From NCBI GenBank assembly GCA_009844405.1, contig VYBO01000003.1:11214-75213 (forward strand): a DNA stretch of 64,000 nt. Direction: 5' to 3'. The position numbers and the translations under genes were made by a program. The stretch is from Acidimicrobiaceae bacterium (GTDB lineage: Bacteria > Actinomycetota > Acidimicrobiia > Acidimicrobiales > Aldehydirespiratoraceae). Positions 1 to 64,000 of this stretch are shown here, in pieces (position 1 is the stretch's first letter; every line of letters begins with the position of its first letter). The notes under the pieces were generated by a model. It did not search any database, was not told the origin of the DNA, and saw nothing but the letters and a program-made list of their open reading frames with translations.

Positions 1-564
1 GGCGGCCAAAGGGAACTTCACGTCCATGTGAAGCCTCTCGTCCTTGGGCAACAGGAACGTGTAGTCAGGAATCTTGCCTGTGGGAAGCTTGGTTTGCTTC
101 AAGTAGTTGACGTTCTCCTTCATTCCCGCGACACGGAGAACATCCTCAGCCATCCGCTCACCCCACTTGCCGCGGGCGGTGGGGTTGGACAGCACGTCCT
201 TGAGTTGGCCCGTGGTCTTGGTTAGTTCGGAAGTCCCTCTGGCAGCTTCGCTGAGTTGCTCCGCGATGGTGCCGTGCTGCTTCGCTGCGTCAGTCTGCAT
301 CGATGTCAGAGCATCACGCATCGTCTTGACCTCGGCCTTGAACCCTTGAACCTGCTCATCGATGGCCCTGTGTCGCTGCTCCAGTTCTGTCTTGCCTGTT
401 GAGAGGCGCGAATCAAATGCCTCGCGCGCCTCGCCCACCACGCTGGCGATGGCTGCCTCGACGGCGTCCTGTACCGAGTCGTCCCGGCGCCGGACGGCCG
501 CGACCACGGCAAACCCAACCATGATGACGGCGATGACAACGATGATTACGGCGGTGAGATCCAT
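1..564 (-). CDS. rmuC: DNA recombination protein RmuC, N-terminal 188 codons (the gene continues past the left window edge; it is absent from the ORF track because no stop lies in the window)
   Basis: Own translation from ATG 564..562: MDLTAVIIVVIAVIMVGFAVVAAV (TM helix), a coiled-coil stretch, then ARGKWGERMAEDVLRVAGMKENVNYLKQTKLPTGKIPDYTFLLPKDERLHMDVKFPLAA. This fits the GxWGE...PD...D-x-KFPL pattern of RmuC. Confidence 0.7.
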   Translation of the reverse strand, partial: MDLTAVIIVVIAVIMVGFAVVAAVRRRDDSVQDAVEAAIASVVGEAREAFDSRLSTGKTELEQRHRAIDEQVQGFKAEVKTMRDALTSMQTDAAKQHGTIAEQLSEAARGTSELTKTTGQLKDVLSNPTARGKWGERMAEDVLRVAGMKENVNYLKQTKLPTGKIPDYTFLLPKDERLHMDVKFPLAA

Positions 565-656
565 GACTTCCACTGTAGGAAGGGGGTGTGACACGAGGGT
601 GGAGGCTCTCTGATCGTGCTTGACTGCCCGGTCCGGGTTGGTGGCAGAATGGGGTT

Positions 657-1412
657 GTGACTAGGTCGGATCGTGGGTGGCCGGGGATGGAGCCGGTCTT
701 GGCTGATCCCGTGGCGGAGCGGGCTCGGCTGCTGGACGACCTGGCCACCTCGTACCGGCTGTTCGCGGCCTTGCGCTGGGGCGAGCTCGGTGACGGCCAC
801 ATCACCTGCCGCGACACCGAGCAGCCCGACCACATGTGGCTGCTCCGCTACCGGGTCCCCTTCGAGCGGGCCCAGCCCTCAGACATGGTGCTGGTCGCAC
901 CCGACGGCAGCGCCATCGACCAGGACGGTCGCCCCGCGCGCATCAACAACACCGCCTACCACATCCACCACCCCATCCACGAGGCCCGACCCGACGTCAC
1001 CGCGGCCGCCCACGTGCACACCGCCTGGGGCACGCCGTTCGCGGCCGAGCGGCGCATGATCGAGCCGATCACCCAGGAATCCACACTGTTCTTCGAGGAT
1101 CACGCCCTCTTCGACGACGAAGAGGTCCAGATCCTGTCCTGCGACGGCGGGAAGCGCATCGCCGTCGCTCTCGGCGAGTGCCGGGCCGTGATCCTGGCCA
1201 ACCACGGCCTCCTCACCGTCGGCTCCAGCCCCGCCGATGCCATCGGCTGGTTCGTGCTGATGGAACGCGTGGCCGAGGTGCAGATGAAGGCCCGCCACGG
1301 GCTGCCCGTCTCAGCCGAGGCCGCCCGGGCCTCCCGAGACGACATCGCGTTCAGCGACTACGGCTGGGATCTGTTCAACTGGGCCATCCGCCGCCACCTC
1401 AAGGTCCCGTAG
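657..1412 (+). CDS. class II aldolase/adducin-domain protein
   Basis: 251-aa ORF. The His cluster YHIHHPIHEARPDVTAAAHVHT and ILANHGLLTVG are typical of the class II aldolase/adducin fold. Start uncertain (GTG 657 or ATG 687). Confidence 0.75.
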   Translation: MTRSDRGWPGMEPVLADPVAERARLLDDLATSYRLFAALRWGELGDGHITCRDTEQPDHMWLLRYRVPFERAQPSDMVLVAPDGSAIDQDGRPARINNTAYHIHHPIHEARPDVTAAAHVHTAWGTPFAAERRMIEPITQESTLFFEDHALFDDEEVQILSCDGGKRIAVALGECRAVILANHGLLTVGSSPADAIGWFVLMERVAEVQMKARHGLPVSAEAARASRDDIAFSDYGWDLFNWAIRRHLKVP

Positions 1413-1438
1413 GCGAGCCGTCCGAGCCCGCTCCAGCC

Positions 1439-2326
1439 CTAGTCCGGGAAGGCCCCCAGCATCCGGGCTGCGGCCAGGGTGTTCTGCAGGAGGCAGGCAA
1501 TCGTCATGGGACCGGTTCCGCCCGGCATCGGCGTCACCGCGCCCGCCACCGCCTGGACCGTCTCGAAGTCCACGTCGCCGACGATGCCGTCGGCCGTGCG
1601 CGAGATCCCCACGTCGATCACAGCCGCACCGGGCTGCACGAAGTCGGCGGTGACCAGCCTGGCCATGCCGGCCGCAGCGACGATGATGTCGGCCTGCCGG
1701 CACACCTCCTGCAACTCCGGCGTGCGGCTGTGGGCCAGCGTCGGTGTGGCATCCACCCCCTTGCGCCCCAGCAGCAGTATCTGCGGCAGCCCCACCAGGG
1801 TCGACCGGCCGATCACCACCGCGCTCTTACCGGACACCGCCACCCCGTAGCGGTCCAGCAGGCGCATGACCCCCAGCGGGGTGCAGGGCACATGACCCCG
1901 CTGACCCCTGACCAGCCGGCCCATCGACCTCGGCGTGAGGCCGTCCACGTCCTTCTCCGGAGGGATCAACTCCAGGACTGCGTCGGCGTCCAGACCCTCC
2001 GGCAACGGAAGTTGCACCAGAATGCCGTGCACGCCGGGGTCACGTGCCAGATCGCCGACAGCCTGCTCCACCTCGGCTTGGCTGGCGTCGGCGCCCAACT
2101 CGACATGGCGCGAGAGCATGGCCGCCTCGGCCGCCTTGCGCTGCTTGTTGCGCACGTAGATGCGGCTCGGCTTGTCGTCGCCCACCAGCACTGTGGCCAG
2201 ACATACCTCCGGCCCACCCGCCGCAGTGATCTCAGCGTTGAGCTCGGCGACGATCTCGTCACGCAGCCGGTTGCCGTCCATCAGCACGGCGCCGCCCTCG
2301 GTCAGTTCGAACTGTTCGGTCATCAA
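1439..2326 (-). CDS. folD: bifunctional methylenetetrahydrofolate dehydrogenase/methenyl-THF cyclohydrolase
   Basis: 295 aa with the FolD motifs VGDDKPSRIYVRNK, GILVQLPLP, DVDGL, VVIGRSTLVG and PMPGGTGPMT. Confidence 0.95.
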   Translation of the reverse strand: MMTEQFELTEGGAVLMDGNRLRDEIVAELNAEITAAGGPEVCLATVLVGDDKPSRIYVRNKQRKAAEAAMLSRHVELGADASQAEVEQAVGDLARDPGVHGILVQLPLPEGLDADAVLELIPPEKDVDGLTPRSMGRLVRGQRGHVPCTPLGVMRLLDRYGVAVSGKSAVVIGRSTLVGLPQILLLGRKGVDATPTLAHSRTPELQEVCRQADIIVAAAGMARLVTADFVQPGAAVIDVGISRTADGIVGDVDFETVQAVAGAVTPMPGGTGPMTIACLLQNTLAAARMLGAFPD

Positions 2327-2498
2327 TCCCGCCTGTGGTCTTTCGGGCCCCGCGGCAAAACCGTCGGATCTTTCAGCCGACCCCCGAGACAGGTTACGCC
2401 CGCTGACCTACGATTAGCGTTCCGATATGCGGAACCGTTCCAAAACGGTTCCGCCCGCGTACTCCCGCCGCCCTTGAGTTCCCAAAGGTGGTCGCCGC

Positions 2499-3701
2499 AT
2501 GAGGATCCTGTTCGCCGACGGCCTATCCGACAGCGCAGTCGAACGGTTGCGCGCCGGTGGCGACGAGTGCGTCATGAAGCCGTCGCTCACCGCGGATGAC
2601 CTGCCGGCGCACGTAGCCGGTTTCGACGCTCTGGTCGTGCGCAGCACGCGGGTCACCGGGCCGGCGATGGAGGCCGGAACCAACCTGGGACTGGTGGTTC
2701 GGGCCGGGGCCGGCACCAACACGATCGACTGCCAGAGGGCCGCCGAACTAGGCGTATACGTGTGCAACGTTCCCGGCCGCAACGCCGTCGCGGTGGCAGA
2801 GCTCGCCATGGGGCTCGTGTTCGCGACCGACCGCCACATCGCGTCCTCCACGGCCGACGCGCGGGCAGGCGCCTGGAACAAGAAGGCCTACAGCCGCGCG
2901 AGGGGCCTCTACGGCTCCACTCTCGGCATCATCGGCATGGGCGCCATCGGGCTGGAGACGGCCCAGCGGGCCGCTGCCTGCGGGATCAGGGTGGTCACCG
3001 ACGACAAGGCCCGCAGTCGCAGCGTGCGGCGGCGGATGGCCGAAATCGGCGTTGTGACCCTGCCGGACCTCGACGCCGTGCTGGCCGCCGCCGACGTCGT
3101 GTCGTTGCACGTGCCCGGCGGCCCCGGCACCACCGGCATGGTCGATGCGGGATTCCTGGCCAAGATGAAGCATGACGCCGTGCTGATCAACACCTCGCGG
3201 GGCGAGGTCATCGACGAGGCCGCCCTGCTCGACGCGCTCGACTCCACCGACATGAGCGCGGGCATCGATGTGTTCGCCGAGGAACCGCCCTCCGGAACCG
3301 GCTCGGTCGACTCCGCCCTCGCCCGCCACCCCAAGGTGACGGTCACCCATCACATCGGAGCTTCCACCAACCAGGCCCAGGAGGCCGTGGCCGAGGGCAC
3401 GGTCGAGGTGCTCGAGGAGTACCGCACCGGCTCGATCATCAACTGCGTGAACCTCGAACAGGCCCCCCACCGGACGGCCACCCTGAGCGTGCGCCACTAC
3501 GACCGGGTCGGCGTGCTGGCGTCGGTGCTTCAGGAACTTCGCAGCTGCAGCCTCAACGTGGCCAATATGAGCAACCGCATCTTCGCCGGCTCGCAAGCGG
3601 CGGTGGCCACCATCGAAGTGTTCGGGGCCGTCGACGAGCAGCTGCTGGACGCAGTGCGTGCCCTTCCCGACGTGATCCAAGTCTCGGCGTTCGACCCATG
3701 A
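2499..3701 (+). CDS. D-3-phosphoglycerate dehydrogenase-like 2-hydroxyacid dehydrogenase with C-terminal ACT-like domain
   Basis: 400 aa. NAD site GIIGMGAIGLETA, INTSRGEVID and THHIGAST catalytic segments, and a C-terminal LSVRHYDRVGVLASVLQEL ACT-like stretch. Confidence 0.8.
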   Translation: MRILFADGLSDSAVERLRAGGDECVMKPSLTADDLPAHVAGFDALVVRSTRVTGPAMEAGTNLGLVVRAGAGTNTIDCQRAAELGVYVCNVPGRNAVAVAELAMGLVFATDRHIASSTADARAGAWNKKAYSRARGLYGSTLGIIGMGAIGLETAQRAAACGIRVVTDDKARSRSVRRRMAEIGVVTLPDLDAVLAAADVVSLHVPGGPGTTGMVDAGFLAKMKHDAVLINTSRGEVIDEAALLDALDSTDMSAGIDVFAEEPPSGTGSVDSALARHPKVTVTHHIGASTNQAQEAVAEGTVEVLEEYRTGSIINCVNLEQAPHRTATLSVRHYDRVGVLASVLQELRSCSLNVANMSNRIFAGSQAAVATIEVFGAVDEQLLDAVRALPDVIQVSAFDP

Positions 3702-4975
3702 GCAAGCCCGAATCGGTGCTGGAGCCCTTTGCAGGCTGGCTGGTGAAGCCCGAATGGGCCGACCGGGTCATCAGCCGCGCCTACGACAACCTCACGCCGG
3801 GCCAGCGCCGCTCGATCGCCAGGGAGAACCCGTACAGCTACGTGAACGTGACCCGCAGCAGCGAGGACCTGCTCGACGACGAGAACCTGTCCCTGGACCA
3901 TCTTGTGACCCAGGGCGCGGCCGCCCTGACCCGCCTGCTCGCCGCCGAGGTGTTCGCCCCGACCGGGCGCCGGGCCCTGTACCTGTACCGGCTGACCCAT
4001 GCCCGGGGCTCCCAGACCGGCCTGATATGCGCGGTGGCGGTCGGCGGCTTCGAGGAGGGCCGCATCCGGATACACGAGGGCGTGCGCCAAGACCGCACCG
4101 AACTGCTCACCGCCCACCTGCTGGGAGTCGGCGCCACATCGCACCCGGTGGCGCTGGCGGTCAGAGCCTGGGCCGACTCGGAGTACGCGACCCTGCTCGA
4201 CGAGACCGCCGGGACGGTGCCCGCCGACCTGGAGTTCGGCTCGGATGTGGTTCGCCACCAGATCTGGACGGTGCCTGCCGAGCTGACCGACAAATTGCTG
4301 GAGGCTCTGGCCGGCAAGGTGCTGTACGTGACCGACGGGCACCACCGTTCGGCTGCGGCGCAGCGGGCCCTGGCCAGCGACCCGTCCAGCCCGGCACTCA
4401 GACACACGCTGGCCGCGGTGTTTCCCCACAGCCAGCTCCATGTCGAGGCCTATCACCGCGTCGCCGCCGACCAGCACCACGACAGCCACCGCGACTGCCT
4501 GTGGGCGATGAGATCCAGGGTCAGCTATATGGGAGGAGAACTTGAGCGGGTGCCGACCGCCGACGACGCCCGGCCCAGGCATCGTGGCGAGGTCGGCGTG
4601 TACGCGGCGGGAAGCTGGCACCGGCTGACGCTGCCCCACCTGGACTCCGAAGCGGGCGCGCTCGACTCCCTCGACGTCGACCGGCTGCGCCGGCTTGTGC
4701 TGGACCCGGTCCTCGGCGCCGACGAACTGGCCGCCGCCGGCACCGTCGACTATGTGCCCGACACAGCCGGTCTCGACGAACTGATCCGCCGCTGCGACGA
4801 CTCCGAGCGGCTCGGCTTCGTGATGTACCCGCTGTCGGTGGACGAGCTGCTGGCCGTGGCCGACGAGGGCAGCAGGATGCCCCCGAAGTCGAGCTTCTTC
4901 TATCCCAAGCCCCGAGCCGGAGCGTTCCTGCGGGTGCTGGGGCGGGGAGCCACCGCCCACCTGGACCCTTCCTGA
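3698..4975 (+). CDS. DUF1015 family protein
   Basis: 425 aa. The ATG overlaps the upstream stop (ATGA at 3698..3701). LYLYRL, RIHEGVRQDR and YVTDGHHRSAAA segments as I recall them for DUF1015. Confidence 0.75.
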   Translation: MSKPESVLEPFAGWLVKPEWADRVISRAYDNLTPGQRRSIARENPYSYVNVTRSSEDLLDDENLSLDHLVTQGAAALTRLLAAEVFAPTGRRALYLYRLTHARGSQTGLICAVAVGGFEEGRIRIHEGVRQDRTELLTAHLLGVGATSHPVALAVRAWADSEYATLLDETAGTVPADLEFGSDVVRHQIWTVPAELTDKLLEALAGKVLYVTDGHHRSAAAQRALASDPSSPALRHTLAAVFPHSQLHVEAYHRVAADQHHDSHRDCLWAMRSRVSYMGGELERVPTADDARPRHRGEVGVYAAGSWHRLTLPHLDSEAGALDSLDVDRLRRLVLDPVLGADELAAAGTVDYVPDTAGLDELIRRCDDSERLGFVMYPLSVDELLAVADEGSRMPPKSSFFYPKPRAGAFLRVLGRGATAHLDPS

Positions 4976-5112
4976 ACGCGCGCTGAGCGGACAGCCGTCC
5001 TCTCCGGGCTCCAGTGCAGCGTTTGGCGATGCCGTCGGGCCAATGGGCCACCAGCGGAAATGGACCTCCTTGGCATCGGCGGGCAGCTCGTGGGCGAGCT
5101 GCGGTCGAGGGC

Positions 5113-6405
5113 TCAGGCGTCGGCGGCGTCCAGCGCTCCCACCAGGGCGGCGGCGCCCTCGTCGATCTCGGCCGCCGTGACGTTGAGCATGGGGGTGACC
5201 CGGATCACGTTGCCGTAGAGGCCTCCCTTGCCGACCAGCAGGCCCCGGTCCCGGCAGGCCTCGAGCACTGCTGTGGCCCGGGCGGCGTCGGGCTCGATGG
5301 AGCCGGGGTGCACGAACTCCAGGGCATGCATCAGCCCGCGGCCCCGCAGCTCGGCCACGAAGTCGGCCCGCTCCACCGCCGGGGTCAGCGCATCCACCAG
5401 CCGCCGACCCATGGCCAGCGCATTGGCCTGGAGGTCGTCCTCCAGCACCCGCCGCAGCGTGGCCCGCCCCGCGGCGGCCGACAGCGGGTTGCCGCCGAAG
5501 GTGGAGAACTGGAGCGTGCCTATGGAGTCGAAGATCTCGGCCCGTCCCACCACGCCGGCCAGGGTGATGCCGTTGCCGACCCCCTTGGCGAAGGTGAGCA
5601 TGTCGGGCACTATCCCGTGGGCCTCGTAGCCCCAGAAGTGCTCGCCGGTGCGGCCCCAGCCGGTCTGCACCTCGTCGGAGATGAACAGGATGCCGTGGGA
5701 CGACAGCACCTTTCCCATGGCCCCGAAGAAGCCGGCGGGGGGAACCGCGAATCCGCCCACGCCCTGGATGGGCTCGGCGATCATGGCGGCCACGTCCCCC
5801 GAGGTGGTCATGTCGATGAGCTGCACGAGGTCGTCGACGCACGCTGTGGTGTATGCGTCGTCGTCGAGGTGGCGGAACGGGCTTCGCAGCCGGTAGCCGC
5901 CCTGGACAAAGGTGACGTTGAGCCCGGTGAGGCTGGTCGACGACCAGCTGCGGTGGGCGGTGATGGCCTGAGCCGAGAAGGTGCGCCCGTGGTAGCTGTT
6001 GCGCATGGCCAGGATCTGGTTGGAGCCGCGGTGCACGGTGGCCATGAGCAGAGCGGCGTCGTTGGCCTCGCTGCCCGAGGGGGTGAAGAAGACCCGGGCG
6101 TCGTCGATGCCCGAAACCCGGGCCACGTCCTCGGCGAAGGAGATCATCGGCTCGCTCAGGTACAGCGTGGAGGTGTGCATCACCCTGGCCGCCTGCTCCT
6201 GCACGGCGGCCACCACGGTGGGCTCGGCGTGGCCGATCATGGTGGTGAGCACCCCGCCGAAGAAGTCGAGGTAGCGACGGCCCTCGACATCCCAGACGTA
6301 GCTGCCATCGCCCCTGTCGATCGACACCGGCTCGTCGTGGAGCAGGTGCAGGAAGCTGGGCAGCGCCGAGCCGTAGCGCTCGGCCAGTTCGGCGTTGTTG
6401 GTCAT
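5113..6405 (-). CDS. class III (omega) pyridoxal-phosphate aminotransferase
   Basis: 430 aa with DEVQTGWGRTG and TFAKGVGNG (PLP lysine) motifs. Confidence 0.9.
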   Translation of the reverse strand: MTNNAELAERYGSALPSFLHLLHDEPVSIDRGDGSYVWDVEGRRYLDFFGGVLTTMIGHAEPTVVAAVQEQAARVMHTSTLYLSEPMISFAEDVARVSGIDDARVFFTPSGSEANDAALLMATVHRGSNQILAMRNSYHGRTFSAQAITAHRSWSSTSLTGLNVTFVQGGYRLRSPFRHLDDDAYTTACVDDLVQLIDMTTSGDVAAMIAEPIQGVGGFAVPPAGFFGAMGKVLSSHGILFISDEVQTGWGRTGEHFWGYEAHGIVPDMLTFAKGVGNGITLAGVVGRAEIFDSIGTLQFSTFGGNPLSAAAGRATLRRVLEDDLQANALAMGRRLVDALTPAVERADFVAELRGRGLMHALEFVHPGSIEPDAARATAVLEACRDRGLLVGKGGLYGNVIRVTPMLNVTAAEIDEGAAALVGALDAADA

Positions 6406-6489
6406 AGCGCAGTTTATGTCCGAGCCGAACCGCCGTGCCCTGCGGTCGCGGGCTGGTATCGGGGGTCTGGTGCGGGTGCCGACGCCCGG

Positions 6490-7890
6490 TCAGTCGTTGC
6501 GGATCTTGCGGGCTAGGGCTACTGCGGTTCTGGCTTCGCGGTTGGTGCGGTACTCGTAGATGTCGGCACCGGCCAGCATCCAGCGGCTGCCCCGCACCCC
6601 CAGCCAGCGCAGCGGCTCGGGCTCCCAGCGGCGGTGGCGCACGCCGACCCACGGCAGGTCGATCCGTTCGGAGTCGGCTCCGGTGATCAGGTCGGCCAGG
6701 GTGCGCCCGGCCAGGTTCGACGGCGCAACCCCCTCCCCCACGTACCCGCCCGCGCCGGCGGTGCCCGCGGCCCGGTCGAAGTGCACGAACGGGGTCCAGT
6801 TGCGGGGCACGGCGAGCACGCCGCCCCAGCGGTGCGTGATCCGGGCGCCCGACAGCGCGGGGAACAGGTCCACCAGGGTGCGGTGGATCCGCTCGTGGGA
6901 GCGATGGTGGCGCTCGATCGACGGGCTGATCCGAGATCCGTACAGGTAGGGCACCCCCCGGCCCCCGAAGGCGATCCGGTCATCGGCGGTGCGCTGGCCG
7001 TAGATCACCATGTAGCGGTCGTCGGCGAAGGTGGGCCGGTCGGCCAGGCCGATCTCGTCGAACACCGACTGGGGAAGCGGCTCGGTGCCGATCATCAGCG
7101 AGTAGACGGGCAGCAGTTGGCGCCGACGGCCCCGCAGGTCCCGGGTGTAGGCCTCGGTGGCCCTCACCACCACCTCGGCCCGCACCGTTCCCCGGTCGGT
7201 CAGCACCCGGCCGGGCTCGATGGCGAGGGCAGCCGTCTGCTCGACGATGGTCGCACCCCGCCGCTCCACCGCCTCGGCCAGTCCCCGCACCAGCCGGGCC
7301 GGGTCCACCGCCGCACACGGGGCATAGAAGATGCCGCTGAGCACGCCGGTGGCGTTGGCGTGAGCCCGTGCTTCATCCGCGGTCAGCAGCCGGATCTCGT
7401 CGGCGGTGAGACCGAGTTCGTGGTGATGGGCTGTCTCGGCGGCCTGGCGCTCCGCCTGGGGGCGGTTGCGAGCGAAGCGAATCACCCCGCCCTTGTGATA
7501 GCCGCAGTCGATGCTCTCGGCCGCAGCCACCCGACCGATCTCGTCGACGCTGTCGAGGACGGCCCGGGCGAGGCGCAGCGACGCAGGCAGGTCTGCGAGG
7601 GCCGCGTACTTCCCGATGCCCGCGGCCAGTTCGCCCACCACCCAGCCGCCGTTGCGCCCGGAGGCACCGAAGCCGCATATGTCGCGTTCGATCACCGTCA
7701 CCCGGAGCGTCGGGTCGAGGCCGAGCAGGTAGTAGGCGGTCCACATGCCGGTGAACCCGCCGCCCACGATGGCCACATCGGCGTCGGTTTCGCCGTCCAG
7801 CGCCGGGCGGGGGGCGAGAGAGCCGGGGAAGGTGTCGAGCCACATCGACCGCTCGCGGTATCGCGCTTCCGGGCTCGGGCCGGGGGGCAT
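6490..7890 (-). CDS. FAD-dependent oxidoreductase (DAO family, PuuB/OrdL-like)
   Basis: Dinucleotide fold DVAIVGGGFTGMWTAYYL near the N-terminus. Start taken at ATG 7890; the track's 5' extension to 8031 runs through the hairpin repeats and is not credible. Confidence 0.85.
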   Translation of the reverse strand: MPPGPSPEARYRERSMWLDTFPGSLAPRPALDGETDADVAIVGGGFTGMWTAYYLLGLDPTLRVTVIERDICGFGASGRNGGWVVGELAAGIGKYAALADLPASLRLARAVLDSVDEIGRVAAAESIDCGYHKGGVIRFARNRPQAERQAAETAHHHELGLTADEIRLLTADEARAHANATGVLSGIFYAPCAAVDPARLVRGLAEAVERRGATIVEQTAALAIEPGRVLTDRGTVRAEVVVRATEAYTRDLRGRRRQLLPVYSLMIGTEPLPQSVFDEIGLADRPTFADDRYMVIYGQRTADDRIAFGGRGVPYLYGSRISPSIERHHRSHERIHRTLVDLFPALSGARITHRWGGVLAVPRNWTPFVHFDRAAGTAGAGGYVGEGVAPSNLAGRTLADLITGADSERIDLPWVGVRHRRWEPEPLRWLGVRGSRWMLAGADIYEYRTNREARTAVALARKIRND

Positions 7891-7927
7891 CTCGCCAATG
7901 TACGCCCGCCACGTCCGACCACACCGC

Positions 7928-7974
7928 GAATTGGCAGCACAATGCACGCCATCCGTGCACAACGCTGCCAATTC
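7928..7974. repeat. hairpin repeat, copy 1: GAATTGGCAGC-ACAA-TGCACG-CCATC-CGTGCA-CAAC-GCTGCCAATTC
   Basis: Perfect 11-bp outer inverted repeat plus a 6-bp inner inverted repeat, read directly. Identical to copy 2, which lies 71 bp downstream. Confidence 0.9.
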
Positions 7975-7998
7975 CCCAGCAACGCCGGACCGCACCGC

Positions 7999-8045
7999 GA
8001 ATTGGCAGCACAATGCACGCCATCCGTGCACAACGCTGCCAATTC
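7999..8045. repeat. hairpin repeat, copy 2 (tandem with copy 1, 71-bp period)
   Basis: Same 47-nt sequence as 7928..7974. The flanks ACCGC/CACCGC are also shared. Confidence 0.9.
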
Positions 8046-8057
8046 CTTACCGGAGGG

Positions 8058-8426
8058 TCAGCGGATCTGGACTATCCGGCCCGACTGGCCCCAGGACTTG
8101 TCGGCAGTGAACACCTTGGCGTCGAGGCGCTCGGCCAGGGCCAGGCAGAGCCGGTCGGCGAGCGAGAGACCCTCGCCTTGACGCCAGCGACGAGCCGCCC
8201 ACTCGGCGTCCTTGCGGACCACCGGCTCCACCCGCATGGCGTACCTCGCCAGCAGGGCTTGGGCCAGGTGCCAGTCGCGGCCGGTGCTCATGACCCGCCG
8301 AGCCACTTCCGACCAGTTTGCTGCGCCGCACCTGGGATCGTCGGCCAGCGCTCCCTCGACGATTTCAGCACCGTCCTCGCCCAGCAGGAACGCGAGGACC
8401 GCTGACGCGTCGAGCACCGAAGTCAC
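8058..8426 (-). CDS. vapC: type II toxin, PIN-domain ribonuclease VapC
   Basis: 122 aa. N-terminal LDASAVLAFL and C-terminal LSLADRLCLALAERLDAKVFTADK give the PIN acidic-residue pattern. The GTG start overlaps the antitoxin stop (GTGA). Confidence 0.85.
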   Translation of the reverse strand: MTSVLDASAVLAFLLGEDGAEIVEGALADDPRCGAANWSEVARRVMSTGRDWHLAQALLARYAMRVEPVVRKDAEWAARRWRQGEGLSLADRLCLALAERLDAKVFTADKSWGQSGRIVQIR

Positions 8427-8683
8427 CCGGCATCCCCGCTCGCTGCGTCCTCGATCGCGGCCGCTCTGCGCCGGTCGGCCAGGAGTTCGTTCACCAGGTC
8501 CAACCCCGCCAAGTCCTTGCGGACCCGATCCCGAAGCTGCTCACGAGTCAGCAGGACCAGGCCGTCCGGCGACTCCAGAAGCACCATCGGCGACCCGGCA
8601 ACCAGCCCGGCGCGCTCCCGGACGGCGGCCGGCACCACGATCCTGCCGCGGTCTCCCATTGCAACCATGTGGGTCCCACTCAT
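8423..8683 (-). CDS. vapB: AbrB/SpoVT-type antitoxin (VapB-like)
   Basis: MSGTHMVAMGDRGRIVVPAAVRERAGLVAGSPMVLL is a SpoVT/AbrB swapped-hairpin motif. 4-nt overlap with vapC. Start taken at ATG 8683 (the track extends to 8728). Confidence 0.75.
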   Translation of the reverse strand: MSGTHMVAMGDRGRIVVPAAVRERAGLVAGSPMVLLESPDGLVLLTREQLRDRVRKDLAGLDLVNELLADRRRAAAIEDAASGDAG

Positions 8684-8798
8684 GTATCTATAGTACCACT
8701 CACCCCATAGATCTGGGAAGAGTCGCATCTCTCTGATTGCCGCTTGACACGACCGGTCAGGAACTTCGGCAGCATGGTGCCAGCGCTAGCCTGCGGGT

Positions 8799-9914
8799 AT
8801 GCGACGGCCGCAGATCAGGCACCTCGAGTTGGCCGGGTCGCCCGAGGCCATGGGCGACGCCCACGGACGGGCCCACGCAGAGGAGATCCGGCGATACGCC
8901 CACGAACGGGTGGAACTGGTCGCCGAGGGGCTCTGGAGCGGTGGACCGCTGGAGCGGGGCGCGGTGCTGGAGCTGGCCGAGGCGTGCTTGCCCGCCCATG
9001 GGGCGTTCTCGCCCCGGCTGCACGCCGAGATGCTGGCCATGGCCGGCGCGGCCGGCATCACCCCGGCCGAAGCGGTGGTGGTGGGCGGCTTCACCGACTT
9101 CGTGGACACGGTTCGAGCGGTCACAGCCGGACCTCATCCGGTGTCGGTGACCGAGGACGACTGCACCGCCTTCTTGGTGCCCGACGCCCGGGCCGACGGC
9201 GCCGGGATGATCGGGCAGACCTGGGACATGCATGACACCGCCACCGACCATGTGGTGCTGGCCCGCCTGCGCCCCGACACCGGGCCCGACGTGCTGGTGT
9301 TCACCACCGTCGGGTGCCTGGGCCAGATCGGCATGAACTCTGCCGGAGTCTGCGTGGGCATCAACAACCTCACCGGCAACGACGGCCGCTTCGGGGTGAT
9401 GTGGCCCACCGTCATCCGCGAGATGCTCGCTCAGGAGACTGCGCCCGAAGCGCTCGACGTGCTGCGGCGAGCCGATCTCGCCGGCGCCCACAACTACCTG
9501 ATCCTCGACGCCGACGGCCGGGGGTTCAACGTCGAAGCCATGCCGTCGGCTCGGCCAGTTCAGACCCTGGCCGCCGAACCGACTGTCCACACCAACCATG
9601 TGACCCAACCCGCGGCCTTTCCCTTCGAGGGCGAGCGTTTCAGCGAGCTGATGGCCAACTCGCGCCGCCGCCTGGAGATGGCCAAGGCCATGCTCGCGGG
9701 CGACAGCCGTCCCGTCGATCCCGAGCGACTCATGGAGGTCACCAGGGAGCCGACCGCCATCTGCCGCCGGCCCGACGCCAAGTACCGCGTGGAGTCCAGC
9801 GGCGCGGTGATCATGCGTCCCCGCACCGGCGACTTCTGGGCCTGCTGGGGCCAGCCCGCCGAGAACGACTACGAGCACTTCTCGCTGACACCCGCCGAGA
9901 TCGGCCATGTCTGA
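8799..9914 (+). CDS. C45-family peptidase / acyl-CoA:6-APA acyltransferase-like Ntn hydrolase
   Basis: 371 aa. TEDDCTAF (candidate nucleophile Cys), GQTWDM, FTTVGCLGQIGMNSAGVCVGINNL and GAHNYLILD resemble the C45 family. Confidence 0.65.
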   Translation: MRRPQIRHLELAGSPEAMGDAHGRAHAEEIRRYAHERVELVAEGLWSGGPLERGAVLELAEACLPAHGAFSPRLHAEMLAMAGAAGITPAEAVVVGGFTDFVDTVRAVTAGPHPVSVTEDDCTAFLVPDARADGAGMIGQTWDMHDTATDHVVLARLRPDTGPDVLVFTTVGCLGQIGMNSAGVCVGINNLTGNDGRFGVMWPTVIREMLAQETAPEALDVLRRADLAGAHNYLILDADGRGFNVEAMPSARPVQTLAAEPTVHTNHVTQPAAFPFEGERFSELMANSRRRLEMAKAMLAGDSRPVDPERLMEVTREPTAICRRPDAKYRVESSGAVIMRPRTGDFWACWGQPAENDYEHFSLTPAEIGHV

Positions 9915-9934
9915 CGCCACACCCGGCCCTCCCC

Positions 9935-9982
9935 GAATTGGCAGCAGAACGCGCCCCATAGGGGGCAAGACGCTGCCAATTC
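9935..9982. repeat. hairpin repeat, copy 3: GAATTGGCAGC-...GCCCC-ATA-GGGGC...-GCTGCCAATTC
   Basis: Same 11-bp outer arms as copies 1 and 2, with a different but still self-complementary inner stem. Confidence 0.85.
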
Positions 9983-10019
9983 CCGCCGGCAGGCCCGCCC
10001 GAGGGCGTACGCACCCGCC

Positions 10020-10652
10020 ATGGGCGAACTGACCTACACCAACATCAGGGCCGAGTGGGCGGAGGCGCTCCAGCACATCGAGCACACCGCGTTCCCGACC
10101 GCGGACACCGAAGACCTCTACTGGGCCGACGAACTGCGGGCCCTGGCCGAAGAGTTCCCCGAGGGCGGCGTGGTGGTGCTCGACGGCGACACGCCGGTGG
10201 CCATGGGGCTGGGCATCCGCGTCCACTTCGACTTCAGCCACACGCAGCACTCGATCCGCGACCTGGTGGGGGTCGACGGCGGCACCGGCCACGCCCCCGA
10301 CGGGCCCTGGTACTACGGCACCAGCATCGCGGTGCTGCCCGACTACCGCCGCCGGGGCATCGGCAAGCGTCTCTACGACATGCGCAAGCAGATCTGCCGG
10401 GATCTGGACCTGGCCGGCATCGTGGCCGGCGGGGTCATCCCCGGCTACGCCGACCACAAGGACGAGATGTCGGCCGCCGACTACGTGGCCAAGGTCTCGG
10501 CCGGCGAGCTGTACGACGCCACCCTCACCATGCAGATCGCCAACGGCTTCGAGGCCCGGGGCGTGATCGCCGACTACATCACCGACCCGGCAGTGGACAG
10601 CTGGGCGTCACTGATCGTCTGGAACAACCCCGACCACAACCCGGGCGCCTGA
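10020..10652 (+). CDS. GNAT family N-acetyltransferase
   Basis: 210 aa with the acetyl-CoA motif YRRRGIGKRLY. Confidence 0.75.
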   Translation: MGELTYTNIRAEWAEALQHIEHTAFPTADTEDLYWADELRALAEEFPEGGVVVLDGDTPVAMGLGIRVHFDFSHTQHSIRDLVGVDGGTGHAPDGPWYYGTSIAVLPDYRRRGIGKRLYDMRKQICRDLDLAGIVAGGVIPGYADHKDEMSAADYVAKVSAGELYDATLTMQIANGFEARGVIADYITDPAVDSWASLIVWNNPDHNPGA

Positions 10653-10761
10653 GTTCCGCAGGGATGTCACACCGCCGCGACATGGTGCGGTGCAGCAAGC
10701 AGGAGCGGTTGGAGGTGTCTGTGGTAGGAATTGCCGCTCCCGACGCCGAGGAGGCGGCAGA

Positions 10762-13203
10762 ATGTGGATGGCGAGGCCAGCCGGCGCGGCTCGGCGGCTC
10801 GGACGGCGACGGCTGGTGTCCGTGGTGGCGACCGCGGCCGTGGCATTCGGGCCGCTTGCCGGGCTGGCATCGACGCCCGCCGGCGCGCAACCGGGCGAGT
10901 TCGGCGACGTGGACGACGACGCCTACTACGCCGAGGCGGTGGCCTCCCTGGCGTCCCGAGGAGTGTTCGCCGGCACCGAGTGCGACGACGGGTTCTGCCC
11001 CGCCGCCCCTGTCGACCGCAAGACGATGGCGGTGTGGATCGTCAGGGTGCTCGACGGCGAGGACCCCGAGCCACGGGCCGGGAGCAGCTTCGATGACGTG
11101 GACGCGGCCGGCTTCCACGCCCCGTTCGTCGAGCGCATGGCCGACCTGGGGATCACCCGGGGCTGCCGGGACGGCGGCGGGTTCTGCCCCGACCGCAGCA
11201 CCACCCGGGCCCAGATGGCCGCCTTCCTGGCGCGGGCCTACCATTTCGCCGACGGACCTGACCCGGACTTCGACGACATAGCGGCCGGTGCTTGGTACGC
11301 CGCCGACGTGGCCCGGCTGGCGGCCTCCGGGATTACGCAGGGATGCGGCGACGGCGCAGGGTTCTGCCCCGACCGCAGCACCACCCGGGCCCAGATGGCC
11401 GCCTTCCTGCACCGGGCCGAGACCCGGCGCTACGACCGCGAGGAGCGGACCGCCTTCTCGATCGAGGAGAGGCCCGGCAACGGCCCGCTGATCTCGGCCT
11501 CGCGCGGCAGCACGTGCGCGGTCCGCCTCGACGGAGGGGTTACCTGCTGGGGCAGCGGCCGTCTGCGGGACCGGTACGCGCTCGCTGGCCTGCAGAACGT
11601 GGTGGCGGTCAGCACGGGCAACCCCGATCAAGGAGCGCACACCTGCGCGCTGCACAGCGATGGGACCATCTCCTGCTGGGGCGATGCGTCCAACGGGGAA
11701 CTCGGTCAAGGCGACACGGACACTCACTACCTGCCCGTGAGGGTTCCCGGGATCACCGACGCCGCCGCGGTGAGCGCGGGGCCCAACCACACCTGCGCCG
11801 CGCACCGCGACGGCGGCGTGTCCTGCTGGGGAGCCAACACTGTCGGCCGGGCGGACGACGGCCCTCGAATGGCCGGCCACTCGCCGCGCCGAGTTCCAGG
11901 ACTGTCGGAGGTGGTCGCGCTGGCGTCCGGAACGGACAACACTTGCGCGGTCCACCGAGACGGTTCCGTCTCCTGCTGGGGCTCGCCATACACCCACGCC
12001 GACCCCGCCCCCAAGAGGATCAGCACCCGATCCATGATCTCGGTGGGAGCCGGTTGGGGTCGAGTCTGCGCCGCGACCGTCGCGGGAAGCGTCTATTGCT
12101 GGAGGCCCAGTTCGGGGAATCCTCGGCTGAACCACATCACGGAGCTGACCGAGGTGGTGGAGGTGTCGGTCGGGAACGAGACCCTCTGTGCTCTGCACCG
12201 CGACGGCGGGATCTCCTGCCTGGGGGTGAACGACGTGGGCCAGGTCGGTGACGGCACGACGACCCGCCGGTCCAAGCCCGTGCGGCTCGATGGCGTCTCC
12301 GACGCGGTGGCTGTGAGTGTCGGCGTGGGGCGACTGCTGGACTCGGATCCGGTGGGCCCGCACGCTTGCCTGCTGCACGCGGACGGCTCTGCGTCGTGCT
12401 GGGGCGCCAACGAGGTTGGGCAACTCGGCGACGGCACGACGGCCAAAAGCCTGGTCCCCACACGGGTGAGGCAACCCCTCCCGATCCCGGCAGACCAGAC
12501 CCCGGCCACAGCCACGGACCTCCTGCGGGCATGGATCGAGGCGCTCGTGCAAGAGCGGGAGGCGGAGTACCCGTGGATGCGAGTCGCCTGGGACCACATC
12601 CGTGACAGCACCGAGGCCGGGCGGCTCGGCGGCGGCAACGTACTCACGTCCTGCCACACAACGGCTGGAGAGTTCGGCTGCCGCGCAGAGGACATGCTCA
12701 TCACCCGCATGTCGGAAGGCATCGCCGTTCACGAGCTCCTTCACGTCTATGACCTGCACACCGGCTTGGCGCCGCGCGCCGCGTGGGGCGCGGTGCAGCT
12801 CTACTTCGCCACCACCTACCCGGACTGCTTTGCCGACAACGGCTATCACGGCGCGGAGATCCTGGCGGACACGGTGACCCGCATAATGGTGCCCAGCGAA
12901 TTCCTGGCCTACTACAACCTGCCCGGCTGCCCCACCTTGCCCGGAGGCGGCGAGCCCACTGCGGAAGCCGAACGAGTAGCGTCGCAGGGATTGGCCGGCA
13001 AGGTGCCGGACTGGTACCGCGAGAACATCACCAACGGCGCCGAACTGTGGGAGGCCTGGCGCCGTGGCCCGTCGCTGCCGGCTCTGGCCAATCTGTCCGA
13101 CGAGTTCGGCGGGCTGTGCAGCACCGACTGGATCACCCCTCTCCTCGACTCGGACCGCTTCCACGAGGCAGGCAGCAACCCCTTCAGGGACGGCGGCTGC
13201 TAG
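10762..13203 (+). CDS. secreted SLH-repeat / RCC1 beta-propeller protein with a C-terminal HExxH domain
   Basis: ATG 10762 is preceded by GAGGAGG. Signal-like N-terminus RRLVSVVATAAVAFGPLAGLAS. Three SLH-like repeats (FxDV...GITxGC.DG.GFCPDRSTTRAQMAAFL). Seven RCC1-like blades (C[AL]xHxDGxxSCWGxNxxGQLGDG). HELLH at ITRMSEGIAVHELLHVYD. Confidence 0.8.
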   Translation: MWMARPAGAARRLGRRRLVSVVATAAVAFGPLAGLASTPAGAQPGEFGDVDDDAYYAEAVASLASRGVFAGTECDDGFCPAAPVDRKTMAVWIVRVLDGEDPEPRAGSSFDDVDAAGFHAPFVERMADLGITRGCRDGGGFCPDRSTTRAQMAAFLARAYHFADGPDPDFDDIAAGAWYAADVARLAASGITQGCGDGAGFCPDRSTTRAQMAAFLHRAETRRYDREERTAFSIEERPGNGPLISASRGSTCAVRLDGGVTCWGSGRLRDRYALAGLQNVVAVSTGNPDQGAHTCALHSDGTISCWGDASNGELGQGDTDTHYLPVRVPGITDAAAVSAGPNHTCAAHRDGGVSCWGANTVGRADDGPRMAGHSPRRVPGLSEVVALASGTDNTCAVHRDGSVSCWGSPYTHADPAPKRISTRSMISVGAGWGRVCAATVAGSVYCWRPSSGNPRLNHITELTEVVEVSVGNETLCALHRDGGISCLGVNDVGQVGDGTTTRRSKPVRLDGVSDAVAVSVGVGRLLDSDPVGPHACLLHADGSASCWGANEVGQLGDGTTAKSLVPTRVRQPLPIPADQTPATATDLLRAWIEALVQEREAEYPWMRVAWDHIRDSTEAGRLGGGNVLTSCHTTAGEFGCRAEDMLITRMSEGIAVHELLHVYDLHTGLAPRAAWGAVQLYFATTYPDCFADNGYHGAEILADTVTRIMVPSEFLAYYNLPGCPTLPGGGEPTAEAERVASQGLAGKVPDWYRENITNGAELWEAWRRGPSLPALANLSDEFGGLCSTDWITPLLDSDRFHEAGSNPFRDGGC

Positions 13204-13258
13204 AACCGCGCCCCGAACCGGCGCGCGTGCCCCCGACATCTGTCTCAGCCCCATCCGC

Positions 13259-14422
13259 TCAGTCGGCCCACCGGCCCGCGGCTCGGGACTCCAGTTCTGC
13301 GATCAGGTCGGGGGCGTGCTGGCCCAAGGCTGGGACGGTGGCGTCCAGGTCGCCGGCGTCGCTGAGGTTGAAGGGGGGCTTGTAGACCTCGGTCGAGCCG
13401 GTGGGGGTGGTCACCCGCATGAAACGGTCGCGGGCCCTGAGCTGATCGTGCCGCCACAGCGACATCGGGTCCCGCACGAAGCTGTGGGCCACCCGGCCGG
13501 CTCGCAGGCGCCGCATCAACTCCTGAGGTCTGACCGATGTGAACACCGACGTGATCAGGGCCTCCAGATCGTCGATGTTGGCGATGCGGTCAGAGTTGTC
13601 GGCGAACCGGGGATCGTCGGACAGCGCCGGATCGCACAGGACGTGCTCGGCGAAGTCGGCCCAGTCCCGGTTGCTCTGCACGCCGATCATCACCAGCTCG
13701 CCGTCGCTCATCGGATACATGCCGTAGGGGGCGATGATGGTGTGGCGGTGGCCGGCCCTCGGCGGCACCGAGCCGCTTCCCACGGCCGCGTAGGTCGGCG
13801 CGGCCGTCCACTCGGCGATGCTCTCCAGCATCGACACCTCGATAGAGGCGCCCTCGCCGGTGGTCTGCCGGCGGTACAGCGCGGCCAGGATCGACGAGAA
13901 GGCGTACATGGCCGCGGCGACGTCGGCGATCGAGAAGCCGACCTTGCACGCCTGCCCCGGCGTGCCGGTCAGCGCCACCGCGCCCCCCTCGGCCTGGACG
14001 GCCAAGTCGTAGGCCTTGTCGTCGGTGCGGGGGCCGCCCATGCCGTAGCCGGAGACGTCGCAGGCGATCAGGCCGGGCCGGTCCGCCCGCAACTGGTCGG
14101 CGAGGATCCCGGCCCGGCGGGCCGCGGCCGGCGACAGGTTCTGCACGAAGACGTCGGCGCCGGCCACCAGCCGATCGAAGCGGGCACGGTCGCCGGGGTC
14201 CTTCAGGTCCAGCTCGATGCTCTGCTTGCCGCGGTTGGCCCAGACGAAGAACGCCGAGGTGCCGCCCATGGCCGAGTCGTAGTGGCGGGCGAAGTCGCCC
14301 TCACCGGGTCGTTCCACCTTGAGGACGCGGGCGCCCAGGTCGGCCAGCTGGCGGGTGGCGAACGGGGCGGCGACGGCCGCCTCCAATGCGACCACGATCA
14401 CGCCCTCCAACGGCGCGCTCAT
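13259..14422 (-). CDS. family III CoA-transferase (CaiB/BaiF)
   Basis: 387 aa. N-terminus GVIVVALEAAVAAPFATRQLADLGARVLKVERPGEGD is typical of the family. Confidence 0.9.
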   Translation of the reverse strand: MSAPLEGVIVVALEAAVAAPFATRQLADLGARVLKVERPGEGDFARHYDSAMGGTSAFFVWANRGKQSIELDLKDPGDRARFDRLVAGADVFVQNLSPAAARRAGILADQLRADRPGLIACDVSGYGMGGPRTDDKAYDLAVQAEGGAVALTGTPGQACKVGFSIADVAAAMYAFSSILAALYRRQTTGEGASIEVSMLESIAEWTAAPTYAAVGSGSVPPRAGHRHTIIAPYGMYPMSDGELVMIGVQSNRDWADFAEHVLCDPALSDDPRFADNSDRIANIDDLEALITSVFTSVRPQELMRRLRAGRVAHSFVRDPMSLWRHDQLRARDRFMRVTTPTGSTEVYKPPFNLSDAGDLDATVPALGQHAPDLIAELESRAAGRWAD

Positions 14423-14474
14423 CGCGTCTGCGCCCCTGCGCCCTCCACGGGCGCCCTCATGCGGGCGCGCTCAT
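14411..14474. repeat. duplicated stop/start junction (ATGA x3) between the acyl-CoA dehydrogenase and the CoA-transferase
   Basis: On the minus strand, ATGAGCGCGCC occurs at 14474..14464 (overlapping the ACAD stop) and at 14422..14412 (the true CoA-transferase start). A 22-nt copy, ATGAGGGCGCCCGTGGAGGGCG (19/22 to the true start region), lies at 14460..14439. Confidence 0.85.
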
Positions 14475-15682
14475 GTGGAGGCGTCCCTGGGCAGGTAGCC
14501 GCCGCGGGTCTGGGGCAGCTTCATGTCCAGGATCCGCGACGCCACCACCGTGCGCAGGATCTGGGCCGTGCCACCGCCGATGGTGAACATGCGCACGTCG
14601 CGGTACATGCGCTCCAGAGGGTTGTTCCGGCTGTATCCGGCCGCGCCGTGGGCCTGGAGCGCGTCGCTCACCACGGCGATGGCCGCCTCGGAGGTGAAGA
14701 TCTTGGCCTGGGCGGCGAGGGCGGGATCGGGGAACGGGCTGCCGCCGGGGCCCTGGGAGGCCGCCGCCCGGTAGGTGAGGCTGCGGGCGGCCTCCAGCTT
14801 CACCGACATGTCGGCCAGCATCCATTGCAGACCCTGGAACTCGGCGATGGGGCGCCCGAACTGGTCGCGCTCCTTCACGAACTCCAGCGCCAGCTCGTAG
14901 GCGCCCGAAGCCAGGCCGAGCGCCACCGTGCCGGCGCCCACCCGCTGGGTGTTGTAGGCGTTCATCAGGTCGGCGAAGCCCCGTCTCAGCCCCGACGGCG
15001 GCTGCACCGCCATGTCCGGGCCGACCTGCATGTTGCGGAAGCTGACCACCGTCTCGGGGATGCCTCTCAGTCCCATGGCCGGCTCGCGGGGCCCGATCTC
15101 CAGCCCCGGCGTCTCGTCCCCGAAGGCCAGGAACGCACCGACGCCCTCCTCGTCGCCGTTCTCATCGAAGACCCGGGCGAACACGAGGTGCGTCCTCGAG
15201 ACGCCGCCGCCGGTGATCCAGTGCTTGGTGCCGTTGAGCACGTAGCCGTCGCCGCTCCGGTCGGCCCGGGTGGTCATCTCCGACGCCGCGCTCCCGGCCC
15301 CGGGCTCGGTGATGCAGATGGCCGGCTTGTCCCCCGCCAGCACCAGCTCCGCGACCCTGGCCCGCTGGGCGTCGGTGCCGTAGGTCATGACCGCCGAGAG
15401 CGCCCCCATGTTGCATTCCACCGCGATGCGGCCCGTGACGCCGCACACCTTGGCCATCTCCTCCACCACGAGCACGGCGTCGAGCAGCGGCCGGCCGGGA
15501 CCGCCGAGCACGGCGGGCACGGTCATGCCGGTGAAGCCGGCCTGCTGGAGGGCGGCGACGTTGTCCCAGGGATACTGCTCGCTGCGGTCCACCTCGGCCG
15601 CACGGGGCGCGATCACCTCGCGGGCCAAGGCCCGGGCCTCCGCCTGAAGGGCCCGCTGCTCGTCCGTCAGTTCCCAGCTCAT
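14471..15682 (-). CDS. acyl-CoA dehydrogenase
   Basis: 403 aa with the usual ACAD N/M/C domain layout (ITEPGAGSAASEM..., YRNNPLERMYRDVRMFTIGGGTAQI). Confidence 0.9.
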   Translation of the reverse strand: MSWELTDEQRALQAEARALAREVIAPRAAEVDRSEQYPWDNVAALQQAGFTGMTVPAVLGGPGRPLLDAVLVVEEMAKVCGVTGRIAVECNMGALSAVMTYGTDAQRARVAELVLAGDKPAICITEPGAGSAASEMTTRADRSGDGYVLNGTKHWITGGGVSRTHLVFARVFDENGDEEGVGAFLAFGDETPGLEIGPREPAMGLRGIPETVVSFRNMQVGPDMAVQPPSGLRRGFADLMNAYNTQRVGAGTVALGLASGAYELALEFVKERDQFGRPIAEFQGLQWMLADMSVKLEAARSLTYRAAASQGPGGSPFPDPALAAQAKIFTSEAAIAVVSDALQAHGAAGYSRNNPLERMYRDVRMFTIGGGTAQILRTVVASRILDMKLPQTRGGYLPRDAST

Positions 15683-16890
15683 GCCGGCACTCCCGCGGCC
15701 TGTGCGGTCAGGGTGATCAGGTCGCGCTGGACGATGCTGCCGCCAATCCGGCGAGCGGAACGGCCAAGATCGTCAACGACTCCGACGAAGCGGTCGGTGT
15801 CGCCGGCGGCGTAGGCACGGAACGCGTGGGCCAGCGGTGCCACCACGTCCATGAACGTCCGGTCGTTCTCGCTGGTGTCGGCCGGGCGCCGGTCGAGGCC
15901 CCGGAACCAGCGTGCCGCACCGGGGTGAGCCGGCTTGCGGGAGAAGGCTAGCGCCGCATGCACGTCCAGGAAGCCGCAGGTGTGGCGCTCGACAACTTCG
16001 TCCCAACGGTCGGCCAGCGCGTCCCAACGGTCGCCCACCTCGCAGCCCACCAGTTCCAAACGCCACAGCAGCGACGTCTGGTCGCAGAGCTGGAAGGCGG
16101 TGGCGGCATGGGGCTGGCGCTCGTCGAAGACGGCCAGCGCGCCGCCGGAGTCGCCCGAGGCGATAAGGCGCAGGGCCAGGTGCCACCAGATGTGGGTGGC
16201 CAGGAGTTCCTGGCTGCCCCACCGCTCGACCGACCCCTCCAACAGCGCGAGCGCAGCAGAGGTGTCGTCGGTGGACTCGTACACGTGCGCCAGCGCGTGC
16301 CGTGCCCACAGGTCGTCGGGATCGAGGCCCAGAGCCGCCCGACCCAGCGCCTCGGCCTCGTCGTAGCGTCCGACCTCCTCCAGGGCGAAGGCGTGCTGGC
16401 CGGCCACGAAACCCCACCCTGGTTCGCCGCGCCATGCCTTCTCAGCGCCGGAGCTGGAGTCCAGACGGCCGAAGTCGTCGCCCACATGCAAGTAGACGTC
16501 GTGAGCGAAGCGCACCGCGGCGAAGTCCCGCCCGCTGCGGGCGATCTGATCCCACCGGCGGGCCGCCCCGGTGAACTCCCCCGCCAACAGCATCTCCAGT
16601 GCCGCTACGTGGGCCCGTTCACAATCGCCCGCCCAGGCCGCCCGCGCCTGAGCCCGACTGGCATCTGTGGACAAGGCCGAGGAGCCGGGCGGAGATCCGG
16701 CCAACACCCGGTAGACCGCGGCGAACACCGGCCCCATGACGAAGGAATCGTCGTTCCGGCCCGCCTCCGAGGCCACTGCCACCGGGTCGCCGCGACAGTG
16801 CAGGTACTGCTCCCAGGTCCGTCCCCACGCCGCGACGCTTGCGGGCGCGCCGTCCACGGGGCCTAGGTCGGGCAGGGCCGCTGCGCTCAC
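15679..16890 (-). CDS. TPR protein, TTC38-like
   Basis: Segments GRYDEAEALGRAALGLDPDDLWARHALAHVYE and THIWWHLALRLI match my recollection of the TTC38 family. Start set at GTG 16890, preceded by GGAGG. The stop overlaps the ACAD start (ATGA). Confidence 0.55.
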   Translation of the reverse strand: MSAAALPDLGPVDGAPASVAAWGRTWEQYLHCRGDPVAVASEAGRNDDSFVMGPVFAAVYRVLAGSPPGSSALSTDASRAQARAAWAGDCERAHVAALEMLLAGEFTGAARRWDQIARSGRDFAAVRFAHDVYLHVGDDFGRLDSSSGAEKAWRGEPGWGFVAGQHAFALEEVGRYDEAEALGRAALGLDPDDLWARHALAHVYESTDDTSAALALLEGSVERWGSQELLATHIWWHLALRLIASGDSGGALAVFDERQPHAATAFQLCDQTSLLWRLELVGCEVGDRWDALADRWDEVVERHTCGFLDVHAALAFSRKPAHPGAARWFRGLDRRPADTSENDRTFMDVVAPLAHAFRAYAAGDTDRFVGVVDDLGRSARRIGGSIVQRDLITLTAQAAGVPA

Positions 16891-17050
16891 GCGACCCCGA
16901 CCTCCGGGCACCCGGCTTCTGCGACGTGCTTCGAGTTGCTGTAGGCAGACTCGCCCGGCAACCCCGCCAGGGAGCCACGGGCAGCTGTGTATTCGATCGA
17001 GCACGGCCGGCCCGTTGCTGCTTGCGCGGGATCAGCCGGAGCGGGCACGC

Positions 17051-18313
17051 TCACCTGACCTCTACCTCCAAGTGCTCGATGCCGTTGACGAAGTTCGAGT
17101 CCACGTGGACGGGATCGCCGGCCAGGCGCAGGTCGATGCCCCGGGACAGGATCGCCTCGATGAGGATCGCCAGCTCGAGGCGGGCCAGCGGCGCGCCCAG
17201 GCAGAAGTGGGCGCCGCCCCCGCCGAAGGCGACGTTGGGAGGTCGCAGCGGCCTGGTGACGTCGAAGCGCAGGGGCTCGTCGAACACCTCCTCGTCGAAG
17301 TTGGCCGCCGCGTACCACATCACCACCTTGTCACCGGCGCGCAGCGGGGTGTCCTGCAGCACGGTGTCGCGGGTCAGGGTGCGGCGGAAGTACAGGATCG
17401 GCGACGAGTACCGGATCACCTCCTCGACGGCCTGGTCCAGCAGCGACGGATCGGAGCGCAGCCGCTCGAACTGGTCGGCGAACTCCACCAGGTGCAGGGC
17501 CAGATGCGCCATCGACGCCCGGGTGGTCTCGTTGCCGGCGAAGACCATCAGCCGGAAGAAGTTGGTGAACTCGGCGTCGGTGAGGCGCTCGCCGTCGACC
17601 TCGGCCTCGATGAGCTTGGTGATCAGGTCGTCGGCGGGCTCGGCCCGGCGCCGTTCGCCGAGGGCGCGGGCGTACTCGTTGATGCCGTGGGCGGCCGGGC
17701 TGTTGAACGGCAGCAGCCGCAGGTCGGTGGTGTTGCCGTAGGCGCCGGCCTCCAGCGGCTTGCTGGAGGTGCCGGCCACGAGATGGTCGGTCAGCTCGAT
17801 CATGTAGTCGTGGTCCGACTCGGGCACGCCCATGATGTCGCAGATCACCCCGATGGGGATGGGCGCGGCCACCGCCTCCACCCAGTTGCCGCCGCCGGCC
17901 TGCATCAGCGCGTCGAGGCGCTCGGCGATCCTGGCTCGCACCGCGGTCTCGTAGGACTGCACGTGGCGGGGTGTGAACGCCGAGCTGACGAGCCGCCGCA
18001 GGCGGGTGTGGACCGGAGGGTCGAGGTCGATCATCGACGCCCGGGCCGACAGGGCGTCCTCGTCGATGTCGTAGATCTGGATGTGCCCGACCGCGGAGGA
18101 GTAAAGGTCGGCGTCGCGGGAGACCTCCGACACCGGCGCATGGCGGGTGACCGACCAGAAGCCGGTGCGGTCGCCGCCGCTGGGCGGGGTCCAGCTCAGC
18201 GTCGGGCGGGCCCGCATCTCGGCGAAGGCCTCCTGCGGGATGCCCTGGGAGAAGGTGGCCGGATCCTGAAGATCCGCAGGCGCCAGCAGCCGCTCAGCCC
18301 GGGTTGTTGCCAT
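17051..18313 (-). CDS. cytochrome P450
   Basis: Heme loop FGGGGAHFCLGAPLARLE, I-helix-like FAGNETT and an ExxR segment. Start at ATG 18313, 1 nt overlapping the ALDH stop (TAATG). The track's upstream extension is discarded. Confidence 0.9.
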   Translation of the reverse strand: MATTRAERLLAPADLQDPATFSQGIPQEAFAEMRARPTLSWTPPSGGDRTGFWSVTRHAPVSEVSRDADLYSSAVGHIQIYDIDEDALSARASMIDLDPPVHTRLRRLVSSAFTPRHVQSYETAVRARIAERLDALMQAGGGNWVEAVAAPIPIGVICDIMGVPESDHDYMIELTDHLVAGTSSKPLEAGAYGNTTDLRLLPFNSPAAHGINEYARALGERRRAEPADDLITKLIEAEVDGERLTDAEFTNFFRLMVFAGNETTRASMAHLALHLVEFADQFERLRSDPSLLDQAVEEVIRYSSPILYFRRTLTRDTVLQDTPLRAGDKVVMWYAAANFDEEVFDEPLRFDVTRPLRPPNVAFGGGGAHFCLGAPLARLELAILIEAILSRGIDLRLAGDPVHVDSNFVNGIEHLEVEVR

Positions 18314-19776
18314 TACCCCAGCACGAAGGGGTCGCGGGTGGCGCCAGTCAGCTCCACCCACACCGTCTTGGTCAACAGGTAGCCGTCGAGGGCCTCGCGG
18401 CCGTTGTCCTTGCCGTAGCCGGACTGCTTGAACCCGCCGAAGGGCGCGGTGTAGCTGGCGGTGCGGTAGGTGTTGACCCAGACGGTGCCGGCGTGCAGCG
18501 CCCTCGACATCCGCAGGGCCCGGCGCACGTCGAGGGTCCACACGCCGGCGGCCAGCCCGTAGTCGGTGTCGTTGGCCAGCGTGACCGCCTCGTCCTCGTC
18601 GTCGAAGGTCATCATGGCCAGCACGGGGCCAAAGACTTCCTTGCGCACGATGGTGGTGTCGTTGGTGGCCCCCGTGATCACGGTGGGGCGCACGAACCGG
18701 CCTCCCAGGACGGGATCGACCTCCCCCCCGGCTGCGACGGTGGCTCCCTCGGCCCGGGCCTGCTCGATCATGGCCAGGATGCGGTCGCGCTGCGCGTCCG
18801 ACGCGGCCGGGCCCATCTCGGTGGCGAAGTCCGACGGGTCGCCCAGCACCAGCTCGCCAGCCCGGGCCGTGACCCTGGCCACGATGTCGTCGGCGACCCC
18901 CCGCTGCACGTAGGCGCGCGACCCCGCGATGCAGGTCTGGCCGCTGGCCGCGAAGATCCCGGCCAGCAGGCCGTTGGTGGCGGCTTCAGGGTCGGCGTCG
19001 TCGAAGATGATCTGGGGCGACTTGCCGCCCAGCTCCAGCACGGTCGGCACCAGGTTGCCGGCCGCGGCCCTGGCCACGTGGCGGGCGGTGTCGCCTCCGC
19101 CGGTGAAGGTGATCTTGTCGATGCCGGGATGGGCGGTCAGCGCGGCCCCCACCGACGGGCCTCCGGTGACCACGTTGATCACCCCCGGCGGGAAGCCGGC
19201 CTCGGCGGCCCGCTCGGCCAGCAGCAGCGCGGTGACCGGAGTGAGCTCGGACGGCTTCACCACTGCGGTGCAGCCTGCGGCCAGCAGCGGCGCCAGTTTC
19301 CAGGTCAGCAGCAACAGGGGCGAGTTCCACGGGATGATGGCGCCCACCACGCCGACGGGCACCTTCTCGGTGTAGACGAGGAAGTTGGGCGTGGGGCTGG
19401 GGATCTGCTCGCCACAGGTCTTGTCGGCCAGGCCGGCGAAGTAGTCGTAGTAGCTCTGGAGGCTCTTGGCCTGCGCCGAGGTCTCGCGGATGATCTTGCC
19501 GTTGTCGCGGGTCTCGATGGCGGCCAACTCGTCGGCGTCCCGGGTGAGGATCTCGCCCAGGCGACGCATGAGCCGGGCCCGCTCGGCCGCCGCCATCTGC
19601 GCCCACGGCCCGTCACTGACGGCCCGGCGGGCCGCGGCCACCGCCGCGTCGACGGCGTCGGGATCGTCGGCCACCTCCGCCCAGACCTCTCCTGTGAAGG
19701 GGTTGGCCGTGGTCATGCGGCGCCCGCCGGCGGGTGCGGCGAAGCCCCCGTCGATCCAGTTGTCGTAGGTCTGCAT
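18313..19776 (-). CDS. NAD(P)-dependent aldehyde dehydrogenase
   Basis: 487 aa with ELGGKSP and a catalytic Cys segment FAASGQTCIAGSR. Confidence 0.95.
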   Translation of the reverse strand: MQTYDNWIDGGFAAPAGGRRMTTANPFTGEVWAEVADDPDAVDAAVAAARRAVSDGPWAQMAAAERARLMRRLGEILTRDADELAAIETRDNGKIIRETSAQAKSLQSYYDYFAGLADKTCGEQIPSPTPNFLVYTEKVPVGVVGAIIPWNSPLLLLTWKLAPLLAAGCTAVVKPSELTPVTALLLAERAAEAGFPPGVINVVTGGPSVGAALTAHPGIDKITFTGGGDTARHVARAAAGNLVPTVLELGGKSPQIIFDDADPEAATNGLLAGIFAASGQTCIAGSRAYVQRGVADDIVARVTARAGELVLGDPSDFATEMGPAASDAQRDRILAMIEQARAEGATVAAGGEVDPVLGGRFVRPTVITGATNDTTIVRKEVFGPVLAMMTFDDEDEAVTLANDTDYGLAAGVWTLDVRRALRMSRALHAGTVWVNTYRTASYTAPFGGFKQSGYGKDNGREALDGYLLTKTVWVELTGATRDPFVLG

Positions 19777-19785
19777 GCGGGCCTC

Positions 19786-20010
19786 CTACTCGCTCGGCCT
19801 CTGGGGTTCGACAATGGAGACGGCCGCGCCCGGGCACCGGTGCACGACCACATCGGCTCGCGGGCGGGGCAGCGCACCCGACCCGACGACGGACGAGATC
19901 GCCTCGTCGTCGTCGACCAGGAAGACCTCGGGCTCCAGCATCTCGCACTGTCCCCCGCCGATGCACCGCTCGGCGTCGACGGCCACCCGGACCAACTCGG
20001 TACCGCTCAT
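19786..20010 (-). CDS. small ferredoxin (P450 redox partner type)
   Basis: 74 aa: MSGTELVRVAVDAERCIGGGQCEMLEPEVF...HRCPGAAVSI (CxxGxC...CP pattern). The ATG overlaps the P450 stop (ATGA at 20007..20010). Confidence 0.8.
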   Translation of the reverse strand: MSGTELVRVAVDAERCIGGGQCEMLEPEVFLVDDDEAISSVVGSGALPRPRADVVVHRCPGAAVSIVEPQRPSE

Positions 20011-21269
20011 GGGCCCCATCCTGGGGCCATGTCCACGGACAGCACGCCGTGCACGAAGTTCGACGCCACCCTCACGGGCTCGCCGCGCTGCTCCAGGAGC
20101 ATCCGCCTCGCGGCCATCTCCTGGAGCAGCACCGACACTTCGAGCCGGGCCAGGAACGCGCCCAGGCACAGGTGCGGCCCGCCGCCGCCGAAGGCGAAGT
20201 GCTCGTTGTCGCCGCGGCCGACGTCGAAGCGGAAGGGATCGGTGTAGGCGGCCTCGTCGCGGTTTGCGGAGGCGTACCACATGACCACCTTGTCGCCGGC
20301 CGCGATGGGGGTGCCGGCCAGCTCGCAGTCGGCGGCCGCCGTTCTGCGCATGTGCAGCACCGGGGTGGCCCAGCGGATGATCTCCTCGGTGGCCGGCTCG
20401 ACCAGATCCGGGTCGTCCACCACCCGCTGCCACTGGTCGGGATGGGCGGCCAGGGCCATGGCCCCGTGGCTGATGGCGGTGCGGGTGGTCTCGTTGCCGG
20501 CGAAGACCAGCAGGTGGAACAGGTGGCGGTACTCGTGGCGGGAGATTCGCCCGCCTTCGGCTTCGGCCTTGACCAGGTGGGTGACGAGGTCGTCGCAGGG
20601 CTCGGCCCGCCGTTTGGAGCGCATCTCGTCGCCGTACTCGAACAGGGCGTGGCTGGCCGGGCTGTTGAACGGCAGCAGGCGCAGCTCGGTGGTGTTGCCG
20701 AAGGCGTCGGGCGGCAGCGACTGGGTGTCGCTGGTGCCCTCCACCAGGTAGTTCGACAGCTCGACGAGGTAGCCGCCGTCGGCGACGGGCACGCCCAGCA
20801 TCGACAGGATCACCCGGATGGGCAGCGGGGCGGCCACCATCTCGACCCAGTCGCCGCCCCCCTCGGCCAGGAACTCGTCAAGCAGCTCGACGGTGATCTC
20901 CCGCACCGCGTCCTCCCAGCGGCGGATGTTCTTGGGGGTGAACGCCCCGGCCACCATGCGCCGCAGGCGGGTGTGGTCGGGGGCGTCGGTGTCGATCAGC
21001 GAGCGCCGGGCCTCCAGGGCGTCGGCCTCGAGGTCCCACAGGTTGGTGTGGCCGATGGCCGACGAGAACACCTTCGGGTTGCGCGACACCGCCCTGACGT
21101 CGGCGTGGCGGGTCACCGCCCAGAACCCGTTGTCGCCGTAGGGATGCCAGGCCAGCCCCGGCATGGCCCGGATCTCGGCGAACCGCTCGTGGGGGATGCC
21201 GTCGAGGTAGAGCCGCGGGTCGGCGATCTCCGGGGCCAGGGTCGGTGTGGAGGCGGCTGAAGGGCTCAT
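20007..21269 (-). CDS. cytochrome P450 (paralogue of 17051..18313)
   Basis: Heme loop FGGGGPHLCLGAFLARLE and FAGNETT. The N-terminal region is colinear with the other P450. Confidence 0.9.
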   Translation of the reverse strand: MSPSAASTPTLAPEIADPRLYLDGIPHERFAEIRAMPGLAWHPYGDNGFWAVTRHADVRAVSRNPKVFSSAIGHTNLWDLEADALEARRSLIDTDAPDHTRLRRMVAGAFTPKNIRRWEDAVREITVELLDEFLAEGGGDWVEMVAAPLPIRVILSMLGVPVADGGYLVELSNYLVEGTSDTQSLPPDAFGNTTELRLLPFNSPASHALFEYGDEMRSKRRAEPCDDLVTHLVKAEAEGGRISRHEYRHLFHLLVFAGNETTRTAISHGAMALAAHPDQWQRVVDDPDLVEPATEEIIRWATPVLHMRRTAAADCELAGTPIAAGDKVVMWYASANRDEAAYTDPFRFDVGRGDNEHFAFGGGGPHLCLGAFLARLEVSVLLQEMAARRMLLEQRGEPVRVASNFVHGVLSVDMAPGWGP

Positions 21270-21281
21270 AGGTCGGGTAGG

Positions 21282-22625
21282 TCAGCAGTGCGCCAGGAAA
21301 CGGTCTCGCTCCCAGTCGTTGACCGTCTCCGGGTCGGGAGAGTTCTCGGCGGCCAGGGCGAGCTCGTGCTCGGCGGTGCACAGGTAGTTCGTCGAGAAGT
21401 CCGTTCCGAGCGTCTCAGCCAGCGGGGAGCCGCGGTAGGCCGCGATGGCGTCGGCCAGGGTCGCGGGCAGCGGGGCGCAGTCGCCGGGGTTGGTGTACAT
21501 GTCGCCCTCGCTCATCGGCGGGACCGGTAGGCCCCGCTCGAGCCCGTCGCAGCCGGCGGCCAGCACCCCGGCGATCATCAGGTGGGCGGCGGCGTCGGCG
21601 CCGGCGGACCGGAACTCCACCCGGTTGCCCGACGAGCCGGCCTCGGTGATGCAGCGGGCCATCACGGTGCGGTTGTCCCCGCCCCAGTGCACGTGGGTGG
21701 GGGCGAAGGTGTAGGGCCTCACCCGCTTGGCCCCGTTGTCGGTGGGCGCTCCGAGCAGGCTCATGGATCGGGCATGCTCCAGCAGGCCTCCGAGCCACTT
21801 CGACATCAGCTCGTTGGGGGCGCCGTCGGAGTCGGCGAAGGCGTTGGCCCCGCCGACGTTGAGGCTGGTGTGGACGTGCATCCCCGAGCCCGACTGGTCA
21901 GCCCACGGCTTGGGCATGAAGGTGGCCCTCAGCCCATGGCGCACCGCCACCTGCTTGACGATGCTCTTGAAGACCGCCGTGGCGTCGGCCGCGGTCATGG
22001 CGTCGGCGTAGGAGATGTTGACCTCTATCAGCCCCGGTCCGTACTCGGCGTTGGAGGACTCCACGTCCAGCCCCGCGCCGAGCAGCCCGGCCCGCATGTC
22101 GGAGATACAGTCCTCGAGGACGACCGCGTCGGTGAGCGATGAGTACTTGATGTGGTCCTGGACCGGGCTCCAGTCCTCGCCGCACAGGTAGAACTCGAGC
22201 TCGGTGGCCGCTATCGGCTCGAATCCGAGGCCCCGGCAGCGCTCGATCTGTCTGGCCAGCACGCGCCGGGGGGACAGCTCGTGCGGCCGGCCGTGCTCGT
22301 CGAGAACGTCGGTGAAGACGATGGCGTAGCCGGGCTGGTGGGTGAAGATCCTCCCGGTGGACAGGTCGGGCATCAGCTTGCAGTCCAGATAGCCGGTGTC
22401 CATGTTGATGAACGGGTTGTCGGTCAGATCGTCCTGAGCGTCCATGATGAAGATGGCGTCGGCGATGGCCACGCCCGCGGTCGCCACGGTGCTGAAGAAC
22501 CGCTCGACCGGCACCCGCTTGCCTCGGAGATGCCCCTGCGTGTCGGGCGTGGCGACCTCGACGGTGTGCACTTCAGCGTCCCGGCACTCGTCCCGGAACC
22601 TGTCGGCTGCTTCTTTGTCGATCAT
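21282..22625 (-). CDS. glutamine synthetase-family gamma-glutamyl ligase (GlnA-like)
   Basis: 447 aa with GS catalytic-domain segments ELEFYL, NAEYGPGLIEVN and SGSGMHVHTSL. Confidence 0.85.
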   Translation of the reverse strand: MIDKEAADRFRDECRDAEVHTVEVATPDTQGHLRGKRVPVERFFSTVATAGVAIADAIFIMDAQDDLTDNPFINMDTGYLDCKLMPDLSTGRIFTHQPGYAIVFTDVLDEHGRPHELSPRRVLARQIERCRGLGFEPIAATELEFYLCGEDWSPVQDHIKYSSLTDAVVLEDCISDMRAGLLGAGLDVESSNAEYGPGLIEVNISYADAMTAADATAVFKSIVKQVAVRHGLRATFMPKPWADQSGSGMHVHTSLNVGGANAFADSDGAPNELMSKWLGGLLEHARSMSLLGAPTDNGAKRVRPYTFAPTHVHWGGDNRTVMARCITEAGSSGNRVEFRSAGADAAAHLMIAGVLAAGCDGLERGLPVPPMSEGDMYTNPGDCAPLPATLADAIAAYRGSPLAETLGTDFSTNYLCTAEHELALAAENSPDPETVNDWERDRFLAHC

Positions 22626-22671
22626 CGATGCTCCTAGTGGTTGCTTGACGTTTGGTTGACGAGAATGAGAA

Positions 22672-23634
22672 TCAGGCGACGGCCAGCACGACCCGCGACT
22701 CGACCTGGCCAGCTCGCAGCCGGTCGTGGGCGGCCTGGGCGGCCTCGAGCGGCAGCGTCTCCACCGGATTGAGGACCGAGGGCTCCCGCCCGGCCAGTTC
22801 GAGCAACTCGTCGAGCTGGGCTCGGCTGCCCCAGACGCTGGTCATGAAGCGGGCTTCGTGGGGCACTGCCCCGAAGCCGAACGGGATCCGGCCTCCGTAG
22901 AGCCCTACCGCCGCCACCAGTCCGAGCCGGGCCACTGCGCCCGCCGCGGCCGCCAGCGTGGCGTCGGTGCCGATGAAGTCGACGATGAAGTCGAACCGGG
23001 GCAGCTCGTCGCCCGGCCCGTACGCGTGGTGGGCGCCGCGCTCGAGCGCGGTGGCCCGCTTGGCCTCCGAGAGATCGAGCGCACCGACCTCGGCGTCACT
23101 GAGCAGCCGCAGGTACCGGAGGGCGTACTGGCCGAGTCCTCCCGCGCCGATCACCAGCGCCCTGCGGCGGCGGCCCGGGCGGCGCAGCGTGTCGAGACCC
23201 TGCGTCACGGCCCGGTAGGCGGTGAGACCGCCGCAGGCCAGCGGGGCGCTGACGACGGGGTCGAGGTCGCCGAGGGGCGCCAGGTAGGCGGTGTCGGGAA
23301 CCCGCATCTTCTCGGCGTAGCCGCCGTCGGAGAAGATGCCCGCCTCCCGGGCGTCGACGCAGATCATCTCCACGCCCTCATCGCAGAGTTCGCAGGCGCG
23401 GCATCCCCACGGCGCGTAGACCATGACCGGGCCCAGCCGCGGGTGCACGCCGGTCACCTCGTGGCCGAGGACCAGCGGCAGGGGGCTCGGGATCACTCCC
23501 TCCACCACGTGCAGGTCGGAATGGCAGACGCCGCACGCGGTGACTTCGATGACCTCGGCGGCAGGGTCGGGCTCGGGGTGGTCGCCGACGAAGCGTAGGC
23601 CGGTGTTGAACTCCTCCAGGACGACGGCTCTCAT
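22672..23634 (-). CDS. zinc-dependent alcohol dehydrogenase
   Basis: 320 aa with CGVCHSDLHVVEG and a GAGGLGQYALRY Rossmann motif. Confidence 0.9.
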   Translation of the reverse strand: MRAVVLEEFNTGLRFVGDHPEPDPAAEVIEVTACGVCHSDLHVVEGVIPSPLPLVLGHEVTGVHPRLGPVMVYAPWGCRACELCDEGVEMICVDAREAGIFSDGGYAEKMRVPDTAYLAPLGDLDPVVSAPLACGGLTAYRAVTQGLDTLRRPGRRRRALVIGAGGLGQYALRYLRLLSDAEVGALDLSEAKRATALERGAHHAYGPGDELPRFDFIVDFIGTDATLAAAAGAVARLGLVAAVGLYGGRIPFGFGAVPHEARFMTSVWGSRAQLDELLELAGREPSVLNPVETLPLEAAQAAHDRLRAGQVESRVVLAVA

Positions 23635-23652
23635 CCCACGGCCTCCTCAGAT

Positions 23653-23696
23653 CCCGCTCATGTTCGCTTCGCTCACGGGCCGCTCGGGCCACGGCC
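23653..23696. repeat. 44-nt intergenic repeat, copy A
   Basis: CCCGCTCATGTTCGCTTCGCTCACGGGCCGCTCGGGCCACGGCC; 43/44 identical to 43769..43812. Confidence 0.85.
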
Positions 23697-23752
23697 TCGC
23701 TCGGTGCCTGTCCAGGATCCTCACACGCTTCACCTACTCGCTCGGCCTCTGG

Positions 23753-24955
23753 CTAGTAGCTCTTGGGCAGGCCCAGGCACTTCTGGGCGATGAAGGCCAG
23801 CACAAGGTTGTTGTTGACCGGGGCCACCTGGTAGAGGCGGGTCTCACGCAGCTTGCGCTCGATGTCGTACTCGACCGCGAACCCGAACCCGCCGTGGGTG
23901 TTCAGCGCGGCGTTGCCCGCCTCCCAGGAAGCCTCCGAAGCCAGCATCTTCGCCATGTTGGCCTCCGCGCCGCACGGCTCGCCCCGGTCGAAGAGGTCGG
24001 CCGCCTTCCAGCGCATCAGGTCGGCGGCCTGGAGGTTGGCGTACGCCTTGGCCAGGGGGAACTGCACTCCCTGGTTCTTCCCGATGGGGCGTCCGAACAC
24101 CTCGCGCTGGCGGGCGTACTCGCTGGCCCGGTCGAGGAAGAACCGGCCGTCGCCGATGCACTCGGCCGCGATCAGGATCCGCTCGGCGTTCATGCCGTCG
24201 AGGATGTGGGAGAACCCCATCCCCTCGGTGCCGACGAGAGCGTCACCGTCGATCACCACGTCGTCGAAGAACACCTCGGTGGTGTTGTGGTTCATCATCG
24301 TTCCGATGGGGTTGATGGTCAGCCCCGGCACCAACTCCCCGTCGGGGCCCCGCAACTCGAAGATGAACACCGACAGCCCCGATGTGCGGTCGCCGGACTG
24401 GCCGGGCGCCGAGGTGCGGGCCAGCAGGATCATCAGGTCCGAGTGCAGCGCCCGCGACGTCCAGATCTTCTGGCCGTTGATGCGCCACTTGTCGCCGTCC
24501 CGTTCGGCGCGGGTGCGGATGGCGGTGGTCTCGGATCCGGCGGCCGGCTCGGTCACGCCGAACGCCTGGAGGCGCAGCCGCCCGTCGGCGATCGGGGGCA
24601 GGTAGCGCTGCTTCTGGGCCGCCGATCCGTGGCGCAGCAGGGTTCCCATCACATACATCTGGGCGTGGCAGGCACTGGGGTTGCCGCCGCCGGCCGAGAT
24701 CTCCTCCAGGATGACCGACGCCCCTGCCAGGCTGAGCCCGCCGCCCCCGTACTCCTCGGGGATCAGCGCGCCGAGCCAGCCCTGCTCGGTCAGCTCGGCC
24801 ACGAACTCCTCGGGGTAGCGATCAGGCTCGAGCTCGCGCCAGTAGGCGTTGCCGTACTTGTCGCACAGGCGCCGCACCTCGGTGCGGATCATCTCGAAGT
24901 CCTCGGCCGCGGCGACGGTGTGGGGCGGTGGCGGCGCGACGGCGGAGACGGTCAC
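23753..24955 (-). CDS. acyl-CoA dehydrogenase
   Basis: ACAD layout. Start set at GTG 24955, overlapping the GntR stop (GTGA). The track's extension to 25180 is discarded. Confidence 0.85.
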   Translation of the reverse strand: MTVSAVAPPPPHTVAAAEDFEMIRTEVRRLCDKYGNAYWRELEPDRYPEEFVAELTEQGWLGALIPEEYGGGGLSLAGASVILEEISAGGGNPSACHAQMYVMGTLLRHGSAAQKQRYLPPIADGRLRLQAFGVTEPAAGSETTAIRTRAERDGDKWRINGQKIWTSRALHSDLMILLARTSAPGQSGDRTSGLSVFIFELRGPDGELVPGLTINPIGTMMNHNTTEVFFDDVVIDGDALVGTEGMGFSHILDGMNAERILIAAECIGDGRFFLDRASEYARQREVFGRPIGKNQGVQFPLAKAYANLQAADLMRWKAADLFDRGEPCGAEANMAKMLASEASWEAGNAALNTHGGFGFAVEYDIERKLRETRLYQVAPVNNNLVLAFIAQKCLGLPKSY

Positions 24956-25638
24956 TGCTCCGCCTCCTCGTCCCAGTAGCCGTGGCGCTGGAGCAACTCG
25001 GCCGCGGCGAGGCCGCTCCGGTGCAGATGCTCCTCCATAGCTCGGCGGGCGCCGTCGGCATCGCGCGCGCTGATCGCCTCGAGGATGGCAGCGTGGTGCT
25101 GGACGGCCTGCGAGTCCCAGCCCTCGATGAACTCGTAGTAGCGCGACGGCACCGAGCTGACCAGGTGTCGCAGCAGCCAACGGGTCCGGCGGGGTGCGGC
25201 CGAGTTGATCACCCGATGGAAGGCGTTGTTCAAGGCCGACAGATCCTCGCCGCTGTCGTGCTCGAAGCGCTCGTGGATGGCGGTGAGTTCGGCGATCTCG
25301 TCGTCCTTGAGCGACTCGGCGGCCATGGCCGCGGCTCTTCCGGCCACTACCCCGAACAGTTCGTAGTGGTCGATGATGTCGTCGGGCGTGAGATGCGCCA
25401 CCGACGCGCCCCGGCGTGGGGTGACCTCCACCAGGCCCTCGCGTCCCAGTATCACCAAGGCCTCGCGCACCGGGCTGCGGCTCACGTCGAGCACCTCGCC
25501 GATGGCGGCCTGGTCGATCTTGGCGCCCGGCTTGAGCGCGCCGGCCAGGATGAGGTCGCGGACGTAGGTCACGACCTCGTCCGCGAGGCTGCCGCGCCGG
25601 CGACGCCCCGGATCGACGGGCGGGTACTCGACGTTCAC
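24952..25638 (-). CDS. GntR-family (FadR/FCD-type) transcriptional regulator
   Basis: 228 aa. Winged HTH LADEVVTYVRDLILAGALKPGAKIDQAAIGEVLDVSRSPVREAL plus a helical FCD-like C-terminus. Confidence 0.9.
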   Translation of the reverse strand: MNVEYPPVDPGRRRRGSLADEVVTYVRDLILAGALKPGAKIDQAAIGEVLDVSRSPVREALVILGREGLVEVTPRRGASVAHLTPDDIIDHYELFGVVAGRAAAMAAESLKDDEIAELTAIHERFEHDSGEDLSALNNAFHRVINSAAPRRTRWLLRHLVSSVPSRYYEFIEGWDSQAVQHHAAILEAISARDADGARRAMEEHLHRSGLAAAELLQRHGYWDEEAEQ

Positions 25639-25668
25639 GTCCGGTCCTCGCTCACGTCCGGTCCTCGC
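25635..25668. repeat. 17-nt x2 tandem duplication of a GTGA stop/start junction
   Basis: TCACGTCCGGTCCTCGC occurs twice, head to tail (25635..25651 and 25652..25668). Copy 2 carries the transporter stop and copy 1 carries the GntR GTG start. Confidence 0.9.
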
Positions 25669-27619
25669 CCGGCTGGGGGGCCTCGCTGTTCTGGAACTCC
25701 TCGCCCGGCTGGGCGGCCTCGCCCAGGTACGCAGCCTTCACCGCCGCGTCGGCCTGCACCTCGTCCGGCGTGCCGATGGCGATCATCCGGCCCTGGTCCA
25801 GGCAGTAGACCCGATCGCAGATCCCGGTGATGAAGTTGAGGTCGTGGTCGATCACCAGCACGCCCGCGCCCACGGCGGCCGCCATGCTCCGGACACTCTC
25901 CACCATGGCCAGCGACTCGGTGCCGCTCATGCCGCTGGTCGGCTCGTCTAGCAGCAGGAAGGCGGGAGCGGCCGCCGCCGCCCGAGCCAGCTCCAGGCGC
26001 CGGGAGTTCCCGTAGTCGAGCTGGCCGGCCCGGCGGTTGCGCTGCTCCCACAGGCCCGCTCCGGCGACGATGGCGTCGATGTCGGTCCGGGCGCCGCCGT
26101 TGCGATGGACCGAGGCCATGAGCGCGGCCACCTCCACGTTCTCCCGCACGGTGAGCGACGAGAACAGCCTGAGGTTCTGGAACGTGCGGACCAGGCCGGC
26201 ACGGGCGATCGCGTGGGACGGCTCCGACGCCAGGCCCATCTCGCCGAGATGCACCTCGCCGGAGGTGGGATCCACCATGCCGGTCATCACGTTCACAAGC
26301 GTCGTCTTGCCCGCTCCGTTGGGGCCGATCAAACCCACGACCTCGCGGTTGGAGACTTCGATCGAGGCGCCGTCGAGCGCCCGGAAGCCGCCGAATTCCA
26401 CCGTCACCCCGCTGACGGAGAGATCGAGGGCGTCGGGTTCTGGAGCCGCGCCCGCCGCGGCCGGGGGCTTCTGGCGGCTGAAGCGGCGCCACAGCGAGGC
26501 GTCGACCTCCCAGTCGTCGAGCACGCCGTTGGGTCGCCAGATCATGAACACGACCATGGCCAGGCCGAGCAGCACGGTCGGCAGTCCCTCCCGGAACACC
26601 CAGTCGAGGGGTCCGTCGAGACCGAGTCCGAAAACCTCGTAGCCGTCGGAGCCGAGGCGCCGGGCGCTCTCGCGCACTGCGGTGATCACCCCCACGCCCA
26701 GCAGGGCGCCGGTCACCCCGTTGCGGCCGCCGACGACCAGCATCACCAGCGTGAGCAGGGTGTACTGGAAGAAGAAGAACTCGGGGAGGAGGCTCCCGAT
26801 CTCGTAGACCCGCAGCGAGGCGGCCACCGCGACCACCGCCACCGACAACAACAGCGCGATCGTCTGCTGGACCACCGGGTTGATGCCCATGGCCCGGGCG
26901 GCAAGGTTGTCCTCGCGGGCCGCCTGGTTCAGCCGTCCGATGCTGCTTCGAGCGAACAGCAGGGCCAGCACGATCGACGCGAACAACACGATGTAGATGG
27001 GCGTGCGGGTCTGGAGCGTGTCGCCGATCCCGAAGGTCAGACCGGCCCGCTCGCCGCCGGTCAGCTCGTTCCAGCTGGCGGCCACCTCGTGGGTGAAGAA
27101 GAGCAGGGCCAGGGTGATGACGGTGGCCGCCACCGAGCCCGACCGGGCCCCGGACCGTCCCAGGCCGATCCCGACGATCACGGCCACGATGAGCGTGATC
27201 CCCAGAGCCACCGCGGTCGCAGGCAGGGGTCCCATCTCCACGTCGGCCAGTCCCCAGGGAGCATTCGGGATGCGGGTGTGCTTGTCTTCGGGCGCGATGG
27301 CGAAGATGGCGAAGGCGTACCCGGCCACCGCTCCGAAGCCGATATGGCCGAAGGAGAACACGCCGGTGTTGCCCACGTAGATCTGGATGCCGATCACCAT
27401 GATGGCGTCGATGAGCATCGCGGTGATCAGCTTCTCGGCCGACGCGCCCTCCACCATGACCGTGTACAGCAGCCCCGCGCCGACGAAGGCCGCGAACAGC
27501 ACGATCGCTCCGGCCAGCGGGAAGGCGACGTCGCGCCGCAGGTTGGGGAACAGCAGTCCGGCCTCGCGCCGGCGGTTCCCGGCCCATGCGGACAGAAGCG
27601 ACGATCGCGCCGCCATCAC
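25652..27619 (-). CDS. branched-chain-amino-acid-type ABC transporter, fused permease (LivM-like) and ATPase (LivG-like)
   Basis: 655 aa. A multi-TM N-terminal half, then GPNGAGKTT (Walker A), LDYGNSRRLELARA (signature variant) and LLLDEPTSG (Walker B). Confidence 0.85.
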   Translation of the reverse strand: MMAARSSLLSAWAGNRRREAGLLFPNLRRDVAFPLAGAIVLFAAFVGAGLLYTVMVEGASAEKLITAMLIDAIMVIGIQIYVGNTGVFSFGHIGFGAVAGYAFAIFAIAPEDKHTRIPNAPWGLADVEMGPLPATAVALGITLIVAVIVGIGLGRSGARSGSVAATVITLALLFFTHEVAASWNELTGGERAGLTFGIGDTLQTRTPIYIVLFASIVLALLFARSSIGRLNQAAREDNLAARAMGINPVVQQTIALLLSVAVVAVAASLRVYEIGSLLPEFFFFQYTLLTLVMLVVGGRNGVTGALLGVGVITAVRESARRLGSDGYEVFGLGLDGPLDWVFREGLPTVLLGLAMVVFMIWRPNGVLDDWEVDASLWRRFSRQKPPAAAGAAPEPDALDLSVSGVTVEFGGFRALDGASIEVSNREVVGLIGPNGAGKTTLVNVMTGMVDPTSGEVHLGEMGLASEPSHAIARAGLVRTFQNLRLFSSLTVRENVEVAALMASVHRNGGARTDIDAIVAGAGLWEQRNRRAGQLDYGNSRRLELARAAAAAPAFLLLDEPTSGMSGTESLAMVESVRSMAAAVGAGVLVIDHDLNFITGICDRVYCLDQGRMIAIGTPDEVQADAAVKAAYLGEAAQPGEEFQNSEAPQPGEDRT

Positions 27620-27659
27620 ACCCGTCCCCGGCCGAGGGCGGCCGCCGCCATCACACCCG
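27609..27659. repeat. 16-nt direct repeat (35-bp period) duplicating a TGATG stop/start junction
   Basis: GCCGCCATCACACCCG at 27609..27624 and 27644..27659. The distal copy holds the LivH stop and the proximal copy holds the LivM/G start. Confidence 0.9.
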
Positions 27660-28538
27660 CTCCGCGTGGGCCACGTTGACGAGACCCCCGGGCCTGAAGA
27701 TGAACAGCAGCGCGATCAGACTGAACACCACGCCCTGGGTGAGGGCGGCGGCCGTGCCGGGCAGCCAGGTTCGCAGCATCACCTCGGCGAGTCCCAGGGC
27801 GAAACCCCCGATCACCGCGCCCTTGAGGCTTCCTAGCCCGCCGATGAGCGCGGCCAGCACGCCGCTGAGCATCGGGTTGATGCCGGAGGTGGGCGAGGTG
27901 TGGCCGGCCCGCATCAGCCAGAAGATCCCGGCGATCCCGGCCAGTGCACCCGACAGGGCGAACGCGCCCCGGATGACGCGGTCGGAGTTGACGCCCATCA
28001 GGCGGGCCGCGTCGAAGTCTGCCGCCGCGGCCCTTATCGACAGCCCGAACATCGTGCGCTGGAGGATGGCGGCGGTGAGGAACAGCGTCACGATCGTCAC
28101 GATGATGACGACGGCGTCGAACACCTCCACCCGAATGGGCCCGATCGAGTAGGTGTCGGCGATCCAGCCCGGCTCCGGGAAGGTCTGGACCCGGGCGCCG
28201 ATGTACATCAGGAAGATGGCCGCCACCAGGAAGTGGATGCCGAAGGAGGTGAGCAGCTGGGTGAAGTCCGACGAGCCCCGCACCCGGCTGAAGGCGATGC
28301 GCTCGATGGCCAGGTTGGTGACCACGCACACCACCACGATCAGGGGAGCCACCAGATACCACGACCAGCCGTTGTTGAACGCGGCGTAGGCCGCGTAGCC
28401 GCTCACGGTGATCAGTTCGCCGTGGGCGAAGTTCAGCAGGTGCATCACGCCGAAGACCACGGCCACACCCAGCGCCAGAAGCGCGTAGATGCTGCCCCGC
28501 CCCAGCCCGTCGATCAGGTTCTGGACAAGTTCGGTCAT
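27651..28538 (-). CDS. livH: branched-chain-amino-acid-type ABC transporter permease (LivH-like)
   Basis: 295 aa, multi-TM. N-terminus LIDGLGRGSIYALLALGVAVVFG is typical of LivH. Confidence 0.85.
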   Translation of the reverse strand: MTELVQNLIDGLGRGSIYALLALGVAVVFGVMHLLNFAHGELITVSGYAAYAAFNNGWSWYLVAPLIVVVCVVTNLAIERIAFSRVRGSSDFTQLLTSFGIHFLVAAIFLMYIGARVQTFPEPGWIADTYSIGPIRVEVFDAVVIIVTIVTLFLTAAILQRTMFGLSIRAAAADFDAARLMGVNSDRVIRGAFALSGALAGIAGIFWLMRAGHTSPTSGINPMLSGVLAALIGGLGSLKGAVIGGFALGLAEVMLRTWLPGTAAALTQGVVFSLIALLFIFRPGGLVNVAHAERV

Positions 28539-28696
28539 GCCGCGCTCCCCCGCACGAAGGTATCCAAGTCGGTTTCGGCTGAATGCGACTCCGCGAGCGT
28601 GTCGGGCGGCTCGGCCTCGCCCGCCCGGTCGGAGCCGGTGAGGCGGATCACCTCACCGACCCCGAAAGGGGACGGGACCGCGTCGAACGGTGCGGC

Positions 28697-30205
28697 TCAC
28701 CTCATCTCGATGAGGACGTCCTGCCCGTTGACGATCCGCTTGATCGGCACCGACTTCGGCGGTGTGCCCGTGGTGCCGACGTAGGTGATCATGCCGCTGA
28801 AGCCCTCGAAGCCCTCGATCTGGGCCACGGCGTCGCCTATCTGGGCCGAGTCGGTGCAGCCGCAGTTGACGATGCCCTGGATGCCTAGCAGCAGCGAGTC
28901 TACGTAGAGGCCCATGAAGCCCTGGCTCTCCAGCACCTCGCCGTCGTTGGCGGCGGAGTACCCCTGGAGCAGGCGGTCGTTGAGGCCGCCCGGCTCGACG
29001 TTGATGTGGGGGGTGTGGACGATGCCCTCGTTGTTCTCCTCGATGGCGATGCCCGTGGCGTCGAGTGCGTCGGTGCCGATGTAGGTGATGTTGTCGAACC
29101 CGGCTCCCTCGAGCTGGCCCCTCAGCGCGGTGACCTGGTAGCCGAGCGCGGCCGAGAAGAAGGCCTCGTTGTCCTGGAGGACCTCCGACAGTTCGGCCAC
29201 CTGGGCCGAGAAGTCCGTGTCTTCGAACCACACGTAGGTGTGCTCGGCCACGATCTCGCCGCCGCCGGCCTCGAAGACCTCCTTGAAGACGTCGGGGTTG
29301 TATCCGGTGTACGGGCCGGGCTGGGTGAACACGAAGGCCCGGGTGATGCCCTGGTCGAGGGCCCACTCGGCCGCCGCCGAGGACTGGCCGTAGTCGTCGA
29401 AGGACACCAGGAACGAGTTGTTCTCGATGTCAGAGAGTGTGGGCTCGGTCGAGGCGGCCACGAAGACCGGCACCTGGCCGCCGGTGGCCTGCAGGATCGG
29501 CAGGGTGAAGTCGGCGAAGGGCGGGCCGATGAGGAAGTGCGCTCCCCAGTCGAGCAGCTGCTCGGCGGCCACGCCAGCGGTGGTGGCATCGCCGCCTACG
29601 TCCTCGACCCTCACCTCGACCGGTGACCCGTTGACCCCGCCGATGCAGTTGATCAGGTTGGCGAAGTGGGGAACCAGCTTGGAGCCGGGGATGTCGACGA
29701 AGCCGACCACGTCGCTGAAGTCCATGGCCATGCCGACCCTGATCGGCTCACCGGACGGCGCAGGCCCGCAGTTGTCGAGGTCGGCGTTCAGCGCGGCCCG
29801 GATGTCGACGGCCTGGACCATGGGCTCAGGCCCGGCCATCGCCGCCTCCGCGGCCGCGGCAGCCGCCTCCGCCGCGGCAGCCGCCTCAGCCTCAGCCGCT
29901 TCCAGCTGGGCTTCGAGTTCGGCCACGACGGCGGGGTCGATGGCTCCCTCAGCCTCGGCCGTGGCGGCCTGCAATGCAGCCTCAGCCTCAGCAGCCCTCG
30001 CGGCCGCCGCCTCAGCCTCAGCCGCCGCTTCCTGGGCCGCCGCCTCAGCCTCAGCCGCCTCAGCCTCGGCAGCCGCGGCAGCCGCCTCGGCGGCCGCGGC
30101 CTCTGCCGCGCTGGTGTCGGGGGCTGCAGGTTCCTCGTCCTCGCCGCAGCTGGCGGCGACGAGGGCCAAGACCGCTGCAAGCGCGATCACTGACTTGAAC
30201 TTCAT
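28697..30205 (-). CDS. lipoprotein substrate-binding protein of the Liv-type ABC transporter, with a long Ala/Glu linker
   Basis: Signal plus lipobox MKFKSVIALAAVLALVAASC, about 100 aa of A/E low complexity, then a type I periplasmic-binding-protein-like body. Confidence 0.85.
   Translation of the reverse strand: MKFKSVIALAAVLALVAASCGEDEEPAAPDTSAAEAAAAEAAAAAAEAEAAEAEAAAQEAAAEAEAAAARAAEAEAALQAATAEAEGAIDPAVVAELEAQLEAAEAEAAAAAEAAAAAAEAAMAGPEPMVQAVDIRAALNADLDNCGPAPSGEPIRVGMAMDFSDVVGFVDIPGSKLVPHFANLINCIGGVNGSPVEVRVEDVGGDATTAGVAAEQLLDWGAHFLIGPPFADFTLPILQATGGQVPVFVAASTEPTLSDIENNSFLVSFDDYGQSSAAAEWALDQGITRAFVFTQPGPYTGYNPDVFKEVFEAGGGEIVAEHTYVWFEDTDFSAQVAELSEVLQDNEAFFSAALGYQVTALRGQLEGAGFDNITYIGTDALDATGIAIEENNEGIVHTPHINVEPGGLNDRLLQGYSAANDGEVLESQGFMGLYVDSLLLGIQGIVNCGCTDSAQIGDAVAQIEGFEGFSGMITYVGTTGTPPKSVPIKRIVNGQDVLIEMR
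29834..30130 (-). repeat. GCCTCAGCC-type short tandem repeats encoding the Ala/Glu-rich linker
   Basis: Runs of gcctcagcctcagccgc... on the plus strand. Translated as AAEAAAAEAAAAAAEAEAAEAEAAAQEAAAEAEAAAARAAEAEAA... Confidence 0.8.
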
Positions 30206-30223
30206 GGGATTACCTCCTCCTGG

Positions 30224-30317
30224 GAGCGTTCGGCGACGGACCGTAGCACACCAACCGTTCGGTAGCGAACGAATTCAGGTCGGGGGCCTGAGAGCGTTCG
30301 GCGCGGACCGTAGCCCA
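30224..30317. promoter_or_regulatory. 26-27-nt direct repeat pair with a central palindrome, upstream of the ABC-transporter operon
   Basis: GAGCGTTCGGCGACGGACCGTAGCACA (30224..30250) and GAGCGTTCGGCGCGGACCGTAGCCCA (30292..30317), with the palindrome CGTTCGGTAGCGAACG between them. Confidence 0.3.
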
Positions 30318-30343
30318 CGCCTCAGGAGACTGCAAATACTTTA

Positions 30344-30964
30344 TTAGAAATCCAGAATGCGGCTATCGATCAGGTCCAGCAGATCCCCATAGGCCGTGCA
30401 GCAGGGGTACTGCGGGTGCTCGGCAATCACGTTGTCCGGTGCCCGGAACAGGATCCCGGAGTCGGCCGCGGCCAGCATGGTCATGTCGTTGTAGGAGTCC
30501 CCCGCCGCGACCACCCGGTAGTTGAGGGCGCGGAAGGCCTCCACTGACCTCGCCTTCTGATCGTCGACCCGCAGCCGGTAGTCGGCCAGGCGGTCGCCCT
30601 CCACCACCAGCGTGTGGCACAGCAGCAGGGGCCAGCCCAGTTGCGCCATCAGGGGGCGGCCGAACTGCTCGAAGGTGTCCGACAGCAGCACGACGGGGAC
30701 GCGGGACTGGAGCTCCTCGAGGAACCGGCGGGCGCCGGGCAGCGGATCGAGCCCCTCGACGACCTCCATGATGGTGGTCATGGTGATGCCGGCCGCGTCG
30801 AGCGCCGCGATCCTGCCCTTCATGAGCACGTCGTAGTCGGGCTCGTCGCGGGTGGTGCGGCGCAGGAAGTCGATGCCGGTGCGCTCGGCTACCGCGATCC
30901 ACACCTCTGGGGTGAGCACACCCTCCACATCGAGCACCACCAACCACTGCGGACGGGAGGGCAC
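30344..30964 (-). CDS. thrH: ThrH-type HAD phosphatase (phosphoserine phosphatase / homoserine phosphotransferase)
   Basis: 206 aa. LDVEGVLTPEVWIAVAERTGIDFLRRTTRDEPDYDVLMKGRI...LSDTFEQFGRPLMAQLGWPLLLCHTL...AAGDSYNDMTML is colinear with Pseudomonas ThrH as I remember it. Confidence 0.75.
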   Translation of the reverse strand: MPSRPQWLVVLDVEGVLTPEVWIAVAERTGIDFLRRTTRDEPDYDVLMKGRIAALDAAGITMTTIMEVVEGLDPLPGARRFLEELQSRVPVVLLSDTFEQFGRPLMAQLGWPLLLCHTLVVEGDRLADYRLRVDDQKARSVEAFRALNYRVVAAGDSYNDMTMLAAADSGILFRAPDNVIAEHPQYPCCTAYGDLLDLIDSRILDF

Positions 30965-30970
30965 CTGCGT

Positions 30971-31429
30971 TCAGCCTCCGCCCATCATCGCGGCGGCGCG
31001 CCGGTCCAGCTCTTCGTCGTCCACGTCCTCGATGTGGGTGTGAACGCTCCACTTGTGGCCCCACGGGTCGAGGAACTGGCCGGCGCGGTCACCGTAGAAC
31101 TGGTCCTCGGGGGGCCTCAGTTCCGTAGCCCCGGCCGCCAGCGCGGCCGCGAAGGTCGCGTCGCAGTCCTCGACGTTCACGGTCATGGACACGGGCGTCC
31201 CGCCCAGCGTGTTGGGCCCCACGACCCCCTCCTCGGGCCACTCGTCGGACAGCATGATCAGCGAGTCGCCGAGGCGCAGCTCGCAGTGGCCGATCCGGCC
31301 GGCGAAGGTCATGCGGCGACTCTCGGTGAAGCCGAGAACGCGCGTGTAGAAGTCGATGGCGTCGGCCGCGCCGTCGACGCAGAGGTAGGTCGAGATTCGC
31401 GGGTAGTCGTCAGGAAGCGGGTTGACCAT
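30971..31429 (-). CDS. VOC (glyoxalase/bleomycin-resistance) family protein, PhnB-like
   Basis: 152 aa with DAIDFYTRVLGF, HCELRLGDSLIMLSDE and FYGDRAGQFLDPWGHKWSV. Confidence 0.85.
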   Translation of the reverse strand: MVNPLPDDYPRISTYLCVDGAADAIDFYTRVLGFTESRRMTFAGRIGHCELRLGDSLIMLSDEWPEEGVVGPNTLGGTPVSMTVNVEDCDATFAAALAAGATELRPPEDQFYGDRAGQFLDPWGHKWSVHTHIEDVDDEELDRRAAAMMGGG

Positions 31430-31553
31430 GTGGCGTTCCCTCCTTGGCAGTAAGCGAACAGCTGGACCCCGGCGGGCCCATCCGTCCGTGTCGGCCCTGC
31501 ATTATCGCCGCCCCACCGGCCGCTTGCTCAGACGAGGCTGAAGCAATGCTCCT

Positions 31554-31569
31554 GAGTAATTTTACTCAA
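31554..31569. promoter_or_regulatory. palindrome TGAGTAA-TT-TTACTCA in the AT-rich leader of the ATPase/NTPase operon
   Basis: 7-bp perfect inverted arms, 30 nt upstream of ATG 31599. The surrounding line 31541..31600 is 24/60 G+C. Confidence 0.3.
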
Positions 31570-31598
31570 GAGCAAGTAGACACTGATATCGTGAAGGT

Positions 31599-32855
31599 AT
31601 GGCCCAGTTTCGGCGTCCCCAGGTGGAGACCCTAGTGAAGCGGCTGTCGGAGCCGCCGGGGCGCATCGTCGCGATCTTCGGACCGCGCCAGACGGGCAAG
31701 ACAATGGCTGTCGGGCAGGCTCTCGATGCCATCTCGCGTGAGAGCCGATACGTGGCGGTCGATGAGCCCGCATCGATGGATGCCCCCGGTCCCTTCGAGG
31801 AGGTCGGCAGCACAGCGTCCCTGAGACCCGCGGAGCGAGACACCGCGTGGCTTCAGCGAATCTGGGAGAGCAGTCGGCGCAAGGCTTGGGACTCGATCCG
31901 AGGCTACGTCCTGGTGCTCGACGAGATACAGAGGATCAGCGGATGGTCAGACACAGTCAAGGGCCTGTGGGACGCCGACCGTCGAAGCGGGTGCCCGATG
32001 CACGTGGTGATTCTTGGGTCTGCGCCACTGCTGATGCAGGCAGGGCTGACCGAGAGCCTCGCGGGCCGATTCGAGCCGATCCGCTTCACCCACTGGTCCT
32101 ACGCCGAGATGTCGCAGGCATTCGACTACAGCCTCGACGAGTACATCTACTTCGGCGGCTACCCCGGGGCCGCAGGCCGAAAGCGCGACGGCGCCCGGTG
32201 GACGAGGTACATCCGGGAGGCCCTTGTCGAGCCGAACATCGAGCGTGACGTTCTGGCGATGACACGGGTGGACAAGCCGGCGCTGCTGAGGAGGCTGTTC
32301 GAACTCGGCGCGCGGTACTCGGGGCAGGAGTTGTCCTACAACAAGATGCTCGGTCCACTCCAGGAAGCAGGCAACACCACGACTCTGACGCGATATCTCA
32401 AGCTGCTGTCCGATGCCGGGTTATTGACCGGGCTGCCCAAGCACACTGCGCGACCAGCAGCGGCGCGAGCCTCGACGCCGAAGCTGAACGTTCTCAACAC
32501 CGCACTGATGGCCGTCGCCTCGGGATACACGTTCGAGGAGGCCCGCGCCGACCGCTCCTACTGGGGCCGCACGGTCGAGAGCGCCGTCGGTGCCCACCTC
32601 ATCAACACGGCGTCGCCCAACACAATCGTGAGGTATTGGCGAGACGGCCCACACGAAGTGGACTTCGTTCTCCAGCGAGGCCCCAACACGGTCGCGATCG
32701 AGGTCAAGAGCGGAGCGACACCTGGTGCCCTCAGCGGCCTCTCCGAGTTCCAGCGACGCTTCAGCCCTCGCGCCGCGATCGTGGCCGGTGCTTCGGGTTT
32801 GCCACTCCATGAGTTCCTGTCATTCCCTTCCGATCACTGGATCGACTCGGCATGA
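31599..32855 (+). CDS. AAA ATPase of the AAA_14/DUF4143 type
   Basis: 418 aa. Walker A GPRQTGKT, Walker B VLVLDEIQ, and a C-terminal D...E-x-K segment HEVDFVLQRGPNTVAIEVKSG. Confidence 0.85.
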   Translation: MAQFRRPQVETLVKRLSEPPGRIVAIFGPRQTGKTMAVGQALDAISRESRYVAVDEPASMDAPGPFEEVGSTASLRPAERDTAWLQRIWESSRRKAWDSIRGYVLVLDEIQRISGWSDTVKGLWDADRRSGCPMHVVILGSAPLLMQAGLTESLAGRFEPIRFTHWSYAEMSQAFDYSLDEYIYFGGYPGAAGRKRDGARWTRYIREALVEPNIERDVLAMTRVDKPALLRRLFELGARYSGQELSYNKMLGPLQEAGNTTTLTRYLKLLSDAGLLTGLPKHTARPAAARASTPKLNVLNTALMAVASGYTFEEARADRSYWGRTVESAVGAHLINTASPNTIVRYWRDGPHEVDFVLQRGPNTVAIEVKSGATPGALSGLSEFQRRFSPRAAIVAGASGLPLHEFLSFPSDHWIDSA

Positions 32856-35800
32856 CCATCACCGTCGCTCGCACCTGCACCGAGATCCCCGCCAAGGGGA
32901 ACGGCCGCCTCGCGGCGAGCGATGCCAAGCCGCTCAGCGCCTACCGATCAACACCCGCCTACGTGCTGCTCGGCGACCCCGGCGCAGGCAAGACAACCGA
33001 GTTCCGCAGGGAGTGCGAGGAACTCGAAGACACCGCGGTGTTCGTTACAGCACGGAATTTCGTCGCCGACGTGTACTCCCCCGAGGAATTGAGCGGCCGG
33101 ACGCTCTTCATCGACGGACTTGACGAAATGCGTGCAGGCACCGCGGACGCACGAGAACCCCTCGACGAGATCCGCAGGCGGCTCGTTCGGCTCGGCCGAC
33201 CGAATGTCCGGATCTCATGTCGGGAGGCGGACTGGCTCGGCCCGAACGACCGCCGCAGCCTGGAAGAGGTCGCACCCGACGCGAGAATCACCGTGCTGCT
33301 GCTCGACGAACTGAGCGAGCGCGCCACGCACGATCTCCTCACTGAGGAGTTCGGCATCGACAATGCCGAGACATTCGAGAAAGAGGCGAGCAGTCGGGGC
33401 CTGGCCGCAATGCTGCGCAACCCCCAGACGCTCAAGCTTCTTGCGAAGGCTGTGGGGCCCGGCGGCGCCTGGCCAGAGAGTCGGCTGACTACCTTCGAAC
33501 TCGCCTGCGCCAAGATGGCGTCTGAACACAACGACGAGCACCGGGCAGTCGCTTCGGGCCAGGCACCCGAGGCCGTCCTCGATGCCGCCGGTCACCTGTG
33601 CGTCCTACTGCTGCTGTGCGGCCTGGAGGGGTTCAGGCTTGCGCCGGACGGCACCGCAGCGGACTTGCGGACTGACGGGTTCGTGTCTTTCGACGCTCTC
33701 GAAGAGGCTCACTGCGGTCGGCCTCGTGAACTTCTCCGCGGCGCGCTGTCCACGAAGCTGTTCAAGCCCGACTGCGAAACGGAACTGGTTCCCCGCCATC
33801 GCCAGATCGCCGAGTTCTTGGCAGGCCGCCATCTCGCCAAGCTCATTCGGGAAGGCATGTCGGCTCGAAGAGTCGTGAGGCGCATGACCGGTCCGAGCGA
33901 CGGACGTGTGGTCACCGTGCTGCGCGGTCTTTCGGCTTGGCTGGCGGCATACCGGGGCGAGGCGCGCCGACTGCTGATCGACGCCGACCCGGCGGGGGTT
34001 GGCCTCTACGGCGACCTCAGCGGATTCACACTCGAAGACCGGGCACTCCTGTTCAGGTCTTTGGTGGAGTTCGCTGAGCAGGGGCCGCTGTTCGGCCACG
34101 CAATGCAGGACGGCCGAGCCGACGGATATCGAGACGAGACGGCCCGGGCCTTCCGCTCCCTGGCTTCAGCCGACATGCTGGAGTCGATCAGGGGTGTGCT
34201 CCGCACCCCGGTCGGTCAGCCTCAACGCGACCGAACCACGGCTTTCGTGCTGGAGGTGCTCTCCGAGGCTGAAGAGCACGAGAAGGAGTCCCTGGCCGGG
34301 CTGGCACCCGACCTTGCGGAGATTCTGCGCGACGGCGACCGACCGTCCTGGGTCACCGTCAAGGCGCTCGACGCGTTCACCCACATCGCCTCTTCGTGCA
34401 GCGAGACCGACCAGACTCTCCTGTCGGTCCTGGATGAGATTCAAGAGGGCACCATCGCCGACCCCGGCGACCGCCTCCGCCGGGCTCTGCTGAACCATCT
34501 CTACCCAAGGGTGATCGAGCCGGCGACGCTCTGGCGCGACGCGCTCCCCCGCCCTCAAGACCACCGGCTCAGCGACCTAGGGAACTTCTGGACCCGGCAC
34601 GTCCTGAGCCGGTCGTCAGATGAACACATCGCATCTCTTCTCGACTCGCTCTGCAAGGACGCCCCGACGTTCGTACCAGCCCTGGGGAAGGCGTACCTCG
34701 ATGATCTGCCGCTTCAACTCCTCGCTCGCGCCCTGCCTGCCCTTGGAGACACGCTCGGCACCGAGCGTCTCCTCGACTGGCTCGATGTGGCCGGGCGCAC
34801 GCACGGTGCTCCCATGCGGGAGGATGAGACTCGTTCCGTCCGACAATGGCTGGAGAGCCGCCCGCAGGTGCAGAAGTCGGTGTTCCTTGCGTGGCTGCGT
34901 CGCGGCGTGGCCACAGACCCGGACAGGCCGTACCGCCATTGGTTCTGCGACGCCCTTCATCGAAGCAAGCTCCCCGAGGACTTCGGACTGTGGTGCCTCG
35001 AACAGGCCACCACCCTGGAGAACAGCGAGCCCGCTCTGGCAAGGGAACTGCTGACCCAGGCCCACGCCTCTCTGGAAGACCCGGCCGTCAGCGAGGGGCT
35101 GTCCCCCGCAGTCATGAGTCAGCGAATAGTAGGGGGCGGGCTGGCCTGCCATCTTGAGAAGCTCCGCGCCCGCCGCGCGGCCAGTCGCTCCGAGGATGGC
35201 GTTCAGGAACGCGAACTCGAAGAAGCCAGAGAACAGCGAAGGCAGGAACGGCGTCAGCGCCAAGCGGACTGGGCCGGGAACCTCAGCGCGGAACTCGACG
35301 ACCTACGCAACAACCGGTTCTTCGCGCCGAATCTGAGCACTCTGGCGAAGGTCTATCTCGGCATGTTCATGGATTTCGACAGTGACGCGTCTCCTCGACA
35401 ACGTATCGGCCAACTCGTTGGTGGCGACGAGACCCTTGTCGATGCCGTCATGGTTTCGATCCTGGGGGCCATCTCGCGAGACGACCTTCCTGAGGCCGAT
35501 GAGACGATTGCGCTCCACCTGAAGTCGCAGCACTCTCCGCTGGCCTACCCAGTGCTTGCGAGCCTGCACCTGCACAACGAGGAGGATCCCGCCCGTCTGG
35601 ACGGAATCAGCAGGGATCGCAAGCGGAAGGCTCTAGCGATCCACTACTGCGTTCCGAGCGACGATGAGTTCCCGCCCTGGCACAACCGCTGGCTCCAGCA
35701 GGAGCCCGAGTTGGTGCTGGATGTTCTCTACCGGTGCGCGGCGCCGGCGGTGCGAGCCGGCCATGAGTTCGTGCCCTGCCTCAACGTCCTCGACCGTCTC

Positions 35801-37096
35801 GGCCGGTGCGACGCCCCGGTCCCCGTGTGGGCACTCGACGAGAGCACCGAACTGTTCGAGACTCGCTCCCCGGCGCCGCTTCTCGACGGTCATGACGACT
35901 TGGTCCACGCCACCACGCTGCGGCTGCTCGAAGCGGTCCCCGCGCGGGCCTCGAACAAGCAGATGACCCTGCTCGACAGTCTGCTCGCTCGCGCGATGCA
36001 GCATCCCGACAGAATCTCGCTCCGAGAGTTGGCCGCAAGGAAGCTGTCGCTGCAGAGTCTGGCGGTCAGCCAGCGGACGCGCTGGCTGACCGTTGATGCG
36101 CTGCTTTCCGACCACGCGAACCTTGGACCACTGAAGGAATACGTACGCCACAACGAACGGAGAGTCAAACATCTTGCAGAGTTTCTGCGCCGCAGCTCGC
36201 ACCGCGACAACATGCACCAATCGGCCCTGGCCGGCGTGCGTGAACCGGAGGTGCTCAGAGACGCGATCGAGATCCTTGGTGCCTCGTTCGGACCAGTCGA
36301 ATGGGGCGGCGGCTACATCACGCTCGGGATGGAGATGTCGGAACTCTTGGGGGTGCTGATCGAACAACTCGGCACCTTGGCGGGCAACGACACAGACCGA
36401 GCCTTCAGGGATCTGATCGCCAATCCTTGGCTGGAGCGCTGGCGAGACCGGCTCACCATGGCGCATGAGCGACAGCGCGTCGTCCACCGGGACGCGTCCT
36501 ACAGCCATCCCAGCATCGAGGAAGTGCAGCGCATGCTCCGGAACGAGGCGCCAACCTGCGCGGCCGACCTGGCAGCGCTCCTTCAGGACCGAATCGCCGA
36601 CATCGCGGCCAACATCAGAGGCAGCAACGACAATCCATGGCGGAACTACTGGAAGGACGACCGACGACGGCCCCCAGCCGAACCCAAACATGAGGACTCG
36701 TGCCGTGACGCCCTTCTTGCGGACCTCAAGAGTCGGCTGCCCGCCGAGGTCGACGCCGCGCCGGAGGGTCGCTACGCCGCGGACAACCGAGCCGACATAC
36801 GCGCCAACTGTTCCGGGTTCAACGTGCCCATCGAGATCAAGAAGAACTCGCACCCCGACCTATGGACCGCCATCCGCAGGCAACTCCTCGGCAAGTACAC
36901 TACGGACCCGGCAACGTCGGGCTACGGCATCTACCTCGTGCTGTGGTTCGCCCCCAACGCGACCAAGACCCCGCCCGACGGCAATCGACCCGACATCCCC
37001 CAGGCGCTGAGGGCGAAGTTGGAGCAGGAGCTGACCGCTGATGAGGCTCGCAAGATCTCGGTGATCGTCATGGACGTCACCAAGCCGGGCTCGTAG
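32852..37096 (+). CDS. 1414-aa NACHT-like (STAND-type) P-loop NTPase with a long helical region and a C-terminal PD-(D/E)xK-like nuclease motif
   Basis: The ATG overlaps the upstream stop (ATGA 32852..32855). GDPGAGKT (aa 41-48), LFIDGLDE (aa 85-92), an Arg/Glu coiled coil near aa 770-810, and the C-terminal AADNRADIRANCSGFNVPIEIKK. That it is a real CDS is secure; the functional call is tentative. Confidence 0.7.
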   Translation: MTITVARTCTEIPAKGNGRLAASDAKPLSAYRSTPAYVLLGDPGAGKTTEFRRECEELEDTAVFVTARNFVADVYSPEELSGRTLFIDGLDEMRAGTADAREPLDEIRRRLVRLGRPNVRISCREADWLGPNDRRSLEEVAPDARITVLLLDELSERATHDLLTEEFGIDNAETFEKEASSRGLAAMLRNPQTLKLLAKAVGPGGAWPESRLTTFELACAKMASEHNDEHRAVASGQAPEAVLDAAGHLCVLLLLCGLEGFRLAPDGTAADLRTDGFVSFDALEEAHCGRPRELLRGALSTKLFKPDCETELVPRHRQIAEFLAGRHLAKLIREGMSARRVVRRMTGPSDGRVVTVLRGLSAWLAAYRGEARRLLIDADPAGVGLYGDLSGFTLEDRALLFRSLVEFAEQGPLFGHAMQDGRADGYRDETARAFRSLASADMLESIRGVLRTPVGQPQRDRTTAFVLEVLSEAEEHEKESLAGLAPDLAEILRDGDRPSWVTVKALDAFTHIASSCSETDQTLLSVLDEIQEGTIADPGDRLRRALLNHLYPRVIEPATLWRDALPRPQDHRLSDLGNFWTRHVLSRSSDEHIASLLDSLCKDAPTFVPALGKAYLDDLPLQLLARALPALGDTLGTERLLDWLDVAGRTHGAPMREDETRSVRQWLESRPQVQKSVFLAWLRRGVATDPDRPYRHWFCDALHRSKLPEDFGLWCLEQATTLENSEPALARELLTQAHASLEDPAVSEGLSPAVMSQRIVGGGLACHLEKLRARRAASRSEDGVQERELEEAREQRRQERRQRQADWAGNLSAELDDLRNNRFFAPNLSTLAKVYLGMFMDFDSDASPRQRIGQLVGGDETLVDAVMVSILGAISRDDLPEADETIALHLKSQHSPLAYPVLASLHLHNEEDPARLDGISRDRKRKALAIHYCVPSDDEFPPWHNRWLQQEPELVLDVLYRCAAPAVRAGHEFVPCLNVLDRLGRCDAPVPVWALDESTELFETRSPAPLLDGHDDLVHATTLRLLEAVPARASNKQMTLLDSLLARAMQHPDRISLRELAARKLSLQSLAVSQRTRWLTVDALLSDHANLGPLKEYVRHNERRVKHLAEFLRRSSHRDNMHQSALAGVREPEVLRDAIEILGASFGPVEWGGGYITLGMEMSELLGVLIEQLGTLAGNDTDRAFRDLIANPWLERWRDRLTMAHERQRVVHRDASYSHPSIEEVQRMLRNEAPTCAADLAALLQDRIADIAANIRGSNDNPWRNYWKDDRRRPPAEPKHEDSCRDALLADLKSRLPAEVDAAPEGRYAADNRADIRANCSGFNVPIEIKKNSHPDLWTAIRRQLLGKYTTDPATSGYGIYLVLWFAPNATKTPPDGNRPDIPQALRAKLEQELTADEARKISVIVMDVTKPGS

Positions 37097-37201
37097 TGCC
37101 ACCGCGGACATCGCGGACTACGGCAGCGGCAGCCAGAGTGCGCGGCTGGAGCTAGAGGGAACTCGAGCCGCAGGCAACGGCTTGGGTAGCCTTTCGGCCC
37201 C

Positions 37202-38079
37202 GTGGGGCAGTCGCACACCGCGGACGAGGTTCTCGATCTAGCAGGGCAGGTTCGACAACCAACAATTGAGGGCCTACCCGACGGCTATCGATACGGAGTC
37301 ACGCGCTACGCCGACGTAATCCTGCAAGAGGCGTTCCGTAACCGATTCGACGACTTGCAGGTGGCGCTTGAGGACTTCCGTCCGACGTTGGACGAACTCC
37401 GAGCGGGCGGCGGAGGCCGGACCGTCTTTGTGAGACGATTCGACGAATCGCTCGCGAACATGATCGACGAGTCCGACAGCGGCAACGAACACACGGATCG
37501 AACGATTTGGGCAAGCAGAACATCACCATCGAGAAGGCCATCGGGTTCGACGGCCAAACCGAACCCGTCTCGAAGGTCCGCGGCCATGAGATCGACATGT
37601 TCGGGAAAGGCTCGCTGGCGAAGCCATTCCCGGGCGTGGCCGTGGAGATGGAGTGGAACAACAAGGATCCCTTCTTCGACCGCGACCTGATCAACTTCCA
37701 GGCTCTCCACCATGCGGGAGCGATCGCCGTTGGAGTGATTGTCACCCGCGGGCCCAATCTCCAGAATCTGATCTCCGGAGTGATTCGCAGCCAGGACGGC
37801 GGCTTCAAATACGGCGCTTCGTCAACTCACTGGGACAAGCTCGAGCCCCGCGTGAACCTGGGCGGTGGCGGCGAGTGCCCGCTGCTGCTGATCGGTATCG
37901 AGCCGGACAGGATCGATGGCATCGGACTCGCCCACAAAGTTAGGGCGAAACTCGACGAGGCCGAGGCACTCAAGGGGTCATGGCGGGACGCATACTCGAA
38001 GTGGAGCGACGCCAAACCGGTCTACGAGGCCCTCCGCGCCGAAGCACTAGCAATGATGCCGCCTCTTGCTGAGCAGTAA
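37202..38079 (+). pseudogene. frameshifted BamHI/BglII/BstYI-family type II restriction endonuclease
   Basis: The C-terminal 190 codons (frame 1, from 37507) carry GHEIDMFGK...VAVEMEWNNKDPFFDRDLINF...AVGVIVTRG, colinear with the BglII/BamHI catalytic core. The matching N-terminal ~100 codons (ADVILQEAF...FVRRFDESLANMIDES) are in frame 2 from 37202. The frames switch around 37440..37511, near a TTTGGG run. Confidence 0.55.
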
Positions 38080-38090
38080 CAGCCAGTGGA

Positions 38091-38930
38091 TCAGCTGTAC
38101 GCGGCGTAACGCTTGGCCCGCGGCTCGACATCGTCATCGGCCTCCAGCCCCCAAGATGTCCAACCCGGGCGTGAGTACCGGGCGAACAACTCCAAGTAAG
38201 GGCCGGGAGAGCAGGCCTCAATGATGTCGTATTGCTCGTCAGGCTTGCGCGAGTGCTCCCTCTTGCGGGTCTCAATCATGTTCACCTGTCGGCGGCCCGG
38301 CGGTAGCGTCCGCATGCTGCCTCGTACGCCGAACAGGATGACCTCCGTTACGTTTCGGAAGTAGAAGCCGACGTCGCGGCCATCAGGGCCACCGTCCTTG
38401 CGGCGTTTGGCCCACACCAGGTTGGACTTGTAGACGAAACCCCACGACTCCATCACCGCGAGGCCGTCGGCTATCAGAGCGTTGGGCACCCACAGGTAGA
38501 GATGGGCCTGCTCGGCAACAATCTCCGCAATTGGCAGAGCACGGATCTCGGCGGTTGTCATCGTGTCATAACGCGACAACCGACGATGCTCCGGGGCGAC
38601 CTTCCCCGTGCGGTTCATGAAGCGCCAAGGCGGATCGGCCAGCAGCGTCGAGAACGAGCGGCCTGCGAGTCGCCGCAAGTCATCAGCGGCGTCGCCTGAA
38701 TTGCCATTGTCCCGCGATGCGAGCCTGCCACGCGGCTTGGGCACCACACGTATCTCGTGCCCAAGCACATCGGCGAGACGCGAAATGGTCGATACCTGCG
38801 GGTTGTGACCGTTACCGCCAAGAAGCCGCCGAACCGAAGCAGGCTGAGTATCCGCGAGCCGGGCAAGCTCAGCCTTCGATACACCCGCCCTCCGTCGGGC
38901 CTGGTCGAGTTCTCTGGGAAGGTCGGTCAT
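38091..38930 (-). CDS. MT-A70-family DNA N6-adenine methyltransferase with an N-terminal XRE-type HTH
   Basis: 279 aa. HTH AGVSKAELARLADTQPASVRRLL, catalytic LLADPPWRF, then YLWVPNALI and HSRKPDEQYDIIE. Confidence 0.85.
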   Translation of the reverse strand: MTDLPRELDQARRRAGVSKAELARLADTQPASVRRLLGGNGHNPQVSTISRLADVLGHEIRVVPKPRGRLASRDNGNSGDAADDLRRLAGRSFSTLLADPPWRFMNRTGKVAPEHRRLSRYDTMTTAEIRALPIAEIVAEQAHLYLWVPNALIADGLAVMESWGFVYKSNLVWAKRRKDGGPDGRDVGFYFRNVTEVILFGVRGSMRTLPPGRRQVNMIETRKREHSRKPDEQYDIIEACSPGPYLELFARYSRPGWTSWGLEADDDVEPRAKRYAAYS

Positions 38931-38956
38931 CGAAGATCGGTCATCGCCTGGGCCGA

Positions 38957-38976
38957 CCGTAACACCTGCGTTACGG
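38957..38976. promoter_or_regulatory. palindrome CCGTAAC-ACCTGC-GTTACGG upstream of the methyltransferase
   Basis: 7-bp perfect inverted arms, 27-46 nt upstream of the start at 38930. On the minus strand an AATACT -10-like hexamer lies just upstream of it. Confidence 0.35.
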
Positions 38977-39015
38977 ATTGTCGAGTATTTGACGTTAGTC
39001 GCAGCGTGTGACTTC

Positions 39016-39348
39016 TCAGCTTTCGACCATGGCGATGAGTTCCTCGTCGCTGGGGATCTCCACGCCGGGCACGTAGTAGGTGTAGAGGCTGGCGATCACC
39101 TCGCCGAGCCCCGAGTCGTCGCCGGCGGCCAGCTCGGCGGTTATCACCGAGCCGTGCATGTGCAGCGACGACAGCCTGCCGGTGGCCAGCATCCGGCGGG
39201 CCAGCTCGTCGGAGGGACGGTCGCCGATGATCTCCTCGCCGGCCCGGTAGCGCTCGTGGCCCATGCCGGTGATGGTCCGGTTCAGCTCGAAGCGCACGAG
39301 GCCCGGTCTCGGCGACGAGGTTCGCAGGAAGGTGACGGGCTGACCCAT
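39016..39348 (-). CDS. small conserved protein, possibly NifU N-terminal (Nfu_N)-like
   Basis: 111 aa from ATG 39348. The pattern PGLVRFELNRTI...RPSDELARRMLATGRLSSLHMHGSVITAEL loosely resembles Nfu_N. Weak call. Confidence 0.4.
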   Translation of the reverse strand: MGQPVTFLRTSSPRPGLVRFELNRTITGMGHERYRAGEEIIGDRPSDELARRMLATGRLSSLHMHGSVITAELAAGDDSGLGEVIASLYTYYVPGVEIPSDEELIAMVES

Positions 39349-39361
39349 GGCGACCGCAAGG

Positions 39362-40159
39362 CTACAGCCGCCCGCCCGTCGCGACGGCGGGTCCCGGAGG
39401 GGTGGGGAACAGTTGGGGGTGGGCGTCCTCAGGGGGCGGCAGGACACGGGGGACGCCGCTCCAGCGCAGATCGTCCATGAACACCCAGCGACGGCGGTGG
39501 ATGGCGCACGGGCCCCATGCGGCCAGCGCGGCGATGTGGCGCGGGCAGGGGTAGCCCTTGTTGGACGCGAACCAGTAGGCCGGATATCGCTGCGCGGCCG
39601 CGACCATGAGGCGGTCGCGGGTCACCTTGGCCACCACGGAGGCGGACGCGATCGACAGGCTGGACGCGTCGCCCCGCACGATGGTGGTGACCCCCGGCCG
39701 ACCGTCACGCTCCGCGTCATCCTCTTCGGAGTCTCCGCGCGAGGCCAGGAAGTCCCACTTCCCGTCCACCAGCACGTGGTCCACGTCGAGACCCAGCCCG
39801 TCGACGGCCCGCCGGGCAGCCAGGCGCTGGGCGTCGGCCATGCCCAGCTCGGTGCACTCGTCGACGGTGGCATGGCCGACCGAGACCGCCCGGGCCCAGG
39901 CCCTGATGCGGTCGTGCAGAGTCTCTCGCTCGGCCGCGGTGAGCATCTTGGAGTCGCGCACCTTGTAGATGCGCCGACCGGGATCGGCGACCACGGCCGC
40001 CACCGTGAGCGGCCCGGCCCAGGAACCTCGACCCACCTCGTCGACGCCGGCCACCACCCCGGCGCCGGAGTCCCACAGGGCCCGCTCCGCCCGCAGTCCG
40101 GGCGCCCGTCCCCGCAGGGCGCGCCGGAGAGGCGCCGCGGTCGGAGCGGTGGAAGCCAT
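39362..40159 (-). CDS. rnhB: ribonuclease HII
   Basis: VAGVDEVGRGSWAGPLTVAAVV, VRDSKMLT and NKGYP motifs. Confidence 0.9.
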   Translation of the reverse strand: MASTAPTAAPLRRALRGRAPGLRAERALWDSGAGVVAGVDEVGRGSWAGPLTVAAVVADPGRRIYKVRDSKMLTAAERETLHDRIRAWARAVSVGHATVDECTELGMADAQRLAARRAVDGLGLDVDHVLVDGKWDFLASRGDSEEDDAERDGRPGVTTIVRGDASSLSIASASVVAKVTRDRLMVAAAQRYPAYWFASNKGYPCPRHIAALAAWGPCAIHRRRWVFMDDLRWSGVPRVLPPPEDAHPQLFPTPPGPAVATGGRL

Positions 40160-40190
40160 CGGCGCGACCGTAGCCGCGCCGGTAAGTGGC

Positions 40191-40679
40191 CTAAAGCGTC
40201 CAGGTGGAGAGGACCAGCGCCCTGTCGCGCCAGGCCTGGATGTTGGCGTCCAGGACGTCGAGCGGGTTGAACGGGGTCACGCCCTCCATGACGTCGTCCT
40301 CGCGCATGCCGTACAGCGCGCCCATGGCGAAGCGGCAGCAGTAGACGGTGGCGCCCTCGTTGATGAGGGTCTGGAGCTGGCGGTTGTAACCGAGGTTGCC
40401 GGGGAAGCCCTCCTGGCCCACCGCCGGGTAGCCCCGGGCAGCGTTGGCCATGAGCACGGCCGGGCCGTACAGCACGAACGTGAGCTTGAAGCCCTTGCGC
40501 TGCAGGCGGGTGGCGGTGAGCATGTTCACCAGGCCGACCGAGCCCTCGAAGGGCACCGTGTGCATGAACACGTACGCCTGGTCGCCCTCCTCGGCCTTGT
40601 AGTCGGGGAAGACCTTCTCCTCGATGTTGTGCATCACGTCGCCTTCCTGGGGCGGCGGGATGGTCACTGTCTTGGGCAT
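40191..40679 (-). CDS. MSMEG_0572/Sll0783-like protein (Nit1C 'hypothetical 1'; DsrE-like size and pattern)
   Basis: 162 aa. Placed by cluster context and by my recollection of the family. Needs an HMM check. Confidence 0.5.
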   Translation of the reverse strand: MPKTVTIPPPQEGDVMHNIEEKVFPDYKAEEGDQAYVFMHTVPFEGSVGLVNMLTATRLQRKGFKLTFVLYGPAVLMANAARGYPAVGQEGFPGNLGYNRQLQTLINEGATVYCCRFAMGALYGMREDDVMEGVTPFNPLDVLDANIQAWRDRALVLSTWTL

Positions 40680-40721
40680 GGTTGCCTCCTTGTTGTTGTG
40701 TGGGTAGTTGCTTGTCGGATC

Positions 40722-40982
40722 TCAGATCGCCGGTCCCTGGGGCCGGCCGGAGCGGATGGGCCAGGCCCTTCGATGGGATCCCGGCAGCGCCTGAATGACG
40801 CGCCGCCGCAAGCCCCAGGGCAGCAGGCGGTAGGCCGGTGTGAACACATGCATCCAGAAGTGCTCACGCAGACCGCTGGCCTTCTCCGGCATCGGTGCGC
40901 CGTAGCGGGAGCCGACACGCCGCTGGGCGTCGATGGCCAGGTAGTGCTCCGAGTTGGAGCGGAGCCACTGAGCGAACCCCAT
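40722..40982 (-). CDS. MSMEG_0570-like small protein (Nit1C 'hypothetical 2')
   Basis: 86 aa, lying between the flavoprotein and the Sll0783-like gene. Size and position fit. Not verified. Confidence 0.4.
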   Translation of the reverse strand: MGFAQWLRSNSEHYLAIDAQRRVGSRYGAPMPEKASGLREHFWMHVFTPAYRLLPWGLRRRVIQALPGSHRRAWPIRSGRPQGPAI

Positions 40983-40995
40983 GACGGCGCCGCCC

Positions 40996-42318
40996 CTACA
41001 GCCCGGCCAGCAGGTTCTGGGCGGCCACCGAGATCGGCTCGTTGAGAGCGCCGATGGCAGGCGAGTAGACGTTCTCCATGGTGGCCAGCTCCTCGACGGT
41101 GAGGCCGACCCGGACAGCCATGGCCAGGAAGTCGGCCCGCTCCTTGATCCCCTCGCCGCCGATCATCTGGGCCCCGATGAGCCGCAGCGATCCGGGCTCG
41201 GCCAGCAGCTTGACGGTGATGGGCCTGACGCCCGGGTAGTAGCGGGCCCGGGTGATGCCCTGGGCCTTGCCCACGACATGCTGTATGCCCAGCGCGGTGG
41301 CCAGCGTCTCCCCGAAGGACACCCCGCCGATCATCCACTCGCCGGCCAGCAGCCCCCACGGCACTAAGACCGGCCGGTAGTGGCGGGTCCCGCCGGCGGC
41401 ATTGGTTCCCGCCGTCTTGCCCTGCGCGTAGGCGTGGGAGCCGGTCAGACCCTGGATCGGGATGTCGGAGACCCCGTGGGGGATCTCGGTGCAGTCCCCC
41501 GCGGCGTAGATGTTCGGATCGGAGGTCTGCATCCTCGAGTCGACGATCAGGCCGCCGGTCGAGCCCAGATCGAGGCCGGCCGCGGCGGCCAGAGGATTGT
41601 TGGGCACCTTGTGGGTGCCGACGATGACGATGTCGGCCTCTATACGGCCCTGCTGCGTCTCGACGCTGCTCACGGTCCCGTCGCCCCGGAACGCGGTGAC
41701 CCGGTTGCCCCACTGCATGTCGACGCCGGCGTCCTCCCAGGCCTGGCGCACCGGCTCCACGATGTCGGGGTCGAGCACGTCGGCCATGGGCCAGGGGGCG
41801 GGATCGACGACGGTGCACTCGATCCCCCGGTGGCACAGGGCCGCGACCATCTCCATCGCCACGAGGCCGGCGTCCACGACCACCGCCGATTGGCAGGAGT
41901 CGAGGCGCTTGTCCCACTCCATGGCCTCGCGGATGTACTTGACCTCGTAGATGCCGTCGAGATCGGCTCCGGGGACGTCGACTGCGGCGTAGTTCCATCC
42001 CGATGCGATCACCAGGCGGTCGTAGGTCGCCTCGCCCTCGCCCGCGACAACGAGGGTGCGCGACTTCGGGTTGATGGACTCCACGGTGGTCTCGTAGTGG
42101 ACGTCGATGCCGGTGGCTACGTACTGCTCCTTGGTGGCCAGGAAGAGCCGGTCGAACGAGTCGATCTCCTTGCCGTGGACGTAGGGGATGCCGCACGGGC
42201 TGTAGGCCACGTCGGTGTCCGCGGTGTAGACCACGACGTCGGCGTCCGGATCGACGCCCTTGGCCGCGCCGGCAGCACCGATGCCTGCCGCGCCCCCGCC
42301 GATTACCGCTATCCGCAT
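40996..42318 (-). CDS. FAD-dependent pyridine nucleotide-disulfide oxidoreductase (NADH oxidase/CoA-disulfide reductase-like)
   Basis: MRIAVIGGGAAGIGAAGAA, a redox-Cys segment VAYSPCGIPYV, and a second dinucleotide fold. Confidence 0.85.
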   Translation of the reverse strand: MRIAVIGGGAAGIGAAGAAKGVDPDADVVVYTADTDVAYSPCGIPYVHGKEIDSFDRLFLATKEQYVATGIDVHYETTVESINPKSRTLVVAGEGEATYDRLVIASGWNYAAVDVPGADLDGIYEVKYIREAMEWDKRLDSCQSAVVVDAGLVAMEMVAALCHRGIECTVVDPAPWPMADVLDPDIVEPVRQAWEDAGVDMQWGNRVTAFRGDGTVSSVETQQGRIEADIVIVGTHKVPNNPLAAAAGLDLGSTGGLIVDSRMQTSDPNIYAAGDCTEIPHGVSDIPIQGLTGSHAYAQGKTAGTNAAGGTRHYRPVLVPWGLLAGEWMIGGVSFGETLATALGIQHVVGKAQGITRARYYPGVRPITVKLLAEPGSLRLIGAQMIGGEGIKERADFLAMAVRVGLTVEELATMENVYSPAIGALNEPISVAAQNLLAGL

Positions 42319-42443
42319 CGTGACCCTTTCGTCACCGGCTTTCTCCTGGAGTAAACCCGTCGTGTCGGATGAGAGAACTGCGTATCGGAACCTAAAGCCG
42401 ACCCCGCGCCAGTGTCAAGCCGCGCCTGTCCGATGCACGCCGG

Positions 42444-42839
42444 TCAGACGGCCCGCACCGACATCTCCGGAGAGTTGCGGATGGTGTTGGACACGTAGCA
42501 GACGCGTGCCGCCGCCTCCAGCAGCCGGTCCTTGACGGCGTCGTCGCAGCCGACATCGACCCGTATCTCGAGGGCCGAGAAACCGGGGCCGTCGTAGGTG
42601 CCGGTCACTTCCACCCCCAGATGGGACAGCTCGATGCCCCGCTTGCCGGCCGCGTGGGCCACCGCGAGGGTTAAGCACGACGACAGCGCGGCCAGCAGGA
42701 GCTCGGTGGGCTGGGGACCCCGGTTGGTCCCTCCATACCTCTCGGGCTCGTCCACGGGAATGGTGAAATCGCCCGAGGACACGTCGCAGCGGTAGGCGCC
42801 CAGCCACCGGGCCGAGACGGTAAGGGTCGGGGTACTCAC
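42444..42839 (-). CDS. OsmC/Ohr-family protein
   Basis: GTNRGPQPTELLLAALSSCLTLAV and AARVCYVSNTI motifs. Start set at GTG 42839 (the track gives 42878). Confidence 0.8.
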   Translation of the reverse strand: MSTPTLTVSARWLGAYRCDVSSGDFTIPVDEPERYGGTNRGPQPTELLLAALSSCLTLAVAHAAGKRGIELSHLGVEVTGTYDGPGFSALEIRVDVGCDDAVKDRLLEAAARVCYVSNTIRNSPEMSVRAV

Positions 42840-42923
42840 GGCGGGCCGTCCTTCAAGCTGCCGGCAGCGAGCCGTCAACTATACGACACCGCTGGATCAC
42901 AAGCGAAAAGGCCGTGGTCTAGG

Positions 42924-43577
42924 ATGCACGCCCGTGATGGAGCCATGACCGGCCAGGCGGCGGCCAGCGCTGGGGGCGCGGACGGGCGGCCCAACCACGT
43001 GAGCGGCGAGACGCTGAGCGCGGTCGTGAACTCGATCGGGCCCAAGATCCGCCACCTGCGCAAGCAGTGGAACCTGTCGCTGCAGCAGCTCGCCGACCGC
43101 TCCGACGTGTCGACCGCGGCCATTCACAAGGTGGAGCAGGGCACCATGGTGCCCACCATCACAACCCTGCTGAAGCTGGCCGCGGCCCTCGAGCAGCCGG
43201 TGGCGTACTTCGTGGACGAGGAGCTGGAGTCGCCGCCCTACGTGGTCTTCACCCCTGCGTCCGAGCGCCGATCGATCTACACCCCCCATGAGGGCCTCAC
43301 CCTGGAGGGAATCTCCGGTCCCTACGGCCAGTACTTCGTGGCCACCGCCATCGCCGAGGTGGCGCCAGGCGCCGGCAGCGGCCAGTCCCCGCTCCACCAC
43401 GCGGGCGAGGAGCTGATCCACATGCTGTCGGGGCGACTCGACGTGGACGTCTCCGGTCAGACCTTCCAGCTGCGCAAGGGCGACTCGATCCACTTCCGGA
43501 CCGACCACGAGCACCGCTGGCGCAACCCCGCCAAGCACCCGGCCCGCGCCGTGTGGACGGCGCTCAGGCCCTCCTGA
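42924..43577 (+). CDS. XRE-family HTH regulator with a C-terminal cupin domain
   Basis: HTH IRHLRKQWNLSLQQLADRSDVSTAAIHKVEQG and cupin HHAGEELIHMLSGRLDVDVSGQTFQLRKGDSIHF. Confidence 0.85.
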   Translation: MHARDGAMTGQAAASAGGADGRPNHVSGETLSAVVNSIGPKIRHLRKQWNLSLQQLADRSDVSTAAIHKVEQGTMVPTITTLLKLAAALEQPVAYFVDEELESPPYVVFTPASERRSIYTPHEGLTLEGISGPYGQYFVATAIAEVAPGAGSGQSPLHHAGEELIHMLSGRLDVDVSGQTFQLRKGDSIHFRTDHEHRWRNPAKHPARAVWTALRPS

Positions 43578-43768
43578 ATCCACGGGCCCGCGACCGAACC
43601 GGGTTGAGATCAGCAAGCAACGCTCCAGCACCAGCCCTACAAATGCAATACCCCGGACGCATGCCACAGGGGCATTGGCGACACCGGGGGAATTGGATTG
43701 CGGTCGATTATACGCCTAAGAGGGAGCGCGGATTGATCGGCGGCCAATCGCGTCGCAGGGTGGTCATA

Positions 43769-43812
43769 CCCGCTCCTGTTCGCTTCGCTCACGGGCCGCT
43801 CGGGCCACGGCC
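43769..43812. repeat. 44-nt intergenic repeat, copy B
   Basis: CCCGCTCCTGTTCGCTTCGCTCACGGGCCGCTCGGGCCACGGCC; 43/44 identical to 23653..23696. Confidence 0.85.
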
Positions 43813-43884
43813 CCGCCCCGTATGGGCCGGGTCGCCCGCCTATCCGCGGGGCCTCTAAGGGTCTCCCGTCGCCGGCCCACCTAA

Positions 43885-43938
43885 ATCCAAAGCTCGCAAA
43901 AAATCCTAAGCTCGCAAAAGATCTAAAGCTCGCAAAAG
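43885..43938. repeat. 18-bp x3 tandem repeat (ATCCAAAGCTCGCAAAAA / ATCCTAAGCTCGCAAAAG / ATCTAAAGCTCGCAAAAG)
   Basis: Read directly. Line 43881..43940 is 25/60 G+C. A partial inverted core (GCGAGCA) lies at 43957..43963. Confidence 0.9.
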
Positions 43939-44055
43939 GGTATGCTGGGTTACCCCGCGAGCAAGGTCGGGATACGGGTGACAACACGACTAGCAAATCC
44001 CTCAGGCCGTAAGCGCCACTTCATGGCGACGGCCCAGGCTCAGCGGGCGTAGCGC

Positions 44056-45180
44056 ATGGCGAACGGCAATCCGTTCAAGCCGTCCTTCGGGGCCTCGCCA
44101 CCTGTGCTCGCAGGGCGCACGGGAGTCCTAGATGCACTCGGGGAGGCCTTGGACAGCGGTACGGGCCACCCCGATTTCACTTCGCTGCTCGTCGGAGTGC
44201 GCGGAGCGGGCAAGACGGCGACGCTCAACGCCGTGCAGGAGTATGCGCGAAACCGCGGTTGGCTGGTGATCGCGGAGACCGCCCACGGGGATCTGTGCAA
44301 CAGACTGGTCGCGGCGGTCTTGGAGCTGTCGGGTGGTGGCCACGATCGGGGCGGGCGGCCGCGGTTGGCGGGAATCAGTGCACTCGGCGTGGGCGTCGAG
44401 TTCACCCGAGCCAGCCCGGTGGGCGTCGGGGCGACCGAAGTCCGGCTGCGGTCCGTTCTGACGGACCTGGGCTCGCTCCTCACGTCCGAGCGTATAGGGC
44501 TGCTCATCACGCTCGACGAACTACAGGGCGGCGAACCGCCGGAGTTGCGCGAGTTTGCCACAACACTGCAGCACGTCACACGGCGTGAGTCGCTGCCGAT
44601 CGCGTTCGTGGGCGCGGGCCTTCCCAGCATCGACGACACCGTGCTCCGGGATTCAGCGATCACGTTCCTGCAGCGCTGCTCCCGCCATGAGATCGCTGAG
44701 TTGTCCGACGCGGCCACTGCGACGGCCTTCGCTGAGCCGATAGCCGCGCATGGGGGACGCATCAGCGACGACGCGCTGCGCCGCGCCGTTGAAACCAGCA
44801 ATGGATACCCCTTCATGGTGCAGCTCATCGGCTTTCACTCCTGGCGGGCCGCATCCTCCGACCCGCCGAACCTGCAGATCGCAGACGTGTCGTCGGGCAT
44901 AGCCGAGGCTGAGCGCCGGCTCCCCCACCTCGTGCTGGCGCCCATGTGGCGATCGATGTCGGGAGTGGACCGCCGGTTCGCCCTAGCCATGGCCCAAGAC
45001 GACGGCGAGACCTCGACCGCTGATCTCTCAAAGCGCCTCGGTCGCAGTTCAAGCTATATCAGCACCTACCGGTCGCGGCTCATCCGCGCCGGCTTCATCC
45101 GCAGCACCGGCCACGGCCGCGTCGAGTTCGCCCATCAAGCCACCCGCGCCTGGCTGCGATCCCCCGACCGGACCCCCTGA
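44056..45180 (+). CDS. AAA+ ATPase with a C-terminal winged-helix DNA-binding domain (Arch_ATPase / Orc-Cdc6-like layout)
   Basis: 374 aa. Walker A GVRGAGKT, Walker B LLITLDELQ, C-terminal TSTADLSKRLGRSSSYISTYRSRLIRAGFIRSTGHGRVEF. Confidence 0.7.
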   Translation: MANGNPFKPSFGASPPVLAGRTGVLDALGEALDSGTGHPDFTSLLVGVRGAGKTATLNAVQEYARNRGWLVIAETAHGDLCNRLVAAVLELSGGGHDRGGRPRLAGISALGVGVEFTRASPVGVGATEVRLRSVLTDLGSLLTSERIGLLITLDELQGGEPPELREFATTLQHVTRRESLPIAFVGAGLPSIDDTVLRDSAITFLQRCSRHEIAELSDAATATAFAEPIAAHGGRISDDALRRAVETSNGYPFMVQLIGFHSWRAASSDPPNLQIADVSSGIAEAERRLPHLVLAPMWRSMSGVDRRFALAMAQDDGETSTADLSKRLGRSSSYISTYRSRLIRAGFIRSTGHGRVEFAHQATRAWLRSPDRTP

Positions 45181-45207
45181 CAGTTCGGCCACGGGCCAGC
45201 CCGAGCT

Positions 45208-46608
45208 TCAGGCGAGGCGGCGGTCCAGGTCGAGGAGGGCCTGCCGGAAGCACTCGATGGGGGCGTGGGCCACCCCGGCGCCGACCTGGCCCGAGCCGTC
45301 GGAGACGTGGACGATCCCGGTGTTCACCGCAGGGGTTGTCGAGCTCTCGACCACCCGCCGGACGTCGACCCCCAGCGGGGTGCCGGCGTTGTCGAGAACG
45401 GGCAGCCGGAGACGGGTGCTGGTCCCGGCACAGATACGGCTCATGGCTGCGGTGACCGCGGCCGCGTCGGCCATCCTGCCCCCGAGGAAGCCGGCCACCG
45501 CGGGCGAGTTGGCCGCGGCCGCTCCACCGAGGCCCACCAACTCCAGCACGGCACTGTCGCCGATGTCGGGGGCGCTCGTGTCCGGTCCCTGACTGGGGTA
45601 GTACAGGGCGTTCTGCACCGGCGGCGACGCCGCGATGTGCCACGTACCGGAGTCGCCGGCCAGACGGATGCCGTAGGTGGTGCCGTTGCGGGCCATGGAG
45701 GTGACGATGCTCGATTCGGGCACCTGGCCGGCCCACTCGGTGAGGGAGCGAGCGCCCGCCATGGCGATGTTGAGGAACATCAGATGGTTGGTGCTCAGGA
45801 AGTCGGCCACCTCGCCGATCCTGTCCGTGCCGGCGCGGACCAGGTGCGGCAGCAGGTCGCGCAGCAGGAGGTTGGTGGTGGCCTGGACCCGCATGTGGAC
45901 GTCGTCGCCCATGGTGATGCCCTGGGCGGCCAGAGAGAAGACGTCGATTGGACCGACCCGGTCGAGGGCCCGGGCCAGCGTCGGAGCCAGCGCGTCGCGC
46001 AGGAATCTGAGGCGCTCGATGGCTTCATCGGAGTCCACCCCGAACCAGGGGACGGCCCCCGAGCCCTGGTTGAGGCTGGAATAGGCCGTGGCGCCTCCGG
46101 CGTCGACGGAGACCACGTACACCGGAGCGCAGGGCCCGATGGCACTGGCCATGGGCACCACCGTGGAGTGCTCGTTGGCCGCCCCGAGCCGGATCTCGCC
46201 GGCGTTCAACATGCGGTCGGCGGCGTCGCGGTCCGGGGCCCACTCCTCGGCCACGACCGCGGCGCGGACCGAGCGCCGGAGCGGGTCGCACATCTCGGGC
46301 CAGCCGATGGGCGGGCCGCAGTGAAGGATCGTGCCCGACTCGAGACCCTCGATGACCGCGCCGGCCGTCTCGACGCCGAGCAGCATCGGCACACCCCGGT
46401 CGAGGCGGTCGATCACCTCAGCGTTGGCCGCGTCGATCCGGTCGGCGGCGGGGCCCAGCAGCCTGGCAAGGGCGGCCACCGCCTCCGTGTCGCCGCCGGC
46501 CGGGATGCGCCAGTCCACCCCCACCGCGGGCGCGCCCTGATCGCGTACGGCCGTCTCGAACCGCTCCAGCCCGATGTTGACGACCGCGACCCGTTCGGGC
46601 AGCCCCAC
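45208..46608 (-). CDS. DUF1116 protein (YlbE/AllG-like)
   Basis: 466 aa. Segments ILHCGPPIGWPEMCDPLRRS and GDDVHMRVQATTNLL match my recollection of DUF1116. Confidence 0.65.
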   Translation of the reverse strand: MGLPERVAVVNIGLERFETAVRDQGAPAVGVDWRIPAGGDTEAVAALARLLGPAADRIDAANAEVIDRLDRGVPMLLGVETAGAVIEGLESGTILHCGPPIGWPEMCDPLRRSVRAAVVAEEWAPDRDAADRMLNAGEIRLGAANEHSTVVPMASAIGPCAPVYVVSVDAGGATAYSSLNQGSGAVPWFGVDSDEAIERLRFLRDALAPTLARALDRVGPIDVFSLAAQGITMGDDVHMRVQATTNLLLRDLLPHLVRAGTDRIGEVADFLSTNHLMFLNIAMAGARSLTEWAGQVPESSIVTSMARNGTTYGIRLAGDSGTWHIAASPPVQNALYYPSQGPDTSAPDIGDSAVLELVGLGGAAAANSPAVAGFLGGRMADAAAVTAAMSRICAGTSTRLRLPVLDNAGTPLGVDVRRVVESSTTPAVNTGIVHVSDGSGQVGAGVAHAPIECFRQALLDLDRRLA

Positions 46609-46624
46609 GATGCCCTACCGACCG

Positions 46625-46671
46625 TTCTGTGAGCAGATGTGCCGGCTGAGGCGGCTTCGTTGCTCACAGAA
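46625..46671. other. hairpin/palindrome TTCTGTGAGCA-N25-TGCTCACAGAA between the GNAT and DUF1116 genes
   Basis: 11-bp perfect inverted arms read directly. The loop contains a GCCG...CGGC sub-stem. Confidence 0.5.
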
Positions 46672-46695
46672 ACGATGAACTAGCAACTCGGGGCC

Positions 46696-47259
46696 TTACG
46701 ACATCGTGACCAGCAGCGCGCTGGGCGCGTCGCGGGCCGCGGGCAGGCGCAGGCAGGCGTCGTCGGGAATCTCGCTCTCGGCCAGGTTGCCGGCGCGGGA
46801 AAGTTCGAATGTCATCGGCTGATGGGGCAGCCCGTAGTAGGCCACGGGCGGGCCGTTGTGCTCCCATCCCAGACGCTCGAAGAAGTTGACGTTCTGGAGT
46901 TGAACAAAGGCGTCCATCACGTCGCCCCCCGCGGCGGCTGCGGTGGAGACCGCGAACCGCACGAGCCGCATGCCCACGATGCCGGCCCGGTGCCCGGGCA
47001 GCACGGCCAGCCGGTCACCCTTCCAGCGGCCGGCCGTGTCGGTGCGGTACAGCCGCACAGTCCCGATCGCCACCGATCCCCGCCCCGCCAGAACATGGAC
47101 GGTGTCGGGGTCGCGATCCCAGTCGTCGACGTCGGTGAAGGGGATGACCCGCTGCTCCTCGACGAAGATGCGGTGACGGATACGCATATGCCAGCTCTTC
47201 GCGGCCGGGTCGACGGCCCGCCAACACACGATCCGCTCGGAAGGCCTCAACTGCGTCAA
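46696..47259 (-). CDS. GNAT acetyltransferase (MSMEG_0567-like)
   Basis: HRIFVEEQRVIP...VAIGTVRLY...LAVLPGHRAGIVGMRLVRFAV. Candidate TTG start at 47259 overlaps the radical-SAM stop (TTGA); the alternative is ATG 47187. The track's extension to 48003 is discarded. Confidence 0.7.
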   Translation of the reverse strand: MTQLRPSERIVCWRAVDPAAKSWHMRIRHRIFVEEQRVIPFTDVDDWDRDPDTVHVLAGRGSVAIGTVRLYRTDTAGRWKGDRLAVLPGHRAGIVGMRLVRFAVSTAAAAGGDVMDAFVQLQNVNFFERLGWEHNGPPVAYYGLPHQPMTFELSRAGNLAESEIPDDACLRLPAARDAPSALLVTMS

Positions 47260-48398
47260 CCTGTCGCTCGCACCGGAATGAGCTTGCGGTCGCCGTTGGC
47301 CTGCAGCTCTCGCTCCAGCGCCCCCACCGGCGAGCACGCCTGGCAACGTGCGCAGCCCGCGGCGACCAGGTCCGCGGTCAAACCCCGCTCCACCAGGAAC
47401 GGGGCGACCTTGCGGGCGACGTTCTCCACGTAGTCCGATGGGGGGGGCATCCAGTCGCCCATGAGGGAGCCGGGCACGGGCCGGAGCGGCACGATGAAGG
47501 GGTACACGCCGATGTCGGCGGCCCGCCGGCAGCCCTCCACGATCAGGTCCGGGTCCTCGCCCATGCCCAGGATCACATAGGTGGAGACCTGGCCCTCGCC
47601 GAAGCGCTCGACGGCGTACTCCCAGGTCTCGAAGTACCGCTCGACGCCGGTGCGGTACTTCGGGGGCGCGACCCACTCCAGCACGGCCGGGTCGAAGGTC
47701 TCGATGTGGATCCCCACCGAGTCGATGCCCCGGTCGGCGACCTGGTCGATCACGCTCAGGTCGTCGGGCGGCTCGAACTGCACCTCGACCGGGAGGCCCG
47801 AGGACTCCTTCATGGCCTCCCCGCACCTGGCCACATAGAGGGCTCCCTTGTCGCGGCCGTAAGTGGAGCCGGTGGTCAGCGTGACATCCACGGCGCCGTC
47901 CAGTTCCTTGGCCGCCACCGCCACCTCGGCCAGCTGCGCCGGCCGCTTCACCAGCACAGTGCTGCCTGAGGCCAGCGACACGCCAATGCCGCAGAAGCGG
48001 CACTGGTCCTCGTTGCCCCAGTAGGCGCAGGTCTGCAGGACGGTGCTGGCCAGCGAGTCGAGGTGCATCAGGGCAAGGTGCCAGTACGGGACGCCGTCGT
48101 CGGTGGTCAGGCCGTAGAAGCGGGGCCGGTCGGCCGGAGCGGCGCCGGCGAGGCGGATCCCGTCGGCGTATATGCCGAAGCCGACGTCCTCGGGCTCCAG
48201 CGTGTAGGGGGAGTCGGCCACGAAGGAGGCGTCCACCGGAACCGTCACCGCGGTTCCCTCGATCCAGACCATCCCCGCGTCCGAGGGGCCGGCCCCGCCG
48301 GGCCGGCGCTCGAAGGGAGCGTTGATCCTCAGACCCTTGAACTGGAGGTCGATTATGAGCTCGGCCAGCGACACTGCGCCATTATTACCACCGGACAT
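47256..48398 (-). CDS. radical SAM-like enzyme (MSMEG_0568-like)
   Basis: 380 aa. Cys cluster CAYWGNEDQCRFCG and TIM-barrel-like periodicity. Placed next to the GNAT as in Nit1C clusters. Confidence 0.7.
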   Translation of the reverse strand: MSGGNNGAVSLAELIIDLQFKGLRINAPFERRPGGAGPSDAGMVWIEGTAVTVPVDASFVADSPYTLEPEDVGFGIYADGIRLAGAAPADRPRFYGLTTDDGVPYWHLALMHLDSLASTVLQTCAYWGNEDQCRFCGIGVSLASGSTVLVKRPAQLAEVAVAAKELDGAVDVTLTTGSTYGRDKGALYVARCGEAMKESSGLPVEVQFEPPDDLSVIDQVADRGIDSVGIHIETFDPAVLEWVAPPKYRTGVERYFETWEYAVERFGEGQVSTYVILGMGEDPDLIVEGCRRAADIGVYPFIVPLRPVPGSLMGDWMPPPSDYVENVARKVAPFLVERGLTADLVAAGCARCQACSPVGALERELQANGDRKLIPVRATG

Positions 48399-48426
48399 GG
48401 GGATGCGCCGTGTCCGCCGGTAGACC

Positions 48427-48795
48427 CTAATGGGCGTGGTCGTGGTGGTGATGGTCGTGGCCGCCGTGGTCGTGGTCGTGGCCAGGCGGGCGGGCTGCGT
48501 AAGCCGCGGCCAACTCGTCCACCTCGGATCCCGCCACGATCTCCCGTTCGGCGACGATCGACTCGAGGGCCTCCTGCCAGCGCTCGTAGTACCGGTACTC
48601 CCCCACCGGGTCCGACTCCCAGCGCTGCACGGCCGCGATCAGGTGGTCGCGGAAGTCGTCCCAGGTGAAGTGGCCGCCCTCCACCAGAGCCATGGCCATC
48701 GCGAAGCTGCGCCCCTGCCAGGGCGCGTCGAACACCAGCTCGCCGTTGAGCCGTGGCGGAGCGGCCGGGCCTTCGATGTCGAGAGTGAGAGCCAC
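48427..48795 (-). CDS. nitrile hydratase accessory (activator) protein with a His-rich tail
   Basis: 122 aa. Beta-subunit-like N-terminus FDAPWQGRSFAMAMAL and tail PPGHDHDHGGHDHHHHDHAH. Confidence 0.8.
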   Translation of the reverse strand: MALTLDIEGPAAPPRLNGELVFDAPWQGRSFAMAMALVEGGHFTWDDFRDHLIAAVQRWESDPVGEYRYYERWQEALESIVAEREIVAGSEVDELAAAYAARPPGHDHDHGGHDHHHHDHAH

Positions 48796-48805
48796 CGCCG
48801 CCCGT

Positions 48806-49402
48806 TCAGCCTGCGCTGACCTTGGCCACCCCCACCATGGCGTCGCGGGTCACCAGCGCAGCCAGCTCGTCCTCGCCGAGGTCGTCGGTGCCTTCGGGGC
48901 GCTGGGGAAGGACCAGGTAGCGGTTCTCGGCGCTGGAGTCCCACACCCGGACCTCCACATCGTCGTCGAGGTCCAGGCCCATCTCGCTCAGCAGCGTGCG
49001 GGGCTCGCGCACCATGCGACTGCGGTAGGCGGGGTCCTTGTACCACTCCGGCGGCAGGCCCAGTACCGGCCACGGGTAGCACGAGCACAGCGTGCACACC
49101 ACCACGTTGTGCACGTCGTCGGAGTTCTCGACCACCACGATGTGCTCGCCCTGGGGTCCGGCGAAGCCCAGCTCCTTGATGGCGCCGGTGCCGTCGGCCA
49201 GCAGGTGCTGGCGGTAGTCGGGGTCGGTCCACGCCTTGGCCACCACCTTGGCGCCGTTCATGGGGCCGACGTCGTTGACGAAACGGTTGATGAAGCCGTC
49301 GAGCACCTCGGACTTGACCAGGCCGCGCTCGGTCAGCAGGGACTCCAGCGCCTCGGTCCGCACCGCGGGCGGGAGCCGGTCGGTGGTGTTGGTGTCAGCC
49401 AT
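48806..49402 (-). CDS. nthA: nitrile hydratase alpha subunit, cobalt type
   Basis: 198 aa with the metal-site motif [11 protein letters not shown] (the Co type has T and Y where the Fe type has S and T). Confidence 0.95.
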
Positions 49403-50062
49403 CTAGGTCGCCTCCAGGTAGCTCTCGAACAGGTCGATGCGCAGCGTGGCCGCCTCCGCGTCCGGGCCCCACAGCTCGGCGGAGTCGAACTCCACGGTGT
49501 ACACGTGCTGGGGGTTCTCGCCCTCGAAGTGGGCGTTGGTGTCGGGCAGCAGCGCGGCGGGGCGCAGCGCGTGGACGGTGCCGGTGCGGCCCCGGATGTA
49601 GCCGGGCATCCGGGTGTGGCCGCCGGTGCGAATGTCCTTGGCCCGCACCCGGTCACCCGGTGAGAAGGCGGGCTCGTCGTCGATCTCGCGCAGCGAGCCG
49701 GCGCCGCCTCGCTCGTAGACGGGCTTGTTCTCCTCGACGTCGGCCGGGTCGTCGACCGGCTCCCCCATCAGGTTCCGGGCCCTGGCCTCCACCGCTCCGG
49801 GCGAGAGCACGCCGCTGTCGACCAGCAGCGTCTCGGCACAGGCCAGCCAGCGACCGTAGTAGCCGTCGGCCAGGTAGTCGTACGGGTGCAGGCGCTCCAG
49901 GCCGTGGCGGAAGGCGTCGAGGTTGGTGCCCGACAGGCCCATCGACATGGCTCCCATGGCGAAGGCCCGGCCGTGCCACCGCTCCCGGAAGACCGGCTCG
50001 TCGGGGTCGATGGCCACGGTGCCCCAGCCCTGCATTCCCCCCATGTCATGTATGCCGTCCAT
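49403..50062 (-). CDS. nthB: nitrile hydratase beta subunit
   Basis: 219 aa from ATG 50062. Begins MDGIHDMGGMQGWG, the canonical beta N-terminus. The track's extension to 50476 is discarded. Confidence 0.9.
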   Translation of the reverse strand: MDGIHDMGGMQGWGTVAIDPDEPVFRERWHGRAFAMGAMSMGLSGTNLDAFRHGLERLHPYDYLADGYYGRWLACAETLLVDSGVLSPGAVEARARNLMGEPVDDPADVEENKPVYERGGAGSLREIDDEPAFSPGDRVRAKDIRTGGHTRMPGYIRGRTGTVHALRPAALLPDTNAHFEGENPQHVYTVEFDSAELWGPDAEAATLRIDLFESYLEAT

Positions 50063-50162
50063 CGGTGCCTCCCGTTCTGGTGGATTACTCGATCGCCGAC
50101 CCAGAATGCCAACTTTGCCAACTATATGGTGGGAGCGGGCCGCAAGAGGAGCGAAGCGCCGC

Positions 50163-50555
50163 CTAACGCGCGCCGGCCCTCGTCTCAAGCGACGTTGTGC
50201 GCTCGCCGAGCGCCGCTGTGGCGGCCAGGGCCTGCAGATGGAGTTCCACCATCCGGTCATGGAGTGCGACGACCCGGTCGCCCTGCTCGGCGATGGCCGC
50301 CATGGCCTCACGGTGCAGCCCGTCGGCATGGCCCCGCAGCCCGATCCCCTGCTCGGCGATGGCCGCCAAGACGGTGGTGTGCTCCTCGGCTCGCTGAGCG
50401 TTCTGCTTGAGCAGATAGTGCATGAGCACGCCGACGACCCCCGCCAGTCCCGACCCCATAACGGAAATAAAAGCAATCATCATGAAAAGCATCATATAGT
50501 ACTGAGGAGTCAGTGGCAACATCGGCGCTTGACCGGCTCTCTCACCCCCGTGCAA
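50163..50555 (-). CDS. hypothetical small membrane protein with an internal AAIAEQG repeat
   Basis: One TM helix (YYMMLFMMIAFISVMGSGLAGVVGVLM) and a duplicated segment (VLAAIAEQGIGL / AMAAIAEQGDRV). Start uncertain and the 5' region is AT-rich. Confidence 0.4.
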   Translation of the reverse strand: MHGGERAGQAPMLPLTPQYYMMLFMMIAFISVMGSGLAGVVGVLMHYLLKQNAQRAEEHTTVLAAIAEQGIGLRGHADGLHREAMAAIAEQGDRVVALHDRMVELHLQALAATAALGERTTSLETRAGAR

Positions 50556-52062
50556 CGAGAGCCCGGGCCTGGGCTAGGAGGCTCTCCTCGGTCTGGGCGT
50601 GGCGCTTCCGGGCCTCGACCGCCCGGGCTCGTAGCCGGGCCGCGTGGTCGGAGAACTCCTCGGCCATCGACCTGACTTCGCCGGGGGATGCTCCGCCGGT
50701 CGCCCGGCGGGTGGCGACGATCCGTCGGGGGTCGAGCGCTTCGGCCAGATCGGCCGGATCGAGCCCGAGATGCCGGCCGCAGACCGCCTCCGCAGCGTCG
50801 TCGAGCATCTCCGGGGTGATGTCCAGTCCTCGCAGCCCCCGACCGCTGGCAGCCCGAACTGCCTGTCCCACCACGTTGTAGGCCGTGCGGTAGTCGACGC
50901 CGCCGGCGACCATCACGTACTCGGCGAGGTCGGTGGCTTGGGTGAAGCCCCGCTCGAGCTCGGACCACATCCGCTCGGCGTTCACGGTCAGGGTCTTGAC
51001 GACTCCGGTCGTCAGGGCGCTCACCCGGATGGTGAAGTCGAGGGCCCGCGGGATCTCCCCGTAGGCGAAGATCAGATTGTCGCTGCGAGCCGACGGGCTC
51101 TTGACCACGGCCAGGAATCCGCTCATCCTGCCGATCAGAACGCCGCTGGCCCCCCTGATGATGGACAGCGAGTAGGGATTGCGCTTCTGGGGCATCAGCA
51201 CCGAGGCCCGGGTGAACGGCCCAGCGAGGTCGACGTAGTCGAACTCCTGGCTCGACCAGATCTCGAGGTCCTCGGCCAGCTTGGCCTGGTTGGCGATCAT
51301 GCTGGCCGAAGTGGCGAGCAGGTCGATGAAGACGTCGGTCTGCCACATGGCGTCGCGGGTGTGGGCGATGACCCCGTCGAACCCGAGCGCGTCGGCGATG
51401 GCGTCCCTGTCGTCGAGCAGCCGGCTGCCGTTGACGCAGCCCGCGCCTCCAGGGCTGGTGTTCACCTGGTCGAGGGCGGCCGAGAACCGCTCACCGTCAC
51501 GCAGCGCGGGTGGAACGAACGCGAGGAGGTAGTGCCCGAATGTCGACGGCTGGGCCTGCTGGAGGTAGGTCTGGTCGCCCATGAAGGTCTCAGCGTGGTC
51601 GGCGGCGACCGCAGAGGCCGCCGACGCGAAGTCGGCCCCCACCTCGATGAGGTGTGCCGTCTGGGACCGCAGCAGCAGCCTCAGCGCTACCCGGGCCGCC
51701 TCCCGCCGGGGACGACCAGCATGGAGCCACCCGGCGGAGTCGCCGATGCGTTGCGCGAAGTGGCGCTCCCGCGAGTTGTAGACCTCCCCGGTGGCGGCGT
51801 CGTACGGGAAGTCGGCGGGGTCGGTGCGGTGGGCTTCCAGCAGCACGCCCAGCAGCGCGGCCGCGGCCGGCTCGGGAATGAGGCTCCGGGCCCGTAGGTC
51901 GAGCACGTGACCCAGGTCGGCCAGGTTCAGACCGTGGTGCAGCAGCGGTGCGTCGGCGATCTCCCAGGCGAACCCGGCGTCGACCAGTTCCCGGGCCGGC
52001 GCCTCCGACGACGGCCCGGCGAGCCGCGGCACCGGGTTTGATCCCTTCGGGTCCACACTCAC
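50542..52062 (-). CDS. argininosuccinate lyase-like fumarate-lyase-family enzyme
   Basis: 506 aa. YLQQAQPSTFGHYLL and SVLMPQKRNPYSL (signature loop). Confidence 0.8.
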   Translation of the reverse strand: MSVDPKGSNPVPRLAGPSSEAPARELVDAGFAWEIADAPLLHHGLNLADLGHVLDLRARSLIPEPAAAALLGVLLEAHRTDPADFPYDAATGEVYNSRERHFAQRIGDSAGWLHAGRPRREAARVALRLLLRSQTAHLIEVGADFASAASAVAADHAETFMGDQTYLQQAQPSTFGHYLLAFVPPALRDGERFSAALDQVNTSPGGAGCVNGSRLLDDRDAIADALGFDGVIAHTRDAMWQTDVFIDLLATSASMIANQAKLAEDLEIWSSQEFDYVDLAGPFTRASVLMPQKRNPYSLSIIRGASGVLIGRMSGFLAVVKSPSARSDNLIFAYGEIPRALDFTIRVSALTTGVVKTLTVNAERMWSELERGFTQATDLAEYVMVAGGVDYRTAYNVVGQAVRAASGRGLRGLDITPEMLDDAAEAVCGRHLGLDPADLAEALDPRRIVATRRATGGASPGEVRSMAEEFSDHAARLRARAVEARKRHAQTEESLLAQARALVARG

Positions 52063-52065
52063 CGG

Positions 52066-53415
52066 TTAGGCCCACTCATCGGTCTCGGCGGATCGGCGGC
52101 CGGAGGCGGCGGCTACGACCGCGTCGACCATCGTCGCGGCTGCGCCGGTCTCGGGCTTGTCCAGTCCTTCCAGCTCGGCTGGCGACGCGACTTGCTCCAG
52201 GACCTCCTTCAGCGGGCGGCCGCTGAGCCGGGCGGCCCGGTACGCCTGCTGGAGTTCGTCGTTGGCCCGGTGCTTGCCCAGGCGGGCCGACAGGCGCCTC
52301 AACAGTTCCTGGGATCCGAAGTCGCCCATGGTCTCCAGGTTGGCCGCCATCGCCCCGGCGTCCACCTCGATGCCGGCCGCGAGGCCGCGGGCCAGGCTGA
52401 GCTGGGCCAGCAGGTAGTGGCCAATCTCCGGCAGCAGCACCCACTCCGTCTTCCAGGTCCGGCCGTCGCGCTCGTGGTCGCCGACCATGGTCTCGGTCAG
52501 GGTGCTTGCGGCCGAGCGCACTAGCCGGGCCAGGGTCACCATCTGCTCGCTGCGCTCGGGGTTGCGCTTGTGGGGCATGGTGATGCTGCCCATCGTGGTC
52601 TCCGACGCGGCCTCGGCCACCTCGCCGATCTCGCGCCGCTGGAGGTTGTACACCTCGTTGGCCATGCGGGCCATCGTGGCCGACACCAGAGCCGCGTTGC
52701 TGGCGAACTCCGCGATGCGATCGCGCGCTGCGATCCAAGAGATGGCCGGCTCGCCCAGCCCGAGACGCCGGCAGAAGCGGCCGCGCAGCTCCGGGCCGAG
52801 GTCCCGGTAGAAGCCCAGGGCCCCGACCGCGCCGGCGAGCTGGCCCACTACCAGGCGGGGACGGCTCTGGCTCCAGCGCTCCAGGTGCCGGGCCGTCTCG
52901 TCGGCCCAGGAGGCGACCTTGAGCCCGAACGTCACCGGGGCGCCCGGCTGGCCGTGGGTGCGGCCCAGCATGGGCGAGTCGCGATGGCGCCCGGCCAGAT
53001 CGAGCAGCGAACCCTCCACGGCCCGCAGGTCCCGCCACACGATCGCCCCGACGTCGCGCATCTCCAGCGCGGCCGCGGTGTCGGAGACGTCCTGCACGGT
53101 GGCGCCGTAGTAGACGTGCTCGCGGGCCTCAGCGGGCAGCTGGGCCTGTAGCTCGCGCACCAGCCCCGCGGCGGAGTGCGAGGTCCGCCGGGTCTCGGCG
53201 CCGACCGCAGCCGGATCGAGGCGCTCGCCGTCCAGCCCGTCGATCGCTTGGGCCGAGGACGCCGGAATGATCCCAAGGTCGGCCTGTGCGGCTGCGAGGG
53301 CCTTGAGGACATCCACCCAGCGAGACAGGCGGGCCCGCTCGCTGAAGATGGCCACCGATTCCGCGGTCGACCAGCCGTGCCCGTAGATGGCTGAATCGAT
53401 CAGGTGCGCGTCCAC
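52066..53415 (-). CDS. adenylosuccinate lyase / 3-carboxymuconate cycloisomerase-like fumarate-lyase-family enzyme
   Basis: 449 aa. GRTHGQPGAPVTFG and GSITMPHKRNPERSE. Confidence 0.8.
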   Translation of the reverse strand: MDAHLIDSAIYGHGWSTAESVAIFSERARLSRWVDVLKALAAAQADLGIIPASSAQAIDGLDGERLDPAAVGAETRRTSHSAAGLVRELQAQLPAEAREHVYYGATVQDVSDTAAALEMRDVGAIVWRDLRAVEGSLLDLAGRHRDSPMLGRTHGQPGAPVTFGLKVASWADETARHLERWSQSRPRLVVGQLAGAVGALGFYRDLGPELRGRFCRRLGLGEPAISWIAARDRIAEFASNAALVSATMARMANEVYNLQRREIGEVAEAASETTMGSITMPHKRNPERSEQMVTLARLVRSAASTLTETMVGDHERDGRTWKTEWVLLPEIGHYLLAQLSLARGLAAGIEVDAGAMAANLETMGDFGSQELLRRLSARLGKHRANDELQQAYRAARLSGRPLKEVLEQVASPAELEGLDKPETGAAATMVDAVVAAASGRRSAETDEWA

Positions 53416-54317
53416 GTGCCGTCTCCGGAACCGGCCAGTGTGCGGAGGCCCTCATGCACCTCGATGAGGGTGGCCCCCCAAGGCACCATCACCGTGCGTG
53501 CCTCTTGCTCGAGGCCCTCATCCAGCATGCAGCAGCGGCTCAGCACGAGCCCGTCGACGGACTCGTCGGCGCCGATCAGGCGGCGCGGGCACCAGTCGAT
53601 GGTCCGGGCCGGCTCGGCGCCGTAGAACCAGCGGTGGATCTGCTGGGAGCGCTCGCAGCCGAGCAGGGTCGATCCGGCGGAGCTCGGCCGCTCGTCCAGG
53701 TGCGACACCGCTACGCCCGCTATGCCGACCCCGCCGCCCCGGCAGGGGACGATCAGCCCTTCGGGTACCGGCTCGGTCACCAGCGCCCGGCTGTCGACGA
53801 TCCGCTCCTTCACCGCGATGGGAGGCAGATCCTCGGCGAAGTCCAAGACCCTGGCCACCTGGTCGGCGAGCTTCGAGGGCTCGGGCGGCACCACGTCCAC
53901 CACGGTGATCTGAACCGGCGCGGCATTCAGGAGGAAGCTGACATGGCGGTACCGGCCCTCCACCACGACGCAGCGCCGGTCGGGGCATCGACGGGCGAGC
54001 CGGGCCAGGTGGGAAGCGATGCCCAGGTCGGCGTCGTCGTCCTTCATGTAGGCGCAATCCTCGGCGGAGGCCAGCACCCGGGCGGCCGCCGCCGGCGAGA
54101 ACAGCTCGTCGCTGCCGTCGCGGGCTAGCTCCACCAGCGCGCAGCGGCCGGGATCGCCGTCGAGGCGGGCCACCACGAACCGGGTGCGGTAGTAGGCCTC
54201 CCGTCCGGTGAACCGGGCCACCAGATCATCCGGCGCCAGGCTCGGGACCGCGGCGACCGACACCTGCCGGTACCGCGACGGCATGATGTTGGGTGAGGCG
54301 GGATCTAGGTCGAACAT
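53400..54317 (-). CDS. hypothetical protein (Cys-containing, no family recognised)
   Basis: 305 aa from ATG 54317 (MFDLDPASPN...). Overlaps both neighbours by 13 and 16 nt, consistent with operon membership. Confidence 0.55.
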   Translation of the reverse strand: MFDLDPASPNIMPSRYRQVSVAAVPSLAPDDLVARFTGREAYYRTRFVVARLDGDPGRCALVELARDGSDELFSPAAAARVLASAEDCAYMKDDDADLGIASHLARLARRCPDRRCVVVEGRYRHVSFLLNAAPVQITVVDVVPPEPSKLADQVARVLDFAEDLPPIAVKERIVDSRALVTEPVPEGLIVPCRGGGVGIAGVAVSHLDERPSSAGSTLLGCERSQQIHRWFYGAEPARTIDWCPRRLIGADESVDGLVLSRCCMLDEGLEQEARTVMVPWGATLIEVHEGLRTLAGSGDGTWTRT

Positions 54318-55093
54318 GCGGCAGCGAGGCGGGTTCGGAGTGTGTCGGATCGCAGCCCGCGCCGGAGGGCCTCCACTGCGAGAATCTCGTCGCGCGAGAT
54401 GTTCGCCAGGTTGACGTTCGCCCCCAGGTGGTTCACGAGCCACGCCTGCTGTTCGCGCCGGGGGGCCTCGTACACCACCGGCGCATCCGTTCCAGCGCCC
54501 TCGAGGGCGTCCACGAGGTCGGCCCTCACCAGCCCGTCGGCGGTGTAGAGACCCACGGTCCCGCTCTCCCGACCCTCCGCCACCAGCCACGAGGCGCCGC
54601 TGTCGATATCGCGCCGGGCCTCCTCGGCCCACTCGTGCGGGACGGCCTCATGGCGCGGATCCTTGCTTCCCACCTCGGCGAACACCTCGAAACCGCGGGC
54701 TCGGGCGCCGACGATCAGGTCCCGCTTGGCTGCGGCAGGCAGGCCGGTCGCGCCGCGCGACACCTCCACGCAGTCGAAGCCGAGGCCGCCCGCCCAGTCG
54801 AAGAAAGCCTCGGTCCGTCCCTGAAGCCAGGCCGCCTCCAACAGCGTGCCCCCGGGGCAGGCCTTGATGTCGTGGGCTTGGAGCAACTCGATCTTGGATG
54901 CGATCGCGGCGTCGACGTAGGCGGTGCCGAAACCGGACTTCCAGACGTCCACGAACGCACCGTGGGCCTCCACCAGCGCTTCGATGCCCGCCAGCGGCGT
55001 GCCGGGGTCGATGACGTGGGTGATGCCGAGCCGGCGCGGTTTGGTCGTCCGGGCGGCCGTTCGAAGGAACCGGGGAGACTCAGGAATGGGCAT
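54305..55093 (-). CDS. comA: (2R)-phospho-3-sulfolactate synthase (ComA family)
   Basis: 262 aa. KPRRLGITHVIDPG, VDVWKSGFGTAYV, CPGGTLLEAA, CVEVSRG, FAEVGSKD, VAEGRESGTVG, YEAPRREQQAWL, NVNLANI and LRRGLRSDTL are colinear with ComA. Confidence 0.85.
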   Translation of the reverse strand: MPIPESPRFLRTAARTTKPRRLGITHVIDPGTPLAGIEALVEAHGAFVDVWKSGFGTAYVDAAIASKIELLQAHDIKACPGGTLLEAAWLQGRTEAFFDWAGGLGFDCVEVSRGATGLPAAAKRDLIVGARARGFEVFAEVGSKDPRHEAVPHEWAEEARRDIDSGASWLVAEGRESGTVGLYTADGLVRADLVDALEGAGTDAPVVYEAPRREQQAWLVNHLGANVNLANISRDEILAVEALRRGLRSDTLRTRLAAACST

Positions 55094-55979
55094 CTGGACG
55101 ATCTCCTGACCTGCGCCGCACGTCGTTGGGCCGGGGGCCCATTCTACGTGTGCTTGCCCGAGCGAGTTCGGTGGCGGCCAGCGCCACGCCGGCCGCGAGG
55201 GCCCGGCCTGACGTGGCGCCCGCGCCGGCCAGTGACGCCGCCGCCCGGCGCATCCCGGACTGATCGCCCGACGCCGCCGCGTCGAGCAGGGTGTGGGCCG
55301 GCTGGACGCTCTGGCCGGCCGCGGCCCACCTGAGGAAGGCGCGGCTCAACCGGGTGGTGCGGGCGTTGCCGGCCAGTTCGGCGAGGGCGCGGCGCCGGCT
55401 CGGATCGATGGCGGCGACCAGCAGGATCCCCGCGAGCACGTCGTCGCCGCTCGGAGTCAAGCCGTCGCCGCGTCCCTGGAGCCGGCGGGACGCGGCCGTC
55501 GGGTCCCAGCGGCGCAGATCGTGGGTCACCGGCTCCCAGACAGCTGCCAGTTCGGGGGCAGCACACACAGCCAGGTCTCGCCATGCCGGCAGACCGGCGC
55601 AGAGACGCTCGGGCAGGTGCGGCGCCCAGGGCGCGCCCCCGTCGAGGCGGACTTGCAGCCGGCCCGCCCTGAGCACGTCGCCAGAGACGCTCACCCGGTC
55701 GTGCAGGGCCGGCGGTTCGGCCAGGTCCTCCACGACGAGGTGCAGCGGCCCGGGCCAGGATCGGGGACCCAGCACCGCGAACAACGTCTCGGAGGGGCCG
55801 GAGACATAGAAGCCGTCGCGGAACACCCCGGCCACCCGGCCGGCGAAACCCTCTGACGCCGCCTCCAGCGCGGCCTGGCCGACCGAGACCGCGGAGACGG
55901 GGCCGGCTGCTGCTGTACGGTGCGGCCGTGCCACCGCCGGACCAGCCGTCGCCGGAGGAGTTCCCACTGGAGCAGTCAT
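55080..55979 (-). CDS. DUF2877 protein (YlbF/AllH-like)
   Basis: GRGDGLTPSGDDVLAGILL motif. The true start is probably downstream of 55979, because the ORF's 5' end overlaps the divergent gene. Confidence 0.65.
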   Translation of the reverse strand: MTAPVGTPPATAGPAVARPHRTAAAGPVSAVSVGQAALEAASEGFAGRVAGVFRDGFYVSGPSETLFAVLGPRSWPGPLHLVVEDLAEPPALHDRVSVSGDVLRAGRLQVRLDGGAPWAPHLPERLCAGLPAWRDLAVCAAPELAAVWEPVTHDLRRWDPTAASRRLQGRGDGLTPSGDDVLAGILLVAAIDPSRRRALAELAGNARTTRLSRAFLRWAAAGQSVQPAHTLLDAAASGDQSGMRRAAASLAGAGATSGRALAAGVALAATELARASTRRMGPRPNDVRRRSGDRPDAHS

Positions 55980-56932
55980 CGCCCGGGCAGCCGTCGCTGG
56001 ACCGGCTGGTGACCGCGGTCCGCGACCATGCGGGGCTGCGGGCCAAGAGAGCTGTCGGGGCTGTGCGCCGGGTCGTCGGAGCCTCCGATCCGGTGACCGG
56101 GCCCGGCGACGACGGCGCCGTCGTGGAGACGGGCGGAGGAGCCTCGATCGTCGTGTGCGGGGAGGCGGTGCATCCGGCGTTCGTGGCCTCCGATCCCCGG
56201 GCCGCGGGGATCGCGGCCGTGCTCGCCAACGTCAACGACCTGGCGGCCATGGGCGCGGCGCCCAGGGCCATCGTCAACACGGTGGTGGCACCAGCTGCCG
56301 TGGCCGTCGAGGCGCTGCAGGGCATGGCCGAAGCGGCCGTCCTCTATGGCGTGCCCATCGTCGGCGGGCATATCAGCGAGCATCCGGGAGAACCGGCGCT
56401 GTCGGCATTCGCGGTGGGAGACGCCGACCGGGTCCTTTCGGTTAGCCGGGCCCGGGCCGGTCAGGACCTCGTATTCGCTTGCTGCCTCGAAGGCCGCATG
56501 CGGCCCGACTTCGCCTTCTTCACCACACTCCGGCATCAGGGCTCCCGCCTGGCCACCGACGTGCGCCTGCTGGCCGAGGTCGCTCGCATGGACCTGGCGC
56601 AGGCAGCCAAGGACGTCAGCATGGCCGGCTCGATCGGCTCGCTGGCGATGCTCCTCGAACCCGGAAGGCTCGGGGCGGAGATCGACCTGGACGGGTTGCC
56701 GGCACCGGCCGGGGTGAGCCTGGATCGCTGGCTCGTCTGCTTCCCGACGTACGCTTTCTGGCTCACCACCGACCGGCCCGGCCGGTGCGTGGACCTGTTC
56801 CGCTCGGCAGGACTGGCCGCCGCGGTGGTTGGTTCCATCAACGGCAGCGGCGTGCTGACCTTGCGAGCGGGCGGCGAGCGCCGCGAGGTGTTCGACCTCA
56901 AGAGCGAGCCCATCACCGGACTCTGGAGCTAG
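55928..56932 (+). CDS. AIR synthase-related protein (Sll0787-like, PurM fold)
   Basis: GPGDDGAVV, NVNDLAAMGAAPRAIVNTV and VPIVGGHIS. Start uncertain (GTG 55928 or later). Confidence 0.8.
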   Translation: MPPPDQPSPEEFPLEQSSPGQPSLDRLVTAVRDHAGLRAKRAVGAVRRVVGASDPVTGPGDDGAVVETGGGASIVVCGEAVHPAFVASDPRAAGIAAVLANVNDLAAMGAAPRAIVNTVVAPAAVAVEALQGMAEAAVLYGVPIVGGHISEHPGEPALSAFAVGDADRVLSVSRARAGQDLVFACCLEGRMRPDFAFFTTLRHQGSRLATDVRLLAEVARMDLAQAAKDVSMAGSIGSLAMLLEPGRLGAEIDLDGLPAPAGVSLDRWLVCFPTYAFWLTTDRPGRCVDLFRSAGLAAAVVGSINGSGVLTLRAGGERREVFDLKSEPITGLWS

Positions 56933-56945
56933 ATGCAGGGCCAAA

Positions 56946-57695
56946 TCAAGCTCCCGCGGCCTCGACGCGACTTCGCATGGCCCGCCGGTTGTCCTCGAAC
57001 AGCTCCGGGTCGGCCGTCTCCAGATCCTCGAAGGAACTCAGGTCGATGCCGGAGGTGCCGGCCGCTTCGGCACCCATGGCCGTGACCGTCACCACGTAGA
57101 CGGGGGTCATGGTCGACGGGTCGGGCTCGACCATGCTCACGACGGCCAGCCCGGTGGGCAGGTGCATCTCCATGCACTGGCAGGGGTCGGCGAGGCCGGA
57201 CGCCAGGTCACCCTGCTCGTGGATCACCACCCACGTCTCGCCCGCATCCCGGGCCGCCGTGATGCGTTCCCGGCGCTCACGCTCGGCCCGCTCGTTCAGC
57301 AGCTCGCGGCGGCGGATGGCGAAGCCGCATCCCGCGGTCGCCTCGATGAGGCCGTAGGCGACCGTCTCACCGGTGGCGCGGACCGCCGCGTCCAGCACCG
57401 CGGTCCGGTGCTCCCAGCGCTGGACCAGCTCCCCGAGATCGGAGACGTCGGCTAGAGCGTCGGCCACGGCCCGGACCAGCTTCACGGCCGACTGGTAGGC
57501 GTCCGGGTTGGTGGTGGCCGTCGGATACAGGCGGCGCTCGCTCTCGTTCCAGTGGGCGGCCAGCACGGCCGTGGGGTCTGCGTCCCCGTGCCCGGCCTGC
57601 ACCGCGATGGGGTCTGCGTCGCTCACACCTTCGGACATCGTGGTCGGCTCCTTGCCGGCTCCAGCCTCACCGCCGGTGGACCCGAGGCTTGGCAT
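56946..57695 (-). CDS. hypothetical protein
   Basis: Coding-like composition. An alternative ATG at 57638 has a strong AAGGAG 9 nt upstream. No family recognised. Confidence 0.5.
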   Translation of the reverse strand: MPSLGSTGGEAGAGKEPTTMSEGVSDADPIAVQAGHGDADPTAVLAAHWNESERRLYPTATTNPDAYQSAVKLVRAVADALADVSDLGELVQRWEHRTAVLDAAVRATGETVAYGLIEATAGCGFAIRRRELLNERAERERRERITAARDAGETWVVIHEQGDLASGLADPCQCMEMHLPTGLAVVSMVEPDPSTMTPVYVVTVTAMGAEAAGTSGIDLSSFEDLETADPELFEDNRRAMRSRVEAAGA

Positions 57696-57803
57696 GGTCC
57701 CTCGCCTCTCATCTACTATAAGAAAGTCGGTTCTGCTATCGGCAGATCCGTGGGCTCGGTGCCGGTCCCGGCGGACCCGGCGGTCTGGCGAGAGGAGTGA
57801 GTC

Positions 57804-58772
57804 TTGGCCGAGACCGCAATTCTCGCTCTCGGAGGCAATGCACTCATCCGCGAGGACCAGCGCGGCACCTTGGAGGAGCAATACGCCAACGCCCTCGCCA
57901 TGGCCCTGTCGGTGCGATCACTGATCCGGAAGGGATGGAACGTGGTGATCGTCCACGGCAATGGCCCCCAGGTCGGCAACCTGGCCATCCAGCACGAGGG
58001 CTCGACCGACCTCGTGCCCGCGCTGCCGTTGTTCACTCTGGGCGCCATGACGCAAGGGCAGTTGGGGAGCCTGATCTGCCTGGCGCTCAATGAAGTGTGC
58101 AGGCGCGAGATCACCGGCGCGGTGTCCGTCATCACGCATGTCGAGGTCGACCCCGGCGATCCTGCCCTGTCGCGCCCCACCAAGCCCATCGGCCCATTCT
58201 TCGACCGGACCGAGGCGGACGCGCTGACATCGGTGCGGGGGTGGACCATGGTCGAGGATTCGGGCCGGGGCTACCGGCGGGTGGTCCCGTCGCCGCGGCC
58301 GATGGCCCCCATCGAGGCTCCGGCCATATCGACGCTGGTCGACCTCGGATACATAGTCGTGGCCGGCGGGGGCGGCGGGATCCCGGTGTCGCGCTCGGCC
58401 GACGGCGCCTACCGGGGGGTGGACGCGGTCATCGACAAGGACTTCGCCGCGGAGAGGATCGCCGATTCCGTGGGTGCCCAGGCCCTGGTTATGGTGACCG
58501 GTGTGGACGCGGTGCGCCTCAACTTCGGCGCCTCCCAGGAGCAGACCGTCACCGAGATGACCGCTTCGGCTGCCCGGCGCCACCTGGCCGACGGCCAGTT
58601 CCCTCCTGGCAGTATGGGACCGAAGGTGGAGGCCGCCATCGAGTTCGTGGAAGCCGCGGGGCGGATCTCAGCCATAACCACGCCCGAGCTCGTGTACGCG
58701 ACCCTCGACGAGCCCGCCGGCGTGATCGAGGGTCCCCGGGGCACACGGATCGTGCCCGACCCGGCGCTGTGA
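57804..58772 (+). CDS. arcC: carbamate kinase
   Basis: TTG start preceded by GAGGAG. AILALGGNAL, VIVHGNGPQVG and VVAGGGGGIPV. Confidence 0.9.
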   Translation: MAETAILALGGNALIREDQRGTLEEQYANALAMALSVRSLIRKGWNVVIVHGNGPQVGNLAIQHEGSTDLVPALPLFTLGAMTQGQLGSLICLALNEVCRREITGAVSVITHVEVDPGDPALSRPTKPIGPFFDRTEADALTSVRGWTMVEDSGRGYRRVVPSPRPMAPIEAPAISTLVDLGYIVVAGGGGGIPVSRSADGAYRGVDAVIDKDFAAERIADSVGAQALVMVTGVDAVRLNFGASQEQTVTEMTASAARRHLADGQFPPGSMGPKVEAAIEFVEAAGRISAITTPELVYATLDEPAGVIEGPRGTRIVPDPAL

Positions 58773-58797
58773 CCGGGGCCTGCCATCCGTCGGCGGC

Positions 58798-60384
58798 GTG
58801 CCCGCGCCGATCGCCTGGCGGATCCGTGCCGTGACCGCCAGAGCCAAGATCGTCGCAGACTGCTACGTCGACAGCGTGCGGCTGCTCGAGGCGACCCGCG
58901 CCATGCTGGAGGCGCCCGGCGTCGACTGGGCTTGGGCGCTGATGGCCACGCCGGCCAACCTGGAGCTACTGCTCGACGAGGGAGTGACCGAGGGGCTCGA
59001 CGGTGCCTCGGCCAACGACCTCGTCCTCGCGATCAGGGGCGCCGACGAGCACTTGCCGGCGGCCCTGTCGAGAGCCTGGGCGGTGCTGTTCGAGGCGAGC
59101 GGGTCAACTGGCGCGGGCGCCCCGCCGGCAGCCACACGCCCCGGCGGCCTGGACGACGCTCTGGTCCTGGCACCGGAGGCCAACGTCGCCATCCTCTCCG
59201 TTCCGGGCCCCTACGCGGCCCTGGAGGCTCACAAGGCCCTGACCCGCGGCCTCGACGTGCTGCTGTTCAGTGACAACGTCCCCCTGGCCGACGAGATCGA
59301 CCTCAAGCGGCGGGCCTGCTCGCTGGGCCGGTTGGTGATGGGCCCGGGAGCGGGCACAGCCGCGCTGGCAGGCGTGGGGCTCGGCTTCTCCAACCGGGTG
59401 GCGCCTGGGCCGGTGGGAGTGGTCGCGGCCGCCGGCACGGGCGCCCAGGAGGCCATGACGCTGCTCGTCCGCTGGGGATCCGGTGTCACGCATGTGATCG
59501 GCGTGGGGGGCCGCGACCTGTCCGAGGACGTCGGCGGGCTCATGGCCGAAGCCGCGGTGGAGGCGTTCGACCGTCACGACGCAACGGAGCTGATCCTGCT
59601 GGTCTCCAAGCCGCCGGCTCCGGCTGTGGCCGAGCGTCTGCTGACCAAGGCTGCCAACAAGCCGCTTGTGGCCGCTCTGATCGGTCTGGACCGGCCCGTG
59701 GCGGCGGCGCCCGGAGCGGCAGTGTGCAACACGCTCGAGCAGGGCGTGGTGGAGTCCCTCGATCGCCTCGGCCACACCGGCGCCGACCCGATCGGCACGA
59801 TCGACGCCGAGACCGCCCGGCTCTCCACCTCCCTCGACCAGCGCCGGAGACGGATGGTGGGGCTGTTCAGCGGGGGCACCCTGGCCTACGAGGCGATGAC
59901 CATCGCCAGCCGCCACATCGGCCCGGTGTTCTCCAACACGCCGCTCGACCCTGAATGGGGGCTGCCCGGCCCACCCGGCGGCCACGTGTGCCTGGATCTG
60001 GGCGAGGAGGAGTTCACGGTGGGACGCCCCCACCCCATGATCGATCCCGAGGCAAGGCTCGAACGGCTGCAAGGCCAGGTCTCGGACCCGACGGTGGCGG
60101 CGGTGCTGCTCGACGTGGTCATCGGAGACGGCGCCCATCCGGACCCGGCCGCCATGCTCGCTCCGGCCGCGGCGGAGATAGTGGCGTCGGGGGCAGCCGT
60201 CGTGGCCTACGTGCTGGGTACCGACCGGGATCCCCAGGGCTTCGAGCGGCAGCGTTCGATAATGCGGGAAGCGGGCTGCGTCGTGGCTGAGACCAACGCC
60301 CGGGCCGCTCTGGCCGCGGCCGCGCTCGTGAACCGCGACCCCGCGCTCGTCCATCACGACCTGTCGACAAGCCTGACGGCGTGA
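58798..60384 (+). CDS. fdrA: FdrA/AllF-like protein (succinyl-CoA-synthetase-alpha-like fold)
   Basis: CYVDSVRLLE...ALMATPANLELL at the N-terminus and VPGPYAALEAHKALTRGLDVLLFSDNV in the CoA-ligase-like core. The real start may be GTG 58831. Confidence 0.8.
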   Translation: MPAPIAWRIRAVTARAKIVADCYVDSVRLLEATRAMLEAPGVDWAWALMATPANLELLLDEGVTEGLDGASANDLVLAIRGADEHLPAALSRAWAVLFEASGSTGAGAPPAATRPGGLDDALVLAPEANVAILSVPGPYAALEAHKALTRGLDVLLFSDNVPLADEIDLKRRACSLGRLVMGPGAGTAALAGVGLGFSNRVAPGPVGVVAAAGTGAQEAMTLLVRWGSGVTHVIGVGGRDLSEDVGGLMAEAAVEAFDRHDATELILLVSKPPAPAVAERLLTKAANKPLVAALIGLDRPVAAAPGAAVCNTLEQGVVESLDRLGHTGADPIGTIDAETARLSTSLDQRRRRMVGLFSGGTLAYEAMTIASRHIGPVFSNTPLDPEWGLPGPPGGHVCLDLGEEEFTVGRPHPMIDPEARLERLQGQVSDPTVAAVLLDVVIGDGAHPDPAAMLAPAAAEIVASGAAVVAYVLGTDRDPQGFERQRSIMREAGCVVAETNARAALAAAALVNRDPALVHHDLSTSLTA

Positions 60385-60408
60385 CCCTGACGGCGTGACC
60401 CTGACGGC
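60372..60408. repeat. 14-nt x2.6 tandem duplication of a GTGA stop/start junction
   Basis: CCTGACGGCGTGAC at 60372..60385 and 60386..60399, plus a partial copy at 60400..60408. Copy 1 holds the fdrA stop and copy 2 holds the glycosyltransferase GTG start. Confidence 0.9.
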
Positions 60409-61564
60409 CCGTGTCGCCATCGCCACCTACTCGGTGAGGCCCCGGGGCGGGGCGGTGCACAGCGTGGAGCTGGCCGAGGCCCTGGCCGCGGAGGGCGTCG
60501 ACGTGACGCTGGTCGCCTTGGGCGACCCGGCCGAGGGGTTCTTCCGGCCCACTTCAGTGCCGGTGCACATCGTCGAGGCGCCGACCCGGGCGGGCACCCT
60601 GACCGAGCGGGTGTTCTCCCACATCGATGCTCTCGAATCGGGCCTCGGCGCCGACCTCGCGGACCGTTTCGACATCGTGCACACCCAGGACTGCATCTCG
60701 GCCCGAGCCGCGGCCCGGGTCCGCGACCGGGGAGCCGGGTTCCGGCTGTTCCGCACGGTCCACCACATAGACGACTTCACCACCCCGGCGCTGATCGAGT
60801 GTCAGGACGCGGCCATCACCGAGCCGGACCGGGTGCTGGTGGTGAGCGAGCCGTGGCGGAGGCGCCTGCTCGACGACTACGGCGTGAAGGCGGCGGTGGT
60901 CACCAACGGCGTGCGCGTCGAGCGGTTCGCGGGTGCGGCGCAGTCGCCGGAGGAGCGCGACGCCCTGCGGTCGAGGATCGACGCCGGCGAACGCCACCTG
61001 TACCTGACGGTGGGAGGCGTCGAGCCCCGCAAGGGCTCGCGCTACCTGGTCGAGGCGCTGGGCCTGCTGAAGGCCATGCCGGGCCCGAGCCCGATGCTGG
61101 CCGTGGTGGGCGGCCACTCCTTCCAGGACTACCAGGCCTACCGGGACGAGGTGCTGGGGTCGCTGGACTCCCACGGCTTGCGCCTCGGAGACGACGTGGT
61201 GCTGGTGGGCACGGTGCCCGACACGGAGCTGCCCGGCTGGTTCGGCGCCGCCGACAGTTTCGTGTTCCCGTCGATCAGCGAGGGCTGGGGCCTGGTCGTG
61301 CTGGAGGCTCTGGCCGCCGGGCTGCCGGTGGTCGCCTCCGACATCGAGGTCTTCCGGGAGTTCCTGACCCATGATGTCGACGCGGTGCTGACCGGGGCGG
61401 CCGACCCCTCGTCGCTGGCGGCCGGCATGGCCCGGGTGCGAGACGACCCTGAGCTGGTCCGCCGGCTGGGATCCGCTGGAGCCGCTACGGCGGACCGCTA
61501 CTCGTGGACCAGCACCGCCCGACGCCACCTGGAGATCTACGCCGAGGTTTACGCCGGGGCCTGA
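60395..61564 (+). CDS. GT4-family glycosyltransferase (MSMEG_0565-like)
   Basis: 389 aa. N-terminus VAIATYSVRPRGGAVHSVELAEAL and EX7E region FPSISEGWGLVVLEALAAGLPVV. Confidence 0.85.
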   Translation: MTLTARVAIATYSVRPRGGAVHSVELAEALAAEGVDVTLVALGDPAEGFFRPTSVPVHIVEAPTRAGTLTERVFSHIDALESGLGADLADRFDIVHTQDCISARAAARVRDRGAGFRLFRTVHHIDDFTTPALIECQDAAITEPDRVLVVSEPWRRRLLDDYGVKAAVVTNGVRVERFAGAAQSPEERDALRSRIDAGERHLYLTVGGVEPRKGSRYLVEALGLLKAMPGPSPMLAVVGGHSFQDYQAYRDEVLGSLDSHGLRLGDDVVLVGTVPDTELPGWFGAADSFVFPSISEGWGLVVLEALAAGLPVVASDIEVFREFLTHDVDAVLTGAADPSSLAAGMARVRDDPELVRRLGSAGAATADRYSWTSTARRHLEIYAEVYAGA

Positions 61565-62271
61565 GTCCCCGAGGACTCCCCCGCCCGGCCCGGCCGCGAC
61601 AGCAGCGTGCCGGTGACCAGGGCCAGCGTCGCCCAGGCCGCGGCCAGGCCTCCCAGCGAGGCGAGGCGGAACCGCCACACGAGGTCGGCGGGCGCGTCGA
61701 TGGCATCGGGGTTCCCGGGCAGGGCCAGGAAGATCACGAGGAGCCCCGCGCCGTAGAGCGCGGCCGTCGCCCAGGCCTTGGCCACCGGAGACAGGGAGAC
61801 CCCTAGATGGAACCGCCACACGGCCCAGGTGAGCAGGATCGAAAGACCCAGCACGGCGAAGTACAAGACGGTGCGCTCGTTGACGGTGTCGGGGTCGCCG
61901 ACGGCCGGCGGGTTGGCCGGATACTTCAGGAACGGCACCAGGACCACGGCCACGAACCCGAAGAACCCGAGTCGGATAGAGGCGGTCAGAGGGGTGGACG
62001 CGACCAGCCGGGGTCCGACCGCGGCGAGCACGACCGCGAAGATGACGCCCAGGGCCAAGCCGAACACGATCAGCCCGATCGCTCCGCCGATCTCCTGCAC
62101 TCCCCGGCTGAAGAGGTCATCGTGATGGGCCCCGCTGGTGCCGTGGCTGATGCTGTCCTCGAGGGCGATGGCGTCGCGTATCGGCCCCCGGCCGGCGGTC
62201 GCCGCGAACAGCGCCGCCGCGGCGCCCGCGGCCAGCCCGGCCAGGCAGCCGATCCCCAGGATCCGCTTCAT
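61549..62271 (-). CDS. cbtA: CbtA-family putative cobalt transporter subunit
   Basis: 240 aa from ATG 62271. Multi-TM, with FLKYPANPPAVGDPDT, which is characteristic of CbtA. Confidence 0.75.
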   Translation of the reverse strand: MKRILGIGCLAGLAAGAAAALFAATAGRGPIRDAIALEDSISHGTSGAHHDDLFSRGVQEIGGAIGLIVFGLALGVIFAVVLAAVGPRLVASTPLTASIRLGFFGFVAVVLVPFLKYPANPPAVGDPDTVNERTVLYFAVLGLSILLTWAVWRFHLGVSLSPVAKAWATAALYGAGLLVIFLALPGNPDAIDAPADLVWRFRLASLGGLAAAWATLALVTGTLLSRPGRAGESSGTQAPA

Positions 62272-62287
62272 GCGGCCGGTGGAGTGC

Positions 62288-62494
62288 TCAGTGGCAGGGG
62301 ACGCCCGCGAAGTGGCGGCCGTCGTGGAAGAACTCGTGGAGGGTCTCGGCGACATGGCTGAGCACGACGCCGTTCTCGAGCATCACGAAGTACGAGACCA
62401 CCGCGGCCAGCGCGACCAGGGCCCAGGCCCAGATCGGAATGTCGATCTCGGCGATGGCGGGGGCGGATGGCGCTGGGAGGGCACGCGATTCCAT
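62288..62494 (-). CDS. cbtB: CbtB-family putative cobalt transporter subunit
   Basis: 68 aa from ATG 62494. One TM helix and the C-terminal HEFFHDGRHFAGVPCH motif. Confidence 0.75.
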   Translation of the reverse strand: MESRALPAPSAPAIAEIDIPIWAWALVALAAVVSYFVMLENGVVLSHVAETLHEFFHDGRHFAGVPCH

Positions 62495-62658
62495 GGGTGC
62501 AGTGTGGCACACGAGCCGCTCCGGCACCATCCCCCGCTCGTCCGCCGCGGCCGGAGGACCCCGGCCGGTGATCGCATGCCCGCGGATGGTTCGACTCGAC
62601 CGCAGGCGGTACGCCCGGAGCGGGCCTGGCCGAGTGACGCCGACTACTCTCGCACGCC

Positions 62659-64000
62659 GTGAGCCCCGACTCCGGCACCGTGCAGAGCGCAACCAGCGAC
62701 TCGATGCAGGTCACCGAGCGGAACCTGAGGCTGTCGAGACGCGAGCGCCGGACAGTCATCAACGATGCTCTGAGGACGCTGCAAGAACGGGCCCCGCTCG
62801 CCAGCGACGGCAGGTGGCTGGAGGACTTGACCGCCCAGATTGCCCCTCTGCTGGCTGACTGGGACGTCGAAGCGTGCTACCAGTGGGCCGACTGGCCCGA
62901 GCGCCGGCACTTCTTCCCGGACACGACCAACCAGGACATCGGCATCGACCTTGTGGCCGTGCGGCGCTCCGACGGTCGACCCATCGCGATCCAGTGCAAG
63001 GCTCGGAGGCTCGATCCCGACGGAACCGGGCCGGAGATCGGCAAGAACGAGATCGCCAAGTTCTCCGCGGTCGCCGCGAACGACCTCTTCGCCGAGCGGT
63101 GGCTGGTGACCAACGGCGCGGCGCCGCTCAACGAGACGGCTCTGAGCGCCGTCAAGGTTGGCGGCAGGCCGATCAAGCTCGTCAACCTGGCCGCCGACAC
63201 GGCGGCGCAGGCTGCGAGCGACGCCGGCGAGGACGACGTGGACTGCCCGCACTGCCGCGACGGCGACGCCATCCAGACCCGATCGTGCATGCAGCGCGAG
63301 GCGGTCGAGCGCAGCGTCCACCTCCTGCGCGAGCACGCCGAGTCTGACTCGGGCGGCCTGCCCCGGGGCCAGGCGAGGGGCAGGATCATCCTCCCGTGCG
63401 GGTCCGGCAAGTCCCGCGTGGCGCTGAGGATCGTCGAGCGCCTGACCGGGGCCGGCAAGCTGTCGGTGGTGCTGTGCCCGTCGATTGCTCTGGTGGCGCA
63501 GCTGCGGCGAGAGTTCCTTCAGCACGCTGATCGGGAGATGCGGGCGCTGGCAGTGTGCTCGGACCGGACCGCGGGCTACGACCCGTCCAAGGAGGGCCAG
63601 CAGAGTCGCTCTCTCGATCCGACGCAAGACACAAGCAATGTCAGCGCCTCCGAGGTGAAGGGCATGGTCACGACCGGCGCCGAGGAGATCGCCGGCTGGA
63701 TCGTCGCGGGCGGCGACGACGAGCGGATCAGCGTGATCTTCGGCACCTACCAGAGCGCCGGCCGCGTCGCTGAGGCACTGAAGATCGCCGGCACGCCGGT
63801 CGAGGTCCTGGTGTGCGACGAGGCGCACCGCACCGCCGCGCTGCAACGCCGCAGAGCGTCAGCCGAACAGACCCGTGTCAAGGAGTTCACGCTCTGCCAC
63901 GACCAGGACGCGTTCGATGCCCGCTACCGCGTGTACCAGACGGCCACGCCGCGCATCTACAACCATGCGGCCTCCAGGAGGCGGGTGGACCCGTCGGAGT
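62659..64000 (+). CDS. Mrr-like PD-(D/E)xK nuclease fused to an SF2 (DEAH) helicase, N-terminal part (the gene runs off the right window edge; not in the ORF track)
   Basis: Own translation (GTG 62659 or ATG 62704): ...DIGIDLVAVRRSDGRPIAIQCKARR (Mrr-type core), ILPCGSGKS (motif I), LVCDEAH (motif II), YQTATPRIY (motif III). Confidence 0.8.
   Translation, partial: MSPDSGTVQSATSDSMQVTERNLRLSRRERRTVINDALRTLQERAPLASDGRWLEDLTAQIAPLLADWDVEACYQWADWPERRHFFPDTTNQDIGIDLVAVRRSDGRPIAIQCKARRLDPDGTGPEIGKNEIAKFSAVAANDLFAERWLVTNGAAPLNETALSAVKVGGRPIKLVNLAADTAAQAASDAGEDDVDCPHCRDGDAIQTRSCMQREAVERSVHLLREHAESDSGGLPRGQARGRIILPCGSGKSRVALRIVERLTGAGKLSVVLCPSIALVAQLRREFLQHADREMRALAVCSDRTAGYDPSKEGQQSRSLDPTQDTSNVSASEVKGMVTTGAEEIAGWIVAGGDDERISVIFGTYQSAGRVAEALKIAGTPVEVLVCDEAHRTAALQRRRASAEQTRVKEFTLCHDQDAFDARYRVYQTATPRIYNHAASRRRVDPSE

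What the first reader, a model, noticed from the sequence alone, without database searches (positions are those of the whole stretch)
48427..50062. Cobalt-type nitrile hydratase sits where Nit1C clusters carry the nitrilase
Immediately upstream of, and co-oriented with, the radical SAM and GNAT pair are NHase beta (MDGIHDMGG...), NHase alpha with the Co-type site VCTLCSCY, and an accessory protein with a His-rich tail. No CN-hydrolase (nitrilase) gene is present anywhere in the window. If the cluster assignment holds, this is a non-orthologous replacement. It implies that the pathway's essential step is nitrile hydration or hydrolysis of a cluster-made or cluster-imported nitrile. It also implies the immediate product here would be an amide rather than an acid plus ammonia. 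No amidase is visible either.
Basis: inference. Interest (0 to 1): 0.7.

Follow-up and report, generated by a model that had tools for sequence, protein, structure and literature searches.

The report
Nitrile hydratase in Nit1C-like supercluster
A normal-looking cobalt nitrile hydratase is a conserved but optional part of a large, undescribed actinobacterial gene cluster related to the enigmatic Nit1C "nitrilase" cluster, which offers a new way to work out what these clusters do.

Summary
On the minus strand, 50062-48427 encodes NHase beta, NHase alpha (VCTLCSCY) and a His-tailed activator. An MSMEG_0568-family radical SAM gene and an MSMEG_0567-family GNAT follow directly. The 64 kb hold no nitrilase or amidase.

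This is not a canonical Nit1C cluster. It is a roughly 25-gene "B-type" relative. It keeps the rSAM, GNAT, AIR-synthase-like, MSMEG_0572 and glycosyltransferase families. It lacks the nitrilase, MSMEG_0570 and MSMEG_0569 families. It adds coenzyme-M-type genes (ComA, XcbA, XcbD, XcbC), an AllFGH-like carbamoyltransferase with carbamate kinase, OsmC, a CoA-disulfide-reductase-like flavoprotein and cbtAB.

NHase is present in at least 35 species (Aldehydirespiratoraceae, other Acidimicrobiia, Kribbella). It co-diverges with its neighbours. Its ancestral position is at the head of the OsmC-flavoprotein-MSMEG_0572 operon, next to an XRE-cupin regulator. The adjacency to the rSAM gene is a derived rearrangement. 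Both operons in the window carry the same upstream motif.

Related clusters carry a Nit6803 nitrilase or an Amidohydro_2 enzyme instead. One Kribbella has none, and also lacks cbtA. So the NHase is an integrated, cobalt-supplied, facultative nitrile-to-amide module. Its substrate is unknown.

The parts
49403..50062 (-). Nitrile hydratase beta subunit (219 aa)
   Evidence: TIGR03888 213.5 bits against cut-off 152.2, and both Pfam NHase_beta domains. It is 45% identical to the P. putida Co-type beta subunit, PDB 3QXE. The FRHGLE, YYGRW and GHTRMPGY motifs are retained.
48806..49402 (-). Nitrile hydratase alpha subunit (198 aa), cobalt-type site VCTLCSCY
   Evidence: TIGR01323 303.9 against cut-off 249.85. 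It is 59% identical to the P. thermophila Co-NHase alpha subunit. VCTLCSCY is present in all 39 homologous copies examined.
48427..48795 (-). NHase accessory/activator protein with a His-rich C-terminal tail
   Evidence: TIGR03889 71.9 against cut-off 46, and Pfam NHase_beta_N. The tail reads GHDHDHGGHDHHHHDHAH.
50117..50126 (-). Conserved promoter/operator-like motif TATAGTTGGC, 55 nt upstream of the NHase beta start
   Evidence: This is one of only two exact copies in the 64 kb. Across 1.44 Mb of related loci, 53 of 56 ATAGTTG[AG]C sites lie just upstream of NHase beta or OsmC.
50163..50495 (-). Small 110-aa ORF with one hydrophobic N-terminal segment, inserted between xcbC and NHase beta. 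It is specific to the window lineage.
   Evidence: No family hit. Only L005 has a homologue, at 55%. The xcbC-NHb gap is 483 nt here against about 100-150 nt in most relatives.
47256..48398 (-). MSMEG_0568-family radical SAM protein
   Evidence: TIGR04043 360.8 against cut-off 303.7. It is 61-98% identical to B-type cluster copies. It is 36-43% identical to the listed nitrilase-linked plasmid copies, and all 513 plasmid records are below 60%.
46696..47229 (-). MSMEG_0567/Sll0786-family GNAT
   Evidence: TIGR04045 89 against cut-off 68.45.
45208..46608 (-). AllG-like (DUF1116) subunit
   Evidence: PF06545 218 bits.
42924..43577 (+). XRE-HTH plus cupin regulator (PuuR-like), divergent from OsmC
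   Evidence: NCBIfam PuuR 67 bits, below cut-off. In relatives its homologue lies divergent from NHase beta.
42874..42883 (-). Second exact copy of the motif TATAGTTGAC, upstream of OsmC
42444..42839 (-). OsmC/Ohr-family protein. The start codon is uncertain.
   Evidence: NCBIfam OsmC-like hits. The start was re-set downstream of the motif.
40996..42318 (-). CoA-disulfide-reductase-like flavoprotein. It is not of the MSMEG_0569 family.
   Evidence: TIGR03385 264.9 bits, below cut-off 578.8. There is no meaningful BLASTP similarity to MSMEG_0569.
40722..40982 (-). Conserved 86-aa protein, a positional counterpart of MSMEG_0570 but not homologous to it
   Evidence: No HMM hit. BLASTP against MSMEG_0570 gives E=0.29. 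It is conserved at 51-100% across the B-type loci where it is detected.
40191..40679 (-). MSMEG_0572/Sll0783-family DsrE-like protein
   Evidence: TIGR04044 201.5 against cut-off 109.85. It is 45% identical to the Rhodococcus Nit1C copy.
50542..52062 (-). XcbC-like aspartase/fumarase-superfamily lyase
   Evidence: NF052535 434.3 bits, below cut-off 575.
52066..53415 (-). XcbD-like adenylosuccinate-lyase-type enzyme
   Evidence: NF052536 507.4 bits, below cut-off 600.
53400..54317 (-). XcbA-family protein (DUF7714)
   Evidence: NF052538 300.7 against cut-off 150, and PF24830 273 bits.
54305..55093 (-). Phosphosulfolactate synthase (ComA/XcbB)
   Evidence: PF02679 240.4 bits. TIGR03849 232.2, below cut-off 280.
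55080..55979 (-). AllH-like subunit
   Evidence: PF11392 70.7 bits and a tblastn match.
55928..56932 (+). sll0787-like AIR-synthase-related protein
   Evidence: TIGR04049 245.3 bits, below cut-off 321.3. The next-best match is methanogenesis marker 2 at 191.9 bits.
56946..57881 (-). Conserved hypothetical protein (h311). In other B-type clusters it lies directly upstream of the rSAM gene.
   Evidence: No family hit. Synteny is shown.
57804..58772 (+). Carbamate kinase
   Evidence: NF009007 317.1 against cut-off 266.
58798..60384 (+). FdrA/AllF-like subunit
   Evidence: NF004760 386.7 bits, below cut-off 433.
60395..61564 (+). MSMEG_0565-family glycosyltransferase
   Evidence: TIGR04047 379.4 against cut-off 259.85.
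61549..62494 (-). cbtB (62494-62288) and cbtA (about 62291-61549), a putative cobalt transporter at the edge of the cluster
   Evidence: CbtA matches PF09490 at 170.6 bits. The CbtB-like peptide carries HEFFHDGRH. There is no cobalamin riboswitch in the window. cbtA co-occurs with NHase across loci.

Best explanation
The three genes encode a catalytically intact cobalt-type nitrile hydratase (beta and alpha subunits) and its His-tailed activator or metallochaperone.

**What it belongs to.** They form a conserved, co-diverging and co-regulated, yet facultative, module of a roughly 25-gene "B-type" relative of the Nit1C cluster. This cluster type is found mainly in Actinomycetota.

**What it does in that cluster.** The NHase supplies the nitrile-converting activity that a Nit6803 nitrilase supplies in canonical Nit1C and in one related B-type cluster. 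It hydrates a small nitrile to its amide in the cytoplasm.

**Cobalt supply.** Cobalt is probably imported by the adjacent CbtAB transporter and inserted with the help of the activator.

**Regulation.** Transcription starts at a promoter/operator element (ATAGTTGRC). The same element precedes the OsmC-flavoprotein-h86-MSMEG_0572 operon. It is presumably controlled by the neighbouring XRE-cupin regulator.

**Fate of the product.** No cluster amidase follows, so ammonia is not released directly. In most relatives an AmiS/UreI-family channel gene sits beside the NHase. This suggests that a small neutral amide, or its nitrile precursor, crosses the membrane.

**Shown:** gene identity, intact active-site motifs, synteny, co-divergence, the shared motif, co-occurrence with cbtA, and alternative enzymes in related clusters.

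**Inferred:** the substrate, the regulator-operator pairing, the cobalt route, the fate of the amide, and functional equivalence to the nitrilase.
For: **Enzyme identity**
- The HMM scores exceed the curated cut-offs for alpha, beta and activator.
- VCTLCSCY and the beta-subunit Arg/Tyr motifs are kept in all 39-40 homologous copies, with no stop codons.
- The closest solved structures are Co-type NHases.

**Integration into the cluster**
- NHase is present in 32 of 61 species-level loci retrieved with the rSAM gene. Three further species were verified through longer flanks.
- It also occurs on metagenome contigs L068-L070, L073 and L074.
- The cluster copies are 82% (alpha) and 72% (beta) identical between Acidimicrobiia and Kribbella. 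They are only 59% and 45% identical to characterised NHases.
- Pairwise identities of NHase and XcbC/XcbD co-vary (Spearman 0.94 over 55 pairs).
- G+C content equals that of the neighbours.

**Shared regulation**
- The window holds two exact motif copies, one upstream of NHase beta and one upstream of OsmC.
- 53 of 56 motif sites in 1.44 Mb lie at those two positions.

**Displacement**
- L035 carries a verified Nit6803 nitrilase (TIGR04048 584.6 against cut-off 502.6) at the end of the homologous OsmC-flavoprotein-h86-MSMEG_0572 operon.
- Eight other loci carry an Amidohydro_2 gene (verified by Pfam in L053) between MSMEG_0572/h311 and the rSAM gene.
- No locus has two of these three enzyme types.
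- In canonical clusters the nitrilase lies beside the rSAM gene.

**Cobalt**
- cbtBA lies at the cluster edge with no B12 riboswitch.
- All five clusters with cbtA whose NHase status could be checked have NHase.
- cbtA was not detected in any locus where no NHase was seen.
- K. pittospori has both. Kribbella sp. NPDC051952 has neither.

**Amide link**
- An AmiS/UreI gene (PF02293, 25.9-30.1 bits against a threshold of 25, full length) lies next to the NHase in 27 loci.
Against: - There is no experimental or metabolite evidence for any substrate.
- Kribbella sp. NPDC051952 has the complete cluster with no NHase, nitrilase or Amidohydro_2. The cluster's core function therefore does not need this step.
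- Canonical nitrilase-linked clusters are distant. Their rSAM is 36-43% identical in the listed records. Three of their families have no homologue here. "Same pathway" is therefore an assumption.
- Ancestrally the NHase is linked to redox genes (OsmC, flavoprotein, DsrE-like protein), not to the rSAM and GNAT genes.
- The window itself has lost the AmiS/UreI gene.
- L068 and L069 have NHase without an adjacent cbtA.
- Amidohydro_2 proteins are not known nitrile enzymes, so the "variable hydrolase slot" may be partly coincidental.
Confidence: 0.5

Rival explanations
1. The NHase is a generic nitrile-scavenging or detoxification module, for example for sponge- or plant-derived nitriles. On this view it has simply settled under a nitrogen- or stress-responsive promoter next to the cluster. 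It shares regulation with the cluster but no substrate or pathway.
For: - It is dispensable. Kribbella sp. NPDC051952 lacks it cleanly.
- The active site and pocket residues are those of ordinary Co-type NHases.
- An AmiS/UreI channel and a cobalt transporter are typical companions of free-standing nitrile/amide operons (the generalisation is my own knowledge).
- Many host genomes are sponge-associated MAGs. Sponges contain nitriles and NHase activity of unknown origin (PMC3766881).
Against: - The same position and gene order are kept across two classes of Actinomycetota, in soil Kribbella as well as in marine MAGs.
- The NHase co-diverges with xcb genes.
- When the operon was split, the upstream motif was kept in front of both halves.
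- No amidase is present to release nitrogen.
Confidence: 0.27
2. The NHase hydrates an S-cyano or N-cyano adduct of a cluster-made coenzyme-M-like thiol. The product is a carbamoyl compound. The AllFGH-like enzyme phosphorolyses this to carbamoyl phosphate, and carbamate kinase then yields ATP, NH3 and CO2. No amidase would be needed.
For: - This accounts for the co-presence of ComA, XcbA, XcbD and XcbC, AllF/G/H and carbamate kinase, a disulfide-reductase-like flavoprotein, a DsrE-like protein and OsmC, and the absence of an amidase.
- AllFGH is a carbamoyltransferase acting on an amide (PMC11326118).
- Nit1C is needed for cyanide assimilation in Pseudomonas (PMC7815647).
- AIR-synthase-superfamily HypE interconverts thiocarboxamide and thiocyanate (own knowledge).
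Against: - This is purely inferential.
- The alpha subunit scores as NHase, not thiocyanate hydrolase (TIGR03887 199 bits against cut-off 291.45).
- XcbE is missing from the window clade, so thiol formation there is uncertain.
- The AllFGH and carbamate kinase genes are also present in clusters without NHase.
Confidence: 0.08
3. The NHase replaced the missing PLP enzyme XcbE of the coenzyme-M-type pathway.
For: In the first tabulation all NHase-bearing loci lacked XcbE, and all XcbE-bearing loci appeared to lack NHase.
Against: - That pattern was an artefact of the 10-kb flanks.
- Kribbella sp. CWNU-51, K. pittospori and the Acidimicrobiia MAG JAOTVU01 carry both XcbE and NHase in one cluster.
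- The chemistry is also implausible.
Confidence: 0.02
4. The NHase is a recent, genome-specific insertion that happens to lie next to the rSAM gene.
For: - Small lineage-specific insertions and deletions flank the NHase.
- These are the 110-aa ORF and the loss of amiS.
Against: - NHase is present in at least 35 species with the same neighbours.
- Its G+C content matches that of its neighbours.
- It co-diverges with neighbouring genes.
Confidence: 0.02

Closest known systems
Nit1C cluster (Podar et al. 2005, PMC1199592). It is called nitBCDEFGH in cyanotrophic Pseudomonas, sll0783-0790 in Synechocystis, and gpr (MSMEG_0565-0572) in M. smegmatis (PMC6039565).
   Same: - It shares the MSMEG_0568 rSAM, MSMEG_0567 GNAT, MSMEG_0572 DsrE-like protein, MSMEG_0565 glycosyltransferase and an sll0787-like AIR-synthase protein.
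- A nitrile-converting enzyme lies immediately upstream of the rSAM gene in the window, as the nitrilase does in canonical clusters such as L072.
   Different: - There is no Nit6803 nitrilase, no MSMEG_0570 and no MSMEG_0569.
- The rSAM is only 36-43% identical to the listed canonical copies.
- The genes are spread over three blocks on both strands.
- They are interleaved with xcb-type, AllFGH/carbamate kinase, OsmC, CoADR-like and cbtAB genes.
- The product of the nitrile step is an amide, not an acid plus ammonia.
Classical Co-type NHase operons: Pseudonocardia thermophila JCM 3095, Pseudomonas putida NRRL-18668, and Rhodococcus rhodochrous J1 L-NHase with its activator and the NhlF cobalt transporter
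   Same: - The beta-alpha-activator gene order is the same.
- The VCTLCSCY site and the conserved beta Arg/Tyr residues are present.
- A cobalt transporter lies nearby.
   Different: - No amidase is linked, whereas many classical operons have one (own knowledge).
- The cobalt transporter is CbtAB rather than NiCoT (own knowledge for NhlF).
- The enzyme is embedded in a much larger non-nitrile cluster.
- The alpha subunit is only 59% and the beta subunit 45% identical to the characterised enzymes.
Toyocamycin nitrile hydratase ToyJKL (own knowledge)
   Same: It is an NHase embedded in a dedicated pathway cluster, acting on a pathway-made nitrile to give an amide end product without an amidase.
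   Different: ToyJKL has three subunits and acts on a deazapurine nucleoside. Nothing here points to such a substrate.
Bacterial coenzyme M biosynthesis genes xcbABCDE of Xanthobacter autotrophicus Py2 (PMC9457059)
   Same: Homologues of XcbB/ComA, XcbA, XcbD and XcbC lie directly upstream of the NHase in one transcriptional direction.
   Different: - XcbE is absent from the window, though relatives have it.
- XcbC and XcbD score below NCBIfam's cut-offs.
- No alkene or epoxide genes are present.
- The link to Nit1C families and to NHase is not described in that work.
Thiocyanate hydrolase (SCNase)
   Same: It belongs to the same metalloenzyme superfamily.
   Different: - The alpha subunit scores below the SCNase cut-off and above the NHase cut-off.
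- The beta subunit is a single polypeptide.

Membership tests
Cobalt-type nitrile hydratase | Alpha subunit matches the family model above the curated cut-off | tested here: met
   TIGR01323 303.9 against 249.85; PF02979 292 bits.
Cobalt-type nitrile hydratase | Beta subunit matches the family model above the curated cut-off | tested here: met
   TIGR03888 213.5 against 152.2.
Cobalt-type nitrile hydratase | Metal-binding motif C-T-L-C-S-C, with Thr and a following Tyr (Co type) rather than Ser and Thr (Fe type) | tested here: met
   VCTLCSCY is present in the window and in all 39 homologous copies. The Co-versus-Fe rule is from my own knowledge.
Cobalt-type nitrile hydratase | Conserved beta-subunit Arg and Tyr residues that contact the oxidised cysteines | tested here: met
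   FRHGLE, YYGRW and GHTRMPGY align with the P. putida Co-type beta subunit.
Cobalt-type nitrile hydratase | Dedicated accessory/activator gene downstream | tested here: met
   TIGR03889 71.9 against 46.
Cobalt-type nitrile hydratase | Cobalt content, cysteine oxidation and nitrile-hydrating activity | not testable with these tools
   This needs the purified protein.
Nit1C cluster | Nit6803-family (sll0784) nitrilase | tested here: not met
   tblastn found no hit in the window or in any Actinomycetota B-type locus. The probe itself scores TIGR04048 584.6 against 502.6.
Nit1C cluster | MSMEG_0568-family radical SAM protein | tested here: met
   TIGR04043 360.8 against 303.7.
Nit1C cluster | MSMEG_0567/Sll0786 GNAT | tested here: met
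   TIGR04045 89 against 68.45.
Nit1C cluster | sll0787-family AIR-synthase-like protein | tested here: inconclusive
   It is the best hit, but at 245.3 bits it is below the cut-off of 321.3.
Nit1C cluster | MSMEG_0572/Sll0783 protein | tested here: met
   TIGR04044 201.5 against 109.85.
Nit1C cluster | MSMEG_0570-family small protein | tested here: not met
   The 86-aa ORF has no HMM hit. BLASTP gives E=0.29. tblastn found none.
Nit1C cluster | MSMEG_0569-family flavin-dependent oxidoreductase | tested here: not met
   The flavoprotein is CoA-disulfide-reductase-like. It has no real similarity to MSMEG_0569.
Nit1C cluster | MSMEG_0565-family glycosyltransferase (present in some Nit1C versions) | tested here: met
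   TIGR04047 379.4 against 259.85.
Nit1C cluster | Compact seven- or eight-gene unit, mostly on one strand | tested here: not met
   The members lie at 40.2-42.3 kb, 46.7-48.4 kb and 55.9-61.6 kb on both strands, with more than 10 other genes between them.
Bacterial coenzyme M pathway (xcbABCDE) | XcbB/ComA and XcbA present | tested here: met
   PF02679 240 bits; NF052538 300.7 against 150.
Bacterial coenzyme M pathway (xcbABCDE) | XcbC and XcbD at equivalog level | tested here: inconclusive
   434.3 against 575 and 507.4 against 600. These are the best hits but are below the cut-offs.
Bacterial coenzyme M pathway (xcbABCDE) | PLP enzyme XcbE | tested here: not met
   There is no homologue in the window. 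It is present in relatives L031, L064 and L075.
Thiocyanate hydrolase | Gamma-subunit model above the cut-off | tested here: not met
   TIGR03887 199 against 291.45.

The most novel reading that the evidence does not exclude
The B-type cluster would be a thiol-cofactor-dependent pathway for assimilating cyanide or cyano groups.

1. A coenzyme-M-like sulfonated thiol, made by the xcb genes, captures cyanide as an S-cyano (or N-cyano) adduct.
2. The NHase hydrates this adduct to a carbamoyl compound.
3. The AllFGH-like enzyme transfers the carbamoyl group to phosphate.
4. Carbamate kinase then yields ATP, NH3 and CO2.
5. The CoADR-like flavoprotein, the DsrE-like protein and OsmC recycle the thiol.

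This would explain why no amidase is needed. It would also give the first biochemical logic for Nit1C-type clusters.
Probability: 0.07. Interest if true: 0.9.

Novelty: new variant of a known kind. Interest (0 to 1): 0.6.

Why it matters
Nit1C has been known since 2005. It is needed for cyanide assimilation in Pseudomonas. In M. smegmatis it is strongly induced by nitrogen starvation. Its chemistry is still unknown.

This work shows that a widespread actinobacterial relative of the cluster carries an NHase, a nitrilase, an Amidohydro_2 enzyme or nothing at comparable positions. The same cluster type is fused to coenzyme-M-type sulfonate genes and to a carbamoyl-phosphate module. That narrows the possible chemistry to a nitrile or cyano group handled alongside sulfur and thiol redox proteins.

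It also identifies culturable test organisms. K. pittospori has NHase and cbtA. Kribbella sp. NPDC051952 has neither. They form a natural plus/minus pair.

Finally, coenzyme-M-type genes turn out to be common in Actinomycetota that have no alkene metabolism genes nearby.

No paper in the searchable library links NHase with Nit1C families or with xcb genes.

Tried and rejected
1. A megablast of the region against plasmids found nothing.
2. My first table suggested that NHase was confined to Aldehydirespiratoraceae and excluded XcbE. That was an artefact of the 10-kb flanks. Look-ups from NHase alpha and XcbE homologues showed NHase in Kribbella and in other Acidimicrobiia together with XcbE. 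"NHase replaces XcbE" is rejected.
3. "Recent insertion" is rejected on conservation, G+C content and co-divergence.
4. I tested whether the 86-aa ORF is MSMEG_0570 and whether the flavoprotein is MSMEG_0569. Both are rejected.
5. Thiocyanate hydrolase membership is rejected.
6. A Rfam scan for a cobalamin riboswitch in front of cbtBA found nothing.
7. The generic sigma-70 and terminator scan of 40-58 kb gave nothing above background. The one exception is a promoter-like site in front of the small inserted ORF.
8. I tried to find XcbE elsewhere in Aldehydirespirator genomes by matching contig lengths among the top 120 XcbE-like proteins. None matched, but this is only weak negative evidence.
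9. An amidase was looked for only through Pfam and NCBIfam scans of called genes, not with a six-frame probe.


Full report
**1. The observation**

The window has about 70% G+C, so I called genes by third-position G+C content. The finding's coordinates hold three minus-strand genes:
- NHase beta, 50062-49403: TIGR03888 213.5 bits against a cut-off of 152.2.
- NHase alpha, 49402-48806: TIGR01323 303.9 against 249.85, with the motif VCTLCSCY.
- An accessory protein, 48795-48427: TIGR03889 71.9 against 46, with a His-rich tail.

After 28 nt comes an MSMEG_0568-family radical SAM gene (TIGR04043 360.8 against 303.7). After a further 26 nt comes an MSMEG_0567-family GNAT (TIGR04045 89 against 68.45).

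The alpha subunit is 59% identical to the Pseudonocardia thermophila Co-NHase alpha subunit. The beta subunit is 45% identical to the Pseudomonas putida Co-type beta subunit. The metal-site and beta Arg/Tyr residues are in place.

No CN-hydrolase was found in the 64 kb. tblastn with a verified Nit6803 nitrilase and two other CN-hydrolases gave nothing. No amidase or formamidase family appears in any called gene.

**2. What surrounds the NHase in the window**

Directly upstream on the same strand lie homologues of the bacterial coenzyme M pathway (pathway in PMC9457059):
- ComA/XcbB (55093-54305).
- An XcbA-family protein (54317-53400; NF052538 300.7 against 150).
- An XcbD-like lyase (53415-52066; 507.4, below the cut-off of 600).
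- An XcbC-like lyase (52062-50542; 434.3, below 575).

Downstream of the GNAT gene lies an AllG-like gene. Further along the minus strand are OsmC, a CoA-disulfide-reductase-like flavoprotein, a conserved 86-aa ORF and an MSMEG_0572-family protein (TIGR04044 201.5 against 109.85). An XRE-cupin regulator and an AAA-wHTH gene lie on the other strand.

On the other side of the xcb genes are:
- an AllH-like gene;
- an sll0787-like AIR-synthase protein (245.3, below 321.3);
- a conserved hypothetical protein (h311);
- carbamate kinase;
- FdrA/AllF;
- an MSMEG_0565-family glycosyltransferase (379.4 against 259.85);
- cbtB-cbtA.

AllFGH is the oxamate carbamoyltransferase of E. coli (PMC11326118).

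**3. Is this a Nit1C cluster?**

Only in part. Nit1C is defined by seven genes: a YchN/DsrE-like protein, a nitrilase, a radical SAM protein, a GNAT, an AIR-synthase-like protein, a roughly 100-aa protein and a flavoprotein. Some versions add a glycosyltransferase (PMC1199592).

An annotated canonical example, Rhodococcus qingshengii pLP1 (L071), shows MSMEG_0572, rSAM, GNAT-AIRS, CN-hydrolase, MSMEG_0570, MSMEG_0569, CN-hydrolase and the glycosyltransferase.

The window's 86-aa ORF and flavoprotein are not homologous to MSMEG_0570 and MSMEG_0569. Its MSMEG_0572 protein is 45% identical to the Rhodococcus copy.

The window's rSAM is 36-43% identical to the listed plasmid-borne copies. All 513 plasmid records are below 60%. 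Nearly all of the 40 listed records have a Nit6803 nitrilase annotated at or overlapping the match.

I therefore call the window's type "B-type". It shares four or five Nit1C families and lacks three.

**4. Comparative survey**

A scan of one genome per species with the rSAM protein returned 61 loci. I mapped the window's proteins and extra probes onto them by tblastn.

- Thirty-two loci, all Aldehydirespiratoraceae or close Acidimicrobiales and many of them sponge-associated MAGs, show the NHase in the window's arrangement.
- My first reading was that NHase was confined to this family and excluded XcbE. That was an artefact of the 10-kb flanks.
- Look-ups starting from NHase alpha and XcbE homologues revealed the fuller order, which is probably ancestral:

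  cbtA, GT<, AllF<, CK<, h311>, rSAM>, GNAT>, AIRS<, AllG>, AllH>, ComA>, XcbA>, XcbD>, (XcbE>), XcbC>, XRE-cupin<, NHb>, NHa>, activator>, (AmiS/UreI>), OsmC>, flavoprotein>, h86>, MSMEG_0572>.

- This order is seen, in full or in part, in:
  - Kribbella sp. CWNU-51 (L064);
  - K. pittospori (L038 with L075);
  - the Acidimicrobiia MAG JAOTVU01 (L031 with L078);
  - two other Aldehydirespiratoraceae genomes (L029 with L062, and L030 with L066);
  - metagenome contigs L068, L069, L070, L073 and L074.
- In the window's own lineage the rSAM-GNAT-AllG segment has moved to lie directly after the NHase.

**5. Is the NHase integrated or a passenger?**

Several results point to integration:
- All 39 alpha copies keep VCTLCSCY without stop codons.
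- The cluster-borne NHases are far closer to each other than to characterised NHases. Window against Kribbella is 82% for alpha and 72% for beta.
- Pairwise NHase identities track XcbC/XcbD identities. Spearman's rho is 0.94 over 55 pairs of 11 loci. The pairs are not independent, so this is descriptive only.
- G+C content matches that of the neighbours.
- A motif, ATAGTTG[AG]C, occurs 56 times in 1.44 Mb of loci. Fifty-three of those sites lie just upstream of, and co-oriented with, NHase beta (25) or OsmC (28).
- In the window the exact 10-mer TATAGTTGRC occurs twice, at 50117-50126 and 42874-42883. Up to one mismatch adds a third, unrelated site, against 0.62 expected by chance.
- Where the NHase still heads the OsmC operon, only the site upstream of NHase beta is seen (L062, L068, L069). 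Where the operon was split, both halves carry the motif. This argues for maintained co-regulation, presumably by the XRE-cupin protein.

**6. Evidence for and against "replacement of the nitrilase"**

For:
- Paraburkholderia elongata (L035) has a B-type rSAM (76% identical) and the homologous OsmC-flavoprotein-h86-MSMEG_0572 operon. That operon ends in a true Nit6803 nitrilase (TIGR04048 584.6 against 502.6).
- Eight loci from unclassified Actinomycetota and Dormiibacterota MAGs carry an Amidohydro_2 gene. In most of them it lies between h311 and the rSAM gene.
- No locus has two of the three enzyme types.

Against:
- Kribbella sp. NPDC051952 (L056 with L076) has the complete cluster, with XRE-cupin directly facing OsmC. 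It has no NHase, nitrilase or Amidohydro_2 anywhere from the glycosyltransferase to MSMEG_0572.
- The nitrile step is therefore facultative, not essential to the cluster.

**7. Cobalt and amide links**
- cbtBA lies at the edge of the cluster (PF09490 170.6 bits; CbtB motif HEFFHDGRH) with no cobalamin riboswitch.
- cbtA accompanies the cluster in every case where it is present and NHase could be verified: the window, L029/L062, L030/L066, L031/L078 and L038/L075.
- cbtA was not detected in any locus where no NHase was seen, including Kribbella sp. NPDC051952.
- L068 and L069 have NHase without an adjacent cbtA.
- In 27 NHase loci a 174-185-aa AmiS/UreI-family membrane protein (PF02293 25.9-30.1 bits against a threshold of 25, full-length match) follows the NHase genes. 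In L062 and L074 it comes after OsmC. The window has lost it.
- This fits a small neutral amide, or its nitrile precursor, crossing the membrane.

**8. Mechanism**

What is shown:
- an intact Co-type NHase with its activator;
- stable membership of a large cluster;
- a shared upstream motif;
- coupling to a cobalt transporter;
- alternative enzymes in related clusters.

What is inferred:
- The enzyme hydrates a small nitrile that is relevant to the cluster's function, as the nitrilase does in canonical Nit1C.
- Cobalt arrives through CbtAB.
- The XRE-cupin protein controls both operons.
- The amide is exported, or handled by something other than an amidase.

I put 0.5 on this integrated-module reading and 0.27 on a generic scavenging module that merely shares regulation.

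A more speculative scheme fits many cluster components but has no direct support. It proposes hydration of an S- or N-cyano adduct of a CoM-like thiol to a carbamoyl compound, followed by AllFGH-like phosphorolysis and then carbamate kinase. I give it about 0.07-0.08.

**9. Novelty**

The enzyme itself is ordinary. The context is not described in the searchable literature. No paper links NHase to Nit1C families, to phosphosulfolactate synthase or to coenzyme M biosynthesis.

What is known of Nit1C function is limited to three things:
- cyanide assimilation in Pseudomonas (PMC7815647);
- GlnR-dependent induction with peroxide resistance and NADPH effects in M. smegmatis (PMC6039565);
- a nitrogen-starvation phenotype in Synechocystis.

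I rate this a new variant of a known kind, with moderate to high interest. It gives concrete, testable constraints on an old open problem, and it points to a natural plus/minus pair of culturable Kribbella strains.

Noticed in passing
window 48399-48426; L001 9348-9905: Most sister genomes (27 loci) carry an AmiS/UreI-family channel gene between the NHase activator and the rSAM gene. In the window, L005, L011, L014, L024, L025 and L027 it is missing. The window has only a 28-nt gap there.
   Followed up: yes
window 50163-50495 (-): A 110-aa ORF with a hydrophobic N-terminus and a lower-G+C leader is inserted between xcbC and NHase beta. It has no family hit and is shared only with L005, at 55%. 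A sigma-70-like site lies at 50519-50491.
   Followed up: partly
window 52062-52066 (XcbD/XcbC junction); L031 17199-18161; L064 4585-5577: The PLP enzyme XcbE lies between XcbD and XcbC in Kribbella and some Acidimicrobiia. It is absent from the window, from all Aldehydirespiratoraceae loci, and from L068 and L069. None of the top 120 XcbE-like proteins sits on a contig of Aldehydirespirator chromosome length. The coenzyme-M-type pathway may therefore be truncated or altered in this lineage.
   Followed up: partly
L014 5317-8268 (also L017, L022): In three relatives ComA and XcbC are missing. In L014 a taurine/sulfonate/nitrate-type ABC transporter (weak SsuA-family binding protein, TauC/SsuC-like permease) sits between XcbD and NHase beta. 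L017 and L022 were not inspected for the insertion. This may mean that a sulfonate is imported instead of made.
   Followed up: partly
L056 + L076 (Kribbella sp. NPDC051952) versus L038 + L075 (K. pittospori): Two Kribbella species carry the same cluster. One has both NHase and cbtA and the other has neither. They form a natural plus/minus pair for experiments.
   Followed up: yes
window 55928-56932 (+): The AIR-synthase-like protein's second-best family match is methanogenesis marker protein 2 (191.9 bits). This is curious, given the adjacent coenzyme-M-type genes.
   Followed up: no
window 56946-57881 (-): h311 is a conserved protein with no family match. In nearly all other B-type clusters it lies directly upstream of the rSAM gene. 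Its function is unknown.
   Followed up: no
window 44056-45180 (+): An AAA_16 ATPase with a winged-helix domain lies between AllG and the XRE regulator. It is present only in the window, L001, L006, L011 and L057, and looks like a lineage-specific insertion.
   Followed up: partly
window 31599-38930: This is a lower-G+C stretch (63-67%). It holds a DUF4143 ATPase, a 1414-aa NACHT protein resembling the antiphage EruA (815.5 bits, below the cut-off of 1000), a BglII-like endonuclease and an MT-A70 methyltransferase with an HTH domain. It is probably a defence island beside RNase HII.
   Followed up: no
window 62659-63999 (+): An Mrr-type nuclease domain is fused to a ResIII/DEAD helicase, and the gene runs off the end of the window. 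It marks the right-hand boundary of the cluster.
   Followed up: no
window 8058-8728 (-): A PIN-domain toxin and a MazE/AbrB-type antitoxin form a gene pair.
   Followed up: no
L006, L008, L020, L057 (XcbD-XcbC gap about 4.7 kb); L010, L034 (XcbC-NHb gap 2.2-6.8 kb): The junctions around xcbC are hot spots for insertions in different Aldehydirespirator genomes. The inserted genes were not examined.
   Followed up: no
L067 (Paraburkholderia hospita) and L035 (P. elongata): B-type clusters with 76% identical rSAM genes also occur in Paraburkholderia. One has a P450 and ComA/XcbA. The other has a Nit6803 nitrilase and transposase remnants. This implies horizontal transfer between phyla.
   Followed up: partly
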